Assembly (NCBI GenBank): GCA_019307135.1 | Contig: JAFDKF010000003.1 | Location: 978 to 64,977, forward strand | Direction: 5' to 3' | DNA length: 64,000 bases | Source of the DNA: Deltaproteobacteria bacterium | Lineage (GTDB): Bacteria; Desulfobacterota; Desulfobacteria; Desulfobacterales; C00003060 | Shown: in pieces, positions 1-64,000 of the stretch | Layout: each line of letters begins with the position of its first letter | Numbering within the stretch: the first letter of the stretch is position 1 | Notes under the pieces: generated by a model | Databases searched by the model: none | Told to the model about the DNA's origin: nothing | The model's input: the letters and a program-made list of their open reading frames with translations, nothing else | Position numbers and translations under genes: made by a program

Positions 1-406
1 GCCAGTTTTCAGTCTTCAATCCTGAAAACGACTTGTAGTCTTCAACATTGCGCGTTACCAGGACCAGACCGGTTACTTTGGCAATCGCTGCAATCTGGCC
101 ATCCACGAATGGGGGCATCTTTCCTTTTGACGACAACCTCACACGTTCTCTGGCATGCCACTCCGCAGCGCGATCATCATAGGGCAGAATCAACATATTC
201 TGTCTCACCACATCGTTCAGGAATGATTCAATAATCTTGCGTTTGCGAGATCTAGGAAGACGCCGGCAACCGTATTGAAGCTCGTGCCAAACAGGCGCTG
301 CCGTCACAATTTCATGTTGGTGCTTGTCAAACTTGTGAAAGACAGACTCGTTGGGTGTCGTCTTTACACACTCTGACAGGACATTCGTGTCCAGCAAGTA
401 TTTCAT
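1..406 (-). CDS. vapC: PIN-domain type II toxin, VapC family (last residues cut by window edge)
   Basis: Reverse strand from ATG at 406-404 reads MKYLLDTNVLSE...PPFVDGQIAAIAKV...LVTRNVEDY, the PIN acidic-residue pattern. It has a 4-nt ATGA overlap with the upstream antitoxin stop (403-405). It is absent from the ORF track because it runs off the window. Confidence 0.8.
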   Translation of the reverse strand, partial: MKYLLDTNVLSECVKTTPNESVFHKFDKHQHEIVTAAPVWHELQYGCRRLPRSRKRKIIESFLNDVVRQNMLILPYDDRAAEWHARERVRLSSKGKMPPFVDGQIAAIAKVTGLVLVTRNVEDYKSFSGLKTENW

Positions 407-696
407 GACTCAAATTGAACCTCTCTGCCTAAAGACGAATCTCGAAGACCTTCAAAATCGGAGTCGGTAATTTGCACCGCTTTATCCTGAATGTCTTGCC
501 TGAATGTCATTAGGGCATTCCAAAACCCTCTGCTTTTCTGATCCATCAGTTCGTATTCATGAACCGACAACAGCACCGCAACCGGTTCTCCTCGCCTGGT
601 AAGTTTGACGGAGGGTCCTTTTTCCACTTGATGGATGATGGACGGCAACTTGTTCTTGGCCTCAGCTATGGAAAACTGCCTTTTCACACTCGTCAC
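403..696 (-). CDS. Phd/YefM-type antitoxin partner of the PIN toxin
   Basis: 97 aa. The N-terminus SIAEAKNKLPSIIHQVEKGPSVKLTRRGEPVAVLLSVHEYE matches the Phd/YefM fold pattern. It is translationally coupled to the downstream PIN gene. Confidence 0.7.
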   Translation of the reverse strand: MTSVKRQFSIAEAKNKLPSIIHQVEKGPSVKLTRRGEPVAVLLSVHEYELMDQKSRGFWNALMTFRQDIQDKAVQITDSDFEGLRDSSLGREVQFES

Positions 697-803
697 CCCC
701 TTTGTATAGTTCCCACATTATAGCCATCTTCATGGCCATAATCAAGCGAAACCAGCACGCTTCCATCATAATGTGTGTATGTCCGGGCTTGCCGAGTCTG
801 TCC

Positions 804-1069
804 CTGCCCGCCCCGTTAAACCGCGAATTGTTTAACTGGGGTAGGTAGAGTCTATCGTACCGGAGTTTAGTTTTGAAGCATTTGACCGGGGTGGGTCTAT
901 CGATGAGGCCGATATCACTCTGCGTCCCTGTGCGCTTTGCCCGCCGTGCTTGCCCCGTTAAACCGGGAATTGTTTAACCGGGGTGGAATGCACTTGTGTT
1001 CTCTATTCCACCGGGGTGCGAGATTAGTCTGTGCCTGCCCCGTTAAATGCGCAGCCTATTCAACTGGGG
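804..1069. repeat. Three clustered copies of a REP-like palindromic element (GCCCCGTTAAA-N9-17-TTYAACYGGGG)
   Basis: Copies lie at about 804-841, 949-984 and 1033-1069. Each has CCCCGTTAAA pairing with TTTAAC(C/T)GGGG. Related copies are at 31010-31050 and 42249-42285. Confidence 0.7.
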
Positions 1070-1122
1070 TCTGTCGGTGTGTGCTTGCCTCGCCATAGCT
1101 TTCAGCGAAGGCGGGTCTGTGG

Positions 1123-1329
1123 CTATATAGAATCCTTGAGGGCCTTGCCCGGCTTGAACCTTACGCTATTGGAGGCCTTGATCTTTATTTCTTCACCTGT
1201 GGCAGGATTCCGGCCTTTTCTGGCCTTGCGACGGACCTTTGAAAAGGTCCCGAAACCAACCAGTGTGATCTTGCCGTCCTTCTTTTTGAGAGCCTTCTGT
1301 ACCCTGATGTTGCAAAAGTTGAGGATGCC
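1123..1329 (-). pseudogene. HU-family DNA-binding protein remnant (C-terminal 68 codons in frame, N-terminus frameshifted)
   Basis: Reverse frame reads ...[58 protein letters not shown]-stop, the HU/IHF arm signature. An in-frame TGA sits at 1330-1332, and HU-like N-terminal pieces appear only in other frames upstream. Confidence 0.55.
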
Positions 1330-2375
1330 TCAGATCCAAAGCGTCCAAGGGTGAAGCCGTAGTCAGGTACTGCGAACCCTTGGCAACGCAGGCCTGTCCG
1401 CCAAACTTTCAAGGAAGGCGGAAGATGCGGTATCATCGGCTTTCCCAAAGGGTAAACAACAGGGCGAATCTTTCATTGTCTATGGATACCACTCTTGGCG
1501 GAAAAGCGACAAGCGCGTTATCAGCGTACAACAACATGATATGCTGGTCATATTCTCCGACTCGCCGTGTTAGAGAATAAAGGTCTTAATCGAAGCTCGT
1601 CGGTTCATAGAATATAACCTTTTGAAAGGTCAAGAAAAAATGTTCACTTTCATTGCCAAAGTCTGTATTTGACGATGATCGGGCTGGTCAAAGCGTTTCT
1701 TTCAAAAACCGCAACTGTGACCGTATGTGTCACGGTTCTGTGGTACAGGTAAAGCAATAAAGAGGTGGCATAGAAAAGGTTTTGAAATCTTGATCCCACA
1801 TTCAGGGAGTATGTCCTTTTGAAGAGCCTCATAAGGTGACAGGATTACAGAGCTTTCGTAACTTTTGTAACCTGTGTTTCCACCAAGGATCTCCATTTTT
1901 TGAGCGGCGAATTCAGCCGTCGTAGCCATGGCTACTATTTCAGCCGTCGTAGCCTACCGCTACTATGGCGAAGTCGGGGCTTTGGCCTTTACTTTGGTGT
2001 TCGTTCCTGATAAAAAATTGCCCTAAATCCCTAAGAAACAGGGCAATTTAATCCTCTTTTCAAGCCGTCAGGCGCAATTTTGCGCCAAACTCGACACGAA
2101 GTGAAGCCTGCCCTAAATCCTTAGCCGGTCGAATGACCAGGGAAGTCGGGGGCTTTGTGGGGTCATAGACTGGGTCATGGGCTCGGAGGATTGAGGAGGG
2201 AGCTCAGGAAGAAGTGGGGGATTTGAGTTCGGATTTCAAAAGGACAAACGAACGAGTAAGTCAACATAGTCAACAAAGTTCAAGGTACGTTCAACACGAA
2301 CGTCCCCTCTGGCGAAGTCGATGAGTGGGTGAAGTCGGGCGGGGCAATAAACACAAAAGGTAAGGGAGAAGAGTA

Positions 2376-2852
2376 ATGGCGGAACCTCTTGCGGATAAGA
2401 TCATGCGAAAGGTAAAACAGCTCGACGAGCTCTATCACCGTCTGATGCTGGTCGTTGCGCCTTCAGGCGCCGGAAAAACCACCGCGCTCCTGGATGTGCG
2501 GGAACGCACAGGTGCGCCATTGGTTAATGTCAACCTTGAGCTCTCTCGCCTGATGCTTGATTTGACACAACGCCAAAGGGCATTACAGCTTCCGCGCCTT
2601 CTTCGTGAGATTGTTGACAAAGAGGCAGGCAAGATGACCTTGCTTGACAACATCGAGCTAATGTTCGATGTGGGTCTGAAACAGGACCCACTTCGGCTGC
2701 TCCAGGGACTTTCGCGCAACAAGACTGTAGTTGCCTCCTGGAACGGTGCCATCATTGATGGTTTTTTGACCTATGCGGAACCGTCTCATCCGGAGTTCAG
2801 GCGATATCCGGTGCATGATTTTCTGGTAACGAGCCCGGAGATGACAATGTAA
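2376..2852 (+). CDS. brxF: BREX type 3 small P-loop protein BrxF
   Basis: 158 aa with Walker [12 protein letters not shown]. Its size and its position directly upstream of the 1213-aa BrxC-like ATPase fit the brxF-brxC-pglXI-brxHII-pglZ-brxA order of type 3 BREX. Confidence 0.7.
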
Positions 2853-2886
2853 CGCCAACAAATTCCATTGCAAGGGAGCAAGCGAG

Positions 2887-5800
2887 ATGAAATACAGTGA
2901 TTTAATCGAGTTTGATCCAATCGAGTCCGTAGTACAACTGCGGGATGCCGATGAAGCGCCTGCAGCTAGACAGCTTGTAGAGACCTACGTCATTTCCGAG
3001 GAGATGGCGGAAAAACTGACTGGTCTGGTTATACCACAATTGCAGTTCGACCAACCAACCGATAATAAAGGGTTGCTGGTTGTCGGCAACTACGGCACCG
3101 GGAAGTCCCATCTTATGTCGGTGATCTCGGGGCTTGCGGAGAGCCCCGAGCTTGCTTCTAACCTCAACAACGCCGATGTGGCGGATGCCGCCGGGAAAAT
3201 CGGAGGTAGGTTCAAAGTAGTCCGCACCGAGATCGGTGCAACCACCATGTCGTTACGGGACATCCTTGTGGCCGAGTTGGAAGAGCATTTAGCCTCGATG
3301 GGCATAAACTACAGTTTTCCTTCCACCTCCGAGGTGTCGCTCGATTACCTGCGCACCCGCAAGGATCAGGAACTCATCCTGGACCTTAACTTTCTCCGAG
3401 AGATCGGCGAGGTTTGCAAAGATTTGCGTTTCCGTTTCATGGCCGGTGTCCAGGAAGCCATCTTCGACAGCCCCAGATTTTCCTTCGTAGCCGACAGCAT
3501 CCGCAGAGTGAAGGACCGCTTCGAACAGATTCTTATCGCCCGCAAAGATGTCAAGTTTGTTGTAGCCGAGAGATTGCTCAAGAAAACCGGAGAGCAGCAG
3601 GCCAAGATACGGGAGTACCTCACCCCGTTTGGAAAGTTTTACGGCCATATGAACGAGCGTATGGATGAGTTCGTCCACCTCTTTCCGGTGCATCCTGATT
3701 ATATCGATTCCTTTGAGCGAGTCACCGTAGTGGAGAAACGAGAAGTGCTAAAGACCTTGTCTTTGGCTATGAAGAAGCTGCTTGGCCAGGAATTGCCGGA
3801 TGACCGGCCAGGCCTCATCGCTTATGATTCCTATTGGACAAACCTTCGAGAAAACCCGTCATTCCGGGCGGTGCCGGACATCAAAGCGGTCATCGACTGC
3901 AGCCAGGTGTTGGAATCTCGCATCCAGCAAGCTTTCACGCGTCCGGCATATAAACCCATGGCGCTGCGTCTTATTCGTGCCCTGTCGATCCACCGGCTCA
4001 CCACCGGTGATATTTATGCCACGATTGGAGCGACAGCCGAAGAGCTACGCGATGGACTTTGCCTTTATCAGCCGGGCATCGAGGAGCTGGGCGGCGATCC
4101 GGCTGATGATCTGCTCTCCCAGGTGGAAACCGTCCTTCGGGAAATCCATAAAACGGTCAGCGGACAGTTCATCTCCTCCAACCCGGAAAACCGTCAGTTC
4201 TATCTCGACCTGAAAAAAACCGACGACTTCGACGCGCTGATCGAAAAGCGCGCCGAGAGTCTCGATTCATCTCAGCTCGATCGCTATTACTACGAGGCTT
4301 TAAAGCGGGTTATGGAGTGTACGGACCAAACTTACGTCACTGGCTATAAAATCTGGCAGCACGAGCTGGAATGGCTGGAACGAAAGGCTGCGCGTCAAGG
4401 GTATCTCTTTTTCGGTGCACCAAACCAACGTTCTACCGCAGTCCCTCCACGGGATTTTTACCTCTATTTCATCCAACCATTCGATCCACCCCACTTCAAG
4501 GACGAGAAGAAGTCCGACGAACTGTTTTTAAGGCTTACAAATACGGACGACGAACTCCGCACCATACTGAGTAATTATGCCGCTGCCCTTGATTTGGCAT
4601 CCACATCATCTGGACAAGCCAAATCAACCTATGAATCTAAGGCATCTAATTTCCTGCGAGACCTTGTACAATGGTTGCAAAAGAATATGGCCACCGCTTT
4701 TGAAGTCACATACCAGGGACGCACCAAGTCGCTTACCGAATGGGCCAAGGGCAAATCGATCCGCGAACTTTCCGGCATCGGCTCTCATGAACGCATCAAT
4801 TTCCGCGACCTGGTAAATACCATCGCCGGTATTTGCCTGGGTGCTCATTTCCAGGATCAGGCGCCCGAATACCCATTCTTTTCGGTGCTCATTACCGGGA
4901 CCAACCGGGACCAAGCCGCACAGGACGCCCTGCGCGCCATTGCCGGACAGAACCGCACCAAACAGGCAACAGCGGTTTTGGATGCCCTGGAGCTGCTCGA
5001 CGGTGAACGACTCGATACCTACAAATCGAAATACGCCAAGCATATCCTTGCCTTGCTAAAAAAGAAGGGCCACGGCCAGGTGGTCAATCGCTCTGAACTG
5101 ATCCAGGACGATAAGGGTTTGGAATATCTGGACAAGGACCGGTATCGGCTGGAACCGGAATGGGTGATCGTAGTTCTGGCTGTGCTCGTCTACTCCGGTG
5201 ATCTGGTGATGGCCATACCGGGAAAAAAGTACGATGCCACCGGCCTTTCACAACTGTCAGGGAACAGCGTGGATGAATTGATTCAATTCAAGCACATTGA
5301 GCGACCCAAAGACTGGAACCTGCCGGCCCTGAAGGCTATGTTCGAACTGCTCGGTCTCACGCCCGGTATGGCCCAGCTAGTCACACAGGGCAAGGACGAA
5401 CCTGTGCAGCAGTTGCAGAAGGCAATCTCCGAGCTGGTGGAGAAGCTCGTGCTCCTGCAACAAAATCTACAAAACGGTTTGCTCTTCTGGGGCCGTAACC
5501 TGTTGGCAAAGGAAGATGCGCAGAAACTCTGCACCCGGCTCGATGAGACCAAGACTTTTCTGGAATCGCTCCAAGCCTATACATCGCCAGGAAAGCTCAA
5601 AAATTTCCGCTATGACATGCAGGAGGTGATTGCCTACCGGGATGGGCTTAACTCCCTATCCGAGGTTGAATTCCTCCAAGAGCTGGTGGTCGACCTCAGT
5701 TCCACAGCGTCGTTCCTATCCACAGCCGAGGCAGTCTTGCCCCAGGAGGACGCCTGGGTGGCCAAGATGAAGTCGGCCCGTGACGAGGTGCTTAGCCAGA

Positions 5801-6528
5801 TCAGCGATCCGGTCAAGCGCGGTTCGGCATCCTTCCGCCAGCAGACCCAGCGTAAGCTCACCGACCTCAAGAAGGAATTCCTGAAATTGTACCTAAGCTT
5901 GCACACCAAGGCTCGGCTTGGGGTAAATGAGGACAAGAGAAAAGCAGCCCTTACTACTGATGCCCGACTTGAAACGCTTAAGAAACTCGTCACGGTTGAC
6001 CTGATGCCTCGACAACAATTAATAGATTTTCAAGAAAGACTGAATAAGCTTCAAAGCTGCTTCGCACTCACCGAGCAAGAACTGGATGCTGCGCCCGTCT
6101 GCCCGCACTGCAATTATAAGCCCGCAGCGGAGCCATCGACGGCCAAGGCAAGCACACTTCTCGATGGTCTGGACGACGAACTCGACACCCTGGTAGCGAA
6201 CTGGACACAGACGCTCCTGACCAACCTGGAGGACCCGACCACCAAGGGCAATCTGAACCTGCTAAAGACCGAGCCAAAAAAATTGGTGAACGGCTTCATC
6301 AAGAAACGTTCCCTGCCTGACAAACTTGACCAAAATTTCATCCGTGCTTTGAGTGAAGTGCTTTCAGGTCTTCAGAAGGTTCCGATTAAGATCGCAGACT
6401 TACGGGCAGCGTTGTTATCCGGTGGTTCACCGGTTACACCTGCGGAGATGAAGCAGCGGTTTGAGGATTACCTTGACGAGCTAATCAAAGGAAAAGAGCC
6501 TGAGAAAGTCAGGATTATCCTGGAATAA
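2887..6528 (+). CDS. brxC: BREX ATPase BrxC/PglY
   Basis: 1213 aa with an N-terminal Walker [14 protein letters not shown]. Length and operon position are typical of BrxC/PglY. Confidence 0.75.
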
Positions 6529-6539
6529 GGACTCAATCG

Positions 6540-7715
6540 ATGAAGAAAAAATCAAAGAGATTACCAAAATCAAAGGATAGCCTTTTTGATCGTGTCGTAA
6601 CCATTCTGGAGCAAGCACGAACTAATGTTGTTCGTACCGTTAATAGCGAAATGGTGCTCGCCTACTGGCAGATCGGACGGGAGATCGTCCAGGAGCTTCA
6701 AAAGGGTGAGAATCGGGCTGAGTATGGCAAGCAAATTATTAAAGACCTTTCTGCAAAGTTGAATAAAAAATACGGAAGAGGATTCTCTTCAACAAATCTA
6801 TGGTATTTCAGGCAGTTCTATGTTGTGTACTCAAATCGGGAACCCAAGATTCGCCACAAGGCTTGTGGAGAATTGGTTTCCATGGAAAAACTCCACAAGC
6901 CTTGTGGAGTTTTGGATGATTTGAGCTTGGCAGTTGAAAAAAGTGAAGCCCTCCAAGGATTTTCACCACTATTAAGCTGGTCGCACTATCGCACATTGAG
7001 CAAGGTTGAGCATAAAAATGAACGTCTATTTTATGAGATTGAAGCCGAGAAAGAGGGCTGGAGCGTTCCTGTTTTGGAGCGGCAGATTCACTCTTTTCTT
7101 TTTGCGCGACTTCTGAAAAGCAGAGATAAAGACGGAGTTCTTGAGTTAGCAAAAGAAGGACAAGTTATAAAAACCCCGACCGATAGCATGAAAGATCCTT
7201 ATATCCTGGACTTTCTTGGTTTGCCTGATTCTAAGCAGATTCACGAATCAAAACTGGAATCTGCAATTATAGACAACATTCAGTCATTCCTTCTGGAGTT
7301 GGGAAAAGGCTTTGCTTTTGTCGCCCGACAAAAACGTCTTCAGTACGAAGACGAATTTTTGTATGTCGATCTTGTTTTTTATAACTGCATTCTGAAGTGC
7401 TACCTGCTGATTGACCTCAAGATTGCCAAACTCACCCATCAAGATATCGGTCAGATGGACAGCTATGTCCGCATGTTTGATGACCTTTTCATCGCCAAGG
7501 ATGATAATCCGACTATAGGTCTGATTCTCTGCTCTGAAAAGAACGAGGCCATTGCACGGTACTCCGTGCTTAACGACAGCAAACAGCTCTTTGCATCCAA
7601 GTACATGCTCTATCTGCCCACTGAAGAAGAACTACAGCGCGAGCTGGAGCGGGAACGACGGTTGATTGAAGAGAGACAGCAAGCGGGGGACCAAGGTGAC
7701 CAAGATAGTGACTAA
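6540..7715 (+). CDS. DUF1016/YhcG-like PD-(D/E)xK nuclease-family protein inserted between brxC and pglXI
   Basis: 391 aa. The N-terminus VVRTVNSEMVLAYWQIGREIV...YGKQIIKDLSAKL...FSSTNLWYFRQFY and the C-terminal YVDLVFYN...LLIDLKIAKL (D..D-x-K) resemble the YhcG family. It is AT-richer than the flanking BREX genes. Confidence 0.6.
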   Translation: MKKKSKRLPKSKDSLFDRVVTILEQARTNVVRTVNSEMVLAYWQIGREIVQELQKGENRAEYGKQIIKDLSAKLNKKYGRGFSSTNLWYFRQFYVVYSNREPKIRHKACGELVSMEKLHKPCGVLDDLSLAVEKSEALQGFSPLLSWSHYRTLSKVEHKNERLFYEIEAEKEGWSVPVLERQIHSFLFARLLKSRDKDGVLELAKEGQVIKTPTDSMKDPYILDFLGLPDSKQIHESKLESAIIDNIQSFLLELGKGFAFVARQKRLQYEDEFLYVDLVFYNCILKCYLLIDLKIAKLTHQDIGQMDSYVRMFDDLFIAKDDNPTIGLILCSEKNEAIARYSVLNDSKQLFASKYMLYLPTEEELQRELERERRLIEERQQAGDQGDQDSD

Positions 7716-7770
7716 GGTTTTTGCTATTCTGGTTATGGAAGCGGCAGAGTTCAGATGAAAGAGAATAAGA

Positions 7771-10638
7771 ATGGCAAAACGTAAACAAACTTCAAGACCT
7801 TCTGAAAAGCTCTTTGCCGATGATCAAAGAGATCTATTTGAGAAGTCCTATGAAGAGCGGCTTAAGGAAGAAAAGAATAGGCCAGTGGAATGTCTCGGCA
7901 TGACCTTTGAGAACGACGAGAAGCGCCGGGAGTATTTCCTGGAGAAGCTACGCGAGAAGCTCAAGGACCCGGAGTTCCGCAAAATCGAGGGTTTCCCCAT
8001 TGGCTCGGACGAGGACATCCTGGCACTCTCTGATCCGCCGTACTACACGGCCTGCCCGAACCCGTTCATCGAGGATTTCATCAAGCAGTACGGAAAGCCG
8101 TATGACCCGGCTACCGATGATTATCGCCGTAAGCCCTTTGCCGCGGACACGGGCGCAGGGAAGACGCATCCCATCTACATGGCGCACTCGTACCATTCAA
8201 AGATTCCGCATCTGGCAATCATGCCCTGCATTCTGCATTACACCGAGCCGAGTGACATCGTGTTCGATGGATTTTCCGGTTCGGGGATGACAGGCGTTGC
8301 CGCCCAGTTGTGCGGACAGCCGGAGCCGGAGTTCAAGGCGTTACTGGAGAAGGATTGGAAGGATGCGGGCTATGGGGCGCCACAATGGGGTGTTCGCAGG
8401 CCGATACTGATGGATCTGTCACCCGTCGCTAATTTCATCGGGTACAACCTCAATCTTGCCCTTTCCGCCAGGGAGTTCAAAAAAGCCGGCCAGGCTTTTT
8501 TCAAGCAAATAGACGAAGAACTCGGCTGGATGTATGAAACGCTCCACACCGACGGCAAAACCAAGGGGCGTATCAACTATGTCGTCTGGTCGGAGGTCTT
8601 CACCTGCCCCAATTGCACTGGTGATGTGGTCTTCATGGAGCAGACCTACGATGCCAAGAGCGGGAAATTCACCAAGGAATACGAATGCCCGCACTGCAAG
8701 TCAGAAATGACCAACCGTAGTGCTGAACACAAGCTCACCACGCATTTTGACAAGGCCATCGGTGAAACCGTCCGCACCGTAACCTATCAGCCTGTCGAGA
8801 TCGAATACACGATTAGCGGAAACAAGGCCAAACACCGCAAGAAGCTCGACTCGGCGGACTTGGCTCTCATTGAAAGACTCAGGAACGAATTGCCCAAGGA
8901 CCGGTTCCCTTCCCAACCCATACCCGAGGAAATCTATCACTACTCGCGTCTTGAGCCGAAGGGCGTGACACATTTCCACCATTTCTATCTTCCCCGCGCT
9001 TTGCATGCACTTTCTGTCATGTGGCGTATTGCCGGGGAATGGCCAGATTCACGACTGCGAGGATTCTTAAAGTTTATGGTGGAGCAATGCTTTTGGGGCT
9101 TCTCTCTTTTAGCGAGATTCGTGCCGAGCCATTTCTCGCAGGTGAATCAATACCTCCCCAATGTCTACTATATTCCGCCATGCGTTGTTGAGATTTCGCC
9201 TTGGTACATATTGGATGGTAAGATCAAGCGTCTTCTAAAAATGCTCAAAGCTGAACAGCTTCCGCAATCATCTTACTTTTCCCAATCCACCACCTCGTCA
9301 TTGCAAACACCGATTCCCGATAGCAGTGTCGATTATGTCTATACCGACCTTCCCTTCGGCGACTTCGTGCCTTATGGCGATCTCAATCTGCTCATTGAAT
9401 CGTGGCACCAGGTGTTTGCCAATTTGCAGCATGAGGTTCTCGTTGATAAAAAACGGCAGAAAGCGGTGGATAAGTACGGTGTCATGATGAAGGAGGCATT
9501 TAGTGAACTCTACCGCATTATGAAGCCAAGTCGGTGGTCAACCATTGTTTTCCACAACTCGAAGAATGCGATCTGGAATGTCCTGCAAGATGCAATCGGC
9601 TCCGCCGGTTTCGTGATTGCCGATGCGCGAACCATGGACAGGGGCACAGGAAGTTACCGGCAATACACGGCTCAGATGGCAGTGAAGGCGGATGTCATTA
9701 TCTCCGCGTACAAACCGAATGGTGGACTCGAAGAGCGGTTCAAGCTTGAGGCCGGAACCGAGGACGGCGTCTGGGATTTCGTCCGCACGCACTTAAAGCA
9801 GCTCCCGATCTTCGTTTCCAAGGACGGACAGGCTGAAGTTATTGCCGAACGCCAAAACTACCTGCTCTTCGATCGAATGGTGGCATTTCACGTCCAGCGC
9901 GGTGTGACGGTTCCCGTGTCCGCCGCTGAGTTTTACGCGGGGCTTGAGCAGCGCTTTCCGCCACGTGACGGGATGTACTTCCTTCCAGACCAGGCGGCAG
10001 AGTATGACAAGAAGCGCATGACGGTGAGAGAGGTGCTCCAGCTTCAGCTTTTCGTCTCCGATGAAGCATCGGCCATCCAGTGGCTCAAGCAGCAGCTCAC
10101 CAAGAAACCGCAGACCTTCCAGGATATCCATCCGCAGTTCCTGAAAGAGATCGGCGGCTGGCAGAAGCATGAGAAGGCCCTGGAGCTTTCCGAACTGCTG
10201 GAACAAAACTTCCTGCGTTATGACGGCAAGGGCGAGGTTCCCAGCCAGATTCACAGCTACCTTTCCTCGAACTTCAAGGAGTTGCGCAACCTATCCAAGG
10301 ACGATCCTGCGCTCAAGGCCAAAGGCAAGGACCGCTGGTACGTGCCCGACCCGAACAAGGCTGGTGATCTGGAAAAGCTGCGCGAGCGGGCCCTGATGCG
10401 CGAGTTCGAGGAGTACCTGCCTGCGCCGAGGCTTCGGCAGGCAGGCCGTGAATCGAAACAGAAACGTCTGAAGGTGTTCCGTTTGGAGGCGGTTCGCTTT
10501 GGTTTCAAGAAGGCGTGGCAGGAGCGCGACTACGCAACTATCATCGCCGTGGCCTGCAAGATACCGGAAAAGATTCTCCAGGAGGACCCCAAACTCCTTA
10601 TGTGGTACGACCAGGCACTCACAAGGACAGGAGGTTGA
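7771..10638 (+). CDS. pglX: BREX type 3 DNA methyltransferase PglXI
   Basis: 955 aa. It has LSDPPYYTACPNPF, the SAM-binding FDGFSGSGMTGVAA, and a later YTDLPFGDF motif. It sits between brxC and the SNF2-like helicase. Confidence 0.7.
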   Translation: MAKRKQTSRPSEKLFADDQRDLFEKSYEERLKEEKNRPVECLGMTFENDEKRREYFLEKLREKLKDPEFRKIEGFPIGSDEDILALSDPPYYTACPNPFIEDFIKQYGKPYDPATDDYRRKPFAADTGAGKTHPIYMAHSYHSKIPHLAIMPCILHYTEPSDIVFDGFSGSGMTGVAAQLCGQPEPEFKALLEKDWKDAGYGAPQWGVRRPILMDLSPVANFIGYNLNLALSAREFKKAGQAFFKQIDEELGWMYETLHTDGKTKGRINYVVWSEVFTCPNCTGDVVFMEQTYDAKSGKFTKEYECPHCKSEMTNRSAEHKLTTHFDKAIGETVRTVTYQPVEIEYTISGNKAKHRKKLDSADLALIERLRNELPKDRFPSQPIPEEIYHYSRLEPKGVTHFHHFYLPRALHALSVMWRIAGEWPDSRLRGFLKFMVEQCFWGFSLLARFVPSHFSQVNQYLPNVYYIPPCVVEISPWYILDGKIKRLLKMLKAEQLPQSSYFSQSTTSSLQTPIPDSSVDYVYTDLPFGDFVPYGDLNLLIESWHQVFANLQHEVLVDKKRQKAVDKYGVMMKEAFSELYRIMKPSRWSTIVFHNSKNAIWNVLQDAIGSAGFVIADARTMDRGTGSYRQYTAQMAVKADVIISAYKPNGGLEERFKLEAGTEDGVWDFVRTHLKQLPIFVSKDGQAEVIAERQNYLLFDRMVAFHVQRGVTVPVSAAEFYAGLEQRFPPRDGMYFLPDQAAEYDKKRMTVREVLQLQLFVSDEASAIQWLKQQLTKKPQTFQDIHPQFLKEIGGWQKHEKALELSELLEQNFLRYDGKGEVPSQIHSYLSSNFKELRNLSKDDPALKAKGKDRWYVPDPNKAGDLEKLRERALMREFEEYLPAPRLRQAGRESKQKRLKVFRLEAVRFGFKKAWQERDYATIIAVACKIPEKILQEDPKLLMWYDQALTRTGG
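10416..10445. repeat. 30-nt palindromic element embedded in frame in pglXI (copy A)
   Basis: cctgcctgcgccgaggcttcggcaggcagg is the exact reverse complement of 15839-15868. It forms a 9-bp outer stem plus inner pairs and encodes LPAPRLRQAG. Confidence 0.85.
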
Positions 10639-10642
10639 TTCC

Positions 10643-13345
10643 ATGCTTATAGAAGTCATAACTGAGCTAAACGCTCCTAATACAGACAAGGGGAATCTAT
10701 TAGAAAACCTCGCTTCTGAATTTCTTAGGACGCAAGGTTATGAGGTGTCTTCTCAGGTTCGTGTTGCTGCATCTGAACTGGATTTGCTGTGCGAGCACAA
10801 GGTGTCAAAAAAACAAATATATGTAGAATGTAAAGCCCATAAAGATAATCTATCTGCCAAAGTTCTAGTCAATCTTCTTGGCACTGTTGATCTACACGAA
10901 TACTCGGAAGGATGGCTCGTAAGCACAGGCCCTTTGGGGCGAGATGCTAAAGGCTTTGTTGAAAAATGGGAGAATAAGCCTCCAGAAAAAAGGGAAAAAC
11001 TCTCCATATATAGTCCTGATCGTATATTGAATGCATTGTTAGACGCTAAAATAATCTCTTCAAAACCGGAATCTAAAGCGCAAGAAATGCTTTCTGGTCA
11101 TGATTTATCACTGGGCAAATGGATTTTGCTCATAACTCCATGGGGCAAATATTGGACCTGCCCGGTTTTAAAGGCTGGAGTGCCTAAATTCACCTCCTTT
11201 TTTGATGCATTGAATGGAAAGCCAGTAACCGATGAAGAATTCATTGATCGAGTTAAGTTAACTGATTTCAGTTTGAAAAATCTAGAGCCATTTGTCGCGT
11301 CAAGCCACGACGCACGTCAGGGAAATGACAATGCAGGGGGCGCTAAGTCCACTGCTGTTGTCGAGGTAGAATATGGCGAGAAGTGGTTTGACTATCGCCC
11401 AGCCAGACCGGAGCATTTTGTTGGTAGAAAGAATGAGCAACGAGAGCTACTGCAGTTTTTCACAAACATAAAGAATGGGAAAACGAACACACGCGTTTTT
11501 GCTATAAAAGGTGACTCTGGGATTGGAAAGAGTTCCTTGATTGCAAGGATACGTGATGTTACCAACAAGAGCCAAAAGCCAAACAACCTTTTTCTGTATG
11601 CAGTTGATGTTCGAGCTGCTAATGATTCTTCATACATCTATTCATCATTACTGGCAGCCCTTCGATCTGCTTCGCTGGATGGATTTGGAAGCAAGGAAGA
11701 ATTCGAGGTTACAGACTACATCGATCCTTTACAGAGCGAATCAATCAAATCTTTCTTAGACGGGTGTGAACGGAAACGCGAGATAGTAATTATTGTCTTC
11801 GATCAATTTGAGGAACTCTACTCAAAGGCTGAGTTGTTTTCTGTATTTGAAGAGGTCAAGAAACTGATGTTCTCTACTATTGCAGCATCTTCCAGTATTG
11901 TTCTTGGTTTTGCATGGAAAACAGATAGTACTGTCCCCCAGGATCACCCAGCTTATCATATGTGGCACCAATTGTCGGATCATCGATTTGAGATACTACT
12001 AAAGCCATTCAGCCACTCCGATGCTGAACAATCTCTCAGAATATTTGAGAACGAGTTGGGCGAAAAAATCCGTCCTGAACTTAGAAAGTACCTTTTAGAG
12101 AATAGCCAAGGATATCCTTGGCTTCTGAAGAAATTGTGTATTCATTTTTACGAACAACTACGGAGTGGTATAAGCCAACAGCAAATGGCAAACCGGTCAT
12201 TAGACATCTCTTCCTTATTTGACCAAGACTTGAATCATTTAACTGATGCTGAAATGGTGTGTTTAAAATTGGTAGCACAGAACGCCCCAATGGATTGGTA
12301 TGAAGTTCTTGAAATTGCTGGTCATGAAGTCGTTCAGTCTCTGCAAAACAAACGTGTACTGATTAAGCATGGGGATAAGCTTAACCTCTATTGGGACATA
12401 TTCAAAAATTATGTTTTATCTGGGATAATTCCATCGATTCCATTTACATATATTCCCCAATCACCATCGCTTAATGCATTATTGCATGTTTCATTAGAGC
12501 TTGATGATGCCGAAGGTAAGTCTATCAAAGAGTTGGCAGACAGTTCAAAACTTCAAGAGAGTACTGTTAGAAATATTATTCACGACTTGGAGCAATTTGG
12601 GGTTATTTATATCTCCAAAAGCGACATTACGATTGATAATCACCTGAGTAATTTAAATGCAAGGTCAATTCTATCTAGTATTAGACTGGTATTTAAGAGA
12701 CACGCACTTACTGAGATTTTAAAGAAAAACAATAGTGTAAAACCAGCCAATACAGATCAATTAATAAACTATCTAAAATCTATAAATCCTACAGCACAAT
12801 ATCATATTCGAACATGGACTACATATTCCAAAAGGATGTCTGCGTGGCTTCATGCATTTGGATTGATTACACAAACTACTAGTGGAATTATATATTCAGA
12901 TATTGGGGACATTGCTGGTGACGATATTAAAAAGTGGAGTGGTGAACGCAAACGAATAGTTTTCCTTGGAGATACATCACCTGTAAAAGTTGTGGAAGCA
13001 CTAGATCTTTTAAAAATGGGCGCAAAGGCACAAGTGAGCATGAAAAATATGGGATACCGTAATGCATGCGCCGTATTATATCGGTTCCGACTGTTAGAAC
13101 TAACTACGGCAGGCGAATATCGTGTTCCTGAGTGCAATATTACTGGTCGTTCATCGATGGAAGCTGTATGGGAAGAAGCCAGTAAAGAAGAGTCTCTCAA
13201 GCTGGTTATAAATAAACTCAAGGAAGGTACATTAATAAAACCACTGCAAATTGGGGAATTTGTTGCCGAGAGTTTCGGCAGGACCTGGAAAAAACTTCAT
13301 GGAAACGAATCGGGAATAGCCTTTGCCAATGGGCATTGTGGCTGA
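10643..13345 (+). CDS. Mrr-like restriction-endonuclease domain fused to a P-loop STAND/AAA-type NTPase and wHTH-like C-terminal region (BREX-embedded cargo 1)
   Basis: AGGAGG (10629-10634) sits 8 nt before the ATG at 10643. The N-terminus has GYEV...SELDLLCEH...IYVECK...WLVSTG (D-ExK, Mrr_cat-like). The centre has FVGRKNE...FAIKGDSGIGKSSL (Walker A) and IVIIVFDQFEEL (Walker B). The region is markedly AT-rich; a spot count on line 12361 gave 19/60 GC. Confidence 0.65.
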   Translation: MLIEVITELNAPNTDKGNLLENLASEFLRTQGYEVSSQVRVAASELDLLCEHKVSKKQIYVECKAHKDNLSAKVLVNLLGTVDLHEYSEGWLVSTGPLGRDAKGFVEKWENKPPEKREKLSIYSPDRILNALLDAKIISSKPESKAQEMLSGHDLSLGKWILLITPWGKYWTCPVLKAGVPKFTSFFDALNGKPVTDEEFIDRVKLTDFSLKNLEPFVASSHDARQGNDNAGGAKSTAVVEVEYGEKWFDYRPARPEHFVGRKNEQRELLQFFTNIKNGKTNTRVFAIKGDSGIGKSSLIARIRDVTNKSQKPNNLFLYAVDVRAANDSSYIYSSLLAALRSASLDGFGSKEEFEVTDYIDPLQSESIKSFLDGCERKREIVIIVFDQFEELYSKAELFSVFEEVKKLMFSTIAASSSIVLGFAWKTDSTVPQDHPAYHMWHQLSDHRFEILLKPFSHSDAEQSLRIFENELGEKIRPELRKYLLENSQGYPWLLKKLCIHFYEQLRSGISQQQMANRSLDISSLFDQDLNHLTDAEMVCLKLVAQNAPMDWYEVLEIAGHEVVQSLQNKRVLIKHGDKLNLYWDIFKNYVLSGIIPSIPFTYIPQSPSLNALLHVSLELDDAEGKSIKELADSSKLQESTVRNIIHDLEQFGVIYISKSDITIDNHLSNLNARSILSSIRLVFKRHALTEILKKNNSVKPANTDQLINYLKSINPTAQYHIRTWTTYSKRMSAWLHAFGLITQTTSGIIYSDIGDIAGDDIKKWSGERKRIVFLGDTSPVKVVEALDLLKMGAKAQVSMKNMGYRNACAVLYRFRLLELTTAGEYRVPECNITGRSSMEAVWEEASKEESLKLVINKLKEGTLIKPLQIGEFVAESFGRTWKKLHGNESGIAFANGHCG

Positions 13346-13451
13346 TGGCTCCTACAAATTCTGGAGGCCATATTCCAACTCCTCCAGGGCGTAAAACGAA
13401 CTCACAAGATAGTTCGCAACAAAGCTTGTTTGAGTTTTTTGGAGATGATAA

Positions 13452-13712
13452 GTGATAGAGTGTTGGCAGTATAGCACCATTCACGATTTCGTCTGCAAGG
13501 TTATCGAAACCCAGACGTTGTGGGACGATTCAACCTGCCGCGTCTGGCTGCCCGGTTCGGACTCCGTGGTGCGTATTCCGGCGGCCAATCTTAAACCGCT
13601 TGAGGACGCAACCAACATCGCCGTGGCACGCAAGATTCCAGAGAAGATTCTCCAGGAAGACCCCAAACTTCTAATGTGGTATGATCAGGCGGTAACAAGA
13701 ATGGGAGAGTAA
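13452..13712 (+). pseudogene. Fossil junction: brxHII 5' fragment fused in frame to a pglXI 3' fragment
   Basis: Residues CKVIETQTLWDDSTCRVWLPGSDSVVRIPAANLKPLED parallel the BrxHII N-terminus (CKVIESQTLWGETTCRVWIPGSDSLVRVPASRLSPLED, 15302-). Residues IAVARKIPEKILQEDPKLLMWYDQAVTRMGE parallel the PglXI C-terminus (IAVACKIPEKILQEDPKLLMWYDQALTRTGG, ending at 10638). Confidence 0.8.
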
Positions 13713-13715
13713 AAA

Positions 13716-14756
13716 ATGATAGAAGAAATCAAATTCGAAAATTTTACAGCCTTTAAGAAACTAAGAATCGAATTTTCACCTGGCATCAACATTTTTGTCG
13801 GAAGTAATGGGACGGGAAAAACCCATATTCTGAAAACTGTGTATGCGTCATGTGATATAACGAAATCAAAAAAGAACTTTGCTGAAAAAATATTACGGGT
13901 GTTTATGCCTTCAGCCAGCCAGCTTGGTAGATTGGTAAAACGCCAAAAGGTTAGCGCCAGAGGTTCTGTTGAAGTATTCCGTTCCGGTCCTGGCCTATTA
14001 GACACCGCAAAACTTCGCCTCTCTTTTTCCAATCATGCAACAAAAATAAAATCGGCCACCATTATCGGTGCGAACAATTGGTGCGCTATACCAATTGAAT
14101 CTGTATTTATTCCGGTTAAAGAGATGCTTTCCAACGCGCCTGGGTTTCACTCGATGTATAGCTTACGTGACGTTCATTTTGAAGAAGTGTACGCAGATAT
14201 TATTGACCGTGCTCTTTTGCCGCTTATGCGTGGGCCAGCGGATCGGGATCGAAAGAAGATATTATCGCATCTGCAAAAAGCAATGGAGGGCAAGGTCACA
14301 GTTAAAAACGAGGAGTTTTTTCTGCGAAATATACAGGGCAATCTTGAATTTTCTCTCCTTGCGGAAGGTATTCGAAAACTTGGTTTGCTTTGGGTCCTGA
14401 TCCAAAACGGCACATTACTAAAAGGGACAGTATTCTGCTGGGATGAGCCGGAAGCTAATCTAAATCCTAAGCTATTTCGGAATATTGTTGAGATTCTCTT
14501 AAGTCTTCAACGAATGGGCGTGCAAATATTCATTGCAACCCATGACTACGTTCTTCTAAAGGAATTCGATCTGCAAAAACAAGATAATGACAAGGTAAAA
14601 TTCCACTCTCTCTATCGTGATGAGGTAAGCAAAGAGATAAAAGAGCATCATACAGAAGATTATCTGCAAATTCATCCTAATACTATCCAAGATACTTTCA
14701 TTGATCTCTTTGACCGTGATGTAAAGCGTGACCTGGAGCTTTCAGCCAATGAATAA
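13716..14756 (+). CDS. ABC/SMC-type (AAA_21-like) ATPase (BREX-embedded cargo 2, gene A)
   Basis: 346 aa. Motifs are FVGSNGTGKTH (Walker A), LAEGIRKLGLL (signature-like), VFCWDEPEANLNP (Walker B/D-loop) and IFIATHD (H-loop). It starts 4 nt after the fossil pglXI stop. Confidence 0.7.
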   Translation: MIEEIKFENFTAFKKLRIEFSPGINIFVGSNGTGKTHILKTVYASCDITKSKKNFAEKILRVFMPSASQLGRLVKRQKVSARGSVEVFRSGPGLLDTAKLRLSFSNHATKIKSATIIGANNWCAIPIESVFIPVKEMLSNAPGFHSMYSLRDVHFEEVYADIIDRALLPLMRGPADRDRKKILSHLQKAMEGKVTVKNEEFFLRNIQGNLEFSLLAEGIRKLGLLWVLIQNGTLLKGTVFCWDEPEANLNPKLFRNIVEILLSLQRMGVQIFIATHDYVLLKEFDLQKQDNDKVKFHSLYRDEVSKEIKEHHTEDYLQIHPNTIQDTFIDLFDRDVKRDLELSANE

Positions 14757-15300
14757 GATGAAGATGCGAGAGGTCATTGAATCAGGCTTCAAGGTCACCC
14801 TATCCGAGGAGAACAGTTTCCGGTTTTGTGAAAGCTCTGCTTATCAGAGTCTTTCCGGCCTTAGCTTGAAAGAGATGGATGTCGGCTGGTGGAACACTAC
14901 CAATAGTAAGCTGTTCCTCCTTGAACTGAAGGGCCAAGAAATTTGGCGAGAATTCGACAAATCCGAAGACTTTGCCTACAAACACCTTGTGACAGCTATC
15001 AAGGGAAAGGTGACCGACGTTCTTTTGATGTTGGCCGCTGTCTGGGTTAAGACAGGTATTGGAAATGAGCTTAAAGCTCACATTCCTAACCCTGTTCATC
15101 AATATCGGGGAGAGGGCAGCATCAAGTTCATCTTTCTTATCGATACACCAGCCTCACGTCAATCCCTGCTGCTGCCGGTAAAGGATGCCATCAACAAGCA
15201 ACTCGCCGGACGGGTACGTCTTTTTGGCGTAAAGCATGTCACTCTGATCAATTTTGATGTAGCTCAAAAGATGGGGCTTCCCATAGAGAGACAGGCGTGA
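14749..15300 (+). CDS. Small protein with a PD-(D/E)xK-like motif (BREX-embedded cargo 2, gene B)
   Basis: The ATG at 14749 overlaps the ATPase stop (14754-14756), giving about 183 aa. It contains KEMDVGWWNTTNSKLFLLELKG (D...ExK spacing). Its stop at 15298-15300 is 1 nt before the brxHII ATG. I recognise no family with confidence. Confidence 0.5.
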   Translation: MNKMKMREVIESGFKVTLSEENSFRFCESSAYQSLSGLSLKEMDVGWWNTTNSKLFLLELKGQEIWREFDKSEDFAYKHLVTAIKGKVTDVLLMLAAVWVKTGIGNELKAHIPNPVHQYRGEGSIKFIFLIDTPASRQSLLLPVKDAINKQLAGRVRLFGVKHVTLINFDVAQKMGLPIERQA

Positions 15301-15301
15301 A

Positions 15302-18124
15302 ATGGACGTTGGCGACTGGTACTACACCCCCGACTACGGGCAGCTCTGTAAAGTCATCGAGTCCCAGACGCTTTGGGGCGAGACGACGTGCAGGGTGTGG
15401 ATACCCGGCAGTGATTCCTTAGTCCGTGTGCCTGCATCCAGACTCTCCCCCCTTGAGGATTCCGGGACGGGCACCGCTGATAGCATCGCCTATGTCGCCG
15501 CTGCTGCTCGGGTAGCCGATGCCCTGACCCAGGATATGCTTCTCGCGCCGATTGAATCATCTGTCATCCCGCTGCCACACCAGATTCGGGCGCTGTCCCG
15601 AGCCATCGCAGGTGACCGTGTGCGCTACCTGCTTGCCGATGAGGTAGGCTTGGGGAAGACCATCGAGGCCGGACTCATTCTGCGTGAGCTCAAGCTGCGC
15701 GGGCTGGCCAAGCGAACATTGGTTATCGCTCCAAAGGGCCTGGTGACTCAATGGGTGGCCGAGATGCGTACTCACTTTAACGAGGACTTTCGGCTGCTCA
15801 TCCCAAGCGATTTCTCGGCCTATCGACGCATCGCCAAACCTGCCTGCCGAAGCCTCGGCGCAGGCAGGGAGGACAACATCTGGCAGAGCCATCCGCAGGT
15901 GGTCTGTCCCATGGATTCGGTCAAGCCGCTGGAAAGTCGTCGCGGATGGTCGGATAAGCAGATGGCCGAATACAACCAGGAGCGGTTCGAGGACCTGATC
16001 TCCGCCGGCTGGGATCTGATTGTTGTGGACGAAGCCCACCGGCTCGGCGGCAGTACCGACCAGGTTGCCCGGTTCAAGCTGGGCCAGGGGCTTTCTGAGG
16101 CTGCACCGTATCTCTTGCTACTGTCGGCAACCCCTCACCAGGGTAAGACCGATGCTTTCCATAGGCTGGTATCTTTGATCGATAATCAGGCATTTCCTGA
16201 CGTGGGCAGCGTCACGCGGGATCGGGTCCAACATTATGTGATCCGGACCGAAAAGCGACGTGCTATCACGGCTGAAGGCAAGCCACTCTTCAAACCTCGT
16301 AAGACAGAGCTTGCTGCGGTCTCCTGGGAGGATCGGCATCAGGACCAGCGGCAGCTCTACGATGCGGTCACAGAGTATGTGCGGGAAGGTTACAACCAGG
16401 CCATGCGCGAGAAGCGCAGCTATATCGGGTTCCTCATGATCTTGATGCAGCGACTTGTAGTTTCCAGCACTAGCGCCATCCGCACTACGCTGGAACGCAG
16501 GCTGGATGCGCTTGAAGCACCGCAGGAGCAGCTGAGTCTATTTCCCATGTATTCCAACGAGGAATGGGCTGACCTTGACGGTCAGGAGCAAGTCGAAACG
16601 CTTCTGATCACTCGCCTGAAAGCGCTCAAAAACGAACGTGCCGAAGTAAAGCTGCTTCTCAATGCCGCCACCCGTTGCGAACAGGCGGGGGAGGATGTCA
16701 AGGCAGAGGCCCTGCTCGACTGGCTCTACCGTCTGCAGGCCGATGAAAACGACCCTGAACTGAAAGCCCTGGTATTCACCGAGTTTGTGCCGACCCAGCA
16801 GATGCTTCAGCAGTTCCTTTCTGAGCGTGGCTTTCCGGTTGCCTGCCTCAACGGCTCAATGGACATGGATGAGCGCAAAAAGGCCCAGGATACCTTTGCC
16901 GGGGAGGCACGCATTCTCATCTCTACCGATGCAGGCGGCGAGGGTCTGAATTTGCAGTTTTGCCACGTGGTGATCAATTACGACATTCCCTGGAACCCGA
17001 TGCGGCTTGAACAGCGCATCGGCCGGGTGGATCGTATCGGCCAAAACCATGTGGTGCGCGCCGTTAATTTCGTTTTTGAGGATTCGGTGGAGCACCGTGT
17101 ACGGGAAGTGCTGGAGGAGAAGCTTGCGGTTATCTTCGAGGAGTTCGGTATCGACAAGACGGGTGACGTACTCGACTCGGCCCAGGCTGGACAAATCTTT
17201 GATGACTTACATGTGGAGGCCATCCTCAACCCGAATGAGATCGACACATCTGTGGACAAGGTCATCGCTCGTTTGCAGGAACAGGCCCGAGATGCGAAGG
17301 CGAGTTCATCTGTCCTGGGAGCCACAGAGGACCTGGAACCATCTGAAGCCCAACGACTTATGACCCACCCCTTACCACACTGGGTCGAACGGATGACAGT
17401 GAGCTATCTTAATGCTCACGGCGGCAAAGCTGAGCGGAAACGACGGACCTGGGACTTGACGTGGCCGGACGGCGAAACAACTGCCAAGGTCGTCTTCAGC
17501 GGCAAGGAAGCAGACCAATCCCCCACAGCCCGCCACTTGACATTGGAGGATTCCAGGGTTCGGGGGCTGGCCACGAGATTGCCTCGTTTTGTTCCAGGGC
17601 AGCCGATCTCCGTTGTCACAATCCCAGGGATCACCGACGAGGTTACTGGCCTATGGTCTCTCTGGCAGATCGGCATCACAACGATGGAATGGAATCGCCA
17701 CCGGATCATGCCTTTATTCATAGCTGATGGCGGGAATATTTTTGCCCCAGCCGCCAGGCATCTCTGGGACAAGCTTTTGGGTGTGACGCCTAATGTCCGG
17801 ACGCATCTTGACATGGACGAATCCAAGGAAGCCTTCGATAGACTGGCAGGGATTGCAGAAGAGCAAGGACGAACCATCTACGATGAGCTTGTTCAAGAAC
17901 ACCGGTCGCGTCTGACCCGAGAAAGAGAAAAAGGGGAATATGCCTTCGCTGCCAGGCGTAGTGTCATCGAACGAGTCGGCCTTCCCCAGGTACGCGACCA
18001 TCGGTTGACCCTCCTGCGGCAGGAAGAGCAAGCGTGGAACGAGGATCTTAAGCTGAAAGCACAAGTGTATCCGGAAATGGTGCCTCTTATCGTTATCCGC
18101 GTGGAAGGAGGTGCCAATGAGTAG
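15302..18124 (+). CDS. brxHII: BREX type 3 SNF2/DEAD-like helicase BrxHII
   Basis: 940 aa with LLADEVGLGKT (motif I), VVDEAHRLG (DEAH), LSATPHQGK, LISTDAGGEGLNLQ and EQRIGRVDRIGQ (motif VI). Confidence 0.75.
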   Translation: MDVGDWYYTPDYGQLCKVIESQTLWGETTCRVWIPGSDSLVRVPASRLSPLEDSGTGTADSIAYVAAAARVADALTQDMLLAPIESSVIPLPHQIRALSRAIAGDRVRYLLADEVGLGKTIEAGLILRELKLRGLAKRTLVIAPKGLVTQWVAEMRTHFNEDFRLLIPSDFSAYRRIAKPACRSLGAGREDNIWQSHPQVVCPMDSVKPLESRRGWSDKQMAEYNQERFEDLISAGWDLIVVDEAHRLGGSTDQVARFKLGQGLSEAAPYLLLLSATPHQGKTDAFHRLVSLIDNQAFPDVGSVTRDRVQHYVIRTEKRRAITAEGKPLFKPRKTELAAVSWEDRHQDQRQLYDAVTEYVREGYNQAMREKRSYIGFLMILMQRLVVSSTSAIRTTLERRLDALEAPQEQLSLFPMYSNEEWADLDGQEQVETLLITRLKALKNERAEVKLLLNAATRCEQAGEDVKAEALLDWLYRLQADENDPELKALVFTEFVPTQQMLQQFLSERGFPVACLNGSMDMDERKKAQDTFAGEARILISTDAGGEGLNLQFCHVVINYDIPWNPMRLEQRIGRVDRIGQNHVVRAVNFVFEDSVEHRVREVLEEKLAVIFEEFGIDKTGDVLDSAQAGQIFDDLHVEAILNPNEIDTSVDKVIARLQEQARDAKASSSVLGATEDLEPSEAQRLMTHPLPHWVERMTVSYLNAHGGKAERKRRTWDLTWPDGETTAKVVFSGKEADQSPTARHLTLEDSRVRGLATRLPRFVPGQPISVVTIPGITDEVTGLWSLWQIGITTMEWNRHRIMPLFIADGGNIFAPAARHLWDKLLGVTPNVRTHLDMDESKEAFDRLAGIAEEQGRTIYDELVQEHRSRLTREREKGEYAFAARRSVIERVGLPQVRDHRLTLLRQEEQAWNEDLKLKAQVYPEMVPLIVIRVEGGANE
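15839..15868. repeat. 30-nt palindromic element embedded in frame in brxHII (copy B, inverted relative to copy A)
   Basis: cctgcctgccgaagcctcggcgcaggcagg is the reverse complement of 10416-10445. Here it encodes PACRSLGAGR. Confidence 0.85.
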
Positions 18125-20123
18125 CTGGCGCGACCAGATTCTCAAGGAGTTCACTCCAAAGGTGGCCCGTTTGACCCTGGTGGCAGATCCCGACGGACTT
18201 CTCCTGGAGGAAGGGATTCTTGAAGGAATACGCGAGCGGGGCTTTGAATTGATCCCATTCGAGGATCACGTTGCCTTCCGATATGCCTATGAAACCAAGT
18301 TCCGTTCCCGCTGGGACAAGGGAGAGCAGACGGATCTGGTCGTCGCACTTCGCTCAGGAGCCAGCGATCTTGGTTCCTTGCCGTACGATCTGCTTCAAGC
18401 TGGTCGCCGGTTATCCTTCAACCTTGGAGAGATATTTCCAAACTTGAGCTATCCGGTGATAGCCGCCTTGGACCGCGGAGATCTTGAGGCGCTTTTTGAT
18501 GCCCAAAAACGACATGCACCCGGTGTCTTGGGCGACAATGCTAGCAAAGAGTTCGTTCTGCGGCATGTCTTCGAGATCGCGCCTGAATTGATCAGAAAGC
18601 CGTCTGATCTGCTTCGCGTGCTGCTACGCCGCCATTACCGTGAACAGCGCATCCCGACGATTCTGGATGAACGTTTCATCCAGGTCCTTAGCCAGAACGA
18701 CGGCTTTGAAGGGTGGCCGCTCGATTCCATCATCCCGGACCGAGAAGCGTTTTTCGCCTTTCTCCAGGAACGCTGGCCCATTTTTCTCGACCGGTCGGCA
18801 AAACAAAATGGTTCAGAGATCAGCGAGAAAAAGAAAGCCTATGGGCTTGAATTTTCGGGTCCCTCGGGCTTGCCTTTTGACCACGATGATATCCGTGTCT
18901 ACATTGACAATCTGTTCCTTGAAGGATTGCTTCAAGCCGTTTCCCATAAGCGAGCCGATTCTCTGTCCAAAACCTGGCTCGCAATTGGCATCCGTACCGA
19001 TGAGCAGGCAGATCGAACGCGTCGCGTGAATGGCCTGCTTGACAATATAGCGTCCACCATCCCGAAAGAGGATACGCGGCATGATGACTGGTTTCACTTT
19101 GCCAAAACATGGGCAGAGCTTATGGCGCTTGTTTTGGAACCGGAGTCGGCGTTGCCCGAACCGGCCCATCAAAGGATCCAATCCCTACAAACCAAAATTG
19201 ATGCCGTGCTTGTGACCTGGCTGAAAAAGCGATACGCAGGACTGTTCAATCTGCCGCCGGTACCGCCAGTCATGCTTCACCACATTCCCCGATTCCTCGC
19301 CCGATACATCGGTAATGCCAAGGAAAACAGGGTCGCATTCATTTTGGTGGATGGGCTTTCGCTTGATCAGTGGATCGTCATACGCAAGGCCCTTACTCAA
19401 CAACGCCAAAGATATCGATTCCGCGAAACCGCGGTCTTCGCCTGGATACCGACAATCACATCCGTCTCACGCCAAGCCGCCTTTGCCGGCAGACCGCCTA
19501 TTTACTATCCTAACAGTATCCATACCACGGATAAAGAATCCGTCCTGTGGACGCAATTCTGGGTAGACCAGGGCCTGACACAACATGAAGTCATATACGC
19601 TAAGGGATTAGGCCACGGCCCTCTTAACAACGTTGAAGAGTTGATTGCAAACCCAAAGATACGGGTTGCCGGTCTGATCGTAAACAAAGTGGATAAGATC
19701 ATGCATGGTATGGAGCTCGGTGCAGCGGGAATGCATAATCAGATTCGACAATGGGCTTTACAGCCGTTCATGACGAATCTTATAGAACTGCTTTTAAACA
19801 ATAGATACCGTATCTACCTGACATCGGACCACGGAAATGTGGAGGCTGTCGGATGTGGCCGTCCTGCTGAAGGAGCGGTTGCGGATTTACGCGGTGAGCG
19901 CGTACGAATTTATTCCAATTCTATCCTTCGTGGTCAAATCAAGGATCGCTTTCCGGATGCTCTAGAATGGCCCCCTGTAGGTCTGCCGGAAAACTATTTG
20001 CCTTTACTTGCCCCAGGCCGCTCAGCATTTGTTCGTGAAACAGAACGCCTTGTCGGCCACGGCGGTATTTCCCTGGAAGAGGTCGTCGTCCCTCTCGTTC
20101 AAATCGAAATGGGGGTCGCATGA
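18117..20123 (+). CDS. pglZ: BREX alkaline-phosphatase-superfamily protein PglZ
   Basis: About 668 aa with FILVDGLSLDQW and YLTSDHGN motifs. The ATG at 18117 overlaps the brxHII stop (18122-18124). Confidence 0.75.
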   Translation: MSSWRDQILKEFTPKVARLTLVADPDGLLLEEGILEGIRERGFELIPFEDHVAFRYAYETKFRSRWDKGEQTDLVVALRSGASDLGSLPYDLLQAGRRLSFNLGEIFPNLSYPVIAALDRGDLEALFDAQKRHAPGVLGDNASKEFVLRHVFEIAPELIRKPSDLLRVLLRRHYREQRIPTILDERFIQVLSQNDGFEGWPLDSIIPDREAFFAFLQERWPIFLDRSAKQNGSEISEKKKAYGLEFSGPSGLPFDHDDIRVYIDNLFLEGLLQAVSHKRADSLSKTWLAIGIRTDEQADRTRRVNGLLDNIASTIPKEDTRHDDWFHFAKTWAELMALVLEPESALPEPAHQRIQSLQTKIDAVLVTWLKKRYAGLFNLPPVPPVMLHHIPRFLARYIGNAKENRVAFILVDGLSLDQWIVIRKALTQQRQRYRFRETAVFAWIPTITSVSRQAAFAGRPPIYYPNSIHTTDKESVLWTQFWVDQGLTQHEVIYAKGLGHGPLNNVEELIANPKIRVAGLIVNKVDKIMHGMELGAAGMHNQIRQWALQPFMTNLIELLLNNRYRIYLTSDHGNVEAVGCGRPAEGAVADLRGERVRIYSNSILRGQIKDRFPDALEWPPVGLPENYLPLLAPGRSAFVRETERLVGHGGISLEEVVVPLVQIEMGVA

Positions 20124-20935
20124 ACGTACGGGCAAGCCAAATCGGGTTCAGCCAACGCATCCGCCTTGAATGGCTTGAACAGACAGCTAACCTTGTATTG
20201 GCTGGAAACGATAAAACTGAAATCAACGATTCTCTCCAGGAACTGCTGAAGAATAAGGTCTCCATCGGAGGTGAAGCCATCCGGGGCAATCGAGAGAAGG
20301 TCATCTCCATCCTTATGAAGACATGGCTCACCGTACCCCGCGGCTTGGAAGCACTCCGCGATGAAGGCTTGCAGATACATCAGGGGCTGCCTCGTAAAGA
20401 CCGCATTGCTGTTCACTGGGGCATGGCATTGGCCGCTTATCCGTTCTGGGGTGCGGTCGCCGCGCACACCGGTCGCCTGCTGCGACTTCAGGGAACGGCT
20501 GCGGCAGCCCACGTTCAGCGTAGAGTTAAAGAACAATACGGAGAGCGCGAAACCGCCTCCCGGGCAGCCCGGCGTGTCTTAAGGTCATTCATCGACTGGA
20601 ACGTCCTGAATGAGACGGATGATAAAGGCGTATACGCCCAGGGTATTCGCTATTCGATTCAAGACCCCAGGCTCATTTCCTGGATGGTGGAGGCGTCTTT
20701 GCACGCCCGCGCAAACGGTTCCGCCGCCACCAAAGACTTACTCGATGGCCCAAGTATATTTCCCTTTCGCCTGGCGCACATCACTGCAGAGCACTTGGCA
20801 TCTTTATCGCCTCGTCTGGACTTATTACGGCACGGCTTGGATGAGGATCTGATGATGCTGAGACAAAGAGACCGGCAAGTGAACGGAAAGACAAAGGAGT
20901 TTGAGGGTGGTCCATGGGCAAACGCAAAATCATAA
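20120..20935 (+). CDS. BREX-associated protein in the brxA position (BrxA-like, positional call only)
   Basis: 271 aa with an ATGA overlap with the pglZ stop. It is the last gene of the operon, where type 3 BREX carries brxA. I cannot verify a DUF1819 signature by eye. Confidence 0.4.
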   Translation: MNVRASQIGFSQRIRLEWLEQTANLVLAGNDKTEINDSLQELLKNKVSIGGEAIRGNREKVISILMKTWLTVPRGLEALRDEGLQIHQGLPRKDRIAVHWGMALAAYPFWGAVAAHTGRLLRLQGTAAAAHVQRRVKEQYGERETASRAARRVLRSFIDWNVLNETDDKGVYAQGIRYSIQDPRLISWMVEASLHARANGSAATKDLLDGPSIFPFRLAHITAEHLASLSPRLDLLRHGLDEDLMMLRQRDRQVNGKTKEFEGGPWANAKS

Positions 20936-21768
20936 GACGCCGAAAAATTCCAAAAGTGACTTGCTCTGATATTCTCGGAGATCACCCTACTGACTGTCAT
21001 CCTTTGGGTGTTTTACTCACTGCGTCAGATGGATCGACCGAAAGTGGGGTTCCTCACAGGACACTTTCAGAATGCACTGGCCAAAGAAAAGCCATCGTTG
21101 AATGTGTTCGCGAAATGCTGGTTCAACATCATGTGAGTCCGGAAGCTTTGGAACGGGACAGACAAAGACGTGAGGCAATGCAACGCTTGGGATTTGAAGA
21201 TGATCAGTCTCGCATGAAGCGTTTTCCAACGAATCCAACAACACAAAAAGGTAATCTCGCGGAAGTCTTACTGGCAGAATATATTGCTGCTGCAAATGAA
21301 GTTTCTTTGCCTGTCTATCGTCTCAGGTACAATCCAAATGTTGAACAGGCAATGAAAGGTGATGATGTACTCGCTTTCGATTTGGACTCCGATCCTGTAC
21401 GGGTGATTGTCGGGGAATCGAAATTCCGAACAATATCTTCAAAAGCTGCTGTGATTGATATTGTTGAAGGTCTGGTTCGTTCATATAAGGGCGGTATCCC
21501 AGCATCATTGCAGTTTGTAGCGGATCGATTATTTGAGACGGGCAAAGCTGGTCTTGGCGAACGAATTCTTGAATGCGCAACCTTGTTCGCACTGGAAAAG
21601 CTACAGCTTGAATATGTTGGGCTGTTGATGAGTGATACCCGCACTGCGAACAGAATGAATCAGCACACGGTTAATTCCTTTCATCGACTTGCGGTAATTT
21701 CATTTGGCCTGGATTCGCCGGGCTCAATTGTTGATCCCTGTTTTAAAGGCTTGGAGGAATGCAAATGA
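20914..21768 (+). CDS. hamA: HamA-like (DUF1837-type) PD-(D/E)xK protein of a Hachiman-like module
   Basis: 284 aa with QKGNLAEVLLAEY...GDDVLAFDLD...VIVGESKF. It has a 4-nt overlap with the following helicase-N-terminus ORF, matching the hamA-hamB order. Confidence 0.5.
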   Translation: MGKRKIIRRRKIPKVTCSDILGDHPTDCHPLGVLLTASDGSTESGVPHRTLSECTGQRKAIVECVREMLVQHHVSPEALERDRQRREAMQRLGFEDDQSRMKRFPTNPTTQKGNLAEVLLAEYIAAANEVSLPVYRLRYNPNVEQAMKGDDVLAFDLDSDPVRVIVGESKFRTISSKAAVIDIVEGLVRSYKGGIPASLQFVADRLFETGKAGLGERILECATLFALEKLQLEYVGLLMSDTRTANRMNQHTVNSFHRLAVISFGLDSPGSIVDPCFKGLEECK

Positions 21769-22685
21769 CGATTCCTGTTGAGCAAGCACAAAGAGTAGTC
21801 ACATCTTTACAGGCCGGACGGATTCAAAATCTGTTTGCACAATCCCATGCAAAGCATGTTTTACATGAGGTTAATGAATCGCCGGACAATTTTCCTGCTT
21901 TTGACAAGCAGCTTGAAGACAAGGTCACCTTTACAGCCTATGCTCTCCTCGCTGCAAGTTGCAGCCTGTTGGAGCAAAAGACTATTGAAGAAGGTGCATC
22001 TGGCCTTGAGATGGCAGCGGTCCTTTTGCAAAACGTTCATGGGCCATTTGTGGAAGAGTCCCGCGAGAGTAGTTTTCATTTACTGGTCTCTTCAATGGCA
22101 TTTTATGCTTCCGGACATTATTCCCGAGCTTTTGTTGCGATTCGCCAAGTGGAGAGCACTACAAAGGAAGCTGGTGTAATTGCAGCGTTCATTCGGAAAG
22201 ATTTCAAAAGTCTGATTCAACGTCTTAACGGAATTTTGCTCCAGGATATACCGGAGTTCGAAGATCAAACCAACCTCGATCAATGGGCAATTACGATAGC
22301 AATCGCACGTTCTTTAGCCTACACTTTAGAATTCATAATGACTGGGGTTGAGGATATTCGAAGTGAAATTGGCCGAACACTCGAAGATGCATCAGTGATT
22401 GCGATGGCTGGGTTATCGCCATCTCACTGGTGGATTGTCCGATTATTGAAGTTGATGTTACAAAAACTTAGTGAGGCATCTTTATGGAAAACCCTTCCGC
22501 CATTTTTTGATCCAGAAGCGAATTCCCATCTGGATCGATACGTACGTTTGCTGGCTTTCTCGAAAACACCCGTCATCGAGTTATGGGCATCACAACGTGC
22601 TGCCCTATCACTTGCGTTAAACCCGACAAATCGAGGTGGAGTTGTCAACTTGAAGGAAACAGAAGGGTCAGGTCTCAACATTTGA
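21765..22685 (+). pseudogene. hamB: Truncated HamB-like helicase (N-terminal ~300 aa only)
   Basis: It ends ...VIELWASQRAALSLALNPTNRGGVVNL and then KETEGSGLNI-stop. That is exactly where a helicase Walker A (PTGSGKT) should follow. No helicase core is found downstream. The break coincides with the hairpin at 22665-22714. Confidence 0.55.
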
Positions 22686-22734
22686 CATTTGTGTTGAAAG
22701 TTGAGACCTGACCCCGTAATATGACCCCGTAATA
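22665..22734. repeat. 15-bp-stem hairpin (GGGTCAGGTCTCAAC/GTTGAGACCTGACCC) followed by a tandem 13-mer TGACCCCGTAATA x2
   Basis: Read directly: arms at 22665-22679 and 22700-22714, direct 13-mers at 22709-22721 and 22722-22734. Confidence 0.8.
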
Positions 22735-22833
22735 CCTACAGTCGCCGCGCCGTTAGGCCGACCAACAACATTGTGGATGTGCAATTGTAAAGTTGGTGGT
22801 TGGCGTGATCCAAGAGCTTTGGGAGGAAACACA

Positions 22834-23637
22834 ATGACTGATTTTGGTCGCACAACCGCAAACGTAGCTGCATGGAATCTTTCTGGGTTTGATCCGATTC
22901 CGGCTGATAGACTGAAACGACAAGTTGACGGGCTTGCACTGCTTGATGCAGAAGTCGTTGCGCTTATCGAGATCAACCCACTTTCAGCGCTTGAAACTTT
23001 TAAACAAGGACTTCGGGACAAAGGCGTAAGTTACGATTACACCATTCTTGAACAGGAAAACGACTTAAACATTGGCGTGCTATATAAGACTGGGGTTACG
23101 GCGACAAATCCGCGATTCATAGATGGCTCCGACCTCGGTGATACCAGGAGGCGGAAAGCCTTCGTCGTTGACATGAAGATCGGCAAGTTCGACTTTCTGC
23201 TCATCGTTGTGCACCTTAAGTCGGGGCGGGGTGCCGAAGAACAGAAGATCCGCGACGATCAGGCAAAGGTCATTGGGCAATTCATCAAGGAACTTCGGGA
23301 AGAGAGCCGAGAAGACATCCTATTAGTTGGCGATTTCAACATGATCCCTGGTCAAGATGTCAGTAACTTCCACCATCTCGGTGGAGACGACCTGATGAAT
23401 TTTCTGTCATCATGGGACCTTCAAGCACGTTTTTCACACATCTTGGAGGCTGGTAGAGCAAACCTATTGGATGGCTTTGCGATAAGTCGGACATACAGTA
23501 CCGAGTACATTCGCGGGAGTCTTCGTATATTTCCAATGCACTGGAGTATGGACATCGGTCGTGAGCGGTTTCGAGAGACCGTCTCGGACCATCTGCCGTT
23601 CGTTGCTTCGTTCAGAATTGATCGAGCTCGAGACTAG
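22834..23637 (+). CDS. Endonuclease/exonuclease/phosphatase (EEP) family protein
   Basis: GGAGG lies upstream of the ATG at 22834. The sequence has WNLSGF..., VVALIEI, LIVVHLKSG, LLVGDFNM and SDHLPFVASF, the ordered EEP (DNase I-like) catalytic motifs. Confidence 0.65.
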   Translation: MTDFGRTTANVAAWNLSGFDPIPADRLKRQVDGLALLDAEVVALIEINPLSALETFKQGLRDKGVSYDYTILEQENDLNIGVLYKTGVTATNPRFIDGSDLGDTRRRKAFVVDMKIGKFDFLLIVVHLKSGRGAEEQKIRDDQAKVIGQFIKELREESREDILLVGDFNMIPGQDVSNFHHLGGDDLMNFLSSWDLQARFSHILEAGRANLLDGFAISRTYSTEYIRGSLRIFPMHWSMDIGRERFRETVSDHLPFVASFRIDRARD

Positions 23638-23730
23638 GTGCCTAACAATGCGTTTGCACACTGACCGGCTTTATCGTGCGGCCTTTGAATGGTTTTGCAG
23701 TGCACAGTTTTGGGCTATCAACAATATTTA

Positions 23731-23845
23731 AGGCGCCCCCCGCCGGCAGGTGAAACGCGCCGTTGGCGGAGCTGAGCCTTCGGCTCCCAGCGCCTGGTAG
23801 TCGCTTCGCTCCGGTCCTATCGGCGCGGCGGCTGTGGCCACCCGC
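23731..23845. other. 115-nt GC-rich, hairpin-dense island (candidate structured RNA or element end, unassigned)
   Basis: A sharp composition jump. It contains GAGCC-TTC-GGCTC, CCGCC...GGCGG and GCGCC...GGCGC pairings. It has no convincing ORF. Confidence 0.3.
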
Positions 23846-23998
23846 GGAAAACTCAATGGTGTCACATCTTGAATTGTGAATAAGGCTTTAGGAAAACTCA
23901 ATAAACTCAATGGTGTCACATCTTGAATTGTGAATAAGGCTTTAGGAAAACTCAATAAACTCAATGGTGTCACATCTTGAATTGTGAATAAGGCTTTA
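23846..23998. repeat. Tandem repeat, 3 units (45, 54 and 54 bp)
   Basis: Unit is ggaaaactcaat(aaactcaat)ggtgtcacatcttgaattgtgaataaggcttta. Each unit contains the palindrome TCACA-N8-TGTGA. There are no spacers. Confidence 0.9.
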
Positions 23999-24057
23999 TA
24001 GTTATAGCATTCACCAGGACAGAATCCAGGGCTATTATGAACTACATGGTAATGAGT

Positions 24058-24129
24058 GGGGTCAGGGCTACACTCTTGACAGACTTGTCAAGAGTGTAGC
24101 CCTGACCCCGATGCTGACTGATGCTGACC
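24058..24129. repeat. Perfect 24-bp-stem hairpin followed by a tandem 10-mer GATGCTGAC(T/C) x2
   Basis: Arms are at 24058-24081 and 24086-24109 (GGGGTCAGGGCTACACTCTTGACA / revcomp). It shares GGGTCAGG...CCTGACCCCG with the hairpin at 22665. Confidence 0.85.
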
Positions 24130-24193
24130 CCAAATATTTCGGACCTCGATGGAAAGATCAAGACCAAAGAACCCCACACGTTAAAGGTGCGCT

Positions 24194-24421
24194 ATGTCAA
24201 AAAAGAAGGACAAGGCTGAATCCTATTTGAGGCCAGAAATCTCCAGAGAGCTTGACAAAATTAAGCTCGCAAAAGAGGAGGTGGAAAAGATCAAGACGGA
24301 CAGTTGGCCCAGACAAGAGAAGATCTTGGAACAATTGCAACAGGCCAGAATCAAGGATGTCGAGCGCAAAGTCTTAAAGGATGAGCGAGCGGCAAGTGAG
24401 CGGCAAGTGGGACGTCCGTAA
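24194..24421 (+). CDS. Hypothetical small charged (K/E-rich) protein
   Basis: 75-aa ORF with a weak RBS and no recognisable motif. Confidence 0.3.
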   Translation: MSKKKDKAESYLRPEISRELDKIKLAKEEVEKIKTDSWPRQEKILEQLQQARIKDVERKVLKDERAASERQVGRP

Positions 24422-24542
24422 ATAAGTAACTAACTGCTCCTTATGAGCAAAAAAGCAGTTGAGGGGAAGTTTGGGATGCTCTTTTGTTTTACAGGGGGAA
24501 GCTTCGGGAAGCTTCGCCCTTTACATTTACAGATTTGAAATT

Positions 24543-24728
24543 ATGATTCTTGTGCACGTTAAGGCAAAAAGCCTGTTGTGCTATTGGGCGGTAAGAGACC
24601 TTGGTATTGGTATGGCTCAAATAGCAAGGCGCTTGAATCTCTCATTGGCCGGGGTAAGTCAGTCGGTAAAGCGAGGAGAGACAATAGTACAACAAAAGGG
24701 CTATAATCTCATCGATCCTTATGCCTAA
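24543..24728 (+). pseudogene. C-terminal HTH fragment of an IS200/RayT-like (Y1) transposase
   Basis: KAKSLLCYWAVRDLGIGMAQIARRLNLSLAGVSQSVKRGE resembles the DnaA-C-like HTH tail seen on REP-associated Y1 transposases. No catalytic N-terminal part is present. Confidence 0.4.
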
Positions 24729-24828
24729 AAATGTAAATATGGAAATGTAAATGCGTCCCCAAACTTCAAACTAAAGTTGATACATAGCGGGGGTGTATAC
24801 GTAGTAAAGAAATAGTATGGAGGTGTAT

Positions 24829-25155
24829 ATGAAGGAAGAAGATGAAGAATTTAGGTTTTTTAAGACAAGCGGGGTGTCAGTAACGGCATCTCGTCCTGAT
24901 GGTTCGGGAGTAACATCCTTTTATCATCAGTCTATGGCAAGCGAAGAGATTGTTGAGGATTCGACTGCTGTGTCTCAAGTATCTTTGGAGCCTGGTCAAA
25001 AGGAACAAATGGTTGAGGTTGTTGAATTGGTAAAGAAAGGTAATTGGGCTGTGGCTGGAATTGAACTTGGTGCTACGTGGGAGAAAGGTTTTACGTTCCA
25101 AATTAAGAGAGAGCCAGGAAGAACTGTCAGATATTATGCTGAAAAGAAGAAATAG
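24829..25155 (+). CDS. Hypothetical protein
   Basis: 108 aa from the ATG at 24829, with GGAGG 5 nt upstream. No recognisable motif. Confidence 0.4.
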   Translation: MKEEDEEFRFFKTSGVSVTASRPDGSGVTSFYHQSMASEEIVEDSTAVSQVSLEPGQKEQMVEVVELVKKGNWAVAGIELGATWEKGFTFQIKREPGRTVRYYAEKKK

Positions 25156-25238
25156 ATATGTGCGTAGAACGTAGAAGAAGCGTAGAAGAGGCATAAAGAA
25201 AAAGGAGAGGAGTTTGCTCTTGACTCAGAGAAAATAGG

Positions 25239-25310
25239 GTAGAAAATAGGGGGTCGCGTCTACGCTCTTGACAAGTAGAAAATAGGGGGTCGCGTCTACA
25301 CTCTTGACAA
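25239..25310. repeat. Tandem 36-bp repeat x2, each with a hairpin plus TTGACA
   Basis: gtagaaaatagggggtcgcgtctac(g/a)ctcttgacaa occurs twice. CTACACTCTTGACA also occurs inside the hairpin at 24058. Confidence 0.8.
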
Positions 25311-25563
25311 AATAGATCTGAGCTTTTCGAGGAAGTGTCCATGGGGGGTAGATTTGGAAAATATGGCGATGCCAAGCGCAAGGAGCGTTTGCGCAAAACC
25401 CGCCTCAAGCCATCTATTTCTTGGCAAAGGAGAAGGACAAATGCTCAAAAGGGTCTCGAAATAGCATGGTGCCAGTAGATATTCGGCGGGGAGGCTTTTG
25501 AATAGAAGCAAGTGTTAAAATTTTACGTATATCCGCATATCCATAAAAAGGAGGGTATCAAAA

Positions 25564-25677
25564 ATGGAAAAGAAGGAACCAATGACTTGGGGAGAATGGT
25601 TTGCCATTCTCATAGTTTCTGGCACTGTCGGCCTCATAGTATTGATAGTACTGGCAACAATTGTGGGCTTGATATAA
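25564..25677 (+). CDS. Small hydrophobic single-TM peptide (37 aa)
   Basis: A strong RBS AAAGGAGGG lies about 8 nt upstream. The sequence is MEKKEPMTWGEWFAILIVSGTVGLIVLIVLATIVGLI. It is below the ORF-track size cutoff. Confidence 0.4.
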   Translation: MEKKEPMTWGEWFAILIVSGTVGLIVLIVLATIVGLI

Positions 25678-26053
25678 GTATGTAGTCAAATTGTCTGCTT
25701 TGGCAATTGTTGTCATTGGCGTAGCAGCACTACTGGAAAAAGGCTCTGCTCGACTTAGGGTCAAAGGGGACGTTCGTGCAGAACGTGCTTGACGACTTGA
25801 CTGGTTTAAAAAGTTTGAAAAAGTTTGGGGACGCCCTTTAGTTTTACAGTTTCTAAGTAATCTTTTTAGAGTTGGTTTATGATGGCAAGAAAGTCGAGGA
25901 TAGAGCAATTGAGCTCATAGGTCATAGCTCATAGCTGATAGCTGGAAAGTAGGAGATATCGAGGGGCGGTAGATTTGGAAAATATGGCGATGCCAAGCGC
26001 AAGGCACACACCAAAATGGGCCTAAGGAGAAAAAATATGTTTAAGGAATCCAA

Positions 26054-26528
26054 GTGAAAGCCAAAAACATTTTTTTGAGCGAGGCGGATCAAAAGGCCAG
26101 CGACTGGGTTTTTCACCCGTGAGATGAGAGAAAAGGGCAGGAGGACCGGATTTTCCATAACTACTCTTGATGGCAAAAAGGGTGTGCTCGCCCACCGAAA
26201 CATAAAGAGCCGTTTCAAGGTGGGCAAATATGGCGTGAGCCTTCACGACATTGAACATATTGCGGTTCCATCGATGACACCTTCTGAGCCTGATGAAGTT
26301 GTGGTGGTTGATGAAGTGGGAAAGATGGAGTGTTTCTCTTCGCTGTTCAGACAGACATTGGTCAAGGTTCTCGATGCACACCACCCCCTCATCGGCTCTA
26401 TTGCTCAAAAAGGAGACAAATTCATAGAAAAAATCAAGGCCCGTGATGATGTCTTGGTGGTGCCCGTAACTGAAAATAACAGAGACTCGCCAGAGTTCTT
26501 TGCCCGGTTGTTGTCGATGATTCATTAG
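26054..26528 (+). pseudogene. THEP1-type NTPase with the P-loop region deleted
   Basis: VKAKNIFL... (start of the family) is in one frame. After a stop and frame change comes GFFTREMREKGRRTGFSITTLDGKKGVLAH...VVVDEVGKMEC.... The GxxGxGKT segment is missing. Confidence 0.55.
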
Positions 26529-26793
26529 CCTCCCTTGCCATTCCGTTGGCATGAGGCTGCTCGCTTGTTAGGGCTTTATTAAGCTTGAGCTTGGAAACGC
26601 TCTTTTGTTTTACAGTTTCTAAGTAATCCTTTTAGAGCCGGTTCATGATGGCAAGAAAGTTGAAGATAGAAGAATTGAGCGTTGTAGCGGACCCATGGAG
26701 CCTCAAACTGAAACCTGCAAAACTGACGGGCATCCCCTTTCTCTTGCTAGGATTAATAGACAGTAATTCAGATAGGCTGAAGACAGCATAATC

Positions 26794-27705
26794 ATGGAAA
26801 TTTCAGAAGCTACGCGTCGAGACATCATTGATAATTTGATCACCACGAATGTGCGGTGGTCTGGACGGCTCGAGGAACCGGAATTCCTCAATAGATTATT
26901 CGACTTCAAGCGGTTACCGTCAACTGACCACCGGTTTTCCCAATTTCCAACTGCTTATGAGGACATTTGGCAGCATCGAGTCAATAACTACGATTGGAAT
27001 GACGATTGGCTTTTCTACGATCCAAGGTTTAACCTGCTTCATTGCGAAGACGAAATATTTCTCAGGTTTCTTTGCGAAATGTTGCACCCAGTTGTGCGAA
27101 GCGATCCAGAGGAAGTCAAACTCTTACGGCAGACATTCAACAGTTTTCTCCGCCGGGATGGTTATGAGATTGTTGAGCGTACACGTATGTCTGGTAGGCC
27201 GATTTTAGCGGCTAGGCTTGTCCAGTTGAGTGGCAAGGAAATATTACAGCCACTGAAGGATGCTTTTGAAGAAACCGATTCTGAGTATGTAATGCGTCAG
27301 ATTACGCGCATGGAAAGTGCAATAAACGACGATCCTGACCTAGCAATCGGTACGGCCAAGGAATTGGTTGAGACATGTTGCAAAAGCATTCTAAAAGAAC
27401 GAGGCATTAAACTTTCAGGTAACCTTGATCTTCCTAAATTGGTCAAGGTTACAGCCAAAGAGCTTGAGCTGACACCAGATGATGTTCCTGATAAGGCGAA
27501 GGCACCTAATACCATCCGTCGCCTCTTGAGCAACTTAGCCACAATTACACAAGGAGTGGCGGAACTGAGAAATATTTACGGAACTGGCCACGGGAAAGAA
27601 GCCGACACCAAGGGCTTAGGGGCGACGCATGCAAAATTGGCTGCTGGCGCTGCTTCTACATTGGCCGTTTTTCTTCTTGAAACGCATCAGAAGAAACCTA
27701 TGTAA
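26794..27705 (+). CDS. AbiJ-like abortive-infection protein (AbiJ N-terminal domain plus Abi_C/HEPN-like C-terminus)
   Basis: 303 aa. The C-terminus AIGTAKELVETCCKSIL...IRRLLSNLATITQGVAELRNIYGTGHG carries an R-x6-H HEPN-like motif typical of Abi_C. Confidence 0.6.
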   Translation: MEISEATRRDIIDNLITTNVRWSGRLEEPEFLNRLFDFKRLPSTDHRFSQFPTAYEDIWQHRVNNYDWNDDWLFYDPRFNLLHCEDEIFLRFLCEMLHPVVRSDPEEVKLLRQTFNSFLRRDGYEIVERTRMSGRPILAARLVQLSGKEILQPLKDAFEETDSEYVMRQITRMESAINDDPDLAIGTAKELVETCCKSILKERGIKLSGNLDLPKLVKVTAKELELTPDDVPDKAKAPNTIRRLLSNLATITQGVAELRNIYGTGHGKEADTKGLGATHAKLAAGAASTLAVFLLETHQKKPM

Positions 27706-27728
27706 CTCTTGTAAGTAGATAAACACAG

Positions 27729-27878
27729 ATGGCTATCATCAAATCGTTTCCGGAAAGTCACATTAAGGAGATTGGTATGGCACTTGCTGATGCAGCCACC
27801 CACAATGAGCTTCCAGATCTCTTTCGGCAATGCGGTATCGTTGAATGCGGTGGAAATCCCAAAAATGGGAGAGAATAA
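27729..27878 (+). pseudogene. Short fragment resembling an Abi/AbiJ-type N-terminal segment
   Basis: 49-codon ORF MAIIKSFPESHIKEIGMALADAATHNELPDLFRQCGIVECGGNPKNGRE. The resemblance is weak and judged by eye only. Confidence 0.2.
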
Positions 27879-27996
27879 GAGGAATGGGGACGCTGGTAAT
27901 AAAGTAACAAAAGGTGAGGGATGTGCTTTCCGAAGCCCTTGATAAACCAACCACTTAAAGCTATGAAGACACAAAAACCGAAACAGGAGCCCCACC

Positions 27997-28209
27997 ATGA
28001 CCCTCACGAAAGCCGACATTGTTGATGCCGTCCATAGTAACCTTGGCCACATCAAGCAAACCCTGGCAAACGGCGAGGATGTCCTGATCACTGGATTTGG
28101 GAAATTCTGTGTCAAAAACAAGTAGGAACGGAAAGGAAGAAATCCTCAGACCGGCAAGGACATGATGCTGGGATCGAGGAGGGTAGTCACTTTCAAAAGA
28201 TCTGTTTGA
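27997..28209 (+). pseudogene. IHF/HU-family pseudogene (internal deletion plus in-frame TAG)
   Basis: An AGGAG RBS precedes MTLTKADIVDAVHSNLG-HIKQTLANGEDVLITGFGKFCVKNK-TAG(28123-28125)-ERKGRNPQTGKDMMLGSRRVVTFK. The helix-2 region is missing and a stop interrupts the beta-arm. Confidence 0.7.
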
Positions 28210-28294
28210 GGCTATTCAGGATGAGCAACAGGGGCATGTCTATAAACGATTTACGCATTACCAGAGCCTGAAATCCTGTATTCGCGCAGTCCTT

Positions 28295-29401
28295 TTGGCG
28301 GAGTTGGAGAACCGGGGCTTCAGTCCTAACGCGCAAGAGCGGGAGATTGCCGAGCAGACTATTGCACAGGCCTCAGATTTTGACGTCCGCCTGGTGGAAC
28401 GCGCGGACGAAAGCGATTTGGATGAAAACCTGTGTGTCAGTTATGTCGCTGCAACCACCGGAGTGGTTCAAGCGGAGATTGACGCAGATCAGACTCGAAA
28501 GATACTTACCAATCGCGGCCTGCTCTGGCGCGATGATGAACCCGGTGTTTTTCGACCGACCGCTGCTGGATTGCTGCTGTTTGGCAAACAACCGGATGCG
28601 GTTTTTCCGCAGGTTCGTATTGCCGCTAATGCATATGGAGGAACGGAGCGGGGAGAGGCGATCGACCGCGACGACATCCGCGAAGCTTTGCCCCGAGCAG
28701 TGGAGCGGGCCTTTCAATTCCTTAAGCGCAACATGCGCCACACCACTCGGATCGAGGGTTTTTCAAAGGTTGAAATCGACGAATACCCGTACGAGGCGCT
28801 TCGTGAAGCGGTCGTCAACGCGGTTGCTCACCGTGACTACGATCTCGCCGGTTCATGTATCCGGATAGAGAAATTCGCAAATCGTATAGAAATACTCAGT
28901 CCGGGTTTGCCGCCCGAACCGATCACACTCGAAAGGATTGAACAACTCAATTACGTCGCGTGCTCACGTAACCCCAATCTTGCCCGCGGGCTTTCCTATT
29001 TTGAGCGAATCGAGGAGCAGGGTGATGGAATAAGACGCATTGTCCGTGTCACTGCCGAAGTCGGTCTTCCTCGTCCCCGATTTCTCTTTAGGGATGGACA
29101 TTTCACGGTTGTTTTTCTGGGACCTGGTGACCATATCCTTGAGCTCAAAAGCCAGCACGCTCATCCGGTGTTTGAGGTTGCTGACGATGTGTTAAAGAAC
29201 CTGAGTGAAACCCAGCGCTCGATTATTCAGCTGCTTTTGGCGGAAAGGAAGGCGCGAGTTCCAGACCTGGCGGCTCGGCTCGGGCTGTCTCAACAAGCGA
29301 TTCGCAAGGCCTTCAAGGCATTGAAAGCAAGAAAGCTTGTGTTGCAGGTCGGAAAAGCCCGGGAGACTGCTTATCTCTTGAATGAAAAGCAATTTGAATG
29401 A
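28295..29401 (+). CDS. HATPase_c_4 (RecG-C-like) / wHTH putative transcriptional regulator, probably N-terminally truncated
   Basis: YEALREAVVNAVAHRDYDL...IEILSPGLPPEPITLE...SRNPNLARGL...EEQGDGIRRI, plus a C-terminal MarR-like HTH. The reading frame is open upstream to 28187 without an ATG, and the usual AlbA_2 N-domain is not seen. Confidence 0.5.
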   Translation: MAELENRGFSPNAQEREIAEQTIAQASDFDVRLVERADESDLDENLCVSYVAATTGVVQAEIDADQTRKILTNRGLLWRDDEPGVFRPTAAGLLLFGKQPDAVFPQVRIAANAYGGTERGEAIDRDDIREALPRAVERAFQFLKRNMRHTTRIEGFSKVEIDEYPYEALREAVVNAVAHRDYDLAGSCIRIEKFANRIEILSPGLPPEPITLERIEQLNYVACSRNPNLARGLSYFERIEEQGDGIRRIVRVTAEVGLPRPRFLFRDGHFTVVFLGPGDHILELKSQHAHPVFEVADDVLKNLSETQRSIIQLLLAERKARVPDLAARLGLSQQAIRKAFKALKARKLVLQVGKARETAYLLNEKQFE

Positions 29402-29642
29402 AGTATCCGCAACCATCCGCAACCGCTTTATGGCTGATCCGCAACCTGGAATGCGATACCGGTTTGATTGGGATGATCCGCAACCACCCACAACCTGATT
29501 TCAATCTATCCGCTACTTGGGAGAGATTGGAAAGGGGGAAATTGGGGACATCAACATTTAAACTTTGGGTTGCTATTGGGGAACTATTAGGGGACCTTGC
29601 TTTATGTTGCTGATGATTGATAACTTTAAATGTTGAGAACGT

Positions 29643-29727
29643 CCCTTATGTTGCCCTTATGTTGCCTTATGTTGCCCTTATGTTGCCTTATGTTGCCTTA
29701 TGTTGCCTTATGTTGCCTTTGTGTTGC
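29643..29727. repeat. Tandem 10-11-bp repeat (CTTATGTTGC[C]) x8
   Basis: Read directly. It is preceded at 29402-29490 by four dispersed copies of ATCCGCAACC. Confidence 0.9.
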
Positions 29728-30054
29728 AGACTCTTTGGTTCCGCTTTCTTGTTGATGCAAAATTGTTTGAAAGACGCTTGAGAAAGAAAAGGGGACAGGC
29801 TATTTTTTGATCCGCAGATTACCCCGGTAGGATTTTCTGAACCTACGGGGCAGGCGCAGATTACACGGATTGAAAAAAAATAGTAGAACTCTTGATGTAA
29901 CTACTCAGGTTGTCAGATTCACGGTTGGTATGCCTCAATATCTTCAAACCGTTCAATCTTTATCGCTCTCTGACTTTGAACCCTGTCTGCGTGCAACGCA
30001 CAGGCAGGTGTGAACCTTGGAACTTTGAAGCTGAGGGTGGCCGGAGACAAAACC

Positions 30055-30652
30055 TTATAGATCAGCTTGGTTGAGCTTTTCGACTACATAATGAGGAAAT
30101 ATCTTCTGGAGATTCTTGTCAAAACTGAAGAACTTCTTTGCCTGGCATTTCCTGGCCTGGGCAACGATTAAGAGGTCTGCGAAGTCTCCTCCTTTCTTGT
30201 AATGATTAGCAACATCGCGGATAACAGCGGAATCTGGAAAGGTAAGTGTTGATGTAGAAATCATGATCTCCAAAAATTGAGAGATATCCTCTCTTGTGCA
30301 TCGATAGACTGATTCAAGAACCCACACTGTTTCTACGAGAACCTCTGATAAGATAATTATTTGTACAGAATTCTTTTCGGCTAACGCAACAACTTGTTGA
30401 ACTATCTTAGGGCTCGCGCAAAAATAACTTACCATTTTGGCATATCAGCTTCAGGCGATCTTTGGGCGATACTCATTCGCAAAACCCTCGAAATAGCCTG
30501 CTATTCCTGCGGTTTTGCTCAATCGGATCGACCAAATCTCACCCAAATCTGAGCGCGAAATCTGCCAAGTTATTTTTGCGCGAGCCCTTAGCTTGGTTCT
30601 CATCGTCTTCAATCAGCATTCGGACCAGGGCATTGGTATCAAGAGCGATCAT
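30055..30652 (-). pseudogene. PIN-domain (VapC-like) toxin gene split by a MITE
   Basis: The N-terminal 22 codons MIALDTNALVRMLIEDDENQAK (30652-30587) continue in frame as IVQQVVALAEKNSVQIIILSEVLVETVWVL...GGDFADLLIV... (30405-30055) once 30411-30591 is removed. Confidence 0.8.
30411..30586. mobile_element. 176-bp MITE with perfect 20-bp terminal inverted repeats and a 5-bp target-site duplication
   Basis: TIRs are ggctcgcgcaaaaataactt (30411-30430) and aagttatttttgcgcgagcc (30567-30586). CTTAG is duplicated at 30406-30410 and 30587-30591. It has no coding capacity. Confidence 0.85.
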
Positions 30653-30903
30653 TGCCGGCTCCTTTTTGTACGCCTTTTCCGTATTGCAGAGTCCATTTTT
30701 TCCAAGGAAACAGGTCTTGCCGGACTCCGGTGCTTCAGCATACCGAAAAGCAGGGCTGCCGGGTTTTGTTTGCCGGTAATCATAACTTTGCCTCCCTCAA
30801 GAGGGATAAAAACAATCTTGTCAGAGGTTTCCACCTTAAGCAACTCTCTGATTTTTTTGGGAATTGTAATTTGGACTTTTGAGGATATTGTACCGGTTAT
30901 CAT
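30649..30903 (-). CDS. AbrB/SpoVT (MazE/VapB-like) antitoxin
   Basis: 84 aa. MITGTISSKVQITIPKKIRELLKV...DKIVF is the swapped-hairpin AbrB pattern. It has an ATGA overlap with the PIN start at 30652. Confidence 0.7.
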   Translation of the reverse strand: MITGTISSKVQITIPKKIRELLKVETSDKIVFIPLEGGKVMITGKQNPAALLFGMLKHRSPARPVSLEKMDSAIRKRRTKRSRQ

Positions 30904-30989
30904 TTTTTCACCTCATAGTCTTGTGTGCTGATAAAAATCCTTACTTTATGGTAAGGATAACATTCTATGGTGTCATGTTTTGACAGATC

Positions 30990-31062
30990 TTACCCATTTC
31001 AGCTCAAGGCCCCGGTTAAATAAAGTCATGATCGATTTAACGGGGCAGGCTGTTTTGGGTAA
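30990..31062 (+). repeat. 33-bp element TTACCCATTTCAGCTCAAGGC..GTTTTGGGTAA carrying a nested REP-like CCCCGGTTAAA hairpin insertion
   Basis: Compare with the uninterrupted copy at 31738-31770. About 41 nt (31011-31051) are inserted between AAGGC and GTTTTGGGTAA. Confidence 0.75.
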
Positions 31063-31101
31063 ATTGCCTCCTCGTTGAAAGATTTCATCGTTTTTCAAGG
31101 G

Positions 31102-31389
31102 TCATGTGAGTTTATCGAGCAATCGCCTGAATTGTTCGTAAACATCTCTTCTGTGGCCGATATAATAGACCTCGATGACATTTTCCTCTTCATTGATTTT
31201 ATGTAAAATTCGATATCTTTTTATTTTATATGACTTAAAACCGGATAGTTCTTCCTCCAGATCGTCTCCTGAATGGGGATCTTGACGAAGCTCCTTGATC
31301 GCCGCCTTGATTAGTTTCTTGTTTTCCGGATGAATTTTTGATAACAATCTGGCTGCCTCAGGGGTAAACCTGATTCGCAGATTTCTCAT
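31102..31389 (-). CDS. RelE/ParE-family toxin
   Basis: 95 aa, with ...LSGFKSYKIKRYRILHKINEEENVIEVYYIGHRRDVY. It has a 4-nt overlap with the upstream antitoxin. Confidence 0.7.
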   Translation of the reverse strand: MRNLRIRFTPEAARLLSKIHPENKKLIKAAIKELRQDPHSGDDLEEELSGFKSYKIKRYRILHKINEEENVIEVYYIGHRRDVYEQFRRLLDKLT

Positions 31390-31655
31390 TCTTCAAAAAC
31401 CTTATCAAAATCAATCCACATTCCCTTATTAGCCTGACGAATCGATGTCCTGATGGATGCCATGGCCTTCTCATCGGAAAGGATATCCAATGTCTCTAAG
31501 AGGCCCTGGAATTTTTTCATGCTGATTAGCACAGCCTCAGGAACACCGTTCTTCGTGATAGCAATGGCGTCATCGGAAACTTTGATCTTTCTGACCAAAT
31601 CGAGCAACATACTTTTTGCCTTTGTGACGGGAATGTATTGTTGTATTTGTCGCAT
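31386..31655 (-). CDS. Phd/YefM-family antitoxin
   Basis: 89 aa, with IPVTKAKSMLLDLVRKI...AIAITKNGVPEAVLISMKKFQGLLETLDILSD. Confidence 0.7.
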   Translation of the reverse strand: MRQIQQYIPVTKAKSMLLDLVRKIKVSDDAIAITKNGVPEAVLISMKKFQGLLETLDILSDEKAMASIRTSIRQANKGMWIDFDKVFEE

Positions 31656-31737
31656 GGCAACCCTCCTCTACTATAATGTCCATTATAATGACCATTTCTG
31701 TTTTGTCAACAAAAAAATAGCAAGAAATTCGCACCCA

Positions 31738-31770
31738 TTACCCATTTCAGCTCAAGGCAGTTTTGGGTAA
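31738..31770 (+). repeat. Uninterrupted copy of the 33-bp TTACCCA...TGGGTAA element
   Basis: ttacccatttcagctcaaggcagttttgggtaa is a direct repeat of 30990-31062. The two copies bracket the relE/phd cassette. Confidence 0.8.
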
Positions 31771-31985
31771 AAAAAGCAAAGCAAAAGGGATGATCCTGCC
31801 GGTATTTTTTCCAAGGCGTTTATCGAAAAATGGCGAGTTGGAACGTTTATTGCAATCACCTTTTGCCGTCAAGTTTGTGAAACAACAGGATTATGAAGAT
31901 CTCGCAATCATCGGGAGCATGCAAAGGGCCAGGGACGTCATCTAAGCACTATTGGCAGGGAATTGGAAAATAAGAAGGCAATTCC

Positions 31986-32474
31986 ATGGCTTTTGATACA
32001 CAAGGTGTAAGAATACTGGTGGTAGATGATGATAAGGAGCTGGCCGATGGGCTGGTAGAATATTTGTCGGATTTGGGCTATTCGGCAGTGGCCGCCTACA
32101 GCGGGCAGGAGGGTCTCAACAGGTTTGAAAACGGTGCCTTCCAACTGGTTATCACCGATCTTAAGATGCCGGAAATGGACGGGATTGAATTTCTGGAGGC
32201 GGTGAAGGCGCGGGACAGGCAGGCCGTGGTCATGGTTATCACAGGTCATGGCACCATTGAATCGGCAGTTAAGGCCACAAAAAAGGGGGCCTACGACTTT
32301 ATCACCAAGCCGGTCAAGATGGAGGAGTTGGAGGTCATCATTAATCGAGCCCTCGAAAGACATAGACTGTACAGGCAGTTGGGTGTTTTCAGGGGGCTGA
32401 CCCTGGCTCTGATCATATCCGTGCCCTTGTGGCTCATACTGGGGATTGTATTTGCCGTGCTCTGGAAGAGATAG
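31986..32474 (+). CDS. Response-regulator receiver protein with a C-terminal TM helix
   Basis: ILVVDDD...LVITDLKMPEMDG...VITGHG..KKGAYDFITKP, then the hydrophobic tail LTLALIISVPLWLILGIVFAVLW. Confidence 0.75.
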   Translation: MAFDTQGVRILVVDDDKELADGLVEYLSDLGYSAVAAYSGQEGLNRFENGAFQLVITDLKMPEMDGIEFLEAVKARDRQAVVMVITGHGTIESAVKATKKGAYDFITKPVKMEELEVIINRALERHRLYRQLGVFRGLTLALIISVPLWLILGIVFAVLWKR

Positions 32475-32646
32475 GCGGGAGTAGGGTGAAGAGTGTGGAT
32501 GAAATATCTTGACTTTTGAGGTGCAATCGTCGATCGTATAAACTTAGCTCCGTTGCGCTCCGCAATTGCTTGAGTAGCCTGCCCGCCATTGCCATGCATG
32601 CCGGCCGGCATGCAGGCAGTATACTGCGACAGGCGTTGGCAGGCGG

Positions 32647-32754
32647 GTCGAGTCGTTGAGTAGTCGAGTCGTTAACCACTTGACGATTACCCCACTCAAC
32701 TGCTCGACTAAAAGCGTAGGAGTTTCAGTAACTTGTAGAAATTCCGTGACGTTT
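32647..32754 (+). repeat. ~110-bp intergenic repeat (family GTTGAGTAGTCGAGTC...TTGTAGAAATTCCG), copy 1
   Basis: By eye it closely resembles 52863-52976 on the same strand. A looser relative lies at 60410-60490. Confidence 0.75.
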
Positions 32755-32857
32755 AAGAGGTTTAGGTCTCGAATTCCTGTAGCCTCCTGCACGCCGGCAG
32801 ACAGGGGTTGTGTCATGCGGCGGACAAAAAGGTTTTTTTACCTGCTGAAGTGGAATT

Positions 32858-33157
32858 ATGTTTGTTGTCGGCTATTTTCTGAGTGCACTTGCCACAGTTC
32901 TGGATTACGCTTTGATCTTCTATATGTGGGTTGTGATAGCGGGGGCCGTGCTTTCCTGGGTGAGCCCTGATCCGTATAACCCCATTGTACGGTTTATCCA
33001 CAATGTGACCGAACCGGTGCTGTACCGCGTGCGGAGATGGCTTCCCTTTGGGATCACCGGTATCGACTTTTCTCCTTTGGTCGTGTTGCTCATCATTATA
33101 TTCTTGAGGACGTTTCTGGTAAACAGCTTGATGAGATTGGCAGCAAGATTGTTATAG
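32858..33157 (+). CDS. yggT: YggT-family membrane protein
   Basis: 99 aa, with ...YMWVVIAGAVLSWVSPDPYNPIVRFIHNVTEPVLYRVRRWLP... typical of YggT. It lies upstream of divIVA. Confidence 0.75.
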   Translation: MFVVGYFLSALATVLDYALIFYMWVVIAGAVLSWVSPDPYNPIVRFIHNVTEPVLYRVRRWLPFGITGIDFSPLVVLLIIIFLRTFLVNSLMRLAARLL

Positions 33158-33326
33158 CCACTCACAAGAGGGTAACCGTTCACCGCAGAGACGCGGAGGA
33201 CGCAGAGAGGAAGATTTTTTCTCTTGCCGGTGAGAGGCCGGCAAGACAAAAGCTTCGACAAAAAAATAAACTCAGCGGTCTTTGCGCCTCTGCGGTGAAT
33301 TATTACGAAAAGAGAGGAAATCGGCC

Positions 33327-33827
33327 ATGAAGATTACCGCATTGGACATTCAGCAACAGCAGTTTCGCATTCGCTTCCGCGGCTTTGATGTGCGGGAGGT
33401 CGATGGTTTCTTAGAACGGGTAGCTGATGAATTCGAAACCCTGATACGAGAAAACACAAATCGGCAAAGGGAGATTCAAAGGCTGACACGCGAGGTCCAG
33501 GAATACAGAGATCGAGAAAAGGCCTTCAAGGACGCCATGATGAATACACAAAAGGCGCTCGATGACATGAGGATCAACGCGGAAAAGGAGGCCGAACTGA
33601 TCGTGGCTGAAGCAGAAGTGAAGGCTGAAAAGATATTGAGTCCGGCCCATAATCGGCTTACGCAACTCCACGAGGATATCTCAGAACTTAAAAGGCAGCG
33701 TATGCAGCTCGAGGTTGAGCTCGGAAGTGTCATAGAGGCCCACAGAAAACTTCTGGATATGAGCACAGAAGCCATGGAGGCCGAAGAGAGATCCGAAGAA
33801 AAACTGAAATATCTCAAGGGGACATAA
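33327..33827 (+). CDS. divIVA: DivIVA-domain protein
   Basis: MKITALDIQQQQFRIRFRGFDVREVDGFLERVADEFE followed by a coiled coil. The ATG at 33327 is preferred over the track start at 33282. Confidence 0.8.
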   Translation: MKITALDIQQQQFRIRFRGFDVREVDGFLERVADEFETLIRENTNRQREIQRLTREVQEYRDREKAFKDAMMNTQKALDDMRINAEKEAELIVAEAEVKAEKILSPAHNRLTQLHEDISELKRQRMQLEVELGSVIEAHRKLLDMSTEAMEAEERSEEKLKYLKGT

Positions 33828-33840
33828 TAGGGAACATTTC

Positions 33841-34923
33841 ATGGCCAAGATTGACGCATTTTTCAAATTGATGAATGAACAAGGGGCTTCAGACCTCCAC
33901 CTCGTTGCAGGTCAGCCACCTATACTCCGGATTACCGGTGAGATAGAGAGAGTGAAGTACAAGGTTCTCGACAATGATGATCTCAGGACCATGCTTTATG
34001 AGATCACGCCGGAACATAAGGTCAAGGTGTTTGAAGAGACCGGGGATGTGGATTTTGGTTATGAGATCCCCGGTCTTGCGCGCTATCGGGCAAACTATTT
34101 TATGCAGAGAAACGGTATCGGGGCGGTCTTTCGAGAAATTCCAAGCGATATCCTTACGGTTGAGCAGTTGGGTATGCCGGCCGTAATAGCCAAGCTGGCC
34201 ACACTCCCCCGGGGCCTGGTACTGGTCACCGGCCCTACAGGGAGTGGCAAATCGACAACGCTGGCGGCCATTGTCGACCAGGCAAACAAGGAACGAAAAG
34301 ATCACATTATTACTGTTGAAGATCCCATTGAATTTGTCCACAAAAGCCAGGGCTGTGTGGTGAATCACAGAGAGGTGGGCACTCATACGAAATCCTTTTC
34401 AGCCTCCCTGCGCGGTGCTCTTCGTGAAGACCCGGACATTATCCTGGTAGGTGAGATGCGAGACCTTGAAACGATCTCCCTGGCTGTTGAGGCAGCCTCT
34501 ACCGGACACCTTGTTTTCAGTACTCTGCATACCACCAGCGCTCACAAGACCGTAGACCGCGTGATTGAAGTCTTTCCGGCCGATCAGCAGCCACAGATAC
34601 GATCCACGCTGGCAGACGGACTCAGGGCTGTGGTAGCCCAGGTCCTTTTTAAGCGGATTGACAAAAAGGGACGTTGCGTGGCCTTGGAGATCCTCATTGC
34701 CACACCTGCGGTACGTAACCTGATCCGCGAAGCCAAGACCTATCAGATCCCCTCTATGGTACAAATGGGCAAAAAATACGGGATGCAGCTTTTGGACGAT
34801 AGTATTATGGATTTGCTTAACAAGGGTTGGATCGGTGCAGATGAGGCCTACGCGAAGTCCAATGACAAAAGCAAATTCCGACCCTTCTTGAAGGCACCCC
34901 CTACAGATTTTACCGAAGCGTAA
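33841..34923 (+). CDS. pilT: Type IV pilus twitching-motility ATPase PilT
   Basis: 360 aa with ASDLHL, VTGPTGSGKSTTLAA, ITVEDPIEF, ILVGEMRD and STLHT. Confidence 0.85.
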   Translation: MAKIDAFFKLMNEQGASDLHLVAGQPPILRITGEIERVKYKVLDNDDLRTMLYEITPEHKVKVFEETGDVDFGYEIPGLARYRANYFMQRNGIGAVFREIPSDILTVEQLGMPAVIAKLATLPRGLVLVTGPTGSGKSTTLAAIVDQANKERKDHIITVEDPIEFVHKSQGCVVNHREVGTHTKSFSASLRGALREDPDIILVGEMRDLETISLAVEAASTGHLVFSTLHTTSAHKTVDRVIEVFPADQQPQIRSTLADGLRAVVAQVLFKRIDKKGRCVALEILIATPAVRNLIREAKTYQIPSMVQMGKKYGMQLLDDSIMDLLNKGWIGADEAYAKSNDKSKFRPFLKAPPTDFTEA

Positions 34924-35033
34924 TGAGCTGAAAGCTGAAAGCTCAAAGGTGAAAGCTCGAAGCTGGAAGTTGAAGACTGAAGGGACATGAGAGTCCTTCA
35001 ACTTTCAGCTTCTGAGCCGTCAGGAGAGATGTC

Positions 35034-36212
35034 ATGACAAAACAGGAAATAGACCACATCATGACCAGGATGCTTGACTCCCGCCAGAACGTGTCTGACT
35101 TGAACATAACAGTTGGTAAGCCGTTTCAGGTAGAAACCTCGGGCGTTTTGACCGTGGTTGATCTGGAGCCTCCCTTCAATGAACTGACTCCCTTTCAAAC
35201 CGAAGTCTTCGCCTTGAACCTGATCAACCGGGACATGCGTCTGACCGAGACCCTCCTGAACGAAGGCTCGTGCGACCTGTCATATCAACTCCCTGGCAAG
35301 GCCCGTTTTCGGGTAAACATTTTTTCTCAGAGAGGCAATTATTCCATTGTCTTGCGAAAACTGGAGACTAAAATCCCCACCTTAAAGGACCTGGGCCTGC
35401 CCGGGGCCTTTTCGAAGATGGCAGGGGAGAGGAACGGCATTATCTTAGTGACCGGGGCGACAGGAAGCGGTAAATCAACCTCCCTTGCCGCCATACTTAA
35501 TGAGATCAATGAACAGAAATCGGTTCATGTGGTAACCCTGGAGGATCCCGTTGAATATCAGCATCCTCACAAAATGGCTACATTTAATCAGCGGGAGCTG
35601 GGAACCGATTTTGATTCCTATGCCAGCGGGTTGCGTGCGGCCCTCCGACAGGCCCCAAAGGTTATCCTCGTGGGCGAGATGCGCGACAGGGAAACCGTGG
35701 AGATCGGGTTGAGTGCAGCGGAGACCGGCCACCTGGTTATGACTACCCTCCACACGGTGGATGCAGGCCAGACTATCAATCGTATCCTTGGCATGTTCGC
35801 TATTGAAGAGGAGAATCAGATCCGCATCCGATTGGCTGATACTATCCGATGGATTGTCTGCCAGAGGCTCCTTCCAAAAGTTGGCGGTGGTCGCGTGGCT
35901 GCTTTTGAGATCATGGGGACAAACCTCAGGGTGCAAGACGCGATTCTTCATGGTGAGTCCGAAGGTAAGACCTTTTATGAGATCATTGAGGCTGGTGAGG
36001 CATTTGGCATGAGCACCTTTGATCGGCACATCATAGGACTTTACGAGAAAGGTCTTATCAGTCAGGAAACCGCCATGGCTTACGCTTCACGCAGAGGGGT
36101 GGTAGGCCGAGGCATCGATCAGGTCAAGAGTGCCCGCGGAGAAAAAACGACCGATATTGAAAAGCTGGAAGTCGATTCGGGCTACAGAGGCAGACAGCGC
36201 AAACAGAACTGA
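35034..36212 (+). CDS. PilT/PilU-family ATPase (paralog)
   Basis: 392 aa with VTGATGSGKSTSLAA, VTLEDPVEY, ILVGEMRD and TTLHT. Confidence 0.8.
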   Translation: MTKQEIDHIMTRMLDSRQNVSDLNITVGKPFQVETSGVLTVVDLEPPFNELTPFQTEVFALNLINRDMRLTETLLNEGSCDLSYQLPGKARFRVNIFSQRGNYSIVLRKLETKIPTLKDLGLPGAFSKMAGERNGIILVTGATGSGKSTSLAAILNEINEQKSVHVVTLEDPVEYQHPHKMATFNQRELGTDFDSYASGLRAALRQAPKVILVGEMRDRETVEIGLSAAETGHLVMTTLHTVDAGQTINRILGMFAIEEENQIRIRLADTIRWIVCQRLLPKVGGGRVAAFEIMGTNLRVQDAILHGESEGKTFYEIIEAGEAFGMSTFDRHIIGLYEKGLISQETAMAYASRRGVVGRGIDQVKSARGEKTTDIEKLEVDSGYRGRQRKQN

Positions 36213-36355
36213 GGTAACGACTCAGGTTCACGGTTCCACGGTTCACGGTTAACCATTATAGGTTCCAGGTTCACGGTTCCGGGTTCACGGTTAACCGCTG
36301 AACCCTTGAACCGTTGAACCTTTTTATCTTGAACCGTGAACCTGACAACCTGAGT
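36213..36355. repeat. Low-complexity GGTTCACGG / GAACC word array folding into a long imperfect hairpin
   Basis: ctcaggttcacggttc... (36221-) pairs with ...gaaccgtgaacctgacaacctgag (36331-36354). There are two internal GGTTAACC palindromes. Confidence 0.7.
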
Positions 36356-36376
36356 AGTTATTAAGGGAGTTTAGTA

Positions 36377-37015
36377 ATGGAAGTCCTGTGCAAAAACTGC
36401 AACGCGAAATTTAAGATCCCGGATGACAAGCTACCCACTGGCCAGACGGTTTTCCTCAAATGCCCAAAATGCAAGAGTAAGATAGAGGTAACCACATCGG
36501 CCTCAACCCCTGAGACGAGCATTGATGAGTGGGCCTCAGACATGCATGACGCCTCTGAAAAATCGTTTGATTTTGTGGAGGAAGGTGTCCATACGGCCTT
36601 GATCTGCGAGCAGGATGCGGGAGTAAGAGAAAAGATACGTTCCACCGTCGAGCGGATGGACTACCACGTCATGGAGGCAGCATCGGCTCGGGATGCCATG
36701 AAGCACATGCGATTCCGCGTCTTTGACTTAGTGGTGCTGGATGAAAACTTTGAAGGCGGTAATCCTGAATCAAACCATGTGCTGCAATACCTGGGGCACA
36801 TTCCAATGAACACCCGCCGGAATATCTTTGTGGTCCTCCTGGGGAATGGCTTCAGGACCGCTGACAATATGACGGCCTTTAATAATAGTGTAAACCTGGT
36901 AGTCAACCTGAAGAATATAGATGAGTTTGATAAGTTCCTGAAGCGATCCCAGAAAGAGCATGAAGATCTCTACCGCGTGCTAATCGGGATTCTCAGGAAA
37001 ATGGGCCGGATCTGA
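36377..37015 (+). CDS. MJ0042-type zinc-ribbon protein fused to a receiver-like domain
   Basis: The N-terminus is CKNCNAKFKIPDDKL...LKCPKCKSKIEV. It is followed by a CheY-like beta-alpha pattern (ALICEQD...DLVVLDENF). Confidence 0.6.
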   Translation: MEVLCKNCNAKFKIPDDKLPTGQTVFLKCPKCKSKIEVTTSASTPETSIDEWASDMHDASEKSFDFVEEGVHTALICEQDAGVREKIRSTVERMDYHVMEAASARDAMKHMRFRVFDLVVLDENFEGGNPESNHVLQYLGHIPMNTRRNIFVVLLGNGFRTADNMTAFNNSVNLVVNLKNIDEFDKFLKRSQKEHEDLYRVLIGILRKMGRI

Positions 37016-37149
37016 TTGTATACTGGGTACTGGCTGCTTGATACTTGTTACTCGTTGTTCGTTGACCGTTCGCCGGTTTCACCTTCTTTCAAATCCGCAA
37101 TCCGCAATCCGCAATCCAAAATCCTGTATAGTGTGGGGTTGATCGTACG

Positions 37150-38751
37150 ATGAATACCCGGGATTTTGAAAGAGAGAGGACTACTCTAGAAAACGCTCTG
37201 AAGACAAAAGGTGAGGATTTTACGGGCACTTATGTAGCTGTTCGTGATTTACAAGAGCTTATCCGAATCCGTCCCGAGATTATCAGGTCAGAGACAATCC
37301 TTGCCTTAGAGGGGGTTCTTAGAAATTCAGGGTTCTCTCGTCAAACGCAATCCTTCTTTCTGTATAAGGAAGCTGCTGATGCCTTAACTTCTATTATCGT
37401 CCATACCATTGCAGAACCCATGGCTGACGAGGCAATTACTACCTTAAAGAATCTGCTTGGCGCGGCCGCTGGAGATCCGCAAAGAGCAACTGCCAGTGCC
37501 CTTGGTTCTCTTCCCATTTCCATTCACGGCCCTCAGGTCAGTGAAGAGACAATAGAGGATGTACCCCGTGTGAAGTGGCAGGATATACTGGAAGAAAATG
37601 GCATCACGAACTGTGATGCCCCTGCACTGATCGGAAGGAGTTTAGTTGTTCCCATTGATAAAGAAGACAGTTTGTTAGTCGTTAAATTGGCCCGCACAGA
37701 ACATTCCGTTCAATACATATATCGTGAAGCGGTCTGGATGGAACATTTATATTCGGGAGGCTATTCATTTCCTGTTAGATTTGATATTCCCGTGGCCATA
37801 AAGATTCAGGGAAGATATCTATTCAGGTTAGAGAATATGCCGGTAAGGATGCCCAGGGGAACAGATCTTCATCCAGAGGGTTATGCCATTAGCTTCATTG
37901 CCCATAAGGATTATTTTGCCTATCCCAACGAGCATAGAACGGAAAGACGACTGACTATGGAAGGATTCAGGGAGGTGATATTTAGAAATTCATGGTTATT
38001 GGGAAAACTGACATTCTTAGGCATTGTCCATTCTGCTCCGATTCCACTTTTTCATAACCGGGTTCAAAGGCACAGAAGAGCAGATCATGGTTTATATGAA
38101 TGGCCGCGAGGAGGAAGGCTCGACAGGTGGCTTGATTCCTGCTGCTATCCCAATTTTGGTATCACAGGTATAAGGGACTTTGAACACCTCATTGTCTTTA
38201 ATGGCCTCAGTCAAACACTTTACCGCCATATTGGTACGCAGATATTCAGCCTGATGTTGGTCGCAGGTAGTTATTTTCGCAACAAAGACAGAGGGAGGAT
38301 TGGACTTGACGGGCAAGGCAATCCAATGGATGCTCGAGACCTTTTTGACAAGCAATTCCTTGAGGAACTGGTCGAGGGGCTTTCCCTTAGTTATTACCAT
38401 GGCTTTGCAGGAACGGAATTTGACGGGAAAGTCCCTCTTGATTTCGATGAACTTACCTCCCGCATGATCGATGAGATGGGTGTAGATCGCCATATGGAGG
38501 AGGTATTGAGGGTTGTAGACCAAAAGGAAATGTCAGATGAAGAGTTCAGAAAGTTCTTGGGAGACAGGGGATGCTCTGAAAACGAAACAGAAGGTTTCAA
38601 GAGAGGAGTCCAAGATATCACTATCTATACCGGGCCACATCTGGGTGGATTTAACGAAAGAATATCTCTACCTGAGCTGATTGAGTCCGTAGGAGCTGTA
38701 TCCGCTTTATGTATAGCTGGCAGATACTGGAGAGAAAATTTCTCCTCTTAA
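37150..38751 (+). CDS. Hypothetical 533-aa protein, possible atypical kinase-like fold
   Basis: GIVHSAPIPLFHNRV and GIRDFEHL resemble the catalytic-loop and metal-binding motifs of APH/kinase-like folds. The N-terminus is helical-repeat-like. This is a by-eye impression only. Confidence 0.35.
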   Translation: MNTRDFERERTTLENALKTKGEDFTGTYVAVRDLQELIRIRPEIIRSETILALEGVLRNSGFSRQTQSFFLYKEAADALTSIIVHTIAEPMADEAITTLKNLLGAAAGDPQRATASALGSLPISIHGPQVSEETIEDVPRVKWQDILEENGITNCDAPALIGRSLVVPIDKEDSLLVVKLARTEHSVQYIYREAVWMEHLYSGGYSFPVRFDIPVAIKIQGRYLFRLENMPVRMPRGTDLHPEGYAISFIAHKDYFAYPNEHRTERRLTMEGFREVIFRNSWLLGKLTFLGIVHSAPIPLFHNRVQRHRRADHGLYEWPRGGRLDRWLDSCCYPNFGITGIRDFEHLIVFNGLSQTLYRHIGTQIFSLMLVAGSYFRNKDRGRIGLDGQGNPMDARDLFDKQFLEELVEGLSLSYYHGFAGTEFDGKVPLDFDELTSRMIDEMGVDRHMEEVLRVVDQKEMSDEEFRKFLGDRGCSENETEGFKRGVQDITIYTGPHLGGFNERISLPELIESVGAVSALCIAGRYWRENFSS

Positions 38752-40106
38752 CTATTCTCTGGCTTGCCACAATAGGCCTTCCCGTGGCCGGTGCCCAAAA
38801 CCAGATCACCTTCTGGACCACGGAAGTAGAAGCGGATCGACTCGAAATCCAGCAGGGTATTGCCCGCGCGTTCACCCGCAAAACCGGAATCGGTGTCCGC
38901 GTGATCCCTGTGCAGGAGAATCTCCTGACAAAGAGGGTCACCGCCGCCTATGCAGCAAGGTCGCTGCCCGATGTGCTCTTCCACCCCATCGATTTCACCA
39001 TTGGATGGGCCGAGGCCGGGATTCTGGATGATCGGTCCGCCACGGAGGTGGTGAATCGCCTGGGTAGAGAGACCTTTGGCGCGGGGCCCCTGGGCCTTGC
39101 CCGGGTCCCGGACGGCTACGCCGCTGTGCCGATCGACGGATGGGGCCAGCTTCTCCTTTACCGCAAAGACCTCTTCGAGAAAAAGGGGCTCCCCGTGCCG
39201 AATCGCTGGGACCACATCCTTGAAGCGGCCAGGGCCCTGCACAATCCGCCTTTGATCTGGGGCTTCGAGGCCGCCACCGATCCGGGGGAGACATACACCC
39301 AGCAGGTTTTCGAGCACTTTGCGTTGTCCAATGGCGTCAGGCTGACAGGCAAATCCGGAAACGTCGGCCTGGACACCCCCGAGATGGTGGAGACCCTCAA
39401 GTTTTACAAAGCTCTTACCCGTTTCAGCCCACCCGGGAACCTCTACTGGCTCCATACCCGGATGGACTATATCTCCGGACGAGCGGCCATGATCATCTGG
39501 TCGCCCTTTATCCTGGATGAGATCTCGGGGCTTCGGCGGGATCAGCCCGTGGTTCCTGATATCGCCAGAGGGGAATCGGGATTCCTGGCGAGGAATACCG
39601 GCTTCGTGACCATCATTCAGGGCCCCAAAGGGGCCGCTCAATACGGCCAGATAAACTACCTGGGGATCACCCGGGATGCAGACAGTGCCTCAGCCAAACA
39701 ATGGGTCGAATTTCTGCTCAACGAGGCGTACCTGAGGTGGTTAGGCATGGCGGCAGAGGGTAAATTGCCCGTGCGCAAGGGGACCAGGGACGCGCCGAAC
39801 TGCTTCATTGAAGGGTGGAAGGATCTCGAGTTCGGGGTGACAACAAGGGCCAGGATCTCCGAGTTTTACGGGATGGACGTAGTGAAAACCATTGTAGCCG
39901 GGGTGGAGGGTTTTGATCGCTGGGGATTTGCCGAGGGGAGAGGGACCCTTGTCTCCAAGATCTATGGAACAAAGATTATTCCCGAGATCCTTAAACGATT
40001 CCTCAATAATGAACTTAGCGCAAAGGATGCCGCCCGGATGATGGACGAGCGGGTGAAGGCGTTGGAAGCCGGTATCTGGCATCCGGCATCGGTCAACACT
40101 CAGTAG
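38709..40106 (+). CDS. ABC transporter substrate-binding protein (family 1, sugar-type)
   Basis: 465 aa with the signal peptide FLLLTILWLATIGLPVAGA. It precedes two MalF/MalG-type permeases. The start is uncertain because it overlaps the upstream ORF. Confidence 0.7.
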   Translation: MYSWQILERKFLLLTILWLATIGLPVAGAQNQITFWTTEVEADRLEIQQGIARAFTRKTGIGVRVIPVQENLLTKRVTAAYAARSLPDVLFHPIDFTIGWAEAGILDDRSATEVVNRLGRETFGAGPLGLARVPDGYAAVPIDGWGQLLLYRKDLFEKKGLPVPNRWDHILEAARALHNPPLIWGFEAATDPGETYTQQVFEHFALSNGVRLTGKSGNVGLDTPEMVETLKFYKALTRFSPPGNLYWLHTRMDYISGRAAMIIWSPFILDEISGLRRDQPVVPDIARGESGFLARNTGFVTIIQGPKGAAQYGQINYLGITRDADSASAKQWVEFLLNEAYLRWLGMAAEGKLPVRKGTRDAPNCFIEGWKDLEFGVTTRARISEFYGMDVVKTIVAGVEGFDRWGFAEGRGTLVSKIYGTKIIPEILKRFLNNELSAKDAARMMDERVKALEAGIWHPASVNTQ

Positions 40107-40130
40107 CCACCGGTCAATCATCAATCGACA

Positions 40131-41087
40131 ATGTTCAATCAACAATCAACAATCATCAATCGTCAATCCTTCCTAGACCAGGAATCCCGGCTTGCCTTCT
40201 GGATGTTGGTCCCCACATTCACAGTCGTCCTGGCCTTTGTAATCTTTCCGGTGATCTGGAACGTATGGCTGAGTCTCAAACCGGTCTCCCTGGGGGATCT
40301 TCGAGGGACTTCCCTTTTCAAATTCAACCTGACTCTTGAGAATTTCCAGAAGGTCTTTAGTGATCCGGATTTTGTGCAGGCCCTTCTGACGACACTGATC
40401 TACACTGTTGCGGGAAGCACTCTGTCTATTCTCCTGGGATTGATTGCAGCCCTTCTGGTCCATGGAGAATTCCCCGGCCGGGGCTTGCTGAGGGGGCTTT
40501 TCATCTCCCCCTATATCGCCCCTGTTGTGGCTGTCGCCTTCACCTGGAGTTTTATCCTGGACCCCCAACTGGGTGTGCTCAACTGGCTGGCCGTGGACAG
40601 GGGCCTCTTTGCCCAACCGATTCCGTTCCTCTCACAGCGCTGGTGGGAACTGGACCTCATGGGAGTGAGGGTCCGCCTGCCCCTGGCCCTCACTTCGGTG
40701 ATTCTCTTCGAGGGGTGGCGTTACTTTCCCTTTGCCTTCCTGTTTATTCTCGCACGGCTCCAGGCTATCCCGGATGATCTCTACCAGGCGGCATCGGTGG
40801 ACGGGGCGAGTCCGTTTCAGCGGTTTTACCACATCACCCTGCCGCAGCTCGCCACGGTTTTGTCCACACTCTTCCTCTTCCGGTTCATCTGGACCTTCAA
40901 CAAGTTCGACGATATCTTCCTCCTGACAAGGGGACAGGCCGGAACCAAGGTCTTGACTATCAAAGTATACGATTATGCATTTGGTGAATTCAACATCGGG
41001 GCGAGTTCAGCGGTGGCCATGGTCCTATTTGCGGTTCTGTCCGTCTTTCTCTTAATCTACTTCCACTGGATCGCGAAGGAGGGATGA
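40131..41087 (+). CDS. ABC transporter permease (MalF/UgpA-like)
   Basis: 318 aa and multi-TM. It has the EAA-loop-like AASVDGASPFQRFYHITLPQL. Confidence 0.75.
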   Translation: MFNQQSTIINRQSFLDQESRLAFWMLVPTFTVVLAFVIFPVIWNVWLSLKPVSLGDLRGTSLFKFNLTLENFQKVFSDPDFVQALLTTLIYTVAGSTLSILLGLIAALLVHGEFPGRGLLRGLFISPYIAPVVAVAFTWSFILDPQLGVLNWLAVDRGLFAQPIPFLSQRWWELDLMGVRVRLPLALTSVILFEGWRYFPFAFLFILARLQAIPDDLYQAASVDGASPFQRFYHITLPQLATVLSTLFLFRFIWTFNKFDDIFLLTRGQAGTKVLTIKVYDYAFGEFNIGASSAVAMVLFAVLSVFLLIYFHWIAKEG

Positions 41088-41088
41088 T

Positions 41089-41958
41089 GTGGGATGGAGA
41101 TATGAGATGATGAGTCGAGAGCGTTTGGAGGGAACCATTATCCGGATTCTCAGGGTCGTGGGTCTCCTCTTCTTCATTGCCATCGTGGCCTTCCCCTTTT
41201 ACTGGATGATCGTCTCTTCTTTCAAGTCTCTGGAGGAGATCGTGCTGAAGCCCGCCAACCTGGGACTGGACATTCGAAAAATCGATTTTCACGCCTATTA
41301 TGAAGTCCTCTTCAGGCACGGCTTTCTCCGATACATCTCCAACAGCGTTTATGTCTCCATCGCCACCGTGGTGCTCTCTGTAAGCCTGGCCACGGTGGGG
41401 GGCTACGCCGTCACACGGCTCCATTTTCGTGGTCAGGGGTTTATGTCCTACGGCATCTTGCTCATCTATATGTTTCCGGCCATCGTCCTGGTGATCCCTT
41501 TGTACGTGATATTCTCCCGGATGGGGCTGCGGGATTCGATGAATGTGCTCATTCTTGTGTATCTGGCCCAGACCCTGCCGGTGGCCCTGTACATGCTCCG
41601 GAGCTACTTCCAGACGCTGCCCGCTGAGATGGAGCACGCAGGGCTCGTAGACGGGTGCAGCCGTATCGGGGTGATCTGGCGGATCGTCATTCCCCTGTCC
41701 GCCCCGGCCCTGGCCAGCGTGGCCCTGTACACCTTTATGATCGCCTGGAATGAGTTTCTCTTCGCCTTCATGTTCCTGGATACCCCGGAGAAATTCACCC
41801 TGTCCAGAGGGGTGGTACAGCTTGCAGGGAGCGTGCATCTCTCCAAACAACTGGTGATGGCCGCTTCAGTCATGGTGACCATCCCCATTCTGGTCCTGTT
41901 CTTCTTCTTTGAACGTCGCCTGGTCCGGGGCCTGACCGCCGGGGCCATGAAAGGTTGA
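41089..41958 (+). CDS. ABC transporter permease (MalG/UgpE-like)
   Basis: About 285 aa and multi-TM, with EHAGLVDGCSRIGVIWRIVIPLSAP. The exact start is uncertain. Confidence 0.75.
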   Translation: MGWRYEMMSRERLEGTIIRILRVVGLLFFIAIVAFPFYWMIVSSFKSLEEIVLKPANLGLDIRKIDFHAYYEVLFRHGFLRYISNSVYVSIATVVLSVSLATVGGYAVTRLHFRGQGFMSYGILLIYMFPAIVLVIPLYVIFSRMGLRDSMNVLILVYLAQTLPVALYMLRSYFQTLPAEMEHAGLVDGCSRIGVIWRIVIPLSAPALASVALYTFMIAWNEFLFAFMFLDTPEKFTLSRGVVQLAGSVHLSKQLVMAASVMVTIPILVLFFFFERRLVRGLTAGAMKG

Positions 41959-42248
41959 ATAGGGTATGGAGCATTACCGATTTGTTAATTTTTCTATGAA
42001 CTGTCTGATGGTGCAAAGGATGAAAGGATTCTTGTTGTCTCTCACAGAGCACACAGAGTCACAGAGTTTTTGATCTGAATTCCTGAGAGGGGAATTCAGA
42101 TCAAACTGCCATCCCGCTGACGCGGGAACTGTTCACAAGGCGAACGCCGCAAATGTCGACTGGTGTCATAGAAGATGATATTCCTCCATAATACGTGCTT
42201 GGTTGCCCCCGGCCATGGCCGGGGCGATTGTTTGGCCTGATTTCTTGT

Positions 42249-42285
42249 CCTTGCCCCGTTAAATGCGAAGCCTATTTCACCGGGG
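42249..42285. repeat. REP-like CCCCGTTAAA palindromic element copy
   Basis: ccttgccccgttaaatgcgaagcctatttcaccgggg is closest to the copy at 1033-1069. Confidence 0.7.
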
Positions 42286-42383
42286 TCAAAAAACCAGGCC
42301 AAGTAAAAAAATGATCTTTGCGAACTCTGTGAGCTCTAGTGATCCCCCAAGGGGGAGAGCGGGCGAGAGAAGTGTTAAAATAC

Positions 42384-43448
42384 ATGGCATCTGTCAGCCT
42401 GAAAGCAATTACCAAGCGATTTGGTAAGGTCGTGGCTCTCTCCGGCGTGGATCTGCACGTGGAGGATGGGGAGTTCTGCGTGCTTCTGGGACCTTCGGGC
42501 TGTGGTAAGAGCACCCTGCTCAATATTATCGCCGGCCTTATCCCCCAGGATGAGGGCACGGTACTTCTGGACGGTGAACCTGTGGACCGACTTGCCCCAC
42601 GGGACCGGGATGTGGCCATGGTCTTCCAGAGCTATGCCCTTTATCCCCACATGACGGTGTCCCGGAACCTGAGCTTCGGGCTTCGGATGCGTGGAGTCCC
42701 CAAGCCAACCATCCACAAGCAGGTCCTGGAAACAGCCCGGCTCCTGGGAATCGAGGATCTCCTGGATCGAAAACCCCGGGAACTCTCGGGTGGCCAGCGG
42801 CAGCGGGTGGCCATGGGTCGGGCCATGGTGCGTAAGCCCAAGCTCTTCCTGCTCGACGAGCCCTTGAGTAACCTGGATGCCCGCCTGCGGTCCAGCGTCC
42901 GGCTGGATCTCAAACGGGTGCACCGTCAGATCAAGGGTACCATCGTATACGTCACCCACGACCAGGTAGAGGCCATGACCCTTGGTGACAGGGTGGTGGT
43001 TATGCGTGATGGCAAGGTGTGCCAGATCGATAGGCCGGAGACCATCTACGCGCGGCCTGTGGACACCTTTGTGGCCACCTTTATCGGATCACCCGAGATG
43101 AACCTTTATCAAGGAAGGCTCGTATGCAAAGATGGTCGCACCCATTTCCAGGGGCCTGGCTTTTCATTGGACCTCGGGGGGCTTCAGATCAACCTTGAGG
43201 AAGGCAAAGTGGAGCTGGGCATCCGTCCTGAGGACATCAGAATCGGTCAGGGTGGGACTACGGTGCTGGAGGCCAAGGTGGAGATGCTCAGCAACGTGGG
43301 CTCGGAGAAGTACATCCATGCCCGTCTCGGTCAGGAGGGCCTGACGGTGCGCGCCCCCAAGGAGGCTGCCTTCGAGCCGGGCCAGGTCATCCCTCTGACC
43401 ATCGATCCTGGCCGGGTGCATATTTTCCATGAGGGGTGCAGGCTCTGA
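42384..43448 (+). CDS. ABC transporter ATP-binding protein (MalK/UgpC-like)
   Basis: Read from MASVSLKAITKRFG. Motifs are GPSGCGKST, LSGGQRQRVAMGRA, LLDEPLSNLD and YVTHDQ, with a C-terminal TOBE-like region. Confidence 0.85.
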   Translation: MASVSLKAITKRFGKVVALSGVDLHVEDGEFCVLLGPSGCGKSTLLNIIAGLIPQDEGTVLLDGEPVDRLAPRDRDVAMVFQSYALYPHMTVSRNLSFGLRMRGVPKPTIHKQVLETARLLGIEDLLDRKPRELSGGQRQRVAMGRAMVRKPKLFLLDEPLSNLDARLRSSVRLDLKRVHRQIKGTIVYVTHDQVEAMTLGDRVVVMRDGKVCQIDRPETIYARPVDTFVATFIGSPEMNLYQGRLVCKDGRTHFQGPGFSLDLGGLQINLEEGKVELGIRPEDIRIGQGGTTVLEAKVEMLSNVGSEKYIHARLGQEGLTVRAPKEAAFEPGQVIPLTIDPGRVHIFHEGCRL

Positions 43449-43542
43449 TTGCACGTTTCGGAAATGCAACTTCTCAAAAAACTCGGGTTGCTGTCATTTC
43501 GAGCCTCCGGCCCGGGGGGCGAAGTGAAGCAATCTCTCTTTT

Positions 43543-43719
43543 GCCGGACTCATTCATGATGCAGGAAAACTCATTTTAGATCCCTATATTTTAGAGAGGA
43601 AAGAAGAGTTCTTGAGATTCCTGGCAGATGGTGAACAGACATTCCTTAGTGCTGAAAAAGAGATCCTCGGGTTTGATCATGCAGAAATTGCTGCAAAGGT
43701 CTGTGAGAAGTTCCCTTGA
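43543..43719 (+). pseudogene. HDOD-domain gene fragment
   Basis: AGLIHDAGKLILDPYILERKEEF...SAEKEILGFDHAEIAAKVCEKFP-stop. An in-frame stop lies just upstream (43525-43527), so there is no N-terminal part. Confidence 0.5.
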
Positions 43720-43790
43720 CAAATCACCAGAATCTGACCAAAAAGTTTGACAAATCTCATCATGTCAGATAGAAATCTATAACAAAATTC

Positions 43791-43854
43791 GTAACCGTTC
43801 ACTGGTTCAGAGGTTTAGACGTTTAGACGTTAACCCAGAACGGTGAACGCCTAC
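43791..43854 (+). repeat. Word-repeat element GTAACCGTTCAC...GTTAACCCAGAACGGTGAACGCCTAC (copy 1)
   Basis: It matches the reverse complement of 56352-56414, with 26 identical nt at one end. It lies 34 nt upstream of the CBS gene ATG. Confidence 0.75.
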
Positions 43855-43888
43855 CATTCTCCAATTCTCCCTGAACTAAGGTGGTGCC

Positions 43889-44353
43889 ATGCTCAGTGTA
43901 AAAGATATCATGACAAGAGATGTGATCGCCGTCTCGCCTGAGATGGATATCGCTCATGCCGCAAGGCTCCTTCTCGAAAAAAGCATCAATGGCGTCCCCG
44001 TGGTGGATGGAACGGGAAAGCTGGTGGGGATCCTCTGCCAGAGCGATCTGGTCGCACAGCAAAAAAAGTTTCCTATCCCTACGCTTTTCACGTTTCTGGA
44101 TGGGTTCATTCCCATGACGTCCATGAAGCATCTCGAAAAAGAGGTTCAGAAGATCACGGCCATCACCGTGGCCGATGCCATGAGTCCAAATCCAGTCAGC
44201 ATCCGGCCCGGGGCGAGTATCGAGGAGGTGTGCACTATCATGGTGGACAGGAATTTTCATACCCTTCCTGTGGTGGATAAAGGAAAGCTAGTGGGGATCC
44301 TGGGAAAAGAGGATGTCCTGAGAACACTCATGCCTGCACCAGAAGCAAGATGA
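43889..44353 (+). CDS. CBS-domain pair protein
   Basis: 154 aa with two CBS units (IMTRDVIAVSP...INGVPVVD ; AMSPNPVSIRP...FHTLPVVD). Confidence 0.8.
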   Translation: MLSVKDIMTRDVIAVSPEMDIAHAARLLLEKSINGVPVVDGTGKLVGILCQSDLVAQQKKFPIPTLFTFLDGFIPMTSMKHLEKEVQKITAITVADAMSPNPVSIRPGASIEEVCTIMVDRNFHTLPVVDKGKLVGILGKEDVLRTLMPAPEAR

Positions 44354-44696
44354 CCAGCGGGCGGTAGTTCCTAATGAATGCAACCTACGAACATCTCGGT
44401 TTCTCGCTACAACCTACGGCCAAACCAGGCTGCACCGGACTGTGGACAAGCCACGGCCGCTGAGCCTGCCCGTTAACCGTGTGTTTTTGATTAGCTGCTA
44501 TCTCCCCGCCTAGTATTGGCAGTCACACCTTCGTAGGATTACCGATTTTCTCTGCGCATTTTTTTCAGTAAAGAATAGTGTTAATTTTTTGTTCACAATG
44601 CCGATAAAAAAAGAAGGTATGCTTTTGCAGTCTTGACGAAACTATCGGCCCAGTTTGTCTTTATGTAATCTTGGGTCAACATATGAGGGCAAAATC

Positions 44697-46517
44697 ATGA
44701 AAGAGGAAAACAAGACAAAAAAACAGCTTATTGAGGAATTGGTGCAAGCTAGAGAAAGAATAGAGGAATATGCGCGTATGCTTGATGCGATACCCGATGT
44801 GGTTTACAAAATAGACCCTGATGGGCATTTTCTCTATGTAAATCGGTCTGTTAGAAACCTGGGCTATGAACCTGAAGAATTGATAGGGAAACATTTTAGC
44901 ACCATAATTCATCCGGATGATGTAGCTTCTGTGAGCCGTAAGACCGTTTTAGAGAAATATAAGGGAGGGGTAACGGGAGATAAGAATTCACCAAGGCTTT
45001 TTGATGAAAGAAGAACTGGAAGTAGAGTAACAAAAAACCTCGCAGTTCGTCTGCTAGCAAAAAACTGGGATAGACAGCAAGATTCTCGGATCGGCACAGA
45101 TTCAAAAGAAATGTATGCAGAAGTGATGGCAAGCGGACAATTCGATACTGAGGTAGCCAGAAAAGAAAAAACCTTTCTTGGAACTGTAGGAACGATCCGA
45201 GATATGGAAAGCCCGCAGCAAGCTCATCAGATGACGTCTTCTGAATACGCTGAAATAACCTATGTGGAAATATGTTCATCTGGCCAATATGACGTTGACT
45301 CAGGCAGGGCTGATAAAAAGCATCGGGGAACAGTGGGAATAATAAGAGATATCACGGAACGCAAGCGTTTGGAAGAACAGAGAGAAAGACTGCACCACGC
45401 GCAGAAAATGGAATCTATCGGGCAACTTGCGGGCGGAATTGCCCATGACTTCAACAATCTGCTGATGGGAGTCCAGGGAAATGTAGCGTTGATGCTACTG
45501 AAAAAGGATTTACCGCATGCCCATTGCGAACGGCTAGAGAATATCGAAAGGCAGGTTGAAAGCGGAGCCAAACTCACTTCCCACCTTCTCGGCTATGCCA
45601 GGAAAGGTAAATATGAGGTCAAACCGATCGATCTGAATCAGTTAGTGGAGGAGGTCTCTGATACCTTTGGCAGGACTAGAAAAGAGATTACGATTCACCG
45701 AGAGCTGGCCGATGACTTGTATGGGGTAGAGGCAGACCCCACCCAGATAGAACAGGTCCTTTTGAATCTCTTTGTAAATGCTGCGGACGCCATGCCTGGC
45801 GGTGGGGATTTTATGCTGAAGACCATGAATACGAGCTACAAGGATACGAAGGGGAAGGTGTATCGTCCGAAGGTAGGCAACTATGTGCTGTTAACAGTGA
45901 CCGACACAGGGATGGGCATGGATAAAAGGACCATGGAAAAAATCTTTGATCCCTTCTTTACCACAAAAGAGATGGGGCGGGGCACTGGTCTTGGGTTGGC
46001 TTCAGTTTACGGGATCATAAAGGGCCACGACGGATATATCGATGTGGACTCCACCGAAGGGCACGGGGCCACCTTTAGCATTTATCTGCCTGCGTCAGAG
46101 AAAAAGGTCCAGAAAGCAGCCAGAACTGCTGATCAGTTTGCGAAGGGGACCGGAACGGTCCTCCTTGTAGACGATGAGGAGACAGTCCTGGAAGTGAGTA
46201 AGGGTTTGCTGGAGGCTATGGGCTACCAGGTACTCATAGGTAAAGACGGAAAAGAGGCCATCGAGGTTTATGAGAAAAGTTGGGATAACATAGACGCCGT
46301 TCTTTTAGACATGGTTATGCCCAACGTCGGTGGCGGTGAAGCCTATGACCGGATGAGGCAAATCAACCCGCATGTGAAGGTCCTGCTTTCAAGTGGTTTC
46401 AGCATTGATGGAGAAGCCAGCGCCATATTGGACCGTGGCTGCAATGGCTTTATTCAGAAACCATTTAATGCGAAGGAGCTTTCTGAGAAAATCAAAAAGA
46501 TTCTGGAGAAGGAGTAA
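44697..46517 (+). CDS. Hybrid sensor histidine kinase (PAS - HisKA - HATPase_c - REC)
   Basis: H-box [13 protein letters not shown] and G boxes [18 protein letters not shown] and GTGLGLA, and C-terminal VLLVDDEE...LDMVMP. The start is at MKEENK (44697). Confidence 0.85.
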
Positions 46518-46968
46518 CATTTGTCAGAAGCCCCCCTTTTTGGACCCATTGGAACAAAACAACCCCAGTAAACAGGCTGTCTTGGAGCAGATAGTGCAAG
46601 GAAGCTGCAATTTCTGTCTCTCTGTATAGACCACTACATATAGGGTTCTGTCTGTTAACGCACGTGTAACCGTCGGGATACATACACTAATTTCGATTTC
46701 CCAGATTTCAGACAGACCAACTTACCTTACCCCGTGATGTTTTCATTGACACGTAAGGACGGACGGAATATTATTAATTTATTGGTCCAACTATCGCCTT
46801 CCCCTTCATCCCTTATCATGTGAAGGACCCGGATCGAGTGCGGAAATCAGGATCCCTATTTTGGAACCTGCTTCAATCCCGTCTTTTGTCTAGAGATGCG
46901 ATTCTGCAGCTTTTTCCAGAATAACACCTGAGAGCTGTACGAAAGAAGAAAAAATGAGGATAATCGCC

Positions 46969-47169
46969 ATGGCAGAAGGAATCGTGAAGTGGTTCAGTGA
47001 CCAAAAGGGATTCGGTTTCATTGAGCGGGATGGGGACACGGACGTGTTTGTCCATCACTCCGCCATTAGCGGGTCTGGATTCAAGACACTTGCTGAGGGC
47101 GACCAGGTGACTTTTGACGTAGAACAGGGCACCAAAGGTCCTTCAGCAACAAACGTCGTCAAACTCTAG
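46969..47169 (+). CDS. cspA: Cold-shock protein (CspA family)
   Basis: [33 protein letters not shown] (RNP1/RNP2). GAGGA lies upstream of the ATG at 46969. Confidence 0.9.
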
Positions 47170-47191
47170 TCCAGGACTGTTCGATCATCAT

Positions 47192-47230
47192 GGGCATCTC
47201 GTCGAGCCGAGGTGAGATGCCCTTTAGTTT
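47192..47230 (+). terminator. Putative intrinsic terminator after csp
   Basis: A 9-bp stem gggcatctc/gagatgccc (47192-47200 / 47214-47222) is followed by TTTAGTTT. Confidence 0.55.
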
Positions 47231-47249
47231 GCTAGAAGGAGGAACTTCG

Positions 47250-48099
47250 ATGCCGCAAAGAGGCAAGAGAGCATTTTGGGCACCAATAATGGCTTTAGCT
47301 CTGGCATCAGTCGTCTCACTGTCAGTAGCAGGAGAAAAGAACCTTTAAAAGACTTATCGAGCGTGAGTTGCTCTATCAGGAAAGCCAAAAGAAGAGAATA
47401 AAGGTTGACGAGACGGCAGTGAAGGAACAATTGGAGACACTGAAAAAGCGATTTCCCAGTGAGGCCGAATTCAAAAATGCGTTGAGTGAGAGGAATCTGT
47501 CTGAAGCCGACGTGAAATCGCAATTCATGCGCGGGATGGCCATTCAAAAACTCATCGATAAGGAATTTGTTCAGAAAATTACGGTTTCCGACAAGGAAGT
47601 TAAAGCCTACTATGATAGTAACCCGGATCTTTTCAAACAACCCGAGCAGGTCCAGGCCAGCCACATTTTGGTGAAAGTTGATCCCAGAGGGGACGCATCG
47701 CAGAAAGCTGAAGCACGCAAGAAAATTGGAAAGATACAGCAGAAGCTGCACAAAGGTGAAGATTTTACTGCTCTTGCCAAGGAGTTTTCCCAATGCCCCA
47801 GCAGTGCCAAAGGTGGAGACCTGGGCTACTTTGATTGGGGCCAAATGGTGAAGCCTTTTGAAGATGCAGCTTTTGCTTTGAAACCTGGTGAAGTGAGCGA
47901 CATCGTGGAGACCAAATTCGGATACCACCTGATTAAAGTCGTGGCCAAAAAAGCTAAAAGTACGATCGCTTACAAGGACGTGAAAGATAGGCTCGGGCAA
48001 TATCTAAAGCAGGAGAAAGTAAAGAAAGAAGTCAGTCTGTATGTTGAAAAACTGAAACAAAAAGCAAAAATAGAGAGATTTCTTGCAGAAGAGAAGTAG
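47250..48099 (+). pseudogene. PpiC-type peptidyl-prolyl isomerase (PrsA/SurA-like) with a frameshift after the signal peptide
   Basis: An AGGAGG RBS and the signal peptide MPQRGKRAFWAPIMALALASVVSLSVAG end at TAA 47346-47348. The parvulin body (..ASHILVKV...FSQCPSSAKGGDLGYF..FGYHLIKV) is in another frame, open from 47329. It is either a real frameshift or an assembly error in the A-run GAAAAGA. Confidence 0.55.
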
Positions 48100-48517
48100 T
48101 AATCGAACTTTTATCCAGTACGGGTTTGAATTCGCTGGTGGTCTTTTCTTGACAGATCTGTTGGCTTCACCTTCAGAAGCAGAAAGGGGGAAATAATGGC
48201 CCAGGCAGAAAATGGTAACATTGTTAAAGGCGCACTACATGAGTCCGGGCGAATCGAAATCCACGACAATCCCACCAGAAGTGGTGGGCGGCGTTCCTGG
48301 TAAGCGCCACTTGGACATAGACGTAATAGAGTCATACTAGAACTTCGTCCAGCAGACTAACATCCGGGGTTCAGGATCTTTTACTCAAATCCCACGTATG
48401 GAAAGAAAGAGGAGATAAATTTGAGGGAGTTTAGTAGCCCATCTGCTGGCTGAGGTCCACCCCAAATAATGGGAGTTAAGAGATGTCGAAAAAGACAAAA
48501 CCTATAGATTTACCCCA

Positions 48518-50110
48518 TTATGAAGCGCCCCTGGATTTCAGATATTCTTTTGCTTTGTTGTAGCCCATTTTGGCAGATTTCCTGAAATCTGGCAGGGCCC
48601 GCTCAAAGGTGCTAAGTTTCTGACATGCATACCCGCGAGCATAGTAAGCCACTGCATCCTGAGCATTGAGTTCAATGGCCTTGTTGAGATCGGCCACAGC
48701 CTTCTCGTAATTGCCGAGGCCTATGTAGTCTATCCCTCGATTTATATAGGCATCGGCATTTTTGGGATTCAACTCTATAGCCTTGGTCCCGTCTTCTATG
48801 GCCTCCTTGTTTTTCCCAAGCGCCCCATAGACAATCGCTCGATTGTAATAAGCCTTGCCATTCTTTGGCTCCAATTCAATAGCCTTGCTGAAATCATCTA
48901 TGGCCTCATGATAGTTGCCCAGTCCGTAATGAGCGACGGCACGGTTATAGTAGGCCGTCGCATTTTGAGGATTGATTTCAATTGCCACAGTATAAGGCCC
49001 CAGCGCATCGTTGAGCTTTGCCGGTTCTTCGGGGACACCCAGTTTTTCCAAGGCTTTTGCTGCCGCCTTAGCCACAACTTTAACCTGCGCAGTCTTTCCA
49101 TCCTGAAATGTCGTTACAGTCTCCTGGTCTTTCAAAGCCCTTTTAAGCGCCTCCACAGCGTGCGTGTCGCCCAACTTGGCCAGCGCCCTGGCAGCCTCTA
49201 TGTCCGCGCCAGCAGGCGGGAGGGTCCGGGCCGTGTTAGCGGCGGGTCTATGAGGCTTAAGCTCTCCAATGGTAACCGTAGCCGGGGAACCGTCTGTTAG
49301 CTTGGCTTTTAACGCGCCAACAGACATGAATAGCATTGAACCAATAAAGACAAACAGGACCACGGTAGCAAACACTGGCACAGCACTGACAGCCACAATT
49401 CCCGTCTTTGCCCTTTGTGTAGGCTCAAAAGCCATGTCGGCCCTGATAGACCTGAGTTCCTGATAGATGAGAAAGGAGCAAACAAAGCTAAATGGTATGA
49501 ACAAGAAAGCCAGCAGTTGTCCTATAACTGGGATGCAGGAAATAACAACAGAAATAAACCAAATGGCTATCAGTCTCCAGCATACACCCAACCATTTTCC
49601 CCGAACGTACTCTTTGCTCTTCAACAGCGCCTCCATCCCGCGGACATCTTCATTAATCAATATTAATGGGGCGAAAAAAAACCAGACCGTGAGAACAACC
49701 CCCGGAACGATCAGAAGCATGTAACCACCGGCTATGACCAGACCCATCAACATGGTAAGCCATATATGTGCCAGAGTTACGGGTTTGGCACAGCGCAAGG
49801 CCTCTTTGATCCCGCAGTTGTTGTCCGCAATAGCTGTAAAAAGTGCCGTTAGGGCCCAGTTTGCACACCAGATGGTAGCCGCTGAAGCCGGGAATATACC
49901 TGCCAGGAGAATCACATGCCTGAAATCCGGCAGGAACAGGAAAAGGAGCGCTCCCGCCCCAATAAGGGCTGCCAATACCAGCATGGGCAGGAACACCATC
50001 ACAAGGGTTAAAACAATCAAAGTCCACATACGGGGCTTGTAAATCTCCAAGGCCTTCCTTAACAGATCGCCTATTCCGGAAAGTTCGGTTGGTGAAGTCT
50101 TCTGCATCAT
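48518..50110 (-). CDS. Multi-pass membrane protein with C-terminal TPR repeats
   Basis: 530 aa. The N-terminal half is hydrophobic with several TM segments. The C-terminal part has tandem AYYNRA..Y..LGNY.EAI.D..KAIEL.P TPR units. Confidence 0.7.
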   Translation of the reverse strand: MMQKTSPTELSGIGDLLRKALEIYKPRMWTLIVLTLVMVFLPMLVLAALIGAGALLFLFLPDFRHVILLAGIFPASAATIWCANWALTALFTAIADNNCGIKEALRCAKPVTLAHIWLTMLMGLVIAGGYMLLIVPGVVLTVWFFFAPLILINEDVRGMEALLKSKEYVRGKWLGVCWRLIAIWFISVVISCIPVIGQLLAFLFIPFSFVCSFLIYQELRSIRADMAFEPTQRAKTGIVAVSAVPVFATVVLFVFIGSMLFMSVGALKAKLTDGSPATVTIGELKPHRPAANTARTLPPAGADIEAARALAKLGDTHAVEALKRALKDQETVTTFQDGKTAQVKVVAKAAAKALEKLGVPEEPAKLNDALGPYTVAIEINPQNATAYYNRAVAHYGLGNYHEAIDDFSKAIELEPKNGKAYYNRAIVYGALGKNKEAIEDGTKAIELNPKNADAYINRGIDYIGLGNYEKAVADLNKAIELNAQDAVAYYARGYACQKLSTFERALPDFRKSAKMGYNKAKEYLKSRGAS

Positions 50111-50223
50111 TTGACCTCCTCCGTGTAATCTCTTGCTTATTACATACCTTTTCGATACTTGGGACCAGAAACTTTAGAAGATTATTCTTGAATGTTGGTG
50201 GGGGTGCTGCCGGCTGGAACATA

Positions 50224-50490
50224 GGTTGAGCGGTTCAACGTTCACGGTTCCCGGTTGAAGAGTCCTAACTGGCTGTTAGCAAAAGGATGACGCGTCAATA
50301 AAGAAAGTTCACCGTTCAAAGTTCATAGGTTCAAAGGTTGTCAACCCTGAACCCTGAACCCTGAACCCTGAACCCTGAACCCTGAACCGTGAACCCTGAA
50401 CCCTTGTAAAGTAGATTATAACCTTTGAACCTTTGAACCTTGAACCTTGAACCTTGAACCTTGAACCCTGAACCTGGAACCGATCACTTT
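50224..50490. repeat. Inverted-repeat arm L (expanded by GAACCCT / GAACCTT heptamer arrays)
   Basis: 50224-50362 and 50468-50490 together equal the reverse complement of 54525-54677, with 3 mismatches seen. In between lie (gaaccct)n and (gaacctt)n tandem heptamers. Confidence 0.85.
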
Positions 50491-50499
50491 GGGAATTGG

Positions 50500-51708
50500 T
50501 CAGATTGGACAGAGCCATTCCTTCGTCAGTGCCGCAAGCCTTCTCTCTGTGATGGCAGCGCGGATCCGGCGCATCAATGATTCCACAAAGTACAAATTGT
50601 GAATGGTCGCCAGGCGTATCCCCGAAAGTTCTTTGGCCACAAATAGATGTCTAAGATAAGCCCTGGAGTAATTGCAACAGGTATGGCAATTACACCCTTC
50701 GTCAATCGGGCGAGGATCATCCTTGAATTGCGCGTTAAGGATATGTATCCTGAACCGCTCCGCCTTTTTGGCAAAGAGAGTCCCGGTGCGGGCCATCCGC
50801 ATCGGTGCAGCGCAGTCGAACAGATCAACCCCTCGCTTTACCACCTCAAAGATGTCCCCTATTTCACCGATTCCCAGAAGATGCCGTGGCTTGTCTTGTG
50901 GCAGAAGCGGGATCGTCCATTCCAGGACCTGGTGCATCTCCTCCTTAGACTTGCCGAGAGAGCCCCCGATGGCATGGCCGTCAAAGCCCTGGTCTGCAAT
51001 GAATGCAGCACTCTGTTGCCTTAAATCCCGGTACGCCCCGCCCTGAACGATTCCCAGGAGCGCTTGACTGTTGTCAGAAGTGCGCTGGAATTTCGCTAAT
51101 GCACGGACGGCCCAGCGGTGTGTCCGCTCCATTGCCGCTCTGGTGTAATGGTAATCGTGGAGTGGCGAGGTGCACTCGTCCAAGACCAGGATGATATCTG
51201 CACCGAGTTTGCGCTCTATCTCCATGACGCGCTCAGGCGTGAACCGATGTGGCGAGCCGTCCAGATGTGAGATGAATTCGACCCCATCCTCATCCACCTT
51301 TACTAACGGCTTTCCTTTTCTCGAGCTAAAATGCCCTCCGCGGTCTTGCTCCTCGGGGAAAATCGGTGCGATCTTCCCCACCCCATGTTCTTTGCCTGCA
51401 CCGAGGCTAAAAATCTGAAAGCCGCCAGAGTCGGTCATCAACGGTCCTTCCCAACCCATGAATCGATGCAGCCCGCCCATCCTCTCTATTAGATCTTCGC
51501 CGGGCTGGAGGTGGAGATGGTAGGCATTGGCGATAATGACCTGGTTTCCGATCTTGCGAAGATCCTCCATTGATACAGCCTTCACCGTTGCTTGTGTGCC
51601 GACAGCAACGAATGCGGGCGTTTCGATAACACCATGAGGGGTGACCAGCTTTCCGGCCCGCGCCTCCCCTTCCTTTGCCAAGACTTCGAATGAAATCATC
51701 GTGTCCAA
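50500..51708 (-). CDS. tgt: Queuine tRNA-ribosyltransferase
   Basis: 402 aa with TPAFVAVGT, LMTDSGGFQ, LLGIGE and the zinc site CNCHTCCNYSRAYLRHL. The start may be the second ATG. Confidence 0.9.
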   Translation of the reverse strand: MDTMISFEVLAKEGEARAGKLVTPHGVIETPAFVAVGTQATVKAVSMEDLRKIGNQVIIANAYHLHLQPGEDLIERMGGLHRFMGWEGPLMTDSGGFQIFSLGAGKEHGVGKIAPIFPEEQDRGGHFSSRKGKPLVKVDEDGVEFISHLDGSPHRFTPERVMEIERKLGADIILVLDECTSPLHDYHYTRAAMERTHRWAVRALAKFQRTSDNSQALLGIVQGGAYRDLRQQSAAFIADQGFDGHAIGGSLGKSKEEMHQVLEWTIPLLPQDKPRHLLGIGEIGDIFEVVKRGVDLFDCAAPMRMARTGTLFAKKAERFRIHILNAQFKDDPRPIDEGCNCHTCCNYSRAYLRHLFVAKELSGIRLATIHNLYFVESLMRRIRAAITERRLAALTKEWLCPI

Positions 51709-51851
51709 TCACATGTATGATATTTTCTCGCCCGCTCCCTTGGGTCGCTCGAGCCCGCAAAGATCGCAGAGATTATTTCTTTGGCCTGATTCTCAGTGCC
51801 TCTGTGCACTCTGTGAGAGATAAAAATACCAACGTGATCAATTACAAAACT

Positions 51852-52814
51852 TTAGTAAAAAATGGTCAACGTCCGGTGATATGGCTTTACCTTGAACTCT
51901 GCATGCTGGCCCAGATTCCACAACATCCAATCGATCTCGAAGGCTCTCAATCCCTTTCCCATCCGCTCCAATTCCTGCCGGATCAGCTCAACCGCCCAGA
52001 TGGTGTTTGCCCTGATCTCGACCTCCTCAAAACATCCCGCCTTAAGGTAGATTTCTTGATCCACCTTTTGCGCCAGGGCTTGTGCATAATCGAAGATTCC
52101 CAGATGACGTAGTACCTGGGGTAGCTTGTAATCGGCAAAGGCCGTTAGCTTATCGATATCCGTAAAGCTTCCCCAGTCTTTACCATCGAATGCTCCATAG
52201 AGATCGGCAGCAAATATCTGCGCGCGCTTATAGAAAAAGACTTTGTGACCCTGGTATTCTGCAACGTCCCGAAACGATGCCAATTTTTCCACTAACAACC
52301 TGACCAGTCGTATTGCCGACCCCCCGGCACTTTCCACTAACTTCAGGGCCTGCCCTTCATACTCTTCAAGCAGGACCTGCCCCAGTTCGTTGAGTATCTG
52401 CAAACGATGTTCCAGGAGTGGCAATTCCTCTTCCCCACCTAAAATCTCTTTCAATTTACCTAAAGTGAGATCGGCCAGATAATCGGCCTTGATGACCGGA
52501 GCCCCTGACTTGATAGCCTGTTTAAGAGCGGCGGCCAGAGCATAATAGCCGGAAAGCTTTCTCGATTCGTATTCGATCTCCCACTTAACCTTTCCTGGTG
52601 CGGGCCAGAAGCAGAAGTTGAGGCTGTCCAGGACAAGAAGGTAAGAGACCGTGGCCTCGTCACTGCCACTAAAGTGGTAGAGGCGGTTCCAGCGCGGCAC
52701 TTGGATCTCATCTGCAAGCACTTTCCGTGAGAAACGGCCTAAGGCTTGCTTGTTAATCTGCACCTGGCGGCTCTTTTTTGCTACATTTTTTGCTGTCTCA
52801 AGTACTTCCCACAT
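51852..52814 (-). CDS. Queuosine-salvage family protein (DUF2419 / Qng1-like)
   Basis: 320 aa with LVLDSLNFCFWP and a C-terminal ...IDWMLWNLGQ. Its position next to tgt supports the call. Confidence 0.65.
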   Translation of the reverse strand: MWEVLETAKNVAKKSRQVQINKQALGRFSRKVLADEIQVPRWNRLYHFSGSDEATVSYLLVLDSLNFCFWPAPGKVKWEIEYESRKLSGYYALAAALKQAIKSGAPVIKADYLADLTLGKLKEILGGEEELPLLEHRLQILNELGQVLLEEYEGQALKLVESAGGSAIRLVRLLVEKLASFRDVAEYQGHKVFFYKRAQIFAADLYGAFDGKDWGSFTDIDKLTAFADYKLPQVLRHLGIFDYAQALAQKVDQEIYLKAGCFEEVEIRANTIWAVELIRQELERMGKGLRAFEIDWMLWNLGQHAEFKVKPYHRTLTIFY

Positions 52815-52862
52815 TCTTCGGGTGTATTACCTGTTTGGAACTTAGGGGCTTCGCCCTAATTG

Positions 52863-52976
52863 GTTGAGTAGTCGAGTCGTTGAGTAGTCGAGTCGTTAAC
52901 CACTTGACCATTTTCCCACTCGACCACTTGACTAAAGTCGCTGGAATTTCAACGAGTTGTAGAAATTCCGAGACGT
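52863..52976 (+). repeat. ~110-bp intergenic repeat, copy 2 (see 32647-32754)
   Basis: gttgagtagtcgagtcgttgagtagtcgagtcgttaaccacttgacc...ttgtagaaattccgagacgtt. Confidence 0.75.
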
Positions 52977-54203
52977 TCATTTTTCCCCAACCTGTTTCAG
53001 CACAAGAAAATAAAGCGTTCCCTGATGCTTCATGTGACCTGCTGCGGTCTCGGCATACAGGCCACTTCCCCAAAAGAGATCTGCCCGTCCTGGTCCTCGG
53101 ATTGCTCCACCAGTATCTTGATTGAGGACAAACCTGCCAAAGGTTTGCCAGGACTGGATTGTACCATCTTCGTCCACTAAAGGTTTCTCGGTTTGGATAA
53201 AGGCGAGTGCGCCCTTTGGGAAGAGGCGTAGGTCAGTAGCCACAGAACGGCCAGGGGTCAGAGGCACCTCAATGGCGCCCATGGGGCCCTGATCAACCAG
53301 CCTGAAAAAGACGTAGCTTTCGTTGTGATTGAAGACGCGCGTCATCTCCTCGGGATGATTTCTCAGGTAGGCACGTATCTGCTGCATGGACATTTCCTTT
53401 TCAGAAATACTCCCTTCATCGATGAGCAATCTGCCGATACTCCGGTAGGGCCGTCCGTTGCTGCAATCATAATTGACGTGCAACACAGTGTCATCATCCA
53501 ACAGCACCTGCCCGGAGCCCTGGATGTGGAGGAAGAAAAGGTCGATGCGATCAGAGACCCAGAGGAGTTCACATCCTTTCTGCCGAAGATGCCCCCTGGA
53601 GTCTATATCTTCCCGTGAAAAACAGGGTATTACAGTTTGATTGACATATCTGCCGATGATGCGTTCACCTGCATATTTGGGATTAAACAGGCCCAGATTA
53701 ACACTCACCCAATCGCGAGGCTTTCTGTAGACAGGACATGGATAATCCGGCGAGGGGTAAAGGCTTCCTTGAAGAACTGGTTCGTAGTATCCGGTAAACA
53801 AGACCTTGCCGCGGCCATCACTTCCAAGAGACCTGTACACCCAAAATGAGGTCTCAATAGCTTTTCTGAGCTTGTCAGCAGATGGGGTTTGTTTTATTAA
53901 TTCGTGAAAGGCTTTCATTGATTTGGTGAGGTGGGAGGCGGTGAACGTGTCCGGCCCAAAACAAAAGGACGTTGAGGCATCGAGACGCTTCAGATAGTCA
54001 AGACTCTGATCGATAGCAGTCTTCAGAGAGCCATATGACATATCGTCCGAGAAGTCAGGAAACTGGTGGGGCTGAAGCTTCACCAGGGCCTGTGGGGCTG
54101 TAACCGGCGGCTTGACCTCTGGGACGCATGCTGCAAGAAGCAGCAGAAGACCCAGGAGAACCGGATACCGAGTGTGACGCACATCAAATCGTTTAAACGG
54201 CAT
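52977..54203 (-). CDS. mltA: Murein transglycosylase A (lipoprotein)
   Basis: The start at MPFKRF... has the lipobox LLLAAC. It has the MltA motifs DLFFLHIQGSGQV and NGRPYRSIGRLLIDEG plus a C-terminal 3D-domain-like GGAIRGPGRADLFWG. Confidence 0.8.
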   Translation of the reverse strand: MPFKRFDVRHTRYPVLLGLLLLLAACVPEVKPPVTAPQALVKLQPHQFPDFSDDMSYGSLKTAIDQSLDYLKRLDASTSFCFGPDTFTASHLTKSMKAFHELIKQTPSADKLRKAIETSFWVYRSLGSDGRGKVLFTGYYEPVLQGSLYPSPDYPCPVYRKPRDWVSVNLGLFNPKYAGERIIGRYVNQTVIPCFSREDIDSRGHLRQKGCELLWVSDRIDLFFLHIQGSGQVLLDDDTVLHVNYDCSNGRPYRSIGRLLIDEGSISEKEMSMQQIRAYLRNHPEEMTRVFNHNESYVFFRLVDQGPMGAIEVPLTPGRSVATDLRLFPKGALAFIQTEKPLVDEDGTIQSWQTFGRFVLNQDTGGAIRGPGRADLFWGSGLYAETAAGHMKHQGTLYFLVLKQVGEK

Positions 54204-54498
54204 CGCTATCAGCCATCTTTTGGGTTTTTGTGCCACAGGCCGGGCATTGGTGTGGCTTCTTTGTACTAAGGTCTGCTGTGCAAGCCCAAACAATAAGCCA
54301 CAAACCCATAGTAAGAACTGACAACAGCAGATTTACCGTGGAGCTTGTCTTAGGTCTTGCAGCAAGGACGTACTTCTTACATTCCGGACACCACTGTCTT
54401 TCCTGTGCTTCACCCGGTTTCCTCTTCAGAGCATAGAGACAAGCGAGGAGAAAAATGAGGAAAAAAACTGCCAACACTGTTCCTGCACCACCCCTCAT
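54193..54498 (-). CDS. Small membrane protein with a split zinc-ribbon (CPEC...CPAC)
   Basis: 101 aa with two TM segments and the CxxC pairs WCPECKK / QCPACGT. It overlaps the mltA start by 11 nt. Confidence 0.5.
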   Translation of the reverse strand: MRGGAGTVLAVFFLIFLLACLYALKRKPGEAQERQWCPECKKYVLAARPKTSSTVNLLLSVLTMGLWLIVWACTADLSTKKPHQCPACGTKTQKMADSDAV

Positions 54499-54524
54499 AT
54501 GTTAGTCGCTCCTGTCTTCTGCCT

Positions 54525-54677
54525 AAAGTGATCGGTTCCAGGTTCAGGGTTCAGGGTTGACAACCTTTGAACCTATGAACTTTGAACGGTGAACTTTCTT
54601 TATTGACGCGTCATCCTTTTGTTAACAGCCAATTAGGGCTCTTCAACCGGGAACCGTGAACGTTGAACCGCTCAACC
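54525..54677. repeat. Inverted-repeat arm R
   Basis: It is the reverse complement of arm L (50224-50490) without the heptamer expansion. Confidence 0.85.
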
Positions 54678-54688
54678 CAGGTTCTGGC

Positions 54689-54988
54689 TTATCGGGGTCT
54701 ACATGTAGGTTTGGTCGGGATATCCTCCGAGTCACTTGTGTTCTCCTCAAGCAGCATCTTCGCCAGTTCGATATCGTAGGCCTGGTTTGGGGGGAAGTTT
54801 TTGCCCTCATACATGCCAGCCGCTTGTTTGATCGCACCGTAGGGCACCCAGCCGTGTTTCTCCCAGAGCTCAGGGTCATCGGCATTCCAGAGTCTGAACC
54901 AGATGGTGCCATCGCCTTCACGCACATACATGTGGACGCGTTTGTTTTGGGGAAAAGGATAATAATACAACCCATTTTTGTCTTTCAT
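54689..54988 (-). CDS. Hypothetical protein
   Basis: About 99 aa from MKDKNGLYYYPFPQNKRVHMYV.... I recognise no family. Confidence 0.45.
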   Translation of the reverse strand: MKDKNGLYYYPFPQNKRVHMYVREGDGTIWFRLWNADDPELWEKHGWVPYGAIKQAAGMYEGKNFPPNQAYDIELAKMLLEENTSDSEDIPTKPTCRPR

Positions 54989-55011
54989 GGATCTCACCCC
55001 CTTTGTGTCCC

Positions 55012-56307
55012 TTATCCACAAGATTTTCTGAAATAATACCTCATAGCACGGCGGGCAAACTTATGGGATTTCTCTCTGAGGAGTTTATCGTGAACAACTA
55101 AAACTGCCAGGGCGAGTTTTCTTGTGCCAGCCTTTTCTGCACAGAAACCCACAAACCAATCATAGTGCAATTCATCGCTCTTATCATTTATAGAACCTGT
55201 CTTTCCACCGATAGAAAGCTTTGACAAAATCGGGTCGCGGCGGCATCCGATGAATGTGCTGCTACAAGTCCCGCGGGAAATGGTTGCCGCCATCAATTCC
55301 TTCATCTCTTGACTCGCTTTCGGAGACATGACCTGTCTGATAATGTTCGTACTCCCAACATAAACAGGATTTCTTTGGTCGTCAGTTATAAACCCAATAA
55401 TCGTGGGTTCCACCAGCTTTCCCTCATTGACAATTACAGCTGCCATCATTGCCCCATGAATGGGAGATATCAACGTTTTTCGATTAAAGCCGCAGGCTAT
55501 TTCTGCCCAGTGATACGGATCGTGACCGACTGAAATCCGACTTGGCTCAATAGGGAACTCAAAATCGATCGGTTGATTGAATCCAAACCGATTGGCATAT
55601 TCTTCTATCAGGTCCTTTTTCAGGCGAAAAATGCCGAGTTTGCCAAACACCGGATTGATCGATTTGGCGAAAGAGGTTTTCAGGGAGATGCTGTTCGTGT
55701 AACGGTTGATTCGATCAGTCAATTGATTCTTATACAGGGTATGTGCCGAGCCATTGTAGGTCAATTCTGTATCACCGGAAATATTGCAGTGGTCGATGGC
55801 GGCGGCAGCACTTACGATCTTGAAGATGCTGGCCGCGGGGAATTGACTGCTAAGGCAAACACTCTTTGCTCTATTGACTTTTTTTGAGTCGATCATGGAG
55901 AGGATTTGTCCGGTTGCAGGATCCATGGCTACAAACCCTATCAGAGGGGATTGGGAGCGCTGGATCACTTTCAACATATAATTCTGAAGCCCCCGGTCCA
56001 GGGTGGTTTCCATGGAAAAGAGTCTGCCGGAACAATTGATATCAATCTTACCGTCAGGGGTGTTGCACAGGGCCTCAAGATCTATCAACCTCCTGAGGTC
56101 TTTTTTCATCAACACGTCTAAAGCTTCAACTGCCTCCCCTCCAAAAGGACCCCCGATCCTTGGAGATCTGTTAACGCAATCCGTCAACAGATCAACCTTG
56201 AAACATTGGATCCCTATCACTAACAACAGCAAGCAAGGGAAAAAGCAAAGGCTCCCCTTGAAAAACCTTTTTGGAAAACCTTTTAGCGGAAACTGCTTCT
56301 GATGCAT
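55012..56307 (-). CDS. Penicillin-binding protein (transpeptidase domain)
   Basis: 431 aa with an N-terminal TM, the SxxK motif AASIFK, and the KTG motif GGKTGS. Confidence 0.75.
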   Translation of the reverse strand: MHQKQFPLKGFPKRFFKGSLCFFPCLLLLVIGIQCFKVDLLTDCVNRSPRIGGPFGGEAVEALDVLMKKDLRRLIDLEALCNTPDGKIDINCSGRLFSMETTLDRGLQNYMLKVIQRSQSPLIGFVAMDPATGQILSMIDSKKVNRAKSVCLSSQFPAASIFKIVSAAAAIDHCNISGDTELTYNGSAHTLYKNQLTDRINRYTNSISLKTSFAKSINPVFGKLGIFRLKKDLIEEYANRFGFNQPIDFEFPIEPSRISVGHDPYHWAEIACGFNRKTLISPIHGAMMAAVIVNEGKLVEPTIIGFITDDQRNPVYVGSTNIIRQVMSPKASQEMKELMAATISRGTCSSTFIGCRRDPILSKLSIGGKTGSINDKSDELHYDWFVGFCAEKAGTRKLALAVLVVHDKLLREKSHKFARRAMRYYFRKSCG

Positions 56308-56351
56308 CCTGAATTTGCCCCTTCAAGCCGAAGTCGCGAGCAAACTTGGCC

Positions 56352-56414
56352 GTAGGCGTTCACCGTTCTGGGTTAACCTCTAAACCTCTGAACCCTGAAC
56401 CCGTGAACGGTTAC
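56352..56414 (-). repeat. Word-repeat element, copy 2 (see 43791-43854)
   Basis: Read on the minus strand, it ends ...gttaacccagaacggtgaacgcctac 44 nt upstream of the PBP ATG. Its orientation relative to the downstream gene matches copy 1. Confidence 0.75.
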
Positions 56415-56812
56415 CGTAGACTTTGCTTGTTGGGGCGGGTCTATAGAACACTACAAATTGTGTGTCAAGAAAGAAAATACGACAACATATGGTGTTCAAG
56501 GTTATTTTTGGGCGAACGTCCCCCACATTCACCTTCGTCAACACGAGGTCAAGGGCCGTACCTGCCAAGAAGAGCACAAGACAACAAACGAGTAGGGGAC
56601 TTAATGGAATCTCACTGATCTGTCAAGGAATTTGGGGATTTTACGGTGTGCACATTTTAGCTTGAGAGAAATCATGATATATTATAGATTTGTTGAAAAG
56701 ATTTTCACTGCGTTATCAGTCGAAATCCTCGACGACGTACTACTCAGTACGCCTTACTCGGATTTCTCCTTCTATCCTTGTGAAATTAATTATCTGAAAA
56801 TCTATTTATTCC

Positions 56813-56899
56813 TGGTGCCGAAGGCGAGACTCGAACTCGCACGGACATACATCCACTAGACCCTGAACCTAGCGCGTCTACCAGTTCCGCCACTTCGGC
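56813..56899 (-). tRNA. tRNA-Leu (anticodon CAG), class II with long variable arm, CCA encoded
   Basis: The reverse complement is GCCGAAG-TG-GCGG-AACTGGTAGA-CGCG-CTAGG-TTCAGGG-TCTAG-TGGATGTATGTCCGTG-CGAGT-TCGAGTC-TCGCC.. ..CTTCGGC-A-CCA. The acceptor is 7 bp, the anticodon loop is TT-CAG-GG, and the T-loop is TTCGAGT. Confidence 0.9.
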
Positions 56900-56995
56900 A
56901 CGTGGGAAGGCAGAAAAAGGATTGATTTTATGCTAAGAATTCGTTAGATAGATTATTTTTGATCATTTGTCAAGGCTGATGTAAAAGGATTGAGC

Positions 56996-57925
56996 ATGCA
57001 GATTATAAACGATCTCAAGGAGATTTCTAACAGATTAGAGAATGCCGTTGTGACCATCGGCAACTTTGACGGGATTCATATAGGGCACCAGGCCCTTTTC
57101 AATCAGGTGATTGAAAAGGCGGAAACCATAGACGGCACCTCTGTCGTAATAACCTTTGAGCCCCATCCCATCCGCGTCATCACCTCCAACAAGCACTTCC
57201 CGCTTATAACCCTACATGAACAAAAGGTTGAATTGATAGGCGCAACAGGCGTGGAGACCCTGATATGCATTCCGTTTACCCGCGAGTTTGCGGCCACCCC
57301 TGCTCGCACTTTTGTCAAAGAAATACTGTGTGACCTGATTGGCATGAAAGCGATTGTCGTGGGGCAGGATTATTCCTTTGGGAGAAAGCGTGAGGGAAAC
57401 ATTTCCCTGCTCAAGGAAATGTCTGTAACCCATGGTTTTGAGGTGATCATTTCAGGATGGATTGAACTTGAAGGCGGTCGCATTAGTAGCACCGAGATCC
57501 GAAACCTGGTAAGAGAGGGCAGGGTTGCGGAAGCCGGGAAACTATTAGGGCGCCATTATCAGGTGCGGGGGACTGTCATGCATGGCCGGGACCGTGGTGG
57601 AAAGTTGTTGGGCTTTCCAACGGCAAACCTTATACTACACGATGAACTCTGTCCCAAGATAGGGGTATATGCCGTGACCGTGGAACACGATAAAACCCGG
57701 TACAAAGGCGTGGCCAACATTGGATACAGCCCTACCTTTCAGGAGGGTCGGTTTGGCGTGGAGGCTCACATCCTCGATTTTAACAAGGAAATCTACGACC
57801 AACCCATCCGCCTGAATTTTGTCCATCGCCTGAGAGACGAAAAGAAGTTTTCAGGACCTGAGTCCTTAGCAGTTCAGATCAGGCAGGATATTGAAAAGGC
57901 CCGGGAGCTCCTGTCCAGCGAATGA
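56996..57925 (+). CDS. ribF: Bifunctional riboflavin kinase / FAD synthetase
   Basis: GNFDGIHIGHQ, a C-terminal riboflavin-kinase part GRDRGGKLLGFPTANL, and ...EAHILDF.... Confidence 0.9.
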   Translation: MQIINDLKEISNRLENAVVTIGNFDGIHIGHQALFNQVIEKAETIDGTSVVITFEPHPIRVITSNKHFPLITLHEQKVELIGATGVETLICIPFTREFAATPARTFVKEILCDLIGMKAIVVGQDYSFGRKREGNISLLKEMSVTHGFEVIISGWIELEGGRISSTEIRNLVREGRVAEAGKLLGRHYQVRGTVMHGRDRGGKLLGFPTANLILHDELCPKIGVYAVTVEHDKTRYKGVANIGYSPTFQEGRFGVEAHILDFNKEIYDQPIRLNFVHRLRDEKKFSGPESLAVQIRQDIEKARELLSSE

Positions 57926-57957
57926 TTACACATCAATCCCCAATCCTATAAAACGCT

Positions 57958-59133
57958 ATGCCCGGGAACAAGAAAATCATCCTTTCTCTAATAACGGGGC
58001 TTGTGTTGTCTGGTATTGCCCTTTATGTCACCTTTAAAAATATTCCCCTTCCGGAGCTGGTGGGCTATTTGAAGACCGTGAATTACTGGTGGGTCATCCC
58101 TGCGGTGGCGATTGCACTGATGAGTTTTTTGATCAGGGTTGTCAGGTGGCAGCTTCTCCTCAGTCCGTTCAAGAAAACGGACTTTGGGAGTGCTCATCAC
58201 CCTCTTATGATCGGATTCATGCTCAATTGCCTCTTGCCTGGCCGGATAGGAGAACTGGCCCGGCCTGCTATCTTTGGCAAAAAGGAAAGCGTTGCGTTTT
58301 CAAAGGTGCTCGCTACGGTGGGCGCTGAGAGGGTCTTTGACGTAGTGGTGCTGCTCCTTTCTTTTGTCATTGTCCTTACCGCTGTTGAAATCAGCCCAAC
58401 GCTTGATTTGAGGTTCGGCAACTATCATCTTAACAAGGCCACCCTTGAGATGCTCGGGATGACAACCCTGCAATTGTGTCTTGGACTGATTGCATGCATT
58501 GCCATGGTGAGTATCAGACGGAGTCGCAGGTTTATAAAACGCACGATTCTGGGCCTGCCGGGGCTGCTCTTTTTTGCCGGCAACGACTTCAAGGAGAGGA
58601 TCAGGGAGAAGCTTTGCGTAAAGCTCGTCCAAATTATCGATAACGTGGCTGCCGGACTGGACCTGTTGAAGAGCCCCAAAATGGTTGGCCTTTGCCTTGG
58701 TCTTTCGTTCGTGGTATGGGCAGTGGCCGGGGTTTCTTATTACGTAATGGCCCTTGGCTGTCCGGGAATTGATCTCTCTTTTCTTGAAATATATGCGACG
58801 ATGGTCATCCTTTGCTTCTTTATTTCGCTTCCCTCTGCCCCGGGTTTCTGGGGCCTCTGGGAAGCGGGAGGCGTGTTTGGGCTTTTGATCTTTGGTGTCT
58901 CCGCCAAAGAGGCCGCAGGATTTACCCTGACCAATCATGTTTTTCAGATGGTTCCTGTGATCATTATAGGTCTTATTTCATCGATTGTTACTGGCGTCAA
59001 TGTCGTGCAGGTAGCCCGCACAAATATTGAGGAAAAAGGTGCCCGGATAGAGATGAACCAGGCCGTTTACACGGACGAGGTGCCACATGAATATCTTGAA
59101 GACTGTAAACTCCACGGAAAGTCCATGGATTAG
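57958..59133 (+). CDS. Flippase-like / UPF0104 (lysyl-PG synthase TM-region-like) membrane protein
   Basis: 391 aa and multi-TM, with ...RVVRWQLLL... near the N-terminus as in this family. Confidence 0.55.
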   Translation: MPGNKKIILSLITGLVLSGIALYVTFKNIPLPELVGYLKTVNYWWVIPAVAIALMSFLIRVVRWQLLLSPFKKTDFGSAHHPLMIGFMLNCLLPGRIGELARPAIFGKKESVAFSKVLATVGAERVFDVVVLLLSFVIVLTAVEISPTLDLRFGNYHLNKATLEMLGMTTLQLCLGLIACIAMVSIRRSRRFIKRTILGLPGLLFFAGNDFKERIREKLCVKLVQIIDNVAAGLDLLKSPKMVGLCLGLSFVVWAVAGVSYYVMALGCPGIDLSFLEIYATMVILCFFISLPSAPGFWGLWEAGGVFGLLIFGVSAKEAAGFTLTNHVFQMVPVIIIGLISSIVTGVNVVQVARTNIEEKGARIEMNQAVYTDEVPHEYLEDCKLHGKSMD

Positions 59134-59635
59134 GCTGAGAAGGGTTGTTTATGAGAACGACAACGGGCAGGTGTTGAACTGGGATTATATCGAGCGTGTT
59201 AATGCCCGTAGCTCAGTCCTTATCATGCCTCGGTTCAAGGAATCAGGGGACTTGATCTTCATCAGACAGTACAGGGTTATCTTGGACTGCTACGTGATTG
59301 GCTTTCCTGCGGGCGTTATCTCAGATGGTGAGGATGTCGAGAAGTGTGCCCTTCGAGAACTCATGGAAGAGACCGGCTACACGGGAAGAGTTGTACAGAT
59401 CTCGCCAGAGCTTACTCTCAACAGCGCACTGATCAAAGAGACAGCCCGCTGCGTGGTGGTGGAACTGGAGGAGGATGCCTCTCCAAAGGAACAGAAACTC
59501 GAGCCTTCTGAACTGATTGAAGTCCATCGGGTGAAAAAGGATCAACTGGGTGCCTTCTTTGAGCAGGCAGCCGCAAAGGGGGATATCATAGGCGGGGGCC
59601 TATGGTACATGCTAATGGCGACTCAATACCTATGA
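59087..59635 (+). CDS. NUDIX hydrolase
   Basis: The Nudix box is GFPAGVISDGEDVEKCALRELMEETGY. Confidence 0.8.
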   Translation: MNILKTVNSTESPWIRLRRVVYENDNGQVLNWDYIERVNARSSVLIMPRFKESGDLIFIRQYRVILDCYVIGFPAGVISDGEDVEKCALRELMEETGYTGRVVQISPELTLNSALIKETARCVVVELEEDASPKEQKLEPSELIEVHRVKKDQLGAFFEQAAAKGDIIGGGLWYMLMATQYL

Positions 59636-60330
59636 GAATTCGAAATCTCCATCCCTGGGAACTTTCCTGTAAGGAAGCCATAGAGGTTCAAAGTCGCCTT
59701 ACTGGCCAGGTTCGCCAGGTGCCGCTCAAAAAACCGGTAAAGACCATCGGGGGGGCCGATGTTTCTTATGCAAAACAGGGCACAGAAGTCTATGCAGCAG
59801 TACTGGTCTTCAGTTTTCCCGATCTTGTCTTGACCGATCAGGCCCTGGCCGCTGATATAGTGAAGTTCCCATATGTGCCCGGACTGCTGTCCTTTCGCGA
59901 GGCACCCGTACTGACAAAGGCCTTCAGGAAGATTCGCAGGAAGCCGGATGTGATTATCTTTGATGGTCAAGGGATTGCCCATCCCAGGGGGATGGGGCTT
60001 GCATCTCACATGGGTTTGATCCTGGACTGTCCAAGTATTGGCTGCGCCAAGACACGCCTTGTGGGAATGCATCCCCTGCTAGCTGAAACCAGGGGAACTA
60101 CGGTTCTGTTAACAGACCAGGGGCGGGTTGTCGGAGGGGTGGTGAGAACCCGGGACCGTGTTAAACCGGTCTTTGTATCACCTGGGCACGCTATTACCCT
60201 GGAAGAATCAATTCGTTTGGTTCTGCATTGTTGCAGGGGATACAAGCTTCCTGAACCAACCCGTCAGGCGCACATTGCCGTTAGCCGGTTGCGCCTTGAA
60301 GGCGGTGGTCTGGCACTCGCACGTTGTTGA
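59632..60330 (+). CDS. nfi: Endonuclease V
   Basis: The start at MRIRNLH has an ATGA overlap with the NUDIX stop. Motifs are GGADVSY, YVPGLLSFREAP, FDGQGIAHPRGMGLASHMG and IGCAK. Confidence 0.85.
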   Translation: MRIRNLHPWELSCKEAIEVQSRLTGQVRQVPLKKPVKTIGGADVSYAKQGTEVYAAVLVFSFPDLVLTDQALAADIVKFPYVPGLLSFREAPVLTKAFRKIRRKPDVIIFDGQGIAHPRGMGLASHMGLILDCPSIGCAKTRLVGMHPLLAETRGTTVLLTDQGRVVGGVVRTRDRVKPVFVSPGHAITLEESIRLVLHCCRGYKLPEPTRQAHIAVSRLRLEGGGLALARC

Positions 60331-60498
60331 TTGTTGGTAGTGTTTGTACTAAGCAGTAAATTTAGAGGCTGCGTCTCAATTGGAGTATTGGAGTGATGGG
60401 CATATATGGTTAAGTCGTTGAGTCGTTTTTAATCTGACCATTCAACTACTCAACTACTCGACCACTCAACTATTCAACCGAATTCCGAGATTCTACAT

Positions 60499-61437
60499 AT
60501 GACCACCTACCGCATCATATTTATGGGTACCCCGGATTTTTCAGTGCCAACTTTAAGGGCCCTTCATGAAAACCAATATGACGTGCTTGCCGTGGTTACA
60601 CAGCCAGACCGGCCGAAAGGACGTGGACGTCGCCTGGTTCCACCTCCGGTCAAGGAGGTTGCCAGCACACTGGGCTATTCGGTGCTGCAGCCTCTCGGGA
60701 TTAAGGAGCCCTGGTTTATCGAGAAAATCATAGCCCTGGATCCGGACCTCTTTGTCGTGGTCGCTTACGGCCGTATATTGCCAGGGTCTTTCTTATCGAT
60801 TCCCCATCTTGGGGCCATCAACATCCATCCCTCACTTCTCCCCAAATACCGAGGGCCTGCCCCTATCCAGTGGGCCATTATCAACGGAGAGCAAGAGACT
60901 GGCGTCACTACCATGTGGATGGATGAGGGGATGGACACAGGAGACATCCTGCTGAGCTCCAAGGTCCCTATCAGGCCGGACGATACCTCCGGGAGTCTTC
61001 ACCGGCGGCTGGCTGAGGTCGGGGCACAGCTTTTGATCGAAACGTTGACCAAGCTCAAGTCCGCAGATTTTGTGGGTAAACCCCAGGACAAGTCGGGTGC
61101 CACTTATGCACCTTTACTGAAAAAGAAAGACGGGCGCATAGACTGGACCAGGGACGCCAGGTCAGTGGATGCCTTTATTCGAGGGATGACCCCCTGGCCG
61201 GGTGCCTTTACCTTCCTTTTTGGCAAAAGGCTCAGGGTATTGAAGGCCAAAGACCTTCAAAAGGCAGCCAGGGAAAAGCCGGGTACTGTTTTAGAAGGAT
61301 TTCCAGGGGACTTCAATATTGCAACAGGGCGCGGCATATTGGCCATAGAAGAGGTGCAACTTGAATCTGCAAAACGCCTTCCGGTTGAAGATTTCTTAAG
61401 GGGCTGTCCTGTGCCGGCCGGCACACTCCTTGGATAG
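60499..61437 (+). CDS. fmt: Methionyl-tRNA formyltransferase
   Basis: IIFMGTPDF, VVTQPDRPKGRG, INIHPSLLPKYRGPAPIQW. Confidence 0.9.
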   Translation: MTTYRIIFMGTPDFSVPTLRALHENQYDVLAVVTQPDRPKGRGRRLVPPPVKEVASTLGYSVLQPLGIKEPWFIEKIIALDPDLFVVVAYGRILPGSFLSIPHLGAINIHPSLLPKYRGPAPIQWAIINGEQETGVTTMWMDEGMDTGDILLSSKVPIRPDDTSGSLHRRLAEVGAQLLIETLTKLKSADFVGKPQDKSGATYAPLLKKKDGRIDWTRDARSVDAFIRGMTPWPGAFTFLFGKRLRVLKAKDLQKAAREKPGTVLEGFPGDFNIATGRGILAIEEVQLESAKRLPVEDFLRGCPVPAGTLLG

Positions 61438-61443
61438 CTGAGC

Positions 61444-62826
61444 ATGGTAGCCGTTTCCCGTCGTATTGCCCTTTCGATTTTAAACGGCCTGGATGACTCA
61501 AATGCCTTCCCGGTACGTCTCCTTGACAGGGCCTTTGAACGAGAGCCGCAGCTCATAAGGAAAGACCGAGCCCTGGCTACTGAACTGGTGTATGGTGTGC
61601 TTCGGTGGCGGAGCCGCCTTGACTGGGTGATCTGCCAACTTTCAAAGACTCCCATCCGCAAGATAGACCCATTTGTTTTAAACATTATTCGGCTGGGCCT
61701 CTATCAAATCCTTTTTCATTCCCGTATTCCTCCGTCGGCTGCAGTAAACGATGCTGTGGAGATGGCCAAGGATAGAGAACCCTTTTGGGTGGTCCGCTTT
61801 GTAAATGGTGTAATGCGATCTGCGGCGCGGAGAGCAAAAGAGGTCCCGCTGCCGGATTATGCTGATGATCCGGTTCAGGCCATTGCCATAAGAGAATCCC
61901 ACCCTTTGTGGCTGGTCGAACGATGGATGGAGCGTCTGGGTGTAGAAGAGACAAAACGGCTCTGCAGGGCGAACAATCAGGTTCCCGCCGTGACAGTTCG
62001 GGCCAACACTCTCAAGGTTAGCCGACAGGAGCTGCTCAACTCACTGAGAGACCATGTCAGGCAAATTACACCAACCAGATTTGCCCCGGATGGACTCTCC
62101 GTTAGGGAATTGAGGCATGCGGTTGCCGACATCCCTTCGTTCAAGGATGGCTGGTTTCAGGTACAGGATGAGGCTGCGCAGCTCGTGACTCATCTGCTTG
62201 ATCCAAAACCGGGTGAAACAGTCCTGGATGCCTGTGCTGGGTTTGGCGGCAAGACAGGCCACATTGCGCAGCTCATGAAAGATCGCGGCAAGATTAAAGC
62301 AATGGAAAAGCAGTCATGGAAATTGCACCAACTCAAGACATCTTTGGCGCGCCTTGGCATTTCCGCGGTTACCACCTGGCACCATGACCTGTCAGAGTCC
62401 ATTTCCGTTTCGCTTTCCGGTACTTTTGACCGGATCTTGCTTGATGCGCCTTGTTCTGGTCTTGGTGTGCTTCGTAGAAATCCGGACGCCAAATGGAAGA
62501 AAACTGAGATGGATCTCAATAGACTTCGGGCCGATCAACTGCATTTCCTTGGCTGCCTTGCCCCCTTAATCAAAAGAGGTGGACGCCTGGTTTACTGTGT
62601 GTGTAGTCTTGAGCCCGAGGAAGGCGAGGATGTGGTGGAAGACTTTTTGAAGAATCAAGCCCAATTTGTTATAGATCGAGAACCCGTTGGTCTCTTGGAT
62701 GTGGATGAACGCCTGGTGGACAGCTCGGGCTTTTTCAGAAGCTTACCTCACGAGCACGACATGGACGGATTTTTTGCGGTACGCCTAAAAAGAACCAATA
62801 GTCGTCCATATAAGGTAAGAACTTGA
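61444..62826 (+). CDS. rsmB: 16S rRNA (cytosine-C5)-methyltransferase RsmB
   Basis: It has a NusB-like N-terminus, the SAM motif LDACAGFGGKT, and the catalytic DAPCSGLGVLRRNPD. It follows fmt as usual. Confidence 0.85.
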   Translation: MVAVSRRIALSILNGLDDSNAFPVRLLDRAFEREPQLIRKDRALATELVYGVLRWRSRLDWVICQLSKTPIRKIDPFVLNIIRLGLYQILFHSRIPPSAAVNDAVEMAKDREPFWVVRFVNGVMRSAARRAKEVPLPDYADDPVQAIAIRESHPLWLVERWMERLGVEETKRLCRANNQVPAVTVRANTLKVSRQELLNSLRDHVRQITPTRFAPDGLSVRELRHAVADIPSFKDGWFQVQDEAAQLVTHLLDPKPGETVLDACAGFGGKTGHIAQLMKDRGKIKAMEKQSWKLHQLKTSLARLGISAVTTWHHDLSESISVSLSGTFDRILLDAPCSGLGVLRRNPDAKWKKTEMDLNRLRADQLHFLGCLAPLIKRGGRLVYCVCSLEPEEGEDVVEDFLKNQAQFVIDREPVGLLDVDERLVDSSGFFRSLPHEHDMDGFFAVRLKRTNSRPYKVRT

Positions 62827-63168
62827 AATTTATGTCAAGTTTTGCACTTAAATTAATCTCTGCTGATTTGAAATTCGAAATCCGAAACTCGAAACTCGAA
62901 ACAATATCGAAATTCAAATGTTCAAAATTTTAAACAGCTCAAAGCTGATTTGCTCTGGGCAAAGGCTTCTTGGCTTAATCCATTTGGGATTTTGGTCATT
63001 CGAATTTGTTTGCGGCTCACGCCTTGAAAACAGTACGATATTCGAATTTCGGATTTTCTTACAGACTTCGTGCCTCGTCGGCCCGCCCTGGCGCGACACG
63101 CTGGCGAGAGGCTATCACGCTCCCCAACCAGGTCTGGGCCAGGGTTTGAGGCGAAGCTTCGCTAGAAT

Positions 63169-64000
63169 ATGAGACCTTTCTTTAAAACAGCGGTCCTCCT
63201 CGGCGCTTTTCTCGGGGTTGCGGGGATCAGCGGATATCTCACCTTGAGGTTTATTGTGAAAAGCGAAGATACGGTGGTGGTCCCAGAGCTTGTGGGAAAA
63301 GACGTGGTATATGCCCTGGACATTCTCACTGATCTGGGACTCAATACCAAGGTGAGTGGGTTCGAATACAGGACTGACGTGCCGAAAAACCATGTGGCAT
63401 ACCAGGAGCCAGGACCGGGTAGCGAAGTCAAAAAAGATCGTGATGTTCGCATCATCATCTCCAAAGGGCCGAAGACCTTGGTGATGCCGAATCTTGTGGG
63501 GATGGATATCCGGCAGGCAAATATCATTATGGAAGAAAACGGCCTGTCTCAAGGTGTTTTGTCCCGCTCCTTTAGCGAGCGGGCTGCTAATGGTGAGGTC
63601 ATGAGTCAGGTGCCGTCCCCCGGTACAGTTGTCACGCGGGGTAATTCCATCGACCTGTTAGTCAGCCTTGGCAGAAGGCCCATAACTTATAAAATGCCCT
63701 ATCTGCATGGCCTGGCCCTGGAAGATGCTATCCTCATCCTGGAGCGTGCGCACCTTGGGCTTGGTCAAATACGATCTGTTCAAAGAGACGACTTGCTCAA
63801 GGATGTGGTGGTTGAGCAAGAACCTCCATCCGGCTACCAGGTGGCTTCCGGGACCCTGGTGAATCTGACCATCAACCGGGCAGAAAAGGGTCCAATTCTT
63901 GATCAGGGCCTAGGTCTGTTTCATCATCGTGTGCGTGAGGGATTCTTGAAAAAGCACATCCGGATTCGCGTAAATGCCTTTGGTATGCTTTATGATCTCT
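63169..64000 (+). CDS. PASTA-domain protein (3' end beyond window)
   Basis: From the ATG at 63169 comes a TM segment (AVLLGAFLGVAGISGYL), then repeated PASTA units (VPELVGKDV..A...L..LGL ; MPNLVGMDIRQA ; MPYLHGLALEDA). It is open to the window end. Confidence 0.7.
   Translation, partial: MRPFFKTAVLLGAFLGVAGISGYLTLRFIVKSEDTVVVPELVGKDVVYALDILTDLGLNTKVSGFEYRTDVPKNHVAYQEPGPGSEVKKDRDVRIIISKGPKTLVMPNLVGMDIRQANIIMEENGLSQGVLSRSFSERAANGEVMSQVPSPGTVVTRGNSIDLLVSLGRRPITYKMPYLHGLALEDAILILERAHLGLGQIRSVQRDDLLKDVVVEQEPPSGYQVASGTLVNLTINRAEKGPILDQGLGLFHHRVREGFLKKHIRIRVNAFGMLYDL

What the first reader, a model, noticed from the sequence alone, without database searches (positions are those of the whole stretch)
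10643..13345. 900-aa Mrr-like nuclease - P-loop STAND/AAA NTPase - wHTH fusion inserted directly after pglXI
Seen: the ORF has its own AGGAGG RBS 4 nt after the pglXI stop. The N-terminal domain carries a restriction-endonuclease D...ExK pattern (ELDLLCEH / YVECK / WLVSTG). The central NTPase has FVGRKNE-x-GDSGIGKSS and hhhhDQFEE. The C-terminal ~450 aa has two winged-helix-like stretches rather than obvious TPRs. The AT-rich composition is very different from the BREX genes; spot counts on single 60-nt lines gave 19/60 GC at 12361 versus 38/60 at 16981. Established: the nuclease-effector plus STAND NTPase plus C-terminal sensor layout is that of Avs/AVAST-type antiviral NTPases. Inference: this is a compact single-gene Avs-like defence protein with an atypical, possibly DNA-binding, sensor region, riding in a BREX operon.
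Basis: partly seen in the sequence, partly recalled or inferred. Interest (0 to 1): 0.72.

Follow-up and report, generated by a model that had tools for sequence, protein, structure and literature searches.

The report
Frameshifted nuclease–STAND defence gene inside BREX
This gene belongs to a widespread, unnamed family of candidate single-gene anti-phage proteins (DNA-cutting domain, ATP-driven switch, array of winged-helix domains) lodged in a cargo slot of a type 3 BREX operon, but this copy has lost its conserved C-terminus to a one-base deletion.

Summary
The ORF and all quoted motifs are present at 10643-13345. However, the 900-aa length results from a frameshift. An A6 run at 13289-13294 is A7 in three close relatives. 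The true gene runs to 13455 (937 aa), and the lost part is conserved across the family.

The protein has an intact Mrr-type PD-(D/E)xK nuclease, a small beta domain, a P-loop NTPase that passes Pfam nSTAND1, a helical domain and five winged-helix modules. It has no TPRs. The best PDB fold match is Avs4, but ORC/Cdc6-type ATPases score nearly as well. No PADLOC or NCBIfam defence model matches seven diverse family members.

The family has more than 1,256 homologues across many phyla and no conserved partner gene. Its neighbours are rich in defence genes. The window's clade sits in the pglXI|brxH slot of type 3 BREX in 14 of 16 loci, sometimes where the helicase is missing.

Best reading: an Avs-like, ATP-switched nuclease that triggers abortive infection or restriction and uses a nucleic-acid-type sensor. 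It is carried as embedded cargo and is probably inactive here. It is a new variant of a known kind and is untested experimentally. About half of the close relatives end in QxSLF, which resembles a beta-clamp-binding motif.

The parts
10629..10634 (+). AGGAGG Shine-Dalgarno, 8 nt before the ATG. It lies inside the last codons of pglXI (stop 10636-10638).
   Evidence: sequence read directly
10643..13345 (+). The ORF as it stands: 900 aa. The last 16 residues (885-900, LHGNESGIAFANGHCG) are out-of-frame junk.
10643..13455 (+). Full extent of the gene (937 aa if the A run were A7, as in relatives).
10643..11032 (+). Mrr-type PD-(D/E)xK nuclease domain (aa 1-130), predicted alpha-beta-beta-beta-alpha-beta core.
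   Evidence: Pfam Mrr_cat 44.1 bits against cut-off 21. Secondary structure in the AF2 model.
10775..10834 (+). Catalytic motif E45-x-D47 ... E62-C-K64.
   Evidence: Invariant in 113 of 113 aligned homologues.
11045..11317 (+). Small beta-rich domain (aa ~135-225, conserved G158, W171, G179) of unknown role, followed by a disordered linker.
   Evidence: AF2 model, pLDDT 87-93 over aa 150-200 and below 50 over aa 223-236; alignment.
11390..12007 (+). P-loop NTPase domain (aa 250-455). Motifs: hhGRxxE 259-265 (nt 11417-11437), Walker A 290-298 (nt 11510-11536), Walker B 383-391 (nt 11789-11815), invariant R448.
   Evidence: Pfam nSTAND1 33.5 bits (cut-off 27.1) and AAA_16 36.7 bits (cut-off 32.6). 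Invariant residues.
12014..12235 (+). Helical domain after the NTPase (aa 458-531), with invariant G490-Y-P492-W493 (nt 12110-12121).
12245..12427 (+). First winged-helix domain (aa 535-595), in the position of a STAND/ORC winged-helix domain.
12440..13356 (+). Sensor region: four further winged-helix-like modules (aa 600-668, 673-755, 779-832, 838-905). The last helix (aa 884-902) is the part thrown out of frame.
   Evidence: AF2 models (C-terminal model pLDDT 91.3). Pfam MarR/RPA_C weak hits at 619-660. Foldseek best hit is SelB WH1-4, E 4.6e-3. WH3-5 are net basic.
13289..13294 (+). A6 homopolymer, the frameshift site. Close relatives carry A7.
13294..13455 (+). Remainder in the -1 frame (TSWKRIGNSLCQWALWLMAPTNSGGHIPTPPGRKTNSQDSSQQSLFEFFGDDK*), which matches the C-terminus of intact homologues.
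13417..13431 (+). QQSLF, the C-terminal QxxLF motif (out of frame in this copy).
13452..13715 (+). 86-aa chimeric scar ORF. Residues 5-53 resemble a BrxH helicase N-terminus (61% to the window's own BrxH). Residues 53-85 resemble the PglXI C-terminal tail (88%). It marks the junction between two stacked cargo cassettes.
7771..10638 (+). Context: pglXI (type 3 BREX methyltransferase), left border of the cargo slot.
13716..15300 (+). Context: HEC-02A (ABC/OLD-type ATPase) and HEC-02B, the second cargo cassette in the same slot.
   Evidence: 2.9e-130 and 1.4e-39. HEC-02 was shown to defend in 10.1101/2024.01.29.577857.
15302..18124 (+). Context: BrxH SNF2-type helicase, right border of the slot.

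Best explanation
**Identity.** The gene belongs to a large, unnamed family of ~900-940-aa single-chain proteins. Each has an N-terminal catalytically competent Mrr-type PD-(D/E)xK nuclease, a small beta domain, a STAND/ORC-class P-loop NTPase (Pfam nSTAND1) with helical and winged-helix domains, and a C-terminal array of four more winged-helix modules.

**Proposed mechanism (inferred by analogy with Avs and other STAND immune ATPases).**
- The protein rests as an auto-inhibited monomer.
- The winged-helix array binds an infection cue. The cue is more likely a nucleic acid or nucleoprotein feature than a large phage protein.
- Nucleotide-dependent oligomerisation brings the nuclease domains together.
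- DNA is then cut, which stops the phage with or without killing the cell.

**Location and state here.**
- The gene works alone, since it has no conserved partner gene.
- It travels as AT-rich cargo. The clade to which the window copy belongs lives in the pglXI|brxH slot of type 3 BREX operons and would act there as a second layer of defence.
- In this window a 1-nt deletion in an A run removes the last conserved helix and the tail. The copy is probably inactive unless the deletion is a sequencing error or is bypassed by rare -1 slippage.

**Shown:** architecture, residue conservation, family size, genomic contexts, the frameshift. **Inferred:** defence role, trigger, oligomerisation, cleavage.
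For: - **Domains.** Mrr_cat, nSTAND1 and AAA_16 all score above Pfam cut-offs.
- **Catalytic residues.** E45, D47, E62, K64, G293, G295, K296, S297, S298, D387, E390, E391 and R448 are invariant in 113 homologues of 44-90% identity.
- **Structure.** The AF2 model has pLDDT 85.5 and the described domain order. Foldseek against PDB gives Avs4 (8dgf_B, E 3e-8) as the top hit, aligned over 956 columns. The C-terminal model has pLDDT 91.3 and matches only tandem winged-helix arrays that bind nucleic acids, such as SelB and N.BspD6I, and only weakly. WH3-5 are net basic.
- **Family size.** More than 1,256 hits. The sensor module defines 620 clusters at 50% identity, always at the same position in ~890-970-aa proteins.
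- **Distribution.** 70 loci in species representatives of many phyla.
- **No partner gene.** No neighbour family is shared beyond local synteny.
- **Defence neighbourhood.** Neighbours include PglXI/PglZ/BrxA, HmaC/DUF499, type II/IIG methyltransferases, mad2/mad3, pAgo, TmtA, DpdF and a type I REase. Others include SIR2, PIN and CBASS genes.
- **BREX slot.** 14 of 16 near-clade loci sit directly after pglXI.
- **Embedded genes as defence candidates.** Genes embedded in BREX, Hma and RM systems have been validated as defences by 'guilt by embedding' (10.1101/2024.01.29.577857).
- **Frameshift.**
Against: - No member of the family has been tested, and no defence HMM recognises it.
- The NTPase has AAA+/ORC-like traits: an invariant Arg at the base of strand 5, a K-T-D sensor-1 region, and weak Orc1/Cdc6 HMM hits. 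ORC/Cdc6 and RuvB folds score close to Avs4. Ring-type AAA+ behaviour, rather than STAND-type switching, is therefore possible.
- The sensor is small and moderately conserved (mean column conservation 0.50-0.56), unlike the large TPR sensors of Avs.
- No effector swapping was seen, although it is typical of Avs/NLR-like families.
- The near-obligate BREX location of the near clade, including helicase-less operons, could mean functional integration rather than independence.
Confidence: 0.55

Rival explanations
1. It is an NTP-dependent type IV-like restriction enzyme. The winged-helix array reads modified or otherwise unusual phage DNA directly, and the NTPase drives assembly or translocation, as in McrBC or SauUSI. 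The Mrr-type domain then cuts that DNA without killing the host. In a BREX operon it would complement BREX, which acts on unmodified DNA, as BrxU/GmrSD does.
For: - Mrr_cat is the catalytic domain of modification-dependent Mrr enzymes.
- Plasmid and genome records name homologues 'restriction endonuclease'.
- There is no cognate methyltransferase in standalone contexts such as B. vietnamiensis pBVIE01.
- The family recurs next to methylation-based systems: BREX type 3, DUF1156/DUF499 Hma-type and MADS genes.
- WH3-5 are basic and the C-terminal array resembles DNA/RNA-reading winged-helix arrays.
- BrxU is a precedent for a type IV enzyme embedded in BREX (PMC8565348, seen; discussed).
Against: - No known modified-base reader (SRA, EVE/PUA, YTH, DUF3427-type) was detected by Pfam.
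- The NTPase is of the STAND/ORC class rather than a McrB-type GTPase or a helicase.
- The top fold match is an abortive-infection sensor, Avs4.
Confidence: 0.22
2. In the BREX-resident clade the protein is a working part of type 3 BREX: an auxiliary or primary nuclease effector that can stand in for the BrxH helicase. It is not an independent system.
For: - 14 of 16 near-clade loci lie directly after pglXI, often with overlapping or 4-nt-spaced stop and start codons.
- Four operons (L002, L003, L007, L009) read BrxF-BrxC-X-PglXI-target-PglZ-BrxA with no helicase.
- L077 keeps only a 55-aa helicase stub before PglZ.
- A survey found BrxHII in only 77% of type 3 BREX and proposed embedded nucleases as auxiliary effectors (PMC12839542).
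Against: - Most of the family, including members 69% identical (L001, L005), lies outside BREX, often with no methyltransferase nearby.
- In the BREX-resident loci checked, the gene is about 7-19 GC points below its BREX neighbours. This fits mobile cargo.
- The brxH'-'pglXI scars show cassette shuffling.
- The four helicase-less loci form two pairs of related genomes, so there are few independent events.
Confidence: 0.12
3. In this genome the gene is simply a decaying pseudogene with no present function, whatever its relatives do.
For: - The one-base deletion sits in a homopolymer that is A7 in three independent close relatives.
- The lost helix (GNxLRQWAxW, with W897 and W900 nearly invariant) is conserved even in 30%-identical members.
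- About 11 kb of neighbouring BREX genes show no frameshift. Pervasive homopolymer sequencing error is therefore not evident.
- P0008 is another C-terminally frameshifted member.
Against: - A single homopolymer indel is also the commonest assembly error.
- The rest of the ORF (884 codons) is intact, and the downstream frame is still 97% identical to L075 at the DNA level. Any inactivation is therefore very recent.
- A -1 slip on the A run would restore WKKTSWKR.
Confidence: 0.4
4. It is a STAND-type transcription regulator (MalT/AfsR-like) that uses its winged-helix domains to control neighbouring genes.
For: - AAA_16 and weak AfsR and MarR/Lrp/Csa3-type HTH matches.
- Two JGI records name homologues as transcriptional regulators.
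Against: - The invariant nuclease catalytic residues have no place in a regulator.
- There is no conserved target operon, because neighbourhoods differ between loci.
- The contexts are defence islands.
Confidence: 0.03

Closest known systems
Avs4 / antiviral STAND NTPases (EcAvs4, PDB 8DGF)
   Same: - Same order of parts: N-terminal Mrr-type nuclease effector, central P-loop NTPase with helical and winged-helix domains, C-terminal sensor.
- It is the best whole-model fold match (E 3e-8).
- It is also a single-gene system found in defence islands.
   Different: - There is no sequence-level match: PDB profile search is empty for Avs and no PADLOC or NCBIfam Avs model hits.
- Size is ~937 aa against 1,534 residues in the 8dgf_B chain.
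- The sensor is a ~310-aa winged-helix array instead of a large TPR-like domain that grips phage portal or terminase.
- The trigger is unknown.
nSTAND1 (Pfam PF20703; Kaur et al. 2021, PMC8195603)
   Same: The NTPase scores above the Pfam gathering cut-off in the window protein and in all homologues checked. The clade was defined in predicted counter-invader systems.
   Different: That paper describes nSTAND1 with Death-like and effector-associated adaptor domains and repeat sensors. This REase + 5xwHTH architecture is not described in the passages read.
Mrr and other type IV restriction nucleases; BrxU/GmrSD as BREX-embedded type IV enzymes
   Same: It has the same Mrr_cat catalytic domain with D...ExK. 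It is an embedded second-layer gene in BREX, like BrxU.
   Different: Domain order is reversed: the nuclease is N-terminal and the DNA-binding-type domains are C-terminal. It adds a STAND/ORC-class NTPase. No modified-base reader was detected.
Orc1/Cdc6 and the archaeal 'ATPase_2' family (paby2304, PDB 2QEN)
   Same: It shares an AAA+-type P-loop domain preceded by hhGRxxE and followed by a lid and a winged helix. Fold matches are E 3e-7 to 2e-6. There are weak TIGR02928 hits. R448 at the base of strand 5 resembles an arginine finger.
   Different: It scores 20-25 bits against a cut-off of 181 for Orc1/Cdc6. It is fused to a nuclease and four extra winged helices. It lies in defence islands, not at replication origins.
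HEC-02 and other 'embedded' defence cassettes (Payne et al. 2024 preprint)
   Same: It occupies the same kind of position, nested inside a multi-gene methylation-based system. In this window it shares the slot with HEC-02.
   Different: It is an unrelated protein, is absent from PADLOC v2.0.0 models, and is not validated.

Membership tests
PD-(D/E)xK nuclease, Mrr_cat (PF04471) | Match to the family profile above the curated cut-off | tested here: met
   44.1 bits against a cut-off of 21, aa 20-108.
PD-(D/E)xK nuclease, Mrr_cat (PF04471) | Catalytic D ... (D/E/Q)xK on strands 2 and 3 of an alpha-beta-beta-beta-alpha-beta core | tested here: met
   D47 lies at the start of strand 48-52 and E62-C-K64 at the end of strand 58-64 in the model. 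All are invariant in 113 sequences.
NA-iREase1 (PF22722, inactive REase) | Loss of catalytic residues | tested here: not met
   The score is borderline (27.3 bits against a cut-off of 27), but the catalytic E/D/E/K are invariant. It should not be filed as inactive.
STAND NTPase, nSTAND1 (PF20703) | Match above the Pfam gathering score | tested here: met
   33.5 bits against 27.1 in the window protein. Scores are 32.5-50.3 bits in ten distant members.
STAND NTPase, nSTAND1 (PF20703) | Intact Walker A and Walker B | tested here: met
   GDSGIGKSS (290-298) and hhhhDQFEE (383-391). G293, G295, K296, S297, S298, D387, E390 and E391 are invariant.
STAND NTPase, nSTAND1 (PF20703) | Helical domain with GxP motif, then a winged-helix domain after the P-loop domain (own knowledge of Leipe et al. 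2004) | tested here: met
   G490-Y-P492 is invariant. The model shows helices 458-531 followed by wHTH 535-595.
STAND NTPase, nSTAND1 (PF20703) | Phylogenetic placement inside STAND rather than ORC/Cdc6-type AAA+ | tested here: inconclusive
   The Avs4 and NLRP folds match, but ORC/Cdc6, RuvB and RFC folds are close behind. Weak Orc1/Cdc6 HMM hits recur. No tree could be built for lack of reference sequences.
Avs (Avs1-5 / AVAST) | Match to a family HMM | tested here: not met
   No Avs model in PADLOC v2.0.0 or NCBIfam 20.0 matches at E<=0.01 (window) or E<=0.001 (seven family members).
Avs (Avs1-5 / AVAST) | Tripartite layout: effector, STAND NTPase, C-terminal sensor | tested here: met
Avs (Avs1-5 / AVAST) | TPR-like sensor that binds a conserved phage protein (terminase, portal) | tested here: not met
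   The sensor is a winged-helix array with no TPR in Pfam or in the models. Ligand binding itself is not testable here.
Avs (Avs1-5 / AVAST) | Ligand-induced oligomerisation and anti-phage activity | not testable with these tools
   Requires experiments.
Orc1/Cdc6 replication initiators | Match to TIGR02928 above cut-off | tested here: not met
   19.5-24.7 bits against a cut-off of 181.3.
Type 3 BREX core component | Present as a conserved gene of type 3 BREX and confined to it | tested here: not met
   The type 3 core is BrxF, BrxC, PglXI, BrxH, PglZ and BrxA (PMC12839542). The family is mostly outside BREX: 5 of the 70 genome loci plus L002 and L003 are in BREX.
Type IV (modification-dependent) restriction enzyme | Domain that reads modified bases, and cleavage that depends on modification | tested here: inconclusive
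   No SRA, EVE or similar domain in Pfam. The role of the winged-helix array and of the 135-225 beta domain is unknown. Activity is not testable here.
Beta-sliding-clamp-binding proteins | Terminal QL[SD]LF-type pentapeptide after a disordered linker (own knowledge of the consensus) | tested here: inconclusive
   Q..LF occurs in the last 20 aa of 57 of 110 close homologues against 3 of 848 control ORFs, with consensus Q-[LP]-S-L-F-[DE]. It is absent from the gammaproteobacterial and distant clades. It is out of frame in the window. Binding is untested.

The most novel reading that the evidence does not exclude
The family would be a new class of STAND/ORC-type immune nuclease that senses nucleic acid, not phage protein, through a winged-helix array.

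In the window's clade it would be tethered to the replisome by a C-terminal QL[SD]LF-type beta-clamp-binding tail. It would then survey replicating DNA and cut when foreign replication is detected.

In some type 3 BREX operons it would take over the place, and perhaps the role, of the BrxH helicase.
Probability: 0.15. Interest if true: 0.8.

Novelty: new variant of a known kind. Interest (0 to 1): 0.55.

Why it matters
- **A missing defence candidate.** If the family defends, it adds a widespread single-gene system that current defence-finding tools miss. It has more than 1,200 homologues in many phyla. Its sensor is built from winged helices rather than repeats, which points to a different kind of infection cue from that of the known Avs proteins.
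- **A cargo hotspot.** The recurring brxH'-'pglXI scars show how cargo cassettes are stacked and swapped in one defined slot of type 3 BREX. This gives 'guilt by embedding' a concrete recombination footprint.
- **Helicase-less operons.** These operons offer a natural test of whether type 3 BREX needs its helicase.
- **This copy.** The main practical point is that it is frameshifted and should not be cloned as it stands.

Tried and rejected
- **Sequence search of solved structures.** The single protein and the 113-sequence profile gave nothing significant. The link to Avs4 is by fold only.
- **PADLOC and NCBIfam.** Scans of the window protein and seven diverse relatives gave only weak local P-loop or nuclease hits. 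Membership of a named defence family is rejected.
- **Conserved partner gene.** All-against-all clustering of 1,054 neighbour ORFs found none beyond lineage-specific synteny. A multi-gene system is rejected.
- **Effector swapping.** A profile of the sensor module against 1.84 billion representatives found the module only in the same architecture. Shorter hits lack Mrr_cat but may be fragments. This is not resolved.
- **C-terminal fold search.** No match reached E<=1e-3, so there is no specific functional analogue.
- **Own promoter or terminator.** Consensus scans were at or below chance. The gene is probably co-transcribed with BREX.
- **E. coli genomes and phage genomes.** No match.
- **Literature.** Six searches found no paper that names this architecture.
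- **Source organism.** The source organism of the window was not identified.


Full report
**Observation**

An ATG-initiated ORF occupies 10643-13345 on the + strand and encodes 900 aa.
- ELDLLCEH (E45, D47), YVECK (E62, K64) and WLVSTG in the nuclease domain.
- FVGRKNE (259-265), GDSGIGKSS (290-298) and IIVFDQFEE (383-391) in the NTPase.

The two spot GC counts are exact: 19/60 at 12361 and 38/60 at 16981. The gene has 0.402 GC, against 0.52-0.57 for the BREX core genes.

One detail is wrong. The AGGAGG (10629-10634) lies inside the end of pglXI, ahead of its TGA (10636-10638). It is the ATG that starts 4 nt after that stop.

**The frameshift**

Homologues are ~925-940 aa and match the window protein only up to residue ~884. 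The window sequence then reads WKK|LHGNESG...*, whereas relatives read WKKTSWKRIGNSL....

The -1 frame of the window encodes exactly that missing C-terminus, down to TGA 13453-13455. The break is an A6 run at 13289-13294.
- The 90%-identical orthologue L075 is 97% identical in DNA across this stretch and has A7 there.
- L083 and L111 also have A7. No fetched locus has A6.

The gene is therefore 10643-13455 and would encode 937 aa. The lost part includes:
- the final helix (GNxLRQWAxW), which is conserved even in 30%-identical members;
- an IPxPPGR motif;
- the tail.

About 11 kb of neighbouring BREX genes are uninterrupted, so pervasive homopolymer error is not evident. A single assembly error cannot be excluded. 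A -1 slip on the A run would restore the frame, but nothing suggests this is programmed.

**Anatomy**

*Profile matches.* Pfam gives Mrr_cat (44.1 bits, aa 20-108), AAA_16 (36.7) and nSTAND1 (33.5). All three are above their cut-offs. There are also weak MarR/RPA_C winged-helix hits at 619-660.

*Whole-protein model.* An AlphaFold model of the intact orthologue P0002 was built with a 113-sequence alignment. It has mean pLDDT 85.5. The domain order is:
- a PD-(D/E)xK core (aa 1-130);
- a small beta domain (~150-190);
- a disordered linker;
- a P-loop domain (250-455);
- a helical domain (458-531);
- five winged-helix-like modules (535-595, 600-668, 673-755, 779-832, 838-905);
- a disordered tail.

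*Conservation.* In 113 homologues of 44-90% identity the following residues are invariant:
- nuclease: E45, D47, E62, C63, K64;
- Walker A: G293, G295, K296, S297, S298;
- Walker B: D387, Q388, F389, E390, E391;
- R448, and G490/P492/W493.

The borderline NA-iREase1 ('inactive REase') hit therefore does not apply.

*Fold matches.*
- Whole model against PDB: Avs4 bound to portal is the top hit (8dgf_B, E 3e-8). It is followed by paby2304, Orc1/Cdc6, NLRP9, NLRP3, Apaf-1 and RuvB.
- C-terminal 343 residues modelled alone: pLDDT 91.3. Only weak matches were found, all to tandem winged-helix arrays or repressors (SelB WH1-4 at E 4.6e-3, RPC62, N.BspD6I, NsrR).

WH3-5 are net basic. The sensor region is less conserved than the enzymatic core: 0.50-0.56 against 0.70-0.72 mean column conservation.

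**Family and contexts**

*Size and naming.*
- The word-indexed protein search gave more than 1,256 hits. All are unnamed or generically named.
- A profile of the sensor module alone found 620 clusters at 50% identity. The module is always at ~590-905 of ~890-970-aa proteins.
- Shorter hits lack Mrr_cat but may be fragments.
- Plasmid records call homologues 'restriction endonuclease', 'AAA family ATPase' or 'ATP-binding protein'.
- One homologue stands alone on a conjugative Burkholderia plasmid.
- No phage genome carries the gene.

*Distribution.* Seventy loci in species-representative genomes span many groups. They include Thermodesulfobacteriota, Latescibacterota, Poribacteria, Verrucomicrobia, Acidobacteriota, Chloroflexota, Paenibacillus, Campylobacterota and many Gammaproteobacteria.

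*Neighbours.* Clustering of 1,054 neighbour ORFs found no gene shared across the family. The protein should therefore work alone. The immediate neighbours are rich in defence families:
- PglXI, PglZ and BrxA;
- HmaC/DUF499;
- type II and IIG methyltransferases;
- mad2 and mad3;
- pAgo, TmtA, DpdF and a type I REase;
- SIR2, PIN and CBASS genes in one locus.

*No named family.* No PADLOC v2.0.0 or NCBIfam 20.0 model recognises the window protein or seven diverse relatives beyond weak local hits.

**The BREX slot**

The window carries a complete type 3 BREX:

| Gene | Coordinates |
|---|---|
| BrxF | 2376-2852 |
| BrxC | 2887-6528 |
| PglXI | 7771-10638 |
| BrxH | 15302-18124 |
| PglZ | 18111-20123 |
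| BrxA-like | 20120-20935 |

Three AT-rich cargo units are nested in it:
- a DUF1016/YhcG nuclease (PDC-S02) between brxC and pglXI;
- the target;
- HEC-02AB. The last two both lie between pglXI and brxH.

Between the target and HEC-02A lies an 86-aa chimeric ORF (13452-13712). Its first half is a BrxH N-terminus, 61% identical to the window's own. Its second half is a PglXI C-terminal tail, 88% identical. This is the footprint of two alternative cargo cassettes, each with its flanks, being stacked by recombination.

Comparable footprints follow the target in other loci:
- L079 and L080 carry BrxH-stub and PglXI-tail remnants.
- L077 keeps only a 55-aa helicase stub before PglZ.

Among relatives at least 62% identical, 14 of 16 loci with context sit directly after pglXI. 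Four of them (L002, L003, L007, L009) have no helicase, so the target occupies its place. They form two pairs of related genomes, so independent events are few. A published survey found the helicase in 77% of type 3 BREX (PMC12839542).

In the 16 loci checked, across many hosts, the gene stays at 0.33-0.43 GC. Flanking GC is usually 0.47-0.59, with lower values on one side in L001 (0.43) and L048 (0.38).

**Mechanism**

The best-supported reading is an Avs-like single-chain immune nuclease:
- It is auto-inhibited at rest.
- It is switched on when the winged-helix array meets an infection cue.
- It assembles through the NTPase so that the Mrr-type domains can cut DNA.

What is shown is the architecture, the intact active sites, the family's spread and its defence-island and embedded contexts. 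The trigger, oligomerisation and cleavage are inferred from Avs biology. Avs proteins oligomerise on target recognition (abstract of PMC13601566; PDB 8DGF).

Rival readings:
- **Type IV-like restriction (0.22).** This rests on the Mrr-type domain, the basic winged helices and the recurrent company of methylation-based systems.
- **Integration into BREX as a helicase substitute (0.12).**
- **Pseudogene in this genome (0.40).** This question is separate and cuts across the others.

Whether the NTPase is STAND proper or ORC/Cdc6-like is open. It passes nSTAND1. It also has an Arg at the base of strand 5 and weak Orc1/Cdc6 hits.

**C-terminal tail**

Of 110 full-length close homologues, 57 have Q..LF within the last 20 residues, against 3 of 848 control ORFs. 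The consensus is Q-[LP]-S-L-F-[DE], and it follows a disordered linker. From my own knowledge this matches the bacterial beta-clamp-binding pentapeptide QL[SD]LF.

The motif is absent from the gammaproteobacterial and more distant clades. It is out of frame in the window. This is a lead, not a finding.

**Verdict**

The finding is real but needs correction. It is a frameshifted member of a large, unnamed nuclease-NTPase-winged-helix family. The family is Avs-like in layout, is not a member of Avs1-5, and is resident as cargo in a recombination hotspot of type 3 BREX. I rate it a new variant of a known kind, with interest 0.55.

Noticed in passing
window 13452-13715: An 86-aa chimeric ORF. A BrxH helicase N-terminus (61% to the window's own BrxH) is fused in frame to a PglXI C-terminal tail (88%). 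It ends 1 nt before the HEC-02A start. It is a recombination scar showing that two cargo cassettes were stacked in the pglXI|brxH slot.
   Followed up: yes
L079:3537-3770; L080:3954-4094 and 6539-6628; L077:3366-3530: Similar BrxH-stub and PglXI-tail remnants follow the target gene in L079 and L080. L077 has a helicase stub directly before PglZ. The slot therefore looks like a recurrent hotspot for cassette exchange and for helicase loss.
   Followed up: partly
L002, L003, L007, L009 (target at 8001-10793 or 10001-12796): These type 3 BREX operons read BrxF-BrxC-X-PglXI-target-PglZ-BrxA and have no BrxH helicase or remnant of it. They form two pairs of related genomes.
   Followed up: partly
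window 13716-15300: A HEC-02A/HEC-02B pair (ABC/OLD-type ATPase plus NERD-like partner; PADLOC 2.9e-130 and 1.4e-39). This system was validated when found embedded in Hma. Here it is embedded in type 3 BREX.
   Followed up: partly
window 6540-7715: A DUF1016_N + YhcG PD-(D/E)xK nuclease (PADLOC candidate PDC-S02, 4.3e-141), AT-rich (0.435), nested between brxC and pglXI. Relatives carry a PLD-like or Schlafen/HATPase_c_4/Fic-like gene in the same position.
   Followed up: partly
window 13417-13431 (out of frame); C-termini of P0001-P0120: A terminal Q-[LP]-S-L-F-[DE] motif occurs in 57 of 110 close homologues against 3 of 848 control ORFs. It resembles the beta-sliding-clamp-binding pentapeptide. 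It is absent from the gammaproteobacterial and distant clades.
   Followed up: partly
target gene in L001-L079 (16 loci): The gene has 0.33-0.43 GC in all 16 loci checked. Flanks are usually 0.47-0.59 (lower on one side in L001 and L048). AT-richness is therefore a property of the family, not only a sign of recent transfer here.
   Followed up: partly
window 20914-23637: Directly after the BREX operon lie a HamA-domain protein (PF08878, 2e-17), an unannotated 308-aa ORF and an endonuclease/exonuclease/phosphatase-family protein. These may be a further defence unit.
   Followed up: no
window 26794-29401: An AbiJ-type protein (AbiJ_NTD3 + Abi_C) and a HATPase_c_4 + wHTH protein (Schlafen/AlbA-associated type). 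The defence island continues beyond BREX.
   Followed up: no
window 23640-26790: A ~3 kb stretch with no ORF over 180 aa and GC skew up to +0.33. It contains a perfect 54-bp x2.8 tandem repeat (23849-24010) and a perfect 24-bp palindrome (24058-24109) related to two 36-bp repeats at 25239-25310. It also has 93-bp and 54-bp dispersed repeats. It has no Rfam match. It looks like decayed or repeated small gene fragments.
   Followed up: partly
P0008 (901 aa): A second family member with a frameshifted C-terminus about 10 residues upstream of the window's break. Its cause (sequencing error or a real mutation) is unknown.
   Followed up: no

Follow-up and report, generated by a model that had tools for sequence, protein, structure and literature searches.

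A brxHII-pglXI fusion ORF, very probably a recombination scar, between stacked cargo genes of a type 3 BREX operon

Type 3 BREX was reportedly described by Goldfarb and colleagues in 2015. Passages of a later account (PMC12839542, NAR 2026) give its gene order as brxF-brxC-pglXI-brxHII-pglZ-brxA, identify the N-terminus of BrxHII as a Tudor domain and report that roughly one in four type 3 systems has no BrxHII. Defence genes nested, or 'embedded', in BREX, DISARM, type I RM and Hma operons have been catalogued by Payne et al. (bioRxiv 10.1101/2024.01.29.577857), whose paper leaves open the origin of embedding and so the route by which such genes enter, and mentions only the idea of a 'genomic sink'; the words recombination, remnant and hotspot are absent from its main text, and systems containing pseudogenes were excluded from it.

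The window considered here, that is the whole 64,000-nucleotide stretch of Deltaproteobacteria DNA that was analysed, has a type 3 BREX operon that shares its gene set and order with those in the described passages, and in which two cargos are stacked between pglXI and brxHII. The short ORF that separates them (13452-13712) is, judged from sequence comparison, very probably a recombination scar formed when two type 3 BREX loci with different cargos were joined. Comparisons suggest that similar scars are widespread in many other bacteria and hint at how nested defence genes are acquired and swapped.

The operon and its cargo genes

Six PADLOC models make up a complete type 3 BREX set, in order and on one strand (2376-20935, E 5.7e-75 to 0), and all the cargos are on the + strand between core genes, and so embedded in the sense of Payne et al. 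2024.

2376-2852, + strand: brxF, left core (PADLOC BrxF, E 5.7e-75)
2887-6528, + strand: brxC, left core (PADLOC BrxC, E 0)
6540-7715, + strand: PDC-S02, a DUF1016-YhcG PD-(D/E)xK nuclease, embedded cargo in the brxC-pglXI slot
7771-10638, + strand: pglXI methyltransferase (PADLOC PglXI, E 0)
10643-13455, + strand: cargo 1, a Mrr_cat restriction-endonuclease-like domain with a STAND/NACHT-like NTPase (Pfam Mrr_cat, AAA_16, nSTAND1)
13716-14756, + strand: cargo 2, HEC-02A ABC-type ATPase (PADLOC E 2.9e-130, full length)
14749-15300, + strand: cargo 2, HEC-02B (PADLOC E 1.2e-39), overlapping HEC-02A by 8 nt
15302-18124, + strand: intact brxHII (PADLOC PDLC02500, named BrxHI/BrxHII, E 0)
18111-20123, + strand: pglZ, right core (PADLOC PglZ, E 0)
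20120-20935, + strand: brxA, right core (PADLOC BrxA, E 4.8e-103)

The product of 6540-7715 matches PADLOC PDC-S02 (E 4e-141) and Pfam YhcG_C plus DUF1016_N, and its gene has a G+C of 0.41-0.44 against 0.52-0.58 for the operon core. Cargo 2 has the two-gene arrangement of HEC-02 (Hma-embedded candidate 02), an ABC-type ATPase (A) with a small partner (B) downstream of it. The frame of cargo 1 is disrupted near its 3′ end by the loss of one nucleotide from an A-run (A6 at 13289-13294, A7 in the locus L086, which holds an intact orthologue of 937 aa); the ORF as called stops at 13345 and the original frame extends to the TGA at 13453-13455. An identical truncated ORF of 900 aa is called in L092. 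The stretch 13346-13451 belongs to cargo 1, as its out-of-frame 3′ end, and is no intergenic spacer; the original stop codon overlaps the GTG start of the short ORF that follows.

The short ORF between the two cargos

This ORF, of 86 codons, comprises truncated pieces of two genes, both of which are intact nearby, BrxHII residues 1-52 of 940 (the head) and PglXI residues 922-955 of 955 (the tail).

13452-13609, + strand: head part, brxHII codons 1-52
13606-13712, + strand: tail part, the last 34 codons and stop of a second pglXI
13606-13609, + strand: junction microhomology ACGC, common to the parental head and the pglXI tail

The sequence-only reading of this DNA had taken 13452-13712 for an in-frame fusion, with a likeness, judged by eye, of about 60% to the BrxHII N-terminus and of 26/31 residues to the PglXI C-terminus. 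BLASTP bears this out and makes both halves significantly homologous to the parent genes (residues 5-53 against BrxHII 6-54, 30/49 identical, E 2e-21; residues 53-85 against PglXI 922-954, 29/33 identical, E 8e-17). The DNA-level divergence that had been claimed for the PglXI-like part is also evident on alignment of head and tail with the intact genes; the tail DNA is markedly closer to its intact counterpart than is the head to its own, and the two halves are thus diverged copies that do not stem from a recent duplication. A start of each cargo 4 nt after the respective pglXI stop had been proposed as well, and this is correct for the real pglXI (TGA ttcc ATG, 10636-10645), but at the fossil the spacing is 3 nt (TAA aaa ATG, 13710-13718). 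Both cargos have a putative ribosome-binding site in the preceding tail, AGGAGG (10629-10634) within the last codons of pglXI for cargo 1 and GGGAGAG (13703-13709) in the fossil tail for cargo 2.

At the junction the 4-nt ACGC joins otherwise unrelated sequences. In L094 cargo 1 is followed by the same brxHII head, which there runs on as BrxHII past the junction point, and it is this continuation that gives the parental sequence and with it the microhomology: the parental head reads GAGGACGC up to the crossover and CGCAAT beyond it, and the pglXI tail reads TACGC and then AACC. A search for RNA families gave no credible match, its single hit, to a plant miRNA family, scoring 21 bits where the gathering score is 50 and being attributable to chance. 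Predicted internal promoters and terminators around the ORF show no excess over shuffled sequence.

That the chimera is a functional small gene under selection, with a free Tudor-like domain and the helical C-terminal tail of PglXI, has several observations in its favor. The ORF is in frame and uninterrupted, a plausible GGAG precedes its GTG by 8 nt, its start overlaps the original stop of cargo 1, and its own stop abuts the start of cargo 2. AlphaFold models a complete 5-strand barrel over residues 4-49 (strands at 4-8, 13-23, 26-33, 38-43 and 47-49; pLDDT about 85, range 83-86), plus helices, and the top structural matches are Tudor, chromo and PWWP domains, including the RNAP-binding Tudor domains of UvrD/PcrA and CarD, with Foldseek probabilities of 0.96-0.98 but E values of at least 0.046. 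The modelled strands correspond to the five-stranded SH3-like barrel of a Tudor-like domain, in agreement with the passage of PMC12839542 on the N-terminus of BrxHII. Such a product could act on BREX components as a modulator or a bridge, or serve as a decoy that binds a partner. The head has an omega of 0.14 between the window and L086, but this comes from only 11 substitutions (7 synonymous, 4 non-synonymous) in a mosaic region, seven of them in the last 40 nt 5′ of the junction where the window is nearer to L091 than to L086, and as proof of function dN/dS is not decisive.

Comparison with other loci bears on the same issue. Many in-frame chimeras are present in the protein database, with at least 10 different in-frame head-tail junction classes among its ORFs, and loci without brxHII often retain a head mini-ORF of about 100 codons. 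The in-frame count is, however, biased because a protein search detects in-frame ORFs only. A frame-blind genome scan found four of five independent scars broken (L045/47 and L075 frameshifted, L063 degraded, L068 with a nonsense codon) and just one, L067, intact; the broken scar of L045 has the same junction as the intact scar of L087, with PDC-S19 downstream in both. Nor is there a conserved architecture, as the junction falls between head residues ~17 and ~70 depending on the scar, with 18 to ~110 residues of tail, and PglXI tails are also fused to unrelated fragments (the N-terminus of a P-loop protein, a 23S_rRNA_IVP-like protein, the PglXI N-terminus). A Pfam search with the 86-aa product returned no family match. 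A function for the ORF is not supported, and its being a gene under selection is considered improbable, although the low omega of the head, the upstream GGAG and the complete barrel may reflect some constraint on the protein.

A recurrent set of small ORFs, ending in VIPLDGGSANG and a stop codon and directly preceding pglZ, was at one stage considered a mark of mobile-element insertion. They are instead internal deletions of brxHII, from codon ~92 to the last ~8 codons.

The pglXI-brxHII slot and its flanks in other loci

Matches to the tail numbered 511 for the genome collection and over 524 for metagenomes, of which 160 were fetched. In 43 type 3 loci that span many phyla, the distance between pglXI and brxHII is 80-8789 bp, with a median of 2.6 kb. 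Counted over about 65 non-redundant loci (the 43 of the genome set with brxHII, brxHII-less loci, look-up loci and the window), cargo in this slot amounts to 154 ORFs in at least 75 protein clusters, among them AriA/OLD-like, Ppl, HEC-02/03/05, CBASS and PDC-S19/S28/S68. BrxHII is lacking in 20 of 63 loci, to be compared with the proportion of about a quarter in the passages of PMC12839542. The expectation that the gap would be a variable hotspot thus holds across these 43 loci and the 20 without brxHII.

Loci with only one of the cargos had likewise been predicted, and exist for each. Cargo 2 is alone in L023, which is arranged pglXI, HEC-02A/B, brxHII, and in L057; cargo 1 is alone in L094 and in L061, where pglXI and then cargo 1 are colinear with the pglXI tail and cargo 1 of the window. 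Window 13606-15777 is colinear with 4868-7018 of L023 (real pglXI tail, HEC-02 and brxHII), and the colinear homology with the real pglXI tails of both L023 and L057 begins exactly at the junction, 13606. Together with the head of L094, homology to single-cargo parents so starts or ends at the junction on either side.

Conserved heads and tails are repeats able to mislead an assembler, and the data are metagenomic, so an assembly chimera merging the BREX loci of two strains at a common sequence has to be weighed. Against it, the identical ORF is present on three contigs, and the two of these that were examined (L092 and L093, from two JGI metagenome samples) have identical neighbours; L086, an ENA contig that is unrelated and stems from another study, has a diverged copy of cargo 1 plus chimera at 92% identity; L091 has the identical junction; and an illegitimate join of non-homologous sequences is not something that assemblers make. 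The arrangement is reproduced in independent metagenomes and is not an assembly artefact, the chance of which is negligible.

The same loci show how the flanks behave, and support their proposed action as homology arms through a junction shared between different cargos, colinear units and a diverged brxHII head. L086 shares the junction and also cargo 1, but its downstream cargo is Ppl. From the last ~15 nt of pglXI through cargo 1 and the head it is ~92% identical to the window, with the pglXI body unrelated, and the head, at ~93-95% identity, matches L086 as cargo 1 does, having been co-inherited with it. Synonymous divergence is 0.23-0.25 for cargo 1 and the head, and about 2.0 for the fossil tail. 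L091 has the same junction, with 80 of 81 nt identical across it, yet its outer head is only 51-71% identical and the cargos on both sides differ from those of the window. Tail-cargo(-head) units are colinear whether they stand first or second in a stack: the fossil tail plus Ppl of L086 corresponds (84%) to the real tail plus Ppl of L088, and the tail, Ppl, AlbA and head units of L004 and L088, in second and first stack position, respectively, are colinear. The fossil tail of the window has its best DNA match, 93%, in the real tail of L010, whose cargo is Ppl-like and not HEC-02, and matches the HEC-02 loci L023 and L057 at 85-87%; the tails have evidently been exchanged again after the event, which leaves no locus to be named as a simple donor.

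Of the two arms, the left consists of the last ~100 nt of pglXI (10534-10638 in the window) and is conserved across phyla. A Shine-Dalgarno-like motif is within the last 18 nt in 171 of 187 pglXI tails, and the ATG that follows is at most 8 nt from the stop or overlaps it. The right arm, the first ~180 nt of brxHII, has a DNA identity to close relatives of 60-83% where the body has 86-94%, and a dS of 0.85-1.15 against 0.33-0.54, that is two to three times as high. The dN of the head is raised too, and faster evolution of the Tudor domain could account for part of this divergence.

A model in which one circular tail-cargo 1-head cassette integrates twice via a tail crossover was also considered. 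It predicts near-identical real and fossil tails, and in its simple form was rejected because the four tails concerned, one real and one fossil in each of the window and L086, are all ~80% identical to one another.

Proposed origin and comparison with known systems

In the origin that is favored here, one ancestor would have been a type 3 BREX locus with cargo 1 (Mrr-STAND) directly upstream of brxHII, and the other a locus with HEC-02 directly downstream of pglXI. A single illegitimate crossover mediated by the ACGC microhomology would have joined the first brxHII at codon ~52 to the second pglXI at codon -34, with completion either by homologous crossing-over at another point of the shared core or by deletion between two adjacent loci, and the product would be pglXI, cargo 1, the head-tail fusion, cargo 2 and brxHII. 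The earlier proposal that two loci with different cargos recombined draws support from the variable slot, the single-cargo loci and the behaviour of the arms. All support for recombination is comparative, and which locus was donor and which recipient is not assignable.

The same topology and the same microhomology junction would come from events within one chromosome, if tandem type 3 BREX loci, arising by duplication or adjacent acquisition, had been fused by a deletion from codon ~52 of the first brxHII to codon -34 of the second pglXI. Core genes do undergo partial tandem duplication, as shown by two pglXI in L068 and two brxHII in L108, and the two halves of the window locus differ in their affinity to loci of the L009-L013 type (PglXI 53-63%, BrxHII/PglZ 91-93% identical), as is expected of two fused loci. 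Two complete tandem type 3 BREX systems were, however, not seen in 170 loci, and homology-facilitated illegitimate recombination with incoming DNA, a process reportedly set out by de Vries and Wackernagel in 2002, reaches the same end product. A single-chromosome origin is possible but rather unlikely. The comparative data fit either scenario of the sequence-only reading, two-locus recombination or duplication plus deletion.

Because of the single-cargo loci, the varied scars and the junctions shared between different neighbours, the unit of exchange appears from sequence to be the pglXI tail, the cargo and the brxHII head, moved by homologous recombination in the conserved gene ends, and this may be a general rule for type 3 BREX. 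The end of pglXI (~100 nt) and the start of brxHII (~180 nt) encode very conserved peptides and would thereby provide DNA homology between otherwise diverged loci, with the result that host recombination could swap the cargo in between, and as the tail has a Shine-Dalgarno motif and stop/start coupling, a cassette bearing it would be expressed in the operon. The two halves of a scar would serve as additional arms, so that the cargos on either side become replaceable independently. As a protein the scar most likely has no function, and it would decay over time; while in frame it would keep translation ending at the native pglXI stop beside the start of cargo 2, and, speculatively, this may aid the translational coupling of cargo 2. 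A bolder and rather doubtful extension is that type 3 BREX operons are recombinase-free cassette arrays in which universal docking arms are provided by the pglXI 3′ end, which has a ribosome-binding site of its own, and by the Tudor-coding 5′ end of brxHII, any tail-cargo-head unit can be swapped or stacked across phyla by host recombination, and the in-frame head-tail mini-ORFs and head-only remnants of brxHII are kept as functional linkers, for translational coupling or as free Tudor-domain proteins.

Scars of this type are a direct record of the process, preserving the crossover sites and what moves jointly (the cargo, flanked by the methylase tail with its ribosome-binding site and by the helicase head), and they show that cassettes can stack and then be exchanged singly. 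They offer a testable route by which immune genes could turn over rapidly with no need of mobile-element machinery. As a simple search key, fossil pglXI tails and brxHII heads would serve to delimit cargo cassettes and to reveal new defence genes, and the scars also give a design for placing test genes in the BREX operons of laboratory strains. There is a warning for annotation too: public databases list dozens of these fragments as 'hypothetical proteins' of 50-150 aa.

In capsule and O-antigen loci, and in defence hotspots flanked by core genes, cassettes switch by homologous recombination in conserved flanks. The BREX slot resembles capsule and O-antigen switching in having variable genes between conserved flanks, host recombination, mosaic flanks and remnants of former neighbours. 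Its flanks, by contrast, are the ends of two genes inside one defence operon, the left of which provides an incoming gene with its ribosome-binding site, and its arrays grow via gene-fragment scars. With homology-facilitated illegitimate recombination there is in common one homologous anchor and a join at microhomology of a few nucleotides, with foreign DNA added beside the anchor; its action in forming the scar is an inference, with which the 4 nt at the junction fit.

Integron cassette arrays also have promoterless cargos in one orientation, a fixed entry point and expression from the host operon, and the constant placement of BREX cargos 3-4 nt past conserved sequence, always in operon orientation, gives a superficial resemblance that could suggest a dedicated site-specific system, integron- or transposon-like, with the chimera as part of its attachment site. 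The ORFs from brxF to brxA (2376-20935) are, however, all accounted for, with no integrase or other recombinase and no transposase among them, the head-tail junctions vary by locus and are inside coding sequence, the breakpoints of shared modules are at differing places within heads and tails, and no repeat-like or attC/attI site was noticed and no RNA family matched. A dedicated system of this kind is highly improbable.

The passages of PMC12839542 do not feature fossil head-tail fusions, cassette stacking or mini-ORFs from internal deletion of brxHII. The closest likeness is to the embedded genes of Payne et al., as the cargos of the window are nested between defence core genes in operon orientation, and HEC-02, PDC-S02, PDC-S19, PDC-S28 and PDC-S68 of these loci are families in that catalogue. 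What the window gives beyond it is a candidate unit of exchange (tail, cargo and head), slot borders at the nucleotide level and the scars of stacking.

A chimeric ORF between two nested cargos

The type 3 BREX operon of the window has its complete gene set on the + strand, as identified with PADLOC and Pfam, and three low-G+C inserts are nested within it. The last three entries below lie directly 3′ of brxA, within 20914-23637.

BREX genes, inserts and downstream ORFs of the window
2376-2852, +, brxF (PADLOC, Pfam)
2887-6528, +, brxC (PADLOC, Pfam)
6540-7715, PDC-S02/DUF1016-YhcG nuclease, PD-(D/E)xK, in the brxC-pglXI slot
7771-10638, +, pglXI (PADLOC, Pfam)
10643-13345, originally to 13455, cargo 1, Mrr_cat domain plus STAND NTPase, in the pglXI-brxHII slot
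13452-13712, chimeric ORF, between cargo 1 and cargo 2
13716-14756, cargo 2, HEC-02A, in the pglXI-brxHII slot
14749-15300, cargo 2, HEC-02B, in the pglXI-brxHII slot
15302-18124, +, brxHII (PADLOC, Pfam)
18111-20123, +, pglZ (PADLOC, Pfam)
20120-20935, +, brxA (PADLOC, Pfam)
20914-21768, HamA-domain protein (Pfam E 2e-17)
21759-22685, 308-aa ORF of no clear family
22771-23637, Exo_endo_phos protein

The three downstream ORFs may represent additional defence cargo added to the end of the operon; beside the HamA-domain ORF no HamB-like helicase was seen.

The 86-aa product of the chimeric ORF matches the BrxHII N-terminus with its residues 5-53 (against 6-54; 30/49 identical, E 2e-21) and the PglXI C-terminus with residues 53-85 (against 922-954; 29/33 identical, E 8e-17). 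In nucleotide sequence each half is a diverged copy, the tail far less so than the head. This bears out the sequence-only reading of an in-frame fusion of a brxHII start and a pglXI end, diverged in its DNA, except that cargo 2 begins 3 nt past the fossil pglXI stop and not 4 nt as that reading had it. No spacer separates cargo 1 from the chimera: 13346-13451 belongs to cargo 1 as its frameshifted 3′ end, and the original stop of cargo 1, TGA at 13453-13455, overlaps the GTG of the chimera. The homopolymer at 13289-13294 is A6 in the window and A7 in the intact 937-aa orthologue on L086, an unrelated ENA contig, and this 1-nt deletion puts the last ~55 codons out of frame. The shortened 900-aa ORF is also called in L092, a contig that comes from a different sample, so the frameshift is probably real; it could stem from inactivation, from phase variation at the A-run or from a tolerated C-terminal truncation. 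The identical chimera ORF is present on three contigs, including L092 and L093 (from two JGI samples), where the neighbours match those of the window, and L086 carries a 92%-identical copy of the two together, cargo 1 and chimera. The arrangement is no assembly artefact.

A GGAG-type motif occurs in the last 18 nt of 171 of 187 tails, real or fossil, and the ATG next to the tail overlaps the stop or is at most 8 nt away; in the window cargo 1 is preceded by AGGAGG (10629-10634) and cargo 2 by GGGAGAG (13703-13709). The codons for the PglXI C-terminal ‘...TR.GGE’ also serve as the ribosome-binding site of the following gene.

The pglXI-brxHII slot and the origin of the junction

A PglXI-tail profile scan of one genome per species gave 511 matches, and the best 80 loci, from Thermodesulfobacteriota, Acidobacteriota, Bacillota, Actinomycetota, Nitrospirota, Rhodothermales and others, were taken. 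Both genes are present in 43 loci, where the pglXI-brxHII gap ranges from 80 to 8789 bp with a median of 2633 and is essentially empty in only two; in 20 loci without an intact brxHII the pglXI-pglZ interval is 91-6429 bp. The slot content, counted as ORFs of at least 90 aa from ~65 non-redundant loci (the genome set, whether brxHII is present or absent, plus look-up loci and the window), comes to 154 ORFs in 75 clusters, so that the variability in related loci that had been anticipated for this junction is found. Cluster representatives include AriA/OLD-like ATPases, Ppl with a Schlafen/AlbA_2-HATPase partner, HEC-02, HEC-03 and HEC-05, a CBASS cyclase with a 2TM effector, and PDC-S19, S28 and S68; several had no match. 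The brxC-pglXI gap is also variable (-48 to 6426 bp). In locus L062 a fossil brxC 3′ end (residues 1181-1213) lies after the cargo at 5982-6080, and similar scarring therefore seems to occur in that slot.

Five relatives (L009, L010, L012, L026 and L013), with 91-93% protein identity to the window across brxHII-pglZ-brxA, all have different cargos, and in PglXI they reach no more than 57-62% identity where the bulk of the gene is present; the PglXI C-terminal fragments of L009 and L026 reach ~80%. At its start the L026 contig also has an inverted pglXI tail fragment (2-130, minus strand; residues ~894-930, 95-98% identical) head-to-head with the real tail.

Loci with one cargo or the other, whose existence the sequence-only reading had put forward as a check, were found. 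HEC-02A/B alone occupies the slot in L023 (67% protein identity) and HEC-02A alone in L057, and cargo 1 directly follows pglXI in L061 (68%). Window 13606-15777 is colinear with L023 4868-7018, which opens 104 nt short of the pglXI stop, takes in HEC-02 and ends within brxHII, and it is precisely at the junction that the homology sets in. Cargo 1 of L094 precedes the same unusual head as in the window (VIECWQYSTIH...); this head runs on as BrxHII (…PLEDAAIPQSGTGITYVAAAARV…) as far as codon ~80, where a different break lies, and L094 thus shows the pre-fusion state. Its GAGGACGC/CGCAAT, set against the tail TACGC/AACC, reveals a 4-nt microhomology, ACGC, at window 13606-13609. These alignments show that the scar joins, at this microhomology, a locus with cargo 1 before brxHII to one with HEC-02 after pglXI.

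Separate histories of head and tail

From 10624 to 13605 the window is ~92% identical to L086; upstream, the pglXI genes are ~70-80% identical in the tail with bodies that cannot be aligned, and downstream of the scar L086 has a Ppl cargo in place of HEC-02. Between the two, dS is 0.23 for cargo 1 (omega 0.23) and 0.25 for the scar head (omega 0.14), and for the distal scar tail it is ~2.0 with dN 0.025; the divergence of the tail is therefore old and took place under protein constraint, inside working pglXI genes. The scar tail arrived with the downstream cargo, and consistent with this, the fossil tail and Ppl of L086 are colinear (84%) from the junction on with the real pglXI tail and Ppl of locus L088. 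The fossil tail, Ppl, AlbA partner and real brxHII head of L004 are colinear (74%) with a real tail, Ppl, AlbA partner and fossil head in L088, and thus one tail-cargo-head unit is second in one stack and first in another. Such units are shown to recur in loci whose surroundings are unrelated.

Contig L091 shares the window junction, where 80/81 nt agree across 13538-13618. In the outer head its identity to the window is just 51-71%; there, and in its upstream cargo, it matches L033, whose brxHII head is intact. The downstream cargo of L091 is Ppl. A single ancestral junction has therefore outlasted the cargos on either side, which were exchanged via crossovers inside the scar head and tail, and scars are thus shown to be reused as crossover sites. 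The first ~180 nt of the intact window brxHII are 60-83% identical to close relatives, most of the rest being 86-94% (head dS 0.85-1.15 versus body dS 0.33-0.54), which fits a head that travels with the cargo. A separate segment of BrxHII, at 15840-15930 (codons ~180-210, alignment columns 540-630), is ~60% identical to relatives against ~90% elsewhere and is a local replacement or insertion.

Cassettes would be swapped where host homologous recombination acts on the conserved tail and head, with the conserved segment just past the head as a probable further site. Stacking would require one illegitimate join, either by homology-facilitated illegitimate recombination with incoming DNA or by deletion between two adjacent loci. 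The proposal that the flanks act as homology arms gains support from the units shared by L004 and L088 and from the junction reused in L091. That such arms exist seems to be a side effect of how strongly the proteins are conserved. There is no sign of selection on the arm DNA itself, tail synonymous sites being saturated.

Scars elsewhere, their probable decay and published work

A protein search with the 86-residue product gave 249 matches; nearly all of the best 120 are of 50-150 aa, and 20 of the 120 are in-frame fusions of a BrxHII head and a PglXI tail. Their junctions occupy at least 10 distinct positions, from head residue ~17 to ~70 and with 18 to ~110 residues of tail. Other short ORFs join PglXI tails to a P-loop N-terminus, a 23S_rRNA_IVP-like protein or the PglXI N-terminus, or are BrxHII heads with a premature end. 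A frame-independent genome scan found five independent head::tail scars, intact in L067, frameshifted in L045/L047 and L075, degraded in L063 and with a nonsense codon in L068. One intact and four broken is what neutral decay of a remnant predicts. The AAAR/KIPE junction is common to L045, where it is broken, and L087, where it is intact, both with PDC-S19 cargo downstream. A metagenome scan added scars in L095, L096 (two on one contig), L098/99, L109 and L159, and head-only fossils.

That the window chimera encodes a functional protein is possible, though unsupported and unlikely. In favour of a function, its ORF is intact with GGAG 8 nt 5′ of the start, the product folds in silico into a complete five-strand Tudor-like barrel plus helices (pLDDT 78.5), matching Tudor/chromo/PWWP structures with weak E-values, and the head differs from that of L086 by 7 synonymous and 4 non-synonymous changes; this selection signal, however, comes from a small sample in a mosaic region.

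Several loci depart further from the standard arrangement. The 4.5-kb contig L096 has scars at 1766-2058 (head frameshifted) and 3635-4021 (intact), and therefore at least three stacked cargo positions. The extreme array of L063 (10228-16536) is without an intact brxHII: after pglXI come a 507-aa cargo, the degraded head::tail scar, a 231-aa cargo, a 127-codon brxHII head, three ORFs (211, 145 and 242 aa), a second head, two overlapping ORFs (90 and 132 aa) that from their layout may be a toxin-antitoxin pair, and finally another head, the third, that runs into pglZ. Diverged ORFs of ~100 aa ending ‘...APIESSVIPLDG(GSANG)*’ (L102 ~2934, L105 ~2844; database proteins P0013, P0014, P0022, P0024, P0028, P0036 and P0039) are internal deletions of brxHII, with codon ~92 joined to the last ~8 codons, and stand immediately 5′ of the pglZ start; thus a Tudor-plus-linker mini-ORF persists across a lineage of helicase-less type 3 BREX. 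Different in-frame remnants of brxHII head plus C-terminus occur in L019, L014, P0018 and P0049. In L001-L003 (Desulfoprunum and relatives) pglXI is reduced to its C-terminal third (residues 641-955), brxHII is internally deleted (residues 6-236 and 633-938 remain), and a 124-aa scar separates two ATPase plus AlbA_2/HATPase cargos; these may be BREX chassis that have lost methylation and helicase functions and still host cargo. Core genes are also duplicated in tandem, with two full pglXI in L068 (937-6461) and two brxHII in L108 (395-5839).

The Tudor domain of BrxHII is described in a 2026 survey of BREX diversity (PMC12839542), where BrxHII is given as present in 77% of type 3 systems; the available passages of that survey do not describe the scars, and a full-text literature search found no description of them. 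Payne et al. (10.1101/2024.01.29.577857) reported that BREX and other systems have defence genes embedded in them; they defined the HEC-02 and PDC families, left the origin of embedding open and mention neither recombination nor remnants. Embedding as such is already known, and the exchange unit, the arms and the scars are new as far as the literature searched shows.

Follow-up and report, generated by a model that had tools for sequence, protein, structure and literature searches.

The type 3 BREX operon of a deltaproteobacterium (assembly GCA_019307135.1, contig JAFDKF010000003.1), contained in a stretch of 64,000 nucleotides which was analysed as a whole and is called the window here, harbors two small genes inserted directly in front of the helicase gene brxHII, and these genes raise the question of whether they form a defence system in their own right and whether such a system would be new. 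The original prediction regarded them as a candidate for an undescribed two-gene module, consisting of an ABC-type ATPase (gene A) and a small protein with a D...ExK motif which could not be assigned to any family (gene B). As detailed below, the architecture of the module and the defence role of its family are well supported, while its novelty is not: as judged from the two protein sequences, the module is already catalogued as HEC-02 and is not a new system. With high probability, genes A and B represent a horizontally acquired, divergent HEC-02 subtype that is located where pglXI and brxHII meet in a type 3 BREX operon. The features discussed in the text are compiled in Table 1.

Table 1. 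Positions and assignments of the genes, motifs and residues discussed (positions refer to the window)
Feature	Position	Strand	Description
brxF	2376-2852		Full-length PADLOC match
brxC	2887-6528		Full-length PADLOC match
pglXI	7771-10638	+	Methyltransferase, left border of the hot spot for insertions; PADLOC PglXI model PDLC02541, E 0, full length
Mrr_cat-STAND NTPase (nSTAND1/AAA_16)	10643-13345	+	Second cassette, after pglXI; ~900 aa, 40% GC
Chimeric scar ORF	13452-13712	+	86 aa, between the Mrr_cat-STAND gene and HEC-02
HEC-02A (gene A)	13716-14756	+	ABC-type (AAA_21/AAA_15) ATPase, 346 aa; ATG 13716, TAA 14756
HEC-02A, Walker A	13797-13823		GSNGTGKTH, aa 28-36; K35
HEC-02A, signature-like motif	14358-14378		LAEGIRK, aa 215-221
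HEC-02A, Walker B	14436-14468		CWDEPEANLNP, aa 241-251; D243, E244
HEC-02A, H-loop	14535-14546		ATHD, aa 274-277
HEC-02B (gene B), divergent subfamily	14749-15300	+	Putative PD-(D/E)xK-type nuclease effector, 183 aa; ATG 14749, TGA 15300
HEC-02B, motifs			MDVGWW, aa 43-48; LFLLELKG, aa 55-62
HEC-02B, D44	14878-14880		
HEC-02B, E59	14923-14925		
HEC-02B, K61	14929-14931		
brxHII	15302-18124	+	SNF2-type helicase, right border; PADLOC BrxHI|BrxHII model PDLC02500, E 0, full length
pglZ	18111-20123		Full-length PADLOC match
brxA	20120-20935		Full-length PADLOC match

Layout and base composition of the gene pair

The predicted arrangement of two co-oriented, coupled genes between a pglXI remnant and brxHII is borne out. 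Gene A is directly followed by gene B on the same strand, and the two overlap by 8 nt, the ATG of gene B being located inside ATGAATAA at the stop of gene A, with a GGAG 10 nt upstream of this ATG. Exactly 1 nt lies between the stop codon of gene B and the ATG of brxHII (15302), as had been noted, and 3 nt separate the TAA (13710-13712) of the ORF upstream from the ATG of gene A. Translation from an alternative GTG at 14728 would give a product of 190 aa for gene B; the ATG at 14749 is favoured by the homologues as well as by the JGI gene call. Many full-length homologues exist for both products, which identifies A and B as real genes and not as chance ORFs.

The pair had been described as much AT-richer than the BREX genes, which clearly applies to gene A with a GC content of 40.3% (GC3 37.5%), but only moderately to gene B with 47.1%, compared to 52-57% (GC3 55-66%) in the six BREX genes. 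A scan for promoters and terminators between positions 10400 and 15600 yielded fewer promoter-like sites than shuffled controls and none before gene A. An independent transcription unit can therefore not be claimed, and genes A and B probably share a transcript with brxHII and pglZ.

Assignment to HEC-02

As described by Payne et al. (bioRxiv 10.1101/2024.01.29.577857), HEC-02 (Hma-embedded candidate 02) pairs an ABC ATPase with a NERD-like PD-(D/E)xK protein that carries a (D/E/Q)xK signature. It has been reported that the HEC-02 system of Dickeya dianthicola NCPPB 3534 reduces the plaquing of several coliphages when present in E. coli and that this protection requires both genes, the Dickeya system being the only representative for which this has been shown (10.1101/2024.01.29.577857). 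The defence function proposed in the original prediction thus stands at the level of the family, and the pair is almost certainly an anti-phage module composed of an ATPase and a putative nuclease.

In PADLOC-DB, gene A matches the HEC-02A model PDLC04213 with an E value of 2.9e-130 (residues 1-340 on positions 1-334 of 337), and gene B matches the HEC-02B model PDLC04224 with an E value of 1.2e-39 (residues 6-178 on positions 1-174 of 182), followed by weaker matches to four further HEC-02B models. Gene B is therefore not without a family, but belongs to the HEC-02B subfamily represented by PDLC04224, and the module cannot be called undescribed, since both proteins match models of a described and tested system over their full lengths. 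The prediction had tied its claim of novelty to the absence of a match to a named system, and the PADLOC run returned HEC-02; because PADLOC would attach this label automatically, the pair adds little as a discovery. A literature search with other spellings of HEC-02 gave nothing further that is relevant.

The general layout agrees with that of published HEC-02, in which the gene for an ABC ATPase of ~340 aa overlaps with a downstream gene whose product of ~170-185 aa contains a D...(D/E/Q)xK motif, and both pairs are nested in a multi-gene defence system, which is a type 3 BREX system in the window and Hma in the published case. The relationship is much closer for the ATPase than for its partner. 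Gene A shares 35% identity over ~300 residues with the tested HEC-02A of Dickeya (E 7e-59), whereas hhalign detects only a distant relationship between the family of gene B and the tested Dickeya B protein (E 0.0036), with KEMDV/KAMDV and LLELKG/LIEVKD aligned in register. In the same type of comparison, the family of gene B (window-type B) and the main HEC-02B family, which has its own conserved D...E-x-K-D motif, align with an E value of 4.9e-5 and a probability of 68%, again with the motifs in register. All of the main-family partners sampled (36/36) match other HEC-02B models, e.g. PDLC04229. The window-type subfamily (PDLC04224) is rarer than the main family: it comprises 262 clusters at 50% identity among 1.84 billion representatives, and was found at two of the 80 genome loci obtained with gene A and on three contigs retrieved as carrying gene B homologues, compared to 76 loci with a B partner of the main family.

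Features of the two proteins

All of the motifs quoted in the original prediction are present in the two proteins, and their key residues are conserved in the homologues. For gene A, the invariant or nearly invariant positions are G29, N31, T33-H37, G218, R220, K221, W242-E246, and A274-H276. Its Pfam matches (AAA_21, AAA_15, AAA_23, and SMC_N) are those of an ABC/SMC-like ATPase, and the NCBIfam models recorded are exclusively of ABC type and all score far below their cut-offs; weak matches to RecF, Rad50, RecN, and SMC are located in the N-terminal part. The AlphaFold2 model (pLDDT 82.5) shows a predicted ABC-ATPase fold that is closest to Septu PtuA and to the heads of Rad50 and SMC proteins. 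The best Foldseek match of this model in the PDB is PtuA (8eea, E 1.6e-16, TM 0.59), and further matches include the PtuA chains 8sux, 9n6c, and 9vhe, a retron PtuA, and Rad50 and SMC heads. At the sequence level, nothing in the solved structures matched gene A outside the P-loop and Walker B segments.

Gene B carries the (D/E/Q)xK phosphodiesterase signature, and D44 and E59 are invariant and K61 nearly invariant among 33 homologues. Its AlphaFold2 model is of high confidence (pLDDT 92, pTM 0.89) and has a strand that begins with D44 and a following strand that carries E59 and K61, as would be expected of a PD-(D/E)xK core. Foldseek searches with this model gave nothing significant in either the PDB (best E 0.25) or BFVD (best E 0.048); the non-significant and partly local similarities recorded to the PD-(D/E)xK folds of HamA, FAN1, MUS81, ERCC1, and the LCMV endonuclease are suggestive only. 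Pfam searches at E <=10 with all 33 homologues returned noise and no match to NERD, NCBIfam gave no match to gene B, and a search of the PDB sequences with a profile of the B family at E <=10 was likewise negative. It is the combination of the conserved triad, the topology of the model, and the homology to the published NERD-like HEC-02B proteins that points to a nuclease fold, and gene B is regarded here as coding for a putative PD-(D/E)xK-type nuclease. The family matches and the conserved residues of both proteins thus agree with the proposed pairing of an ABC-type ATPase with a small D...ExK protein.

Relation to other ATPase-nuclease systems

Septu resembles the pair in combining a lone ABC ATPase (PtuA) with a small nuclease (PtuB), and PtuA is also the best match to the model of gene A among solved structures. 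However, the PADLOC models for PtuA match gene A only at aa 1-47, which represent the P-loop region (E ~1e-10 to 4e-11), and the NCBIfam model of PtuA yields 35.8 bits where 500 are required. Moreover, gene B carries a D-ExK motif, whereas PtuB is an HNH protein, and neither PADLOC nor Pfam recorded an HNH or PtuB match in gene B. An assignment to Septu was rejected on these grounds, namely that gene A is not a member of PtuA by sequence and gene B is neither PtuB nor HNH. PARIS likewise couples an AAA_21-type ATPase sensor with a nuclease effector, and the AriA model matches gene A at aa 145-281 with an E value of 4.7e-21. This match is partial and far weaker than that to HEC-02A, gene B does not match AriB (DUF4435/TOPRIM), and a TOPRIM protein is missing from the pair, so PARIS was also rejected. 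The same applies to Gabija, as the GajA models cover only aa 2-53 of gene A, and neither a TOPRIM domain nor a GajB-type gene (UvrD-like helicase) is present. BrxU and PrrC are comparable in their placement as autonomous defence genes that are nested co-oriented in a larger defence operon, PrrC being itself an embedded ABC-ATPase system, but they belong to unrelated protein families (GmrSD-type in the case of BrxU, anticodon nuclease in the case of PrrC).

Nested insertions and probable cassette stacking in the BREX operon

The type 3 BREX operon is complete in the window, with brxF, brxC, pglXI, brxHII, pglZ, and brxA all co-oriented, and is interrupted by three insertions of low GC content, namely a DUF1016/YhcG gene, a Mrr_cat-STAND gene, and HEC-02. 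The DUF1016/YhcG gene codes for a PD-(D/E)xK protein (PDC-S02) and is located between brxC and pglXI. The Mrr_cat-STAND gene, which joins a restriction-endonuclease domain to a STAND NTPase, matches Mrr_cat (2.6e-11), AAA_16, nSTAND1, and NA-iREase1 in Pfam and has at least 1256 clusters of homologues of ~930 aa; PADLOC does not assign it to a named system.

A short chimeric ORF lies between the second cassette and HEC-02. It consists of a diverged 5' fragment of brxHII (~nt 13464-13606) which is fused in frame to the 3' end of pglXI (13606-13712), the latter part comprising the last 34 codons including the stop 3 nt before HEC-02A. The "fossil pglXI stop" noted in the original prediction is therefore real, but represents the tail of a brxHII/pglXI chimera of 86 aa. 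In PADLOC, aa 2-59 of this ORF correspond to positions 4-61 of BrxH and aa 53-86 to positions 885-918 of 919 of PglXI, and blastn recorded 68% identity with brxHII (15345-15459) and 82% with the resident pglXI (10532-10633). The pglXI part is closer to the pglXI end of a metagenome locus (L086; 88% identity) than to that of the resident gene. L086 shows the order pglXI-HEC-02A-HEC-02B-brxHII, and its nucleotide identity with the window amounts to 96% for HEC-02A, 83.5% for HEC-02B, and 85% for the 5' end of brxHII. Fusion ORFs of the same type (brxH-5'::pglXI-3') occur on both sides of HEC-02 in two other loci (L091 and L093).

In the simplest reading of these data, the cassettes would be passed from one type 3 BREX locus to another along with the terminal parts of pglXI and brxHII, and the joining of two of them in the window would have generated the brxH-5'::pglXI-3' scar. 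Such a stacking of cassettes with BREX arms would account for the presence of a pglXI stop in front of gene A. The scar and the 96% identity of gene A to L086 argue for an import of HEC-02, with the low GC content as a further indication of a foreign origin. The embedding of a horizontally acquired pair in a BREX locus is therefore supported by the full-length BREX genes, the contrast in GC content, and the scar.

Co-occurrence and genomic context of the homologues

The conservation of the pair was surveyed at 80 genome loci retrieved with a profile of gene A and at additional loci with homologues of gene B; two loci belong to the genome of the window itself (99.8-100% identity) and provide no independent context. 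The two genes are linked almost universally: 81 of the 83 genome loci carrying an A homologue also have a gene of the HEC-02B type, and in the metagenomes gene A lies directly upstream of window-type B wherever the upstream sequence could be read (25/25 loci). Of the 80 genome loci, 73 have an ORF of ~160-190 aa downstream of gene A, which in most cases overlaps the stop of gene A by 4 nt; 69 of these 73 partners fall into one family. On all three long contigs with B homologues, the A-B arrangement stands alone, surrounded by housekeeping genes.

A location inside a type 3 BREX operon after pglXI is shared by nine further loci, and nine others are flanked by pglXI- and/or brxHII-type genes, such that at least 9 of the 27 metagenome loci of the window-type subfamily, mostly represented by short contigs, show flanks of this kind. 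At three loci, HEC-02 is located in a different type of BREX, flanked by brxC on one side and pglX on the other, and the immediate neighbours at other loci include type III and IIG restriction-modification genes, SspH, components of MADS, and DrmD. Many homologous pairs are located among housekeeping genes outside defence islands. The embedding of the pair in BREX or other defence loci is recurrent, but not universal, and the pglXI/brxHII placement occurs in many lineages.

Gene A of the window is equally similar to A proteins with main-family partners and to those with window-type partners, and the latter are scattered in a neighbour-joining tree of the A proteins. The internal branches of this tree are short and have no bootstrap support, and the scattering gives no more than a hint of a polyphyletic origin of the window-type partners.

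Discussion

HEC-02A may act as an ATP-dependent sensor and regulator which holds or recruits HEC-02B. A phage-derived cue, such as a phage protein (e.g. an anti-BREX factor), a DNA structure, or a changed nucleotide pool, would then cause HEC-02A to license the putative PD-(D/E)xK-type nuclease HEC-02B to cut nucleic acid, either phage DNA or, in the manner of abortive infection, the DNA of the cell. Probably transcribed together with brxHII and pglZ, the pair would provide a second layer of defence beside BREX.

The locus documents a divergent HEC-02 subtype that is strongly associated with the site between pglXI and brxHII in type 3 BREX. It is also an unobscured natural case of a single BREX operon holding three foreign cassettes, in which the chimeric scar would reflect the import of cassettes with BREX homology arms and their stacking. 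Being wired to BREX in this way would make the subtype suitable for asking whether anti-BREX factors are sensed by ABC-ATPase systems of the embedded kind. A more far-reaching proposal is that the effector was repeatedly swapped under a conserved ATPase, or that the subtype employs a chemistry other than that of the NERD type, and that the embedded cassettes are in addition exchanged by recombination in the pglXI and brxHII ends. We consider this combination doubtful. Swapping or a different chemistry would fit the fact that gene B has no significant structural neighbour and is barely recognisable as a relative of the main family, yet gene A is equally close to the ATPases of both partner types and the window-type partners are scattered, and recombination is suggested by the brxH-5'::pglXI-3' fusion ORFs which bound the stacked cassettes in the window, L091, and L093. 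If the recombination part is true, it would supply a concrete mechanism for the exchange and accumulation of embedded defences.

Among the explanations that compete with an autonomous HEC-02 module, a function as an accessory of BREX deserves the most attention, either as a BREX-coupled restriction or back-up module which needs BrxHII, PglXI, or PglZ, or as an anti-BREX guard. The association of window-type B with the pglXI/brxHII junction (seen in nine or more of the 27 metagenome loci, on mostly short contigs), the distance of 1 nt to the ATG of brxHII without any promoter-like site recorded before the pair, and the precedent of PrrC within EcoprrI, an embedded ABC-ATPase system linked to the system that hosts it (see 10.1101/2024.01.29.577857), are all in line with this view. 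We still regard it as unlikely, because the same subtype occurs on six long contigs with no BREX gene nearby, the Dickeya system functions alone in E. coli (10.1101/2024.01.29.577857), and the main HEC-02 family is mostly found outside BREX. Scarcely credible is a housekeeping role in DNA repair or recombination, with a RecF- or Rad50-like ATPase and a nuclease that would be located here by chance. The weak N-terminal matches of gene A to RecF, Rad50, RecN, and SMC and the resemblance of its model to Rad50/SMC heads are offset by NCBIfam scores far under the cut-offs, the sporadic occurrence across phyla, the foreign GC content, the recurrence of the pair inside BREX and other defence loci, and the lack of a coiled coil and of Mre11-type partners.

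Somewhat less remote than a repair function, but still very improbable, is an addiction module of the toxin-antitoxin type, in which the nuclease would serve as toxin and the ATPase as its restraint and which would stabilise the island or mobile DNA. Pfam names AAA_21 a "putative AbiEii toxin, type IV TA system", the overlapping genes are likely to yield their products in a fixed ratio, and the homologous pairs show a scattered, stand-alone distribution among housekeeping genes, as might be expected from such a module. These features have to be weighed against the phage protection measured for HEC-02 (10.1101/2024.01.29.577857) and the finding that the viral contigs scanned contained no relative of gene B. 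Toxin-antitoxin-like behaviour and defence by abortive infection can coexist in one system.

Possible cassette exchange at the pglXI/brxHII junction

In-frame ORFs fusing the 5' end of brxH to the 3' end of pglXI occur at the pglXI/brxHII junction of the type 3 BREX locus in the window and in the metagenome loci L091 and L093 (see the table below). A third metagenome locus, L086, represents the layout without stacking, with the order pglXI-HEC-02-brxHII (positions 1-2900), HEC-02 being the pair of an ABC-type ATPase (HEC-02A) and a putative PD-(D/E)xK-type partner (HEC-02B). Moreover, the pglXI fragment of the window's fusion ORF is closer to the pglXI end of L086 (88%) than to the window's own pglXI (82%). 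Taken together, these sequence features suggest that cassettes have been exchanged and stacked via the ends of the BREX genes, with an 'IA(Y)VA' microhomology common to both fused proteins, BrxH and PglXI, as a possible site. Several cassettes pile up at this junction in other lineages as well, as shown by the type 3 BREX system of the genome locus L014, where the end of pglXI and the start of brxHII lie approximately 8 kb apart (8819-16791) and enclose HEC-02 (10001-11523) plus additional uncharacterised sequence.

As judged from comparison with L086, the window pair (13716-15300) is itself internally mosaic in its history: HEC-02A shares 96% nucleotide identity with its L086 counterpart, HEC-02B only 83.5%, and the 5' end of brxHII 85%. 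The GC contents of the two genes are 40% (HEC-02A) and 47% (HEC-02B), and in a neighbour-joining tree of the A proteins, those partnering the rarer, window-type B subfamily are interspersed among the partners of the main B family.

Other defence genes of the locus

Two further genes are embedded in the BREX operon. The PDC-S02 gene (43.5% GC) lies between brxC and pglXI, an equivalent position to that of its counterpart in L014, while the Mrr_cat-STAND gene (40% GC) follows directly 3' of pglXI after a gap of 4 nt. The latter may be the less-described defence candidate of this locus; neither a named system in PADLOC nor a solved relative was found for its product, which has homologues in at least 1256 clusters (approximately 930 aa) and is about 30 aa short of their typical length. 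In the Hachiman remnant, HamA is full length (E 9e-102), but the HamB helicase appears to be truncated, since the match of the following 308-aa ORF to the HamB model is confined to positions 1-296 out of 1104. The region at 22771-29401 is a further stretch of the defence island.

Features of the BREX locus, its surroundings and related loci
Feature	Location	Remarks
DUF1016_N + YhcG_C PD-(D/E)xK nuclease gene	window 6540-7715	PADLOC candidate PDC-S02, E 4e-141
Mrr_cat restriction-endonuclease domain fused to STAND NTPase (nSTAND1/AAA_16)	window 10643-13345	wHTH-like region C-terminal
brxH-5'::pglXI-3' fusion ORF	window 13452-13712	between stacked cassettes
brxH-5'::pglXI-3' fusion ORFs	L093 2007-2234, 3802-4194	between stacked cassettes
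brxH-5'::pglXI-3' fusion ORFs	L091 1837-2064, 3620-4024	between stacked cassettes
Hachiman remnant	window 20914-22685	directly 3' of brxA
Exo_endo_phos family protein	window 22771-23637	
Tandem repeat	window 23849-23998	54-nt unit, perfect, 2.8 copies
AbiJ-type protein	window 26794-27705	AbiJ_NTD3 + Abi_C
HATPase_c_4/wHTH protein	window 28295-29401
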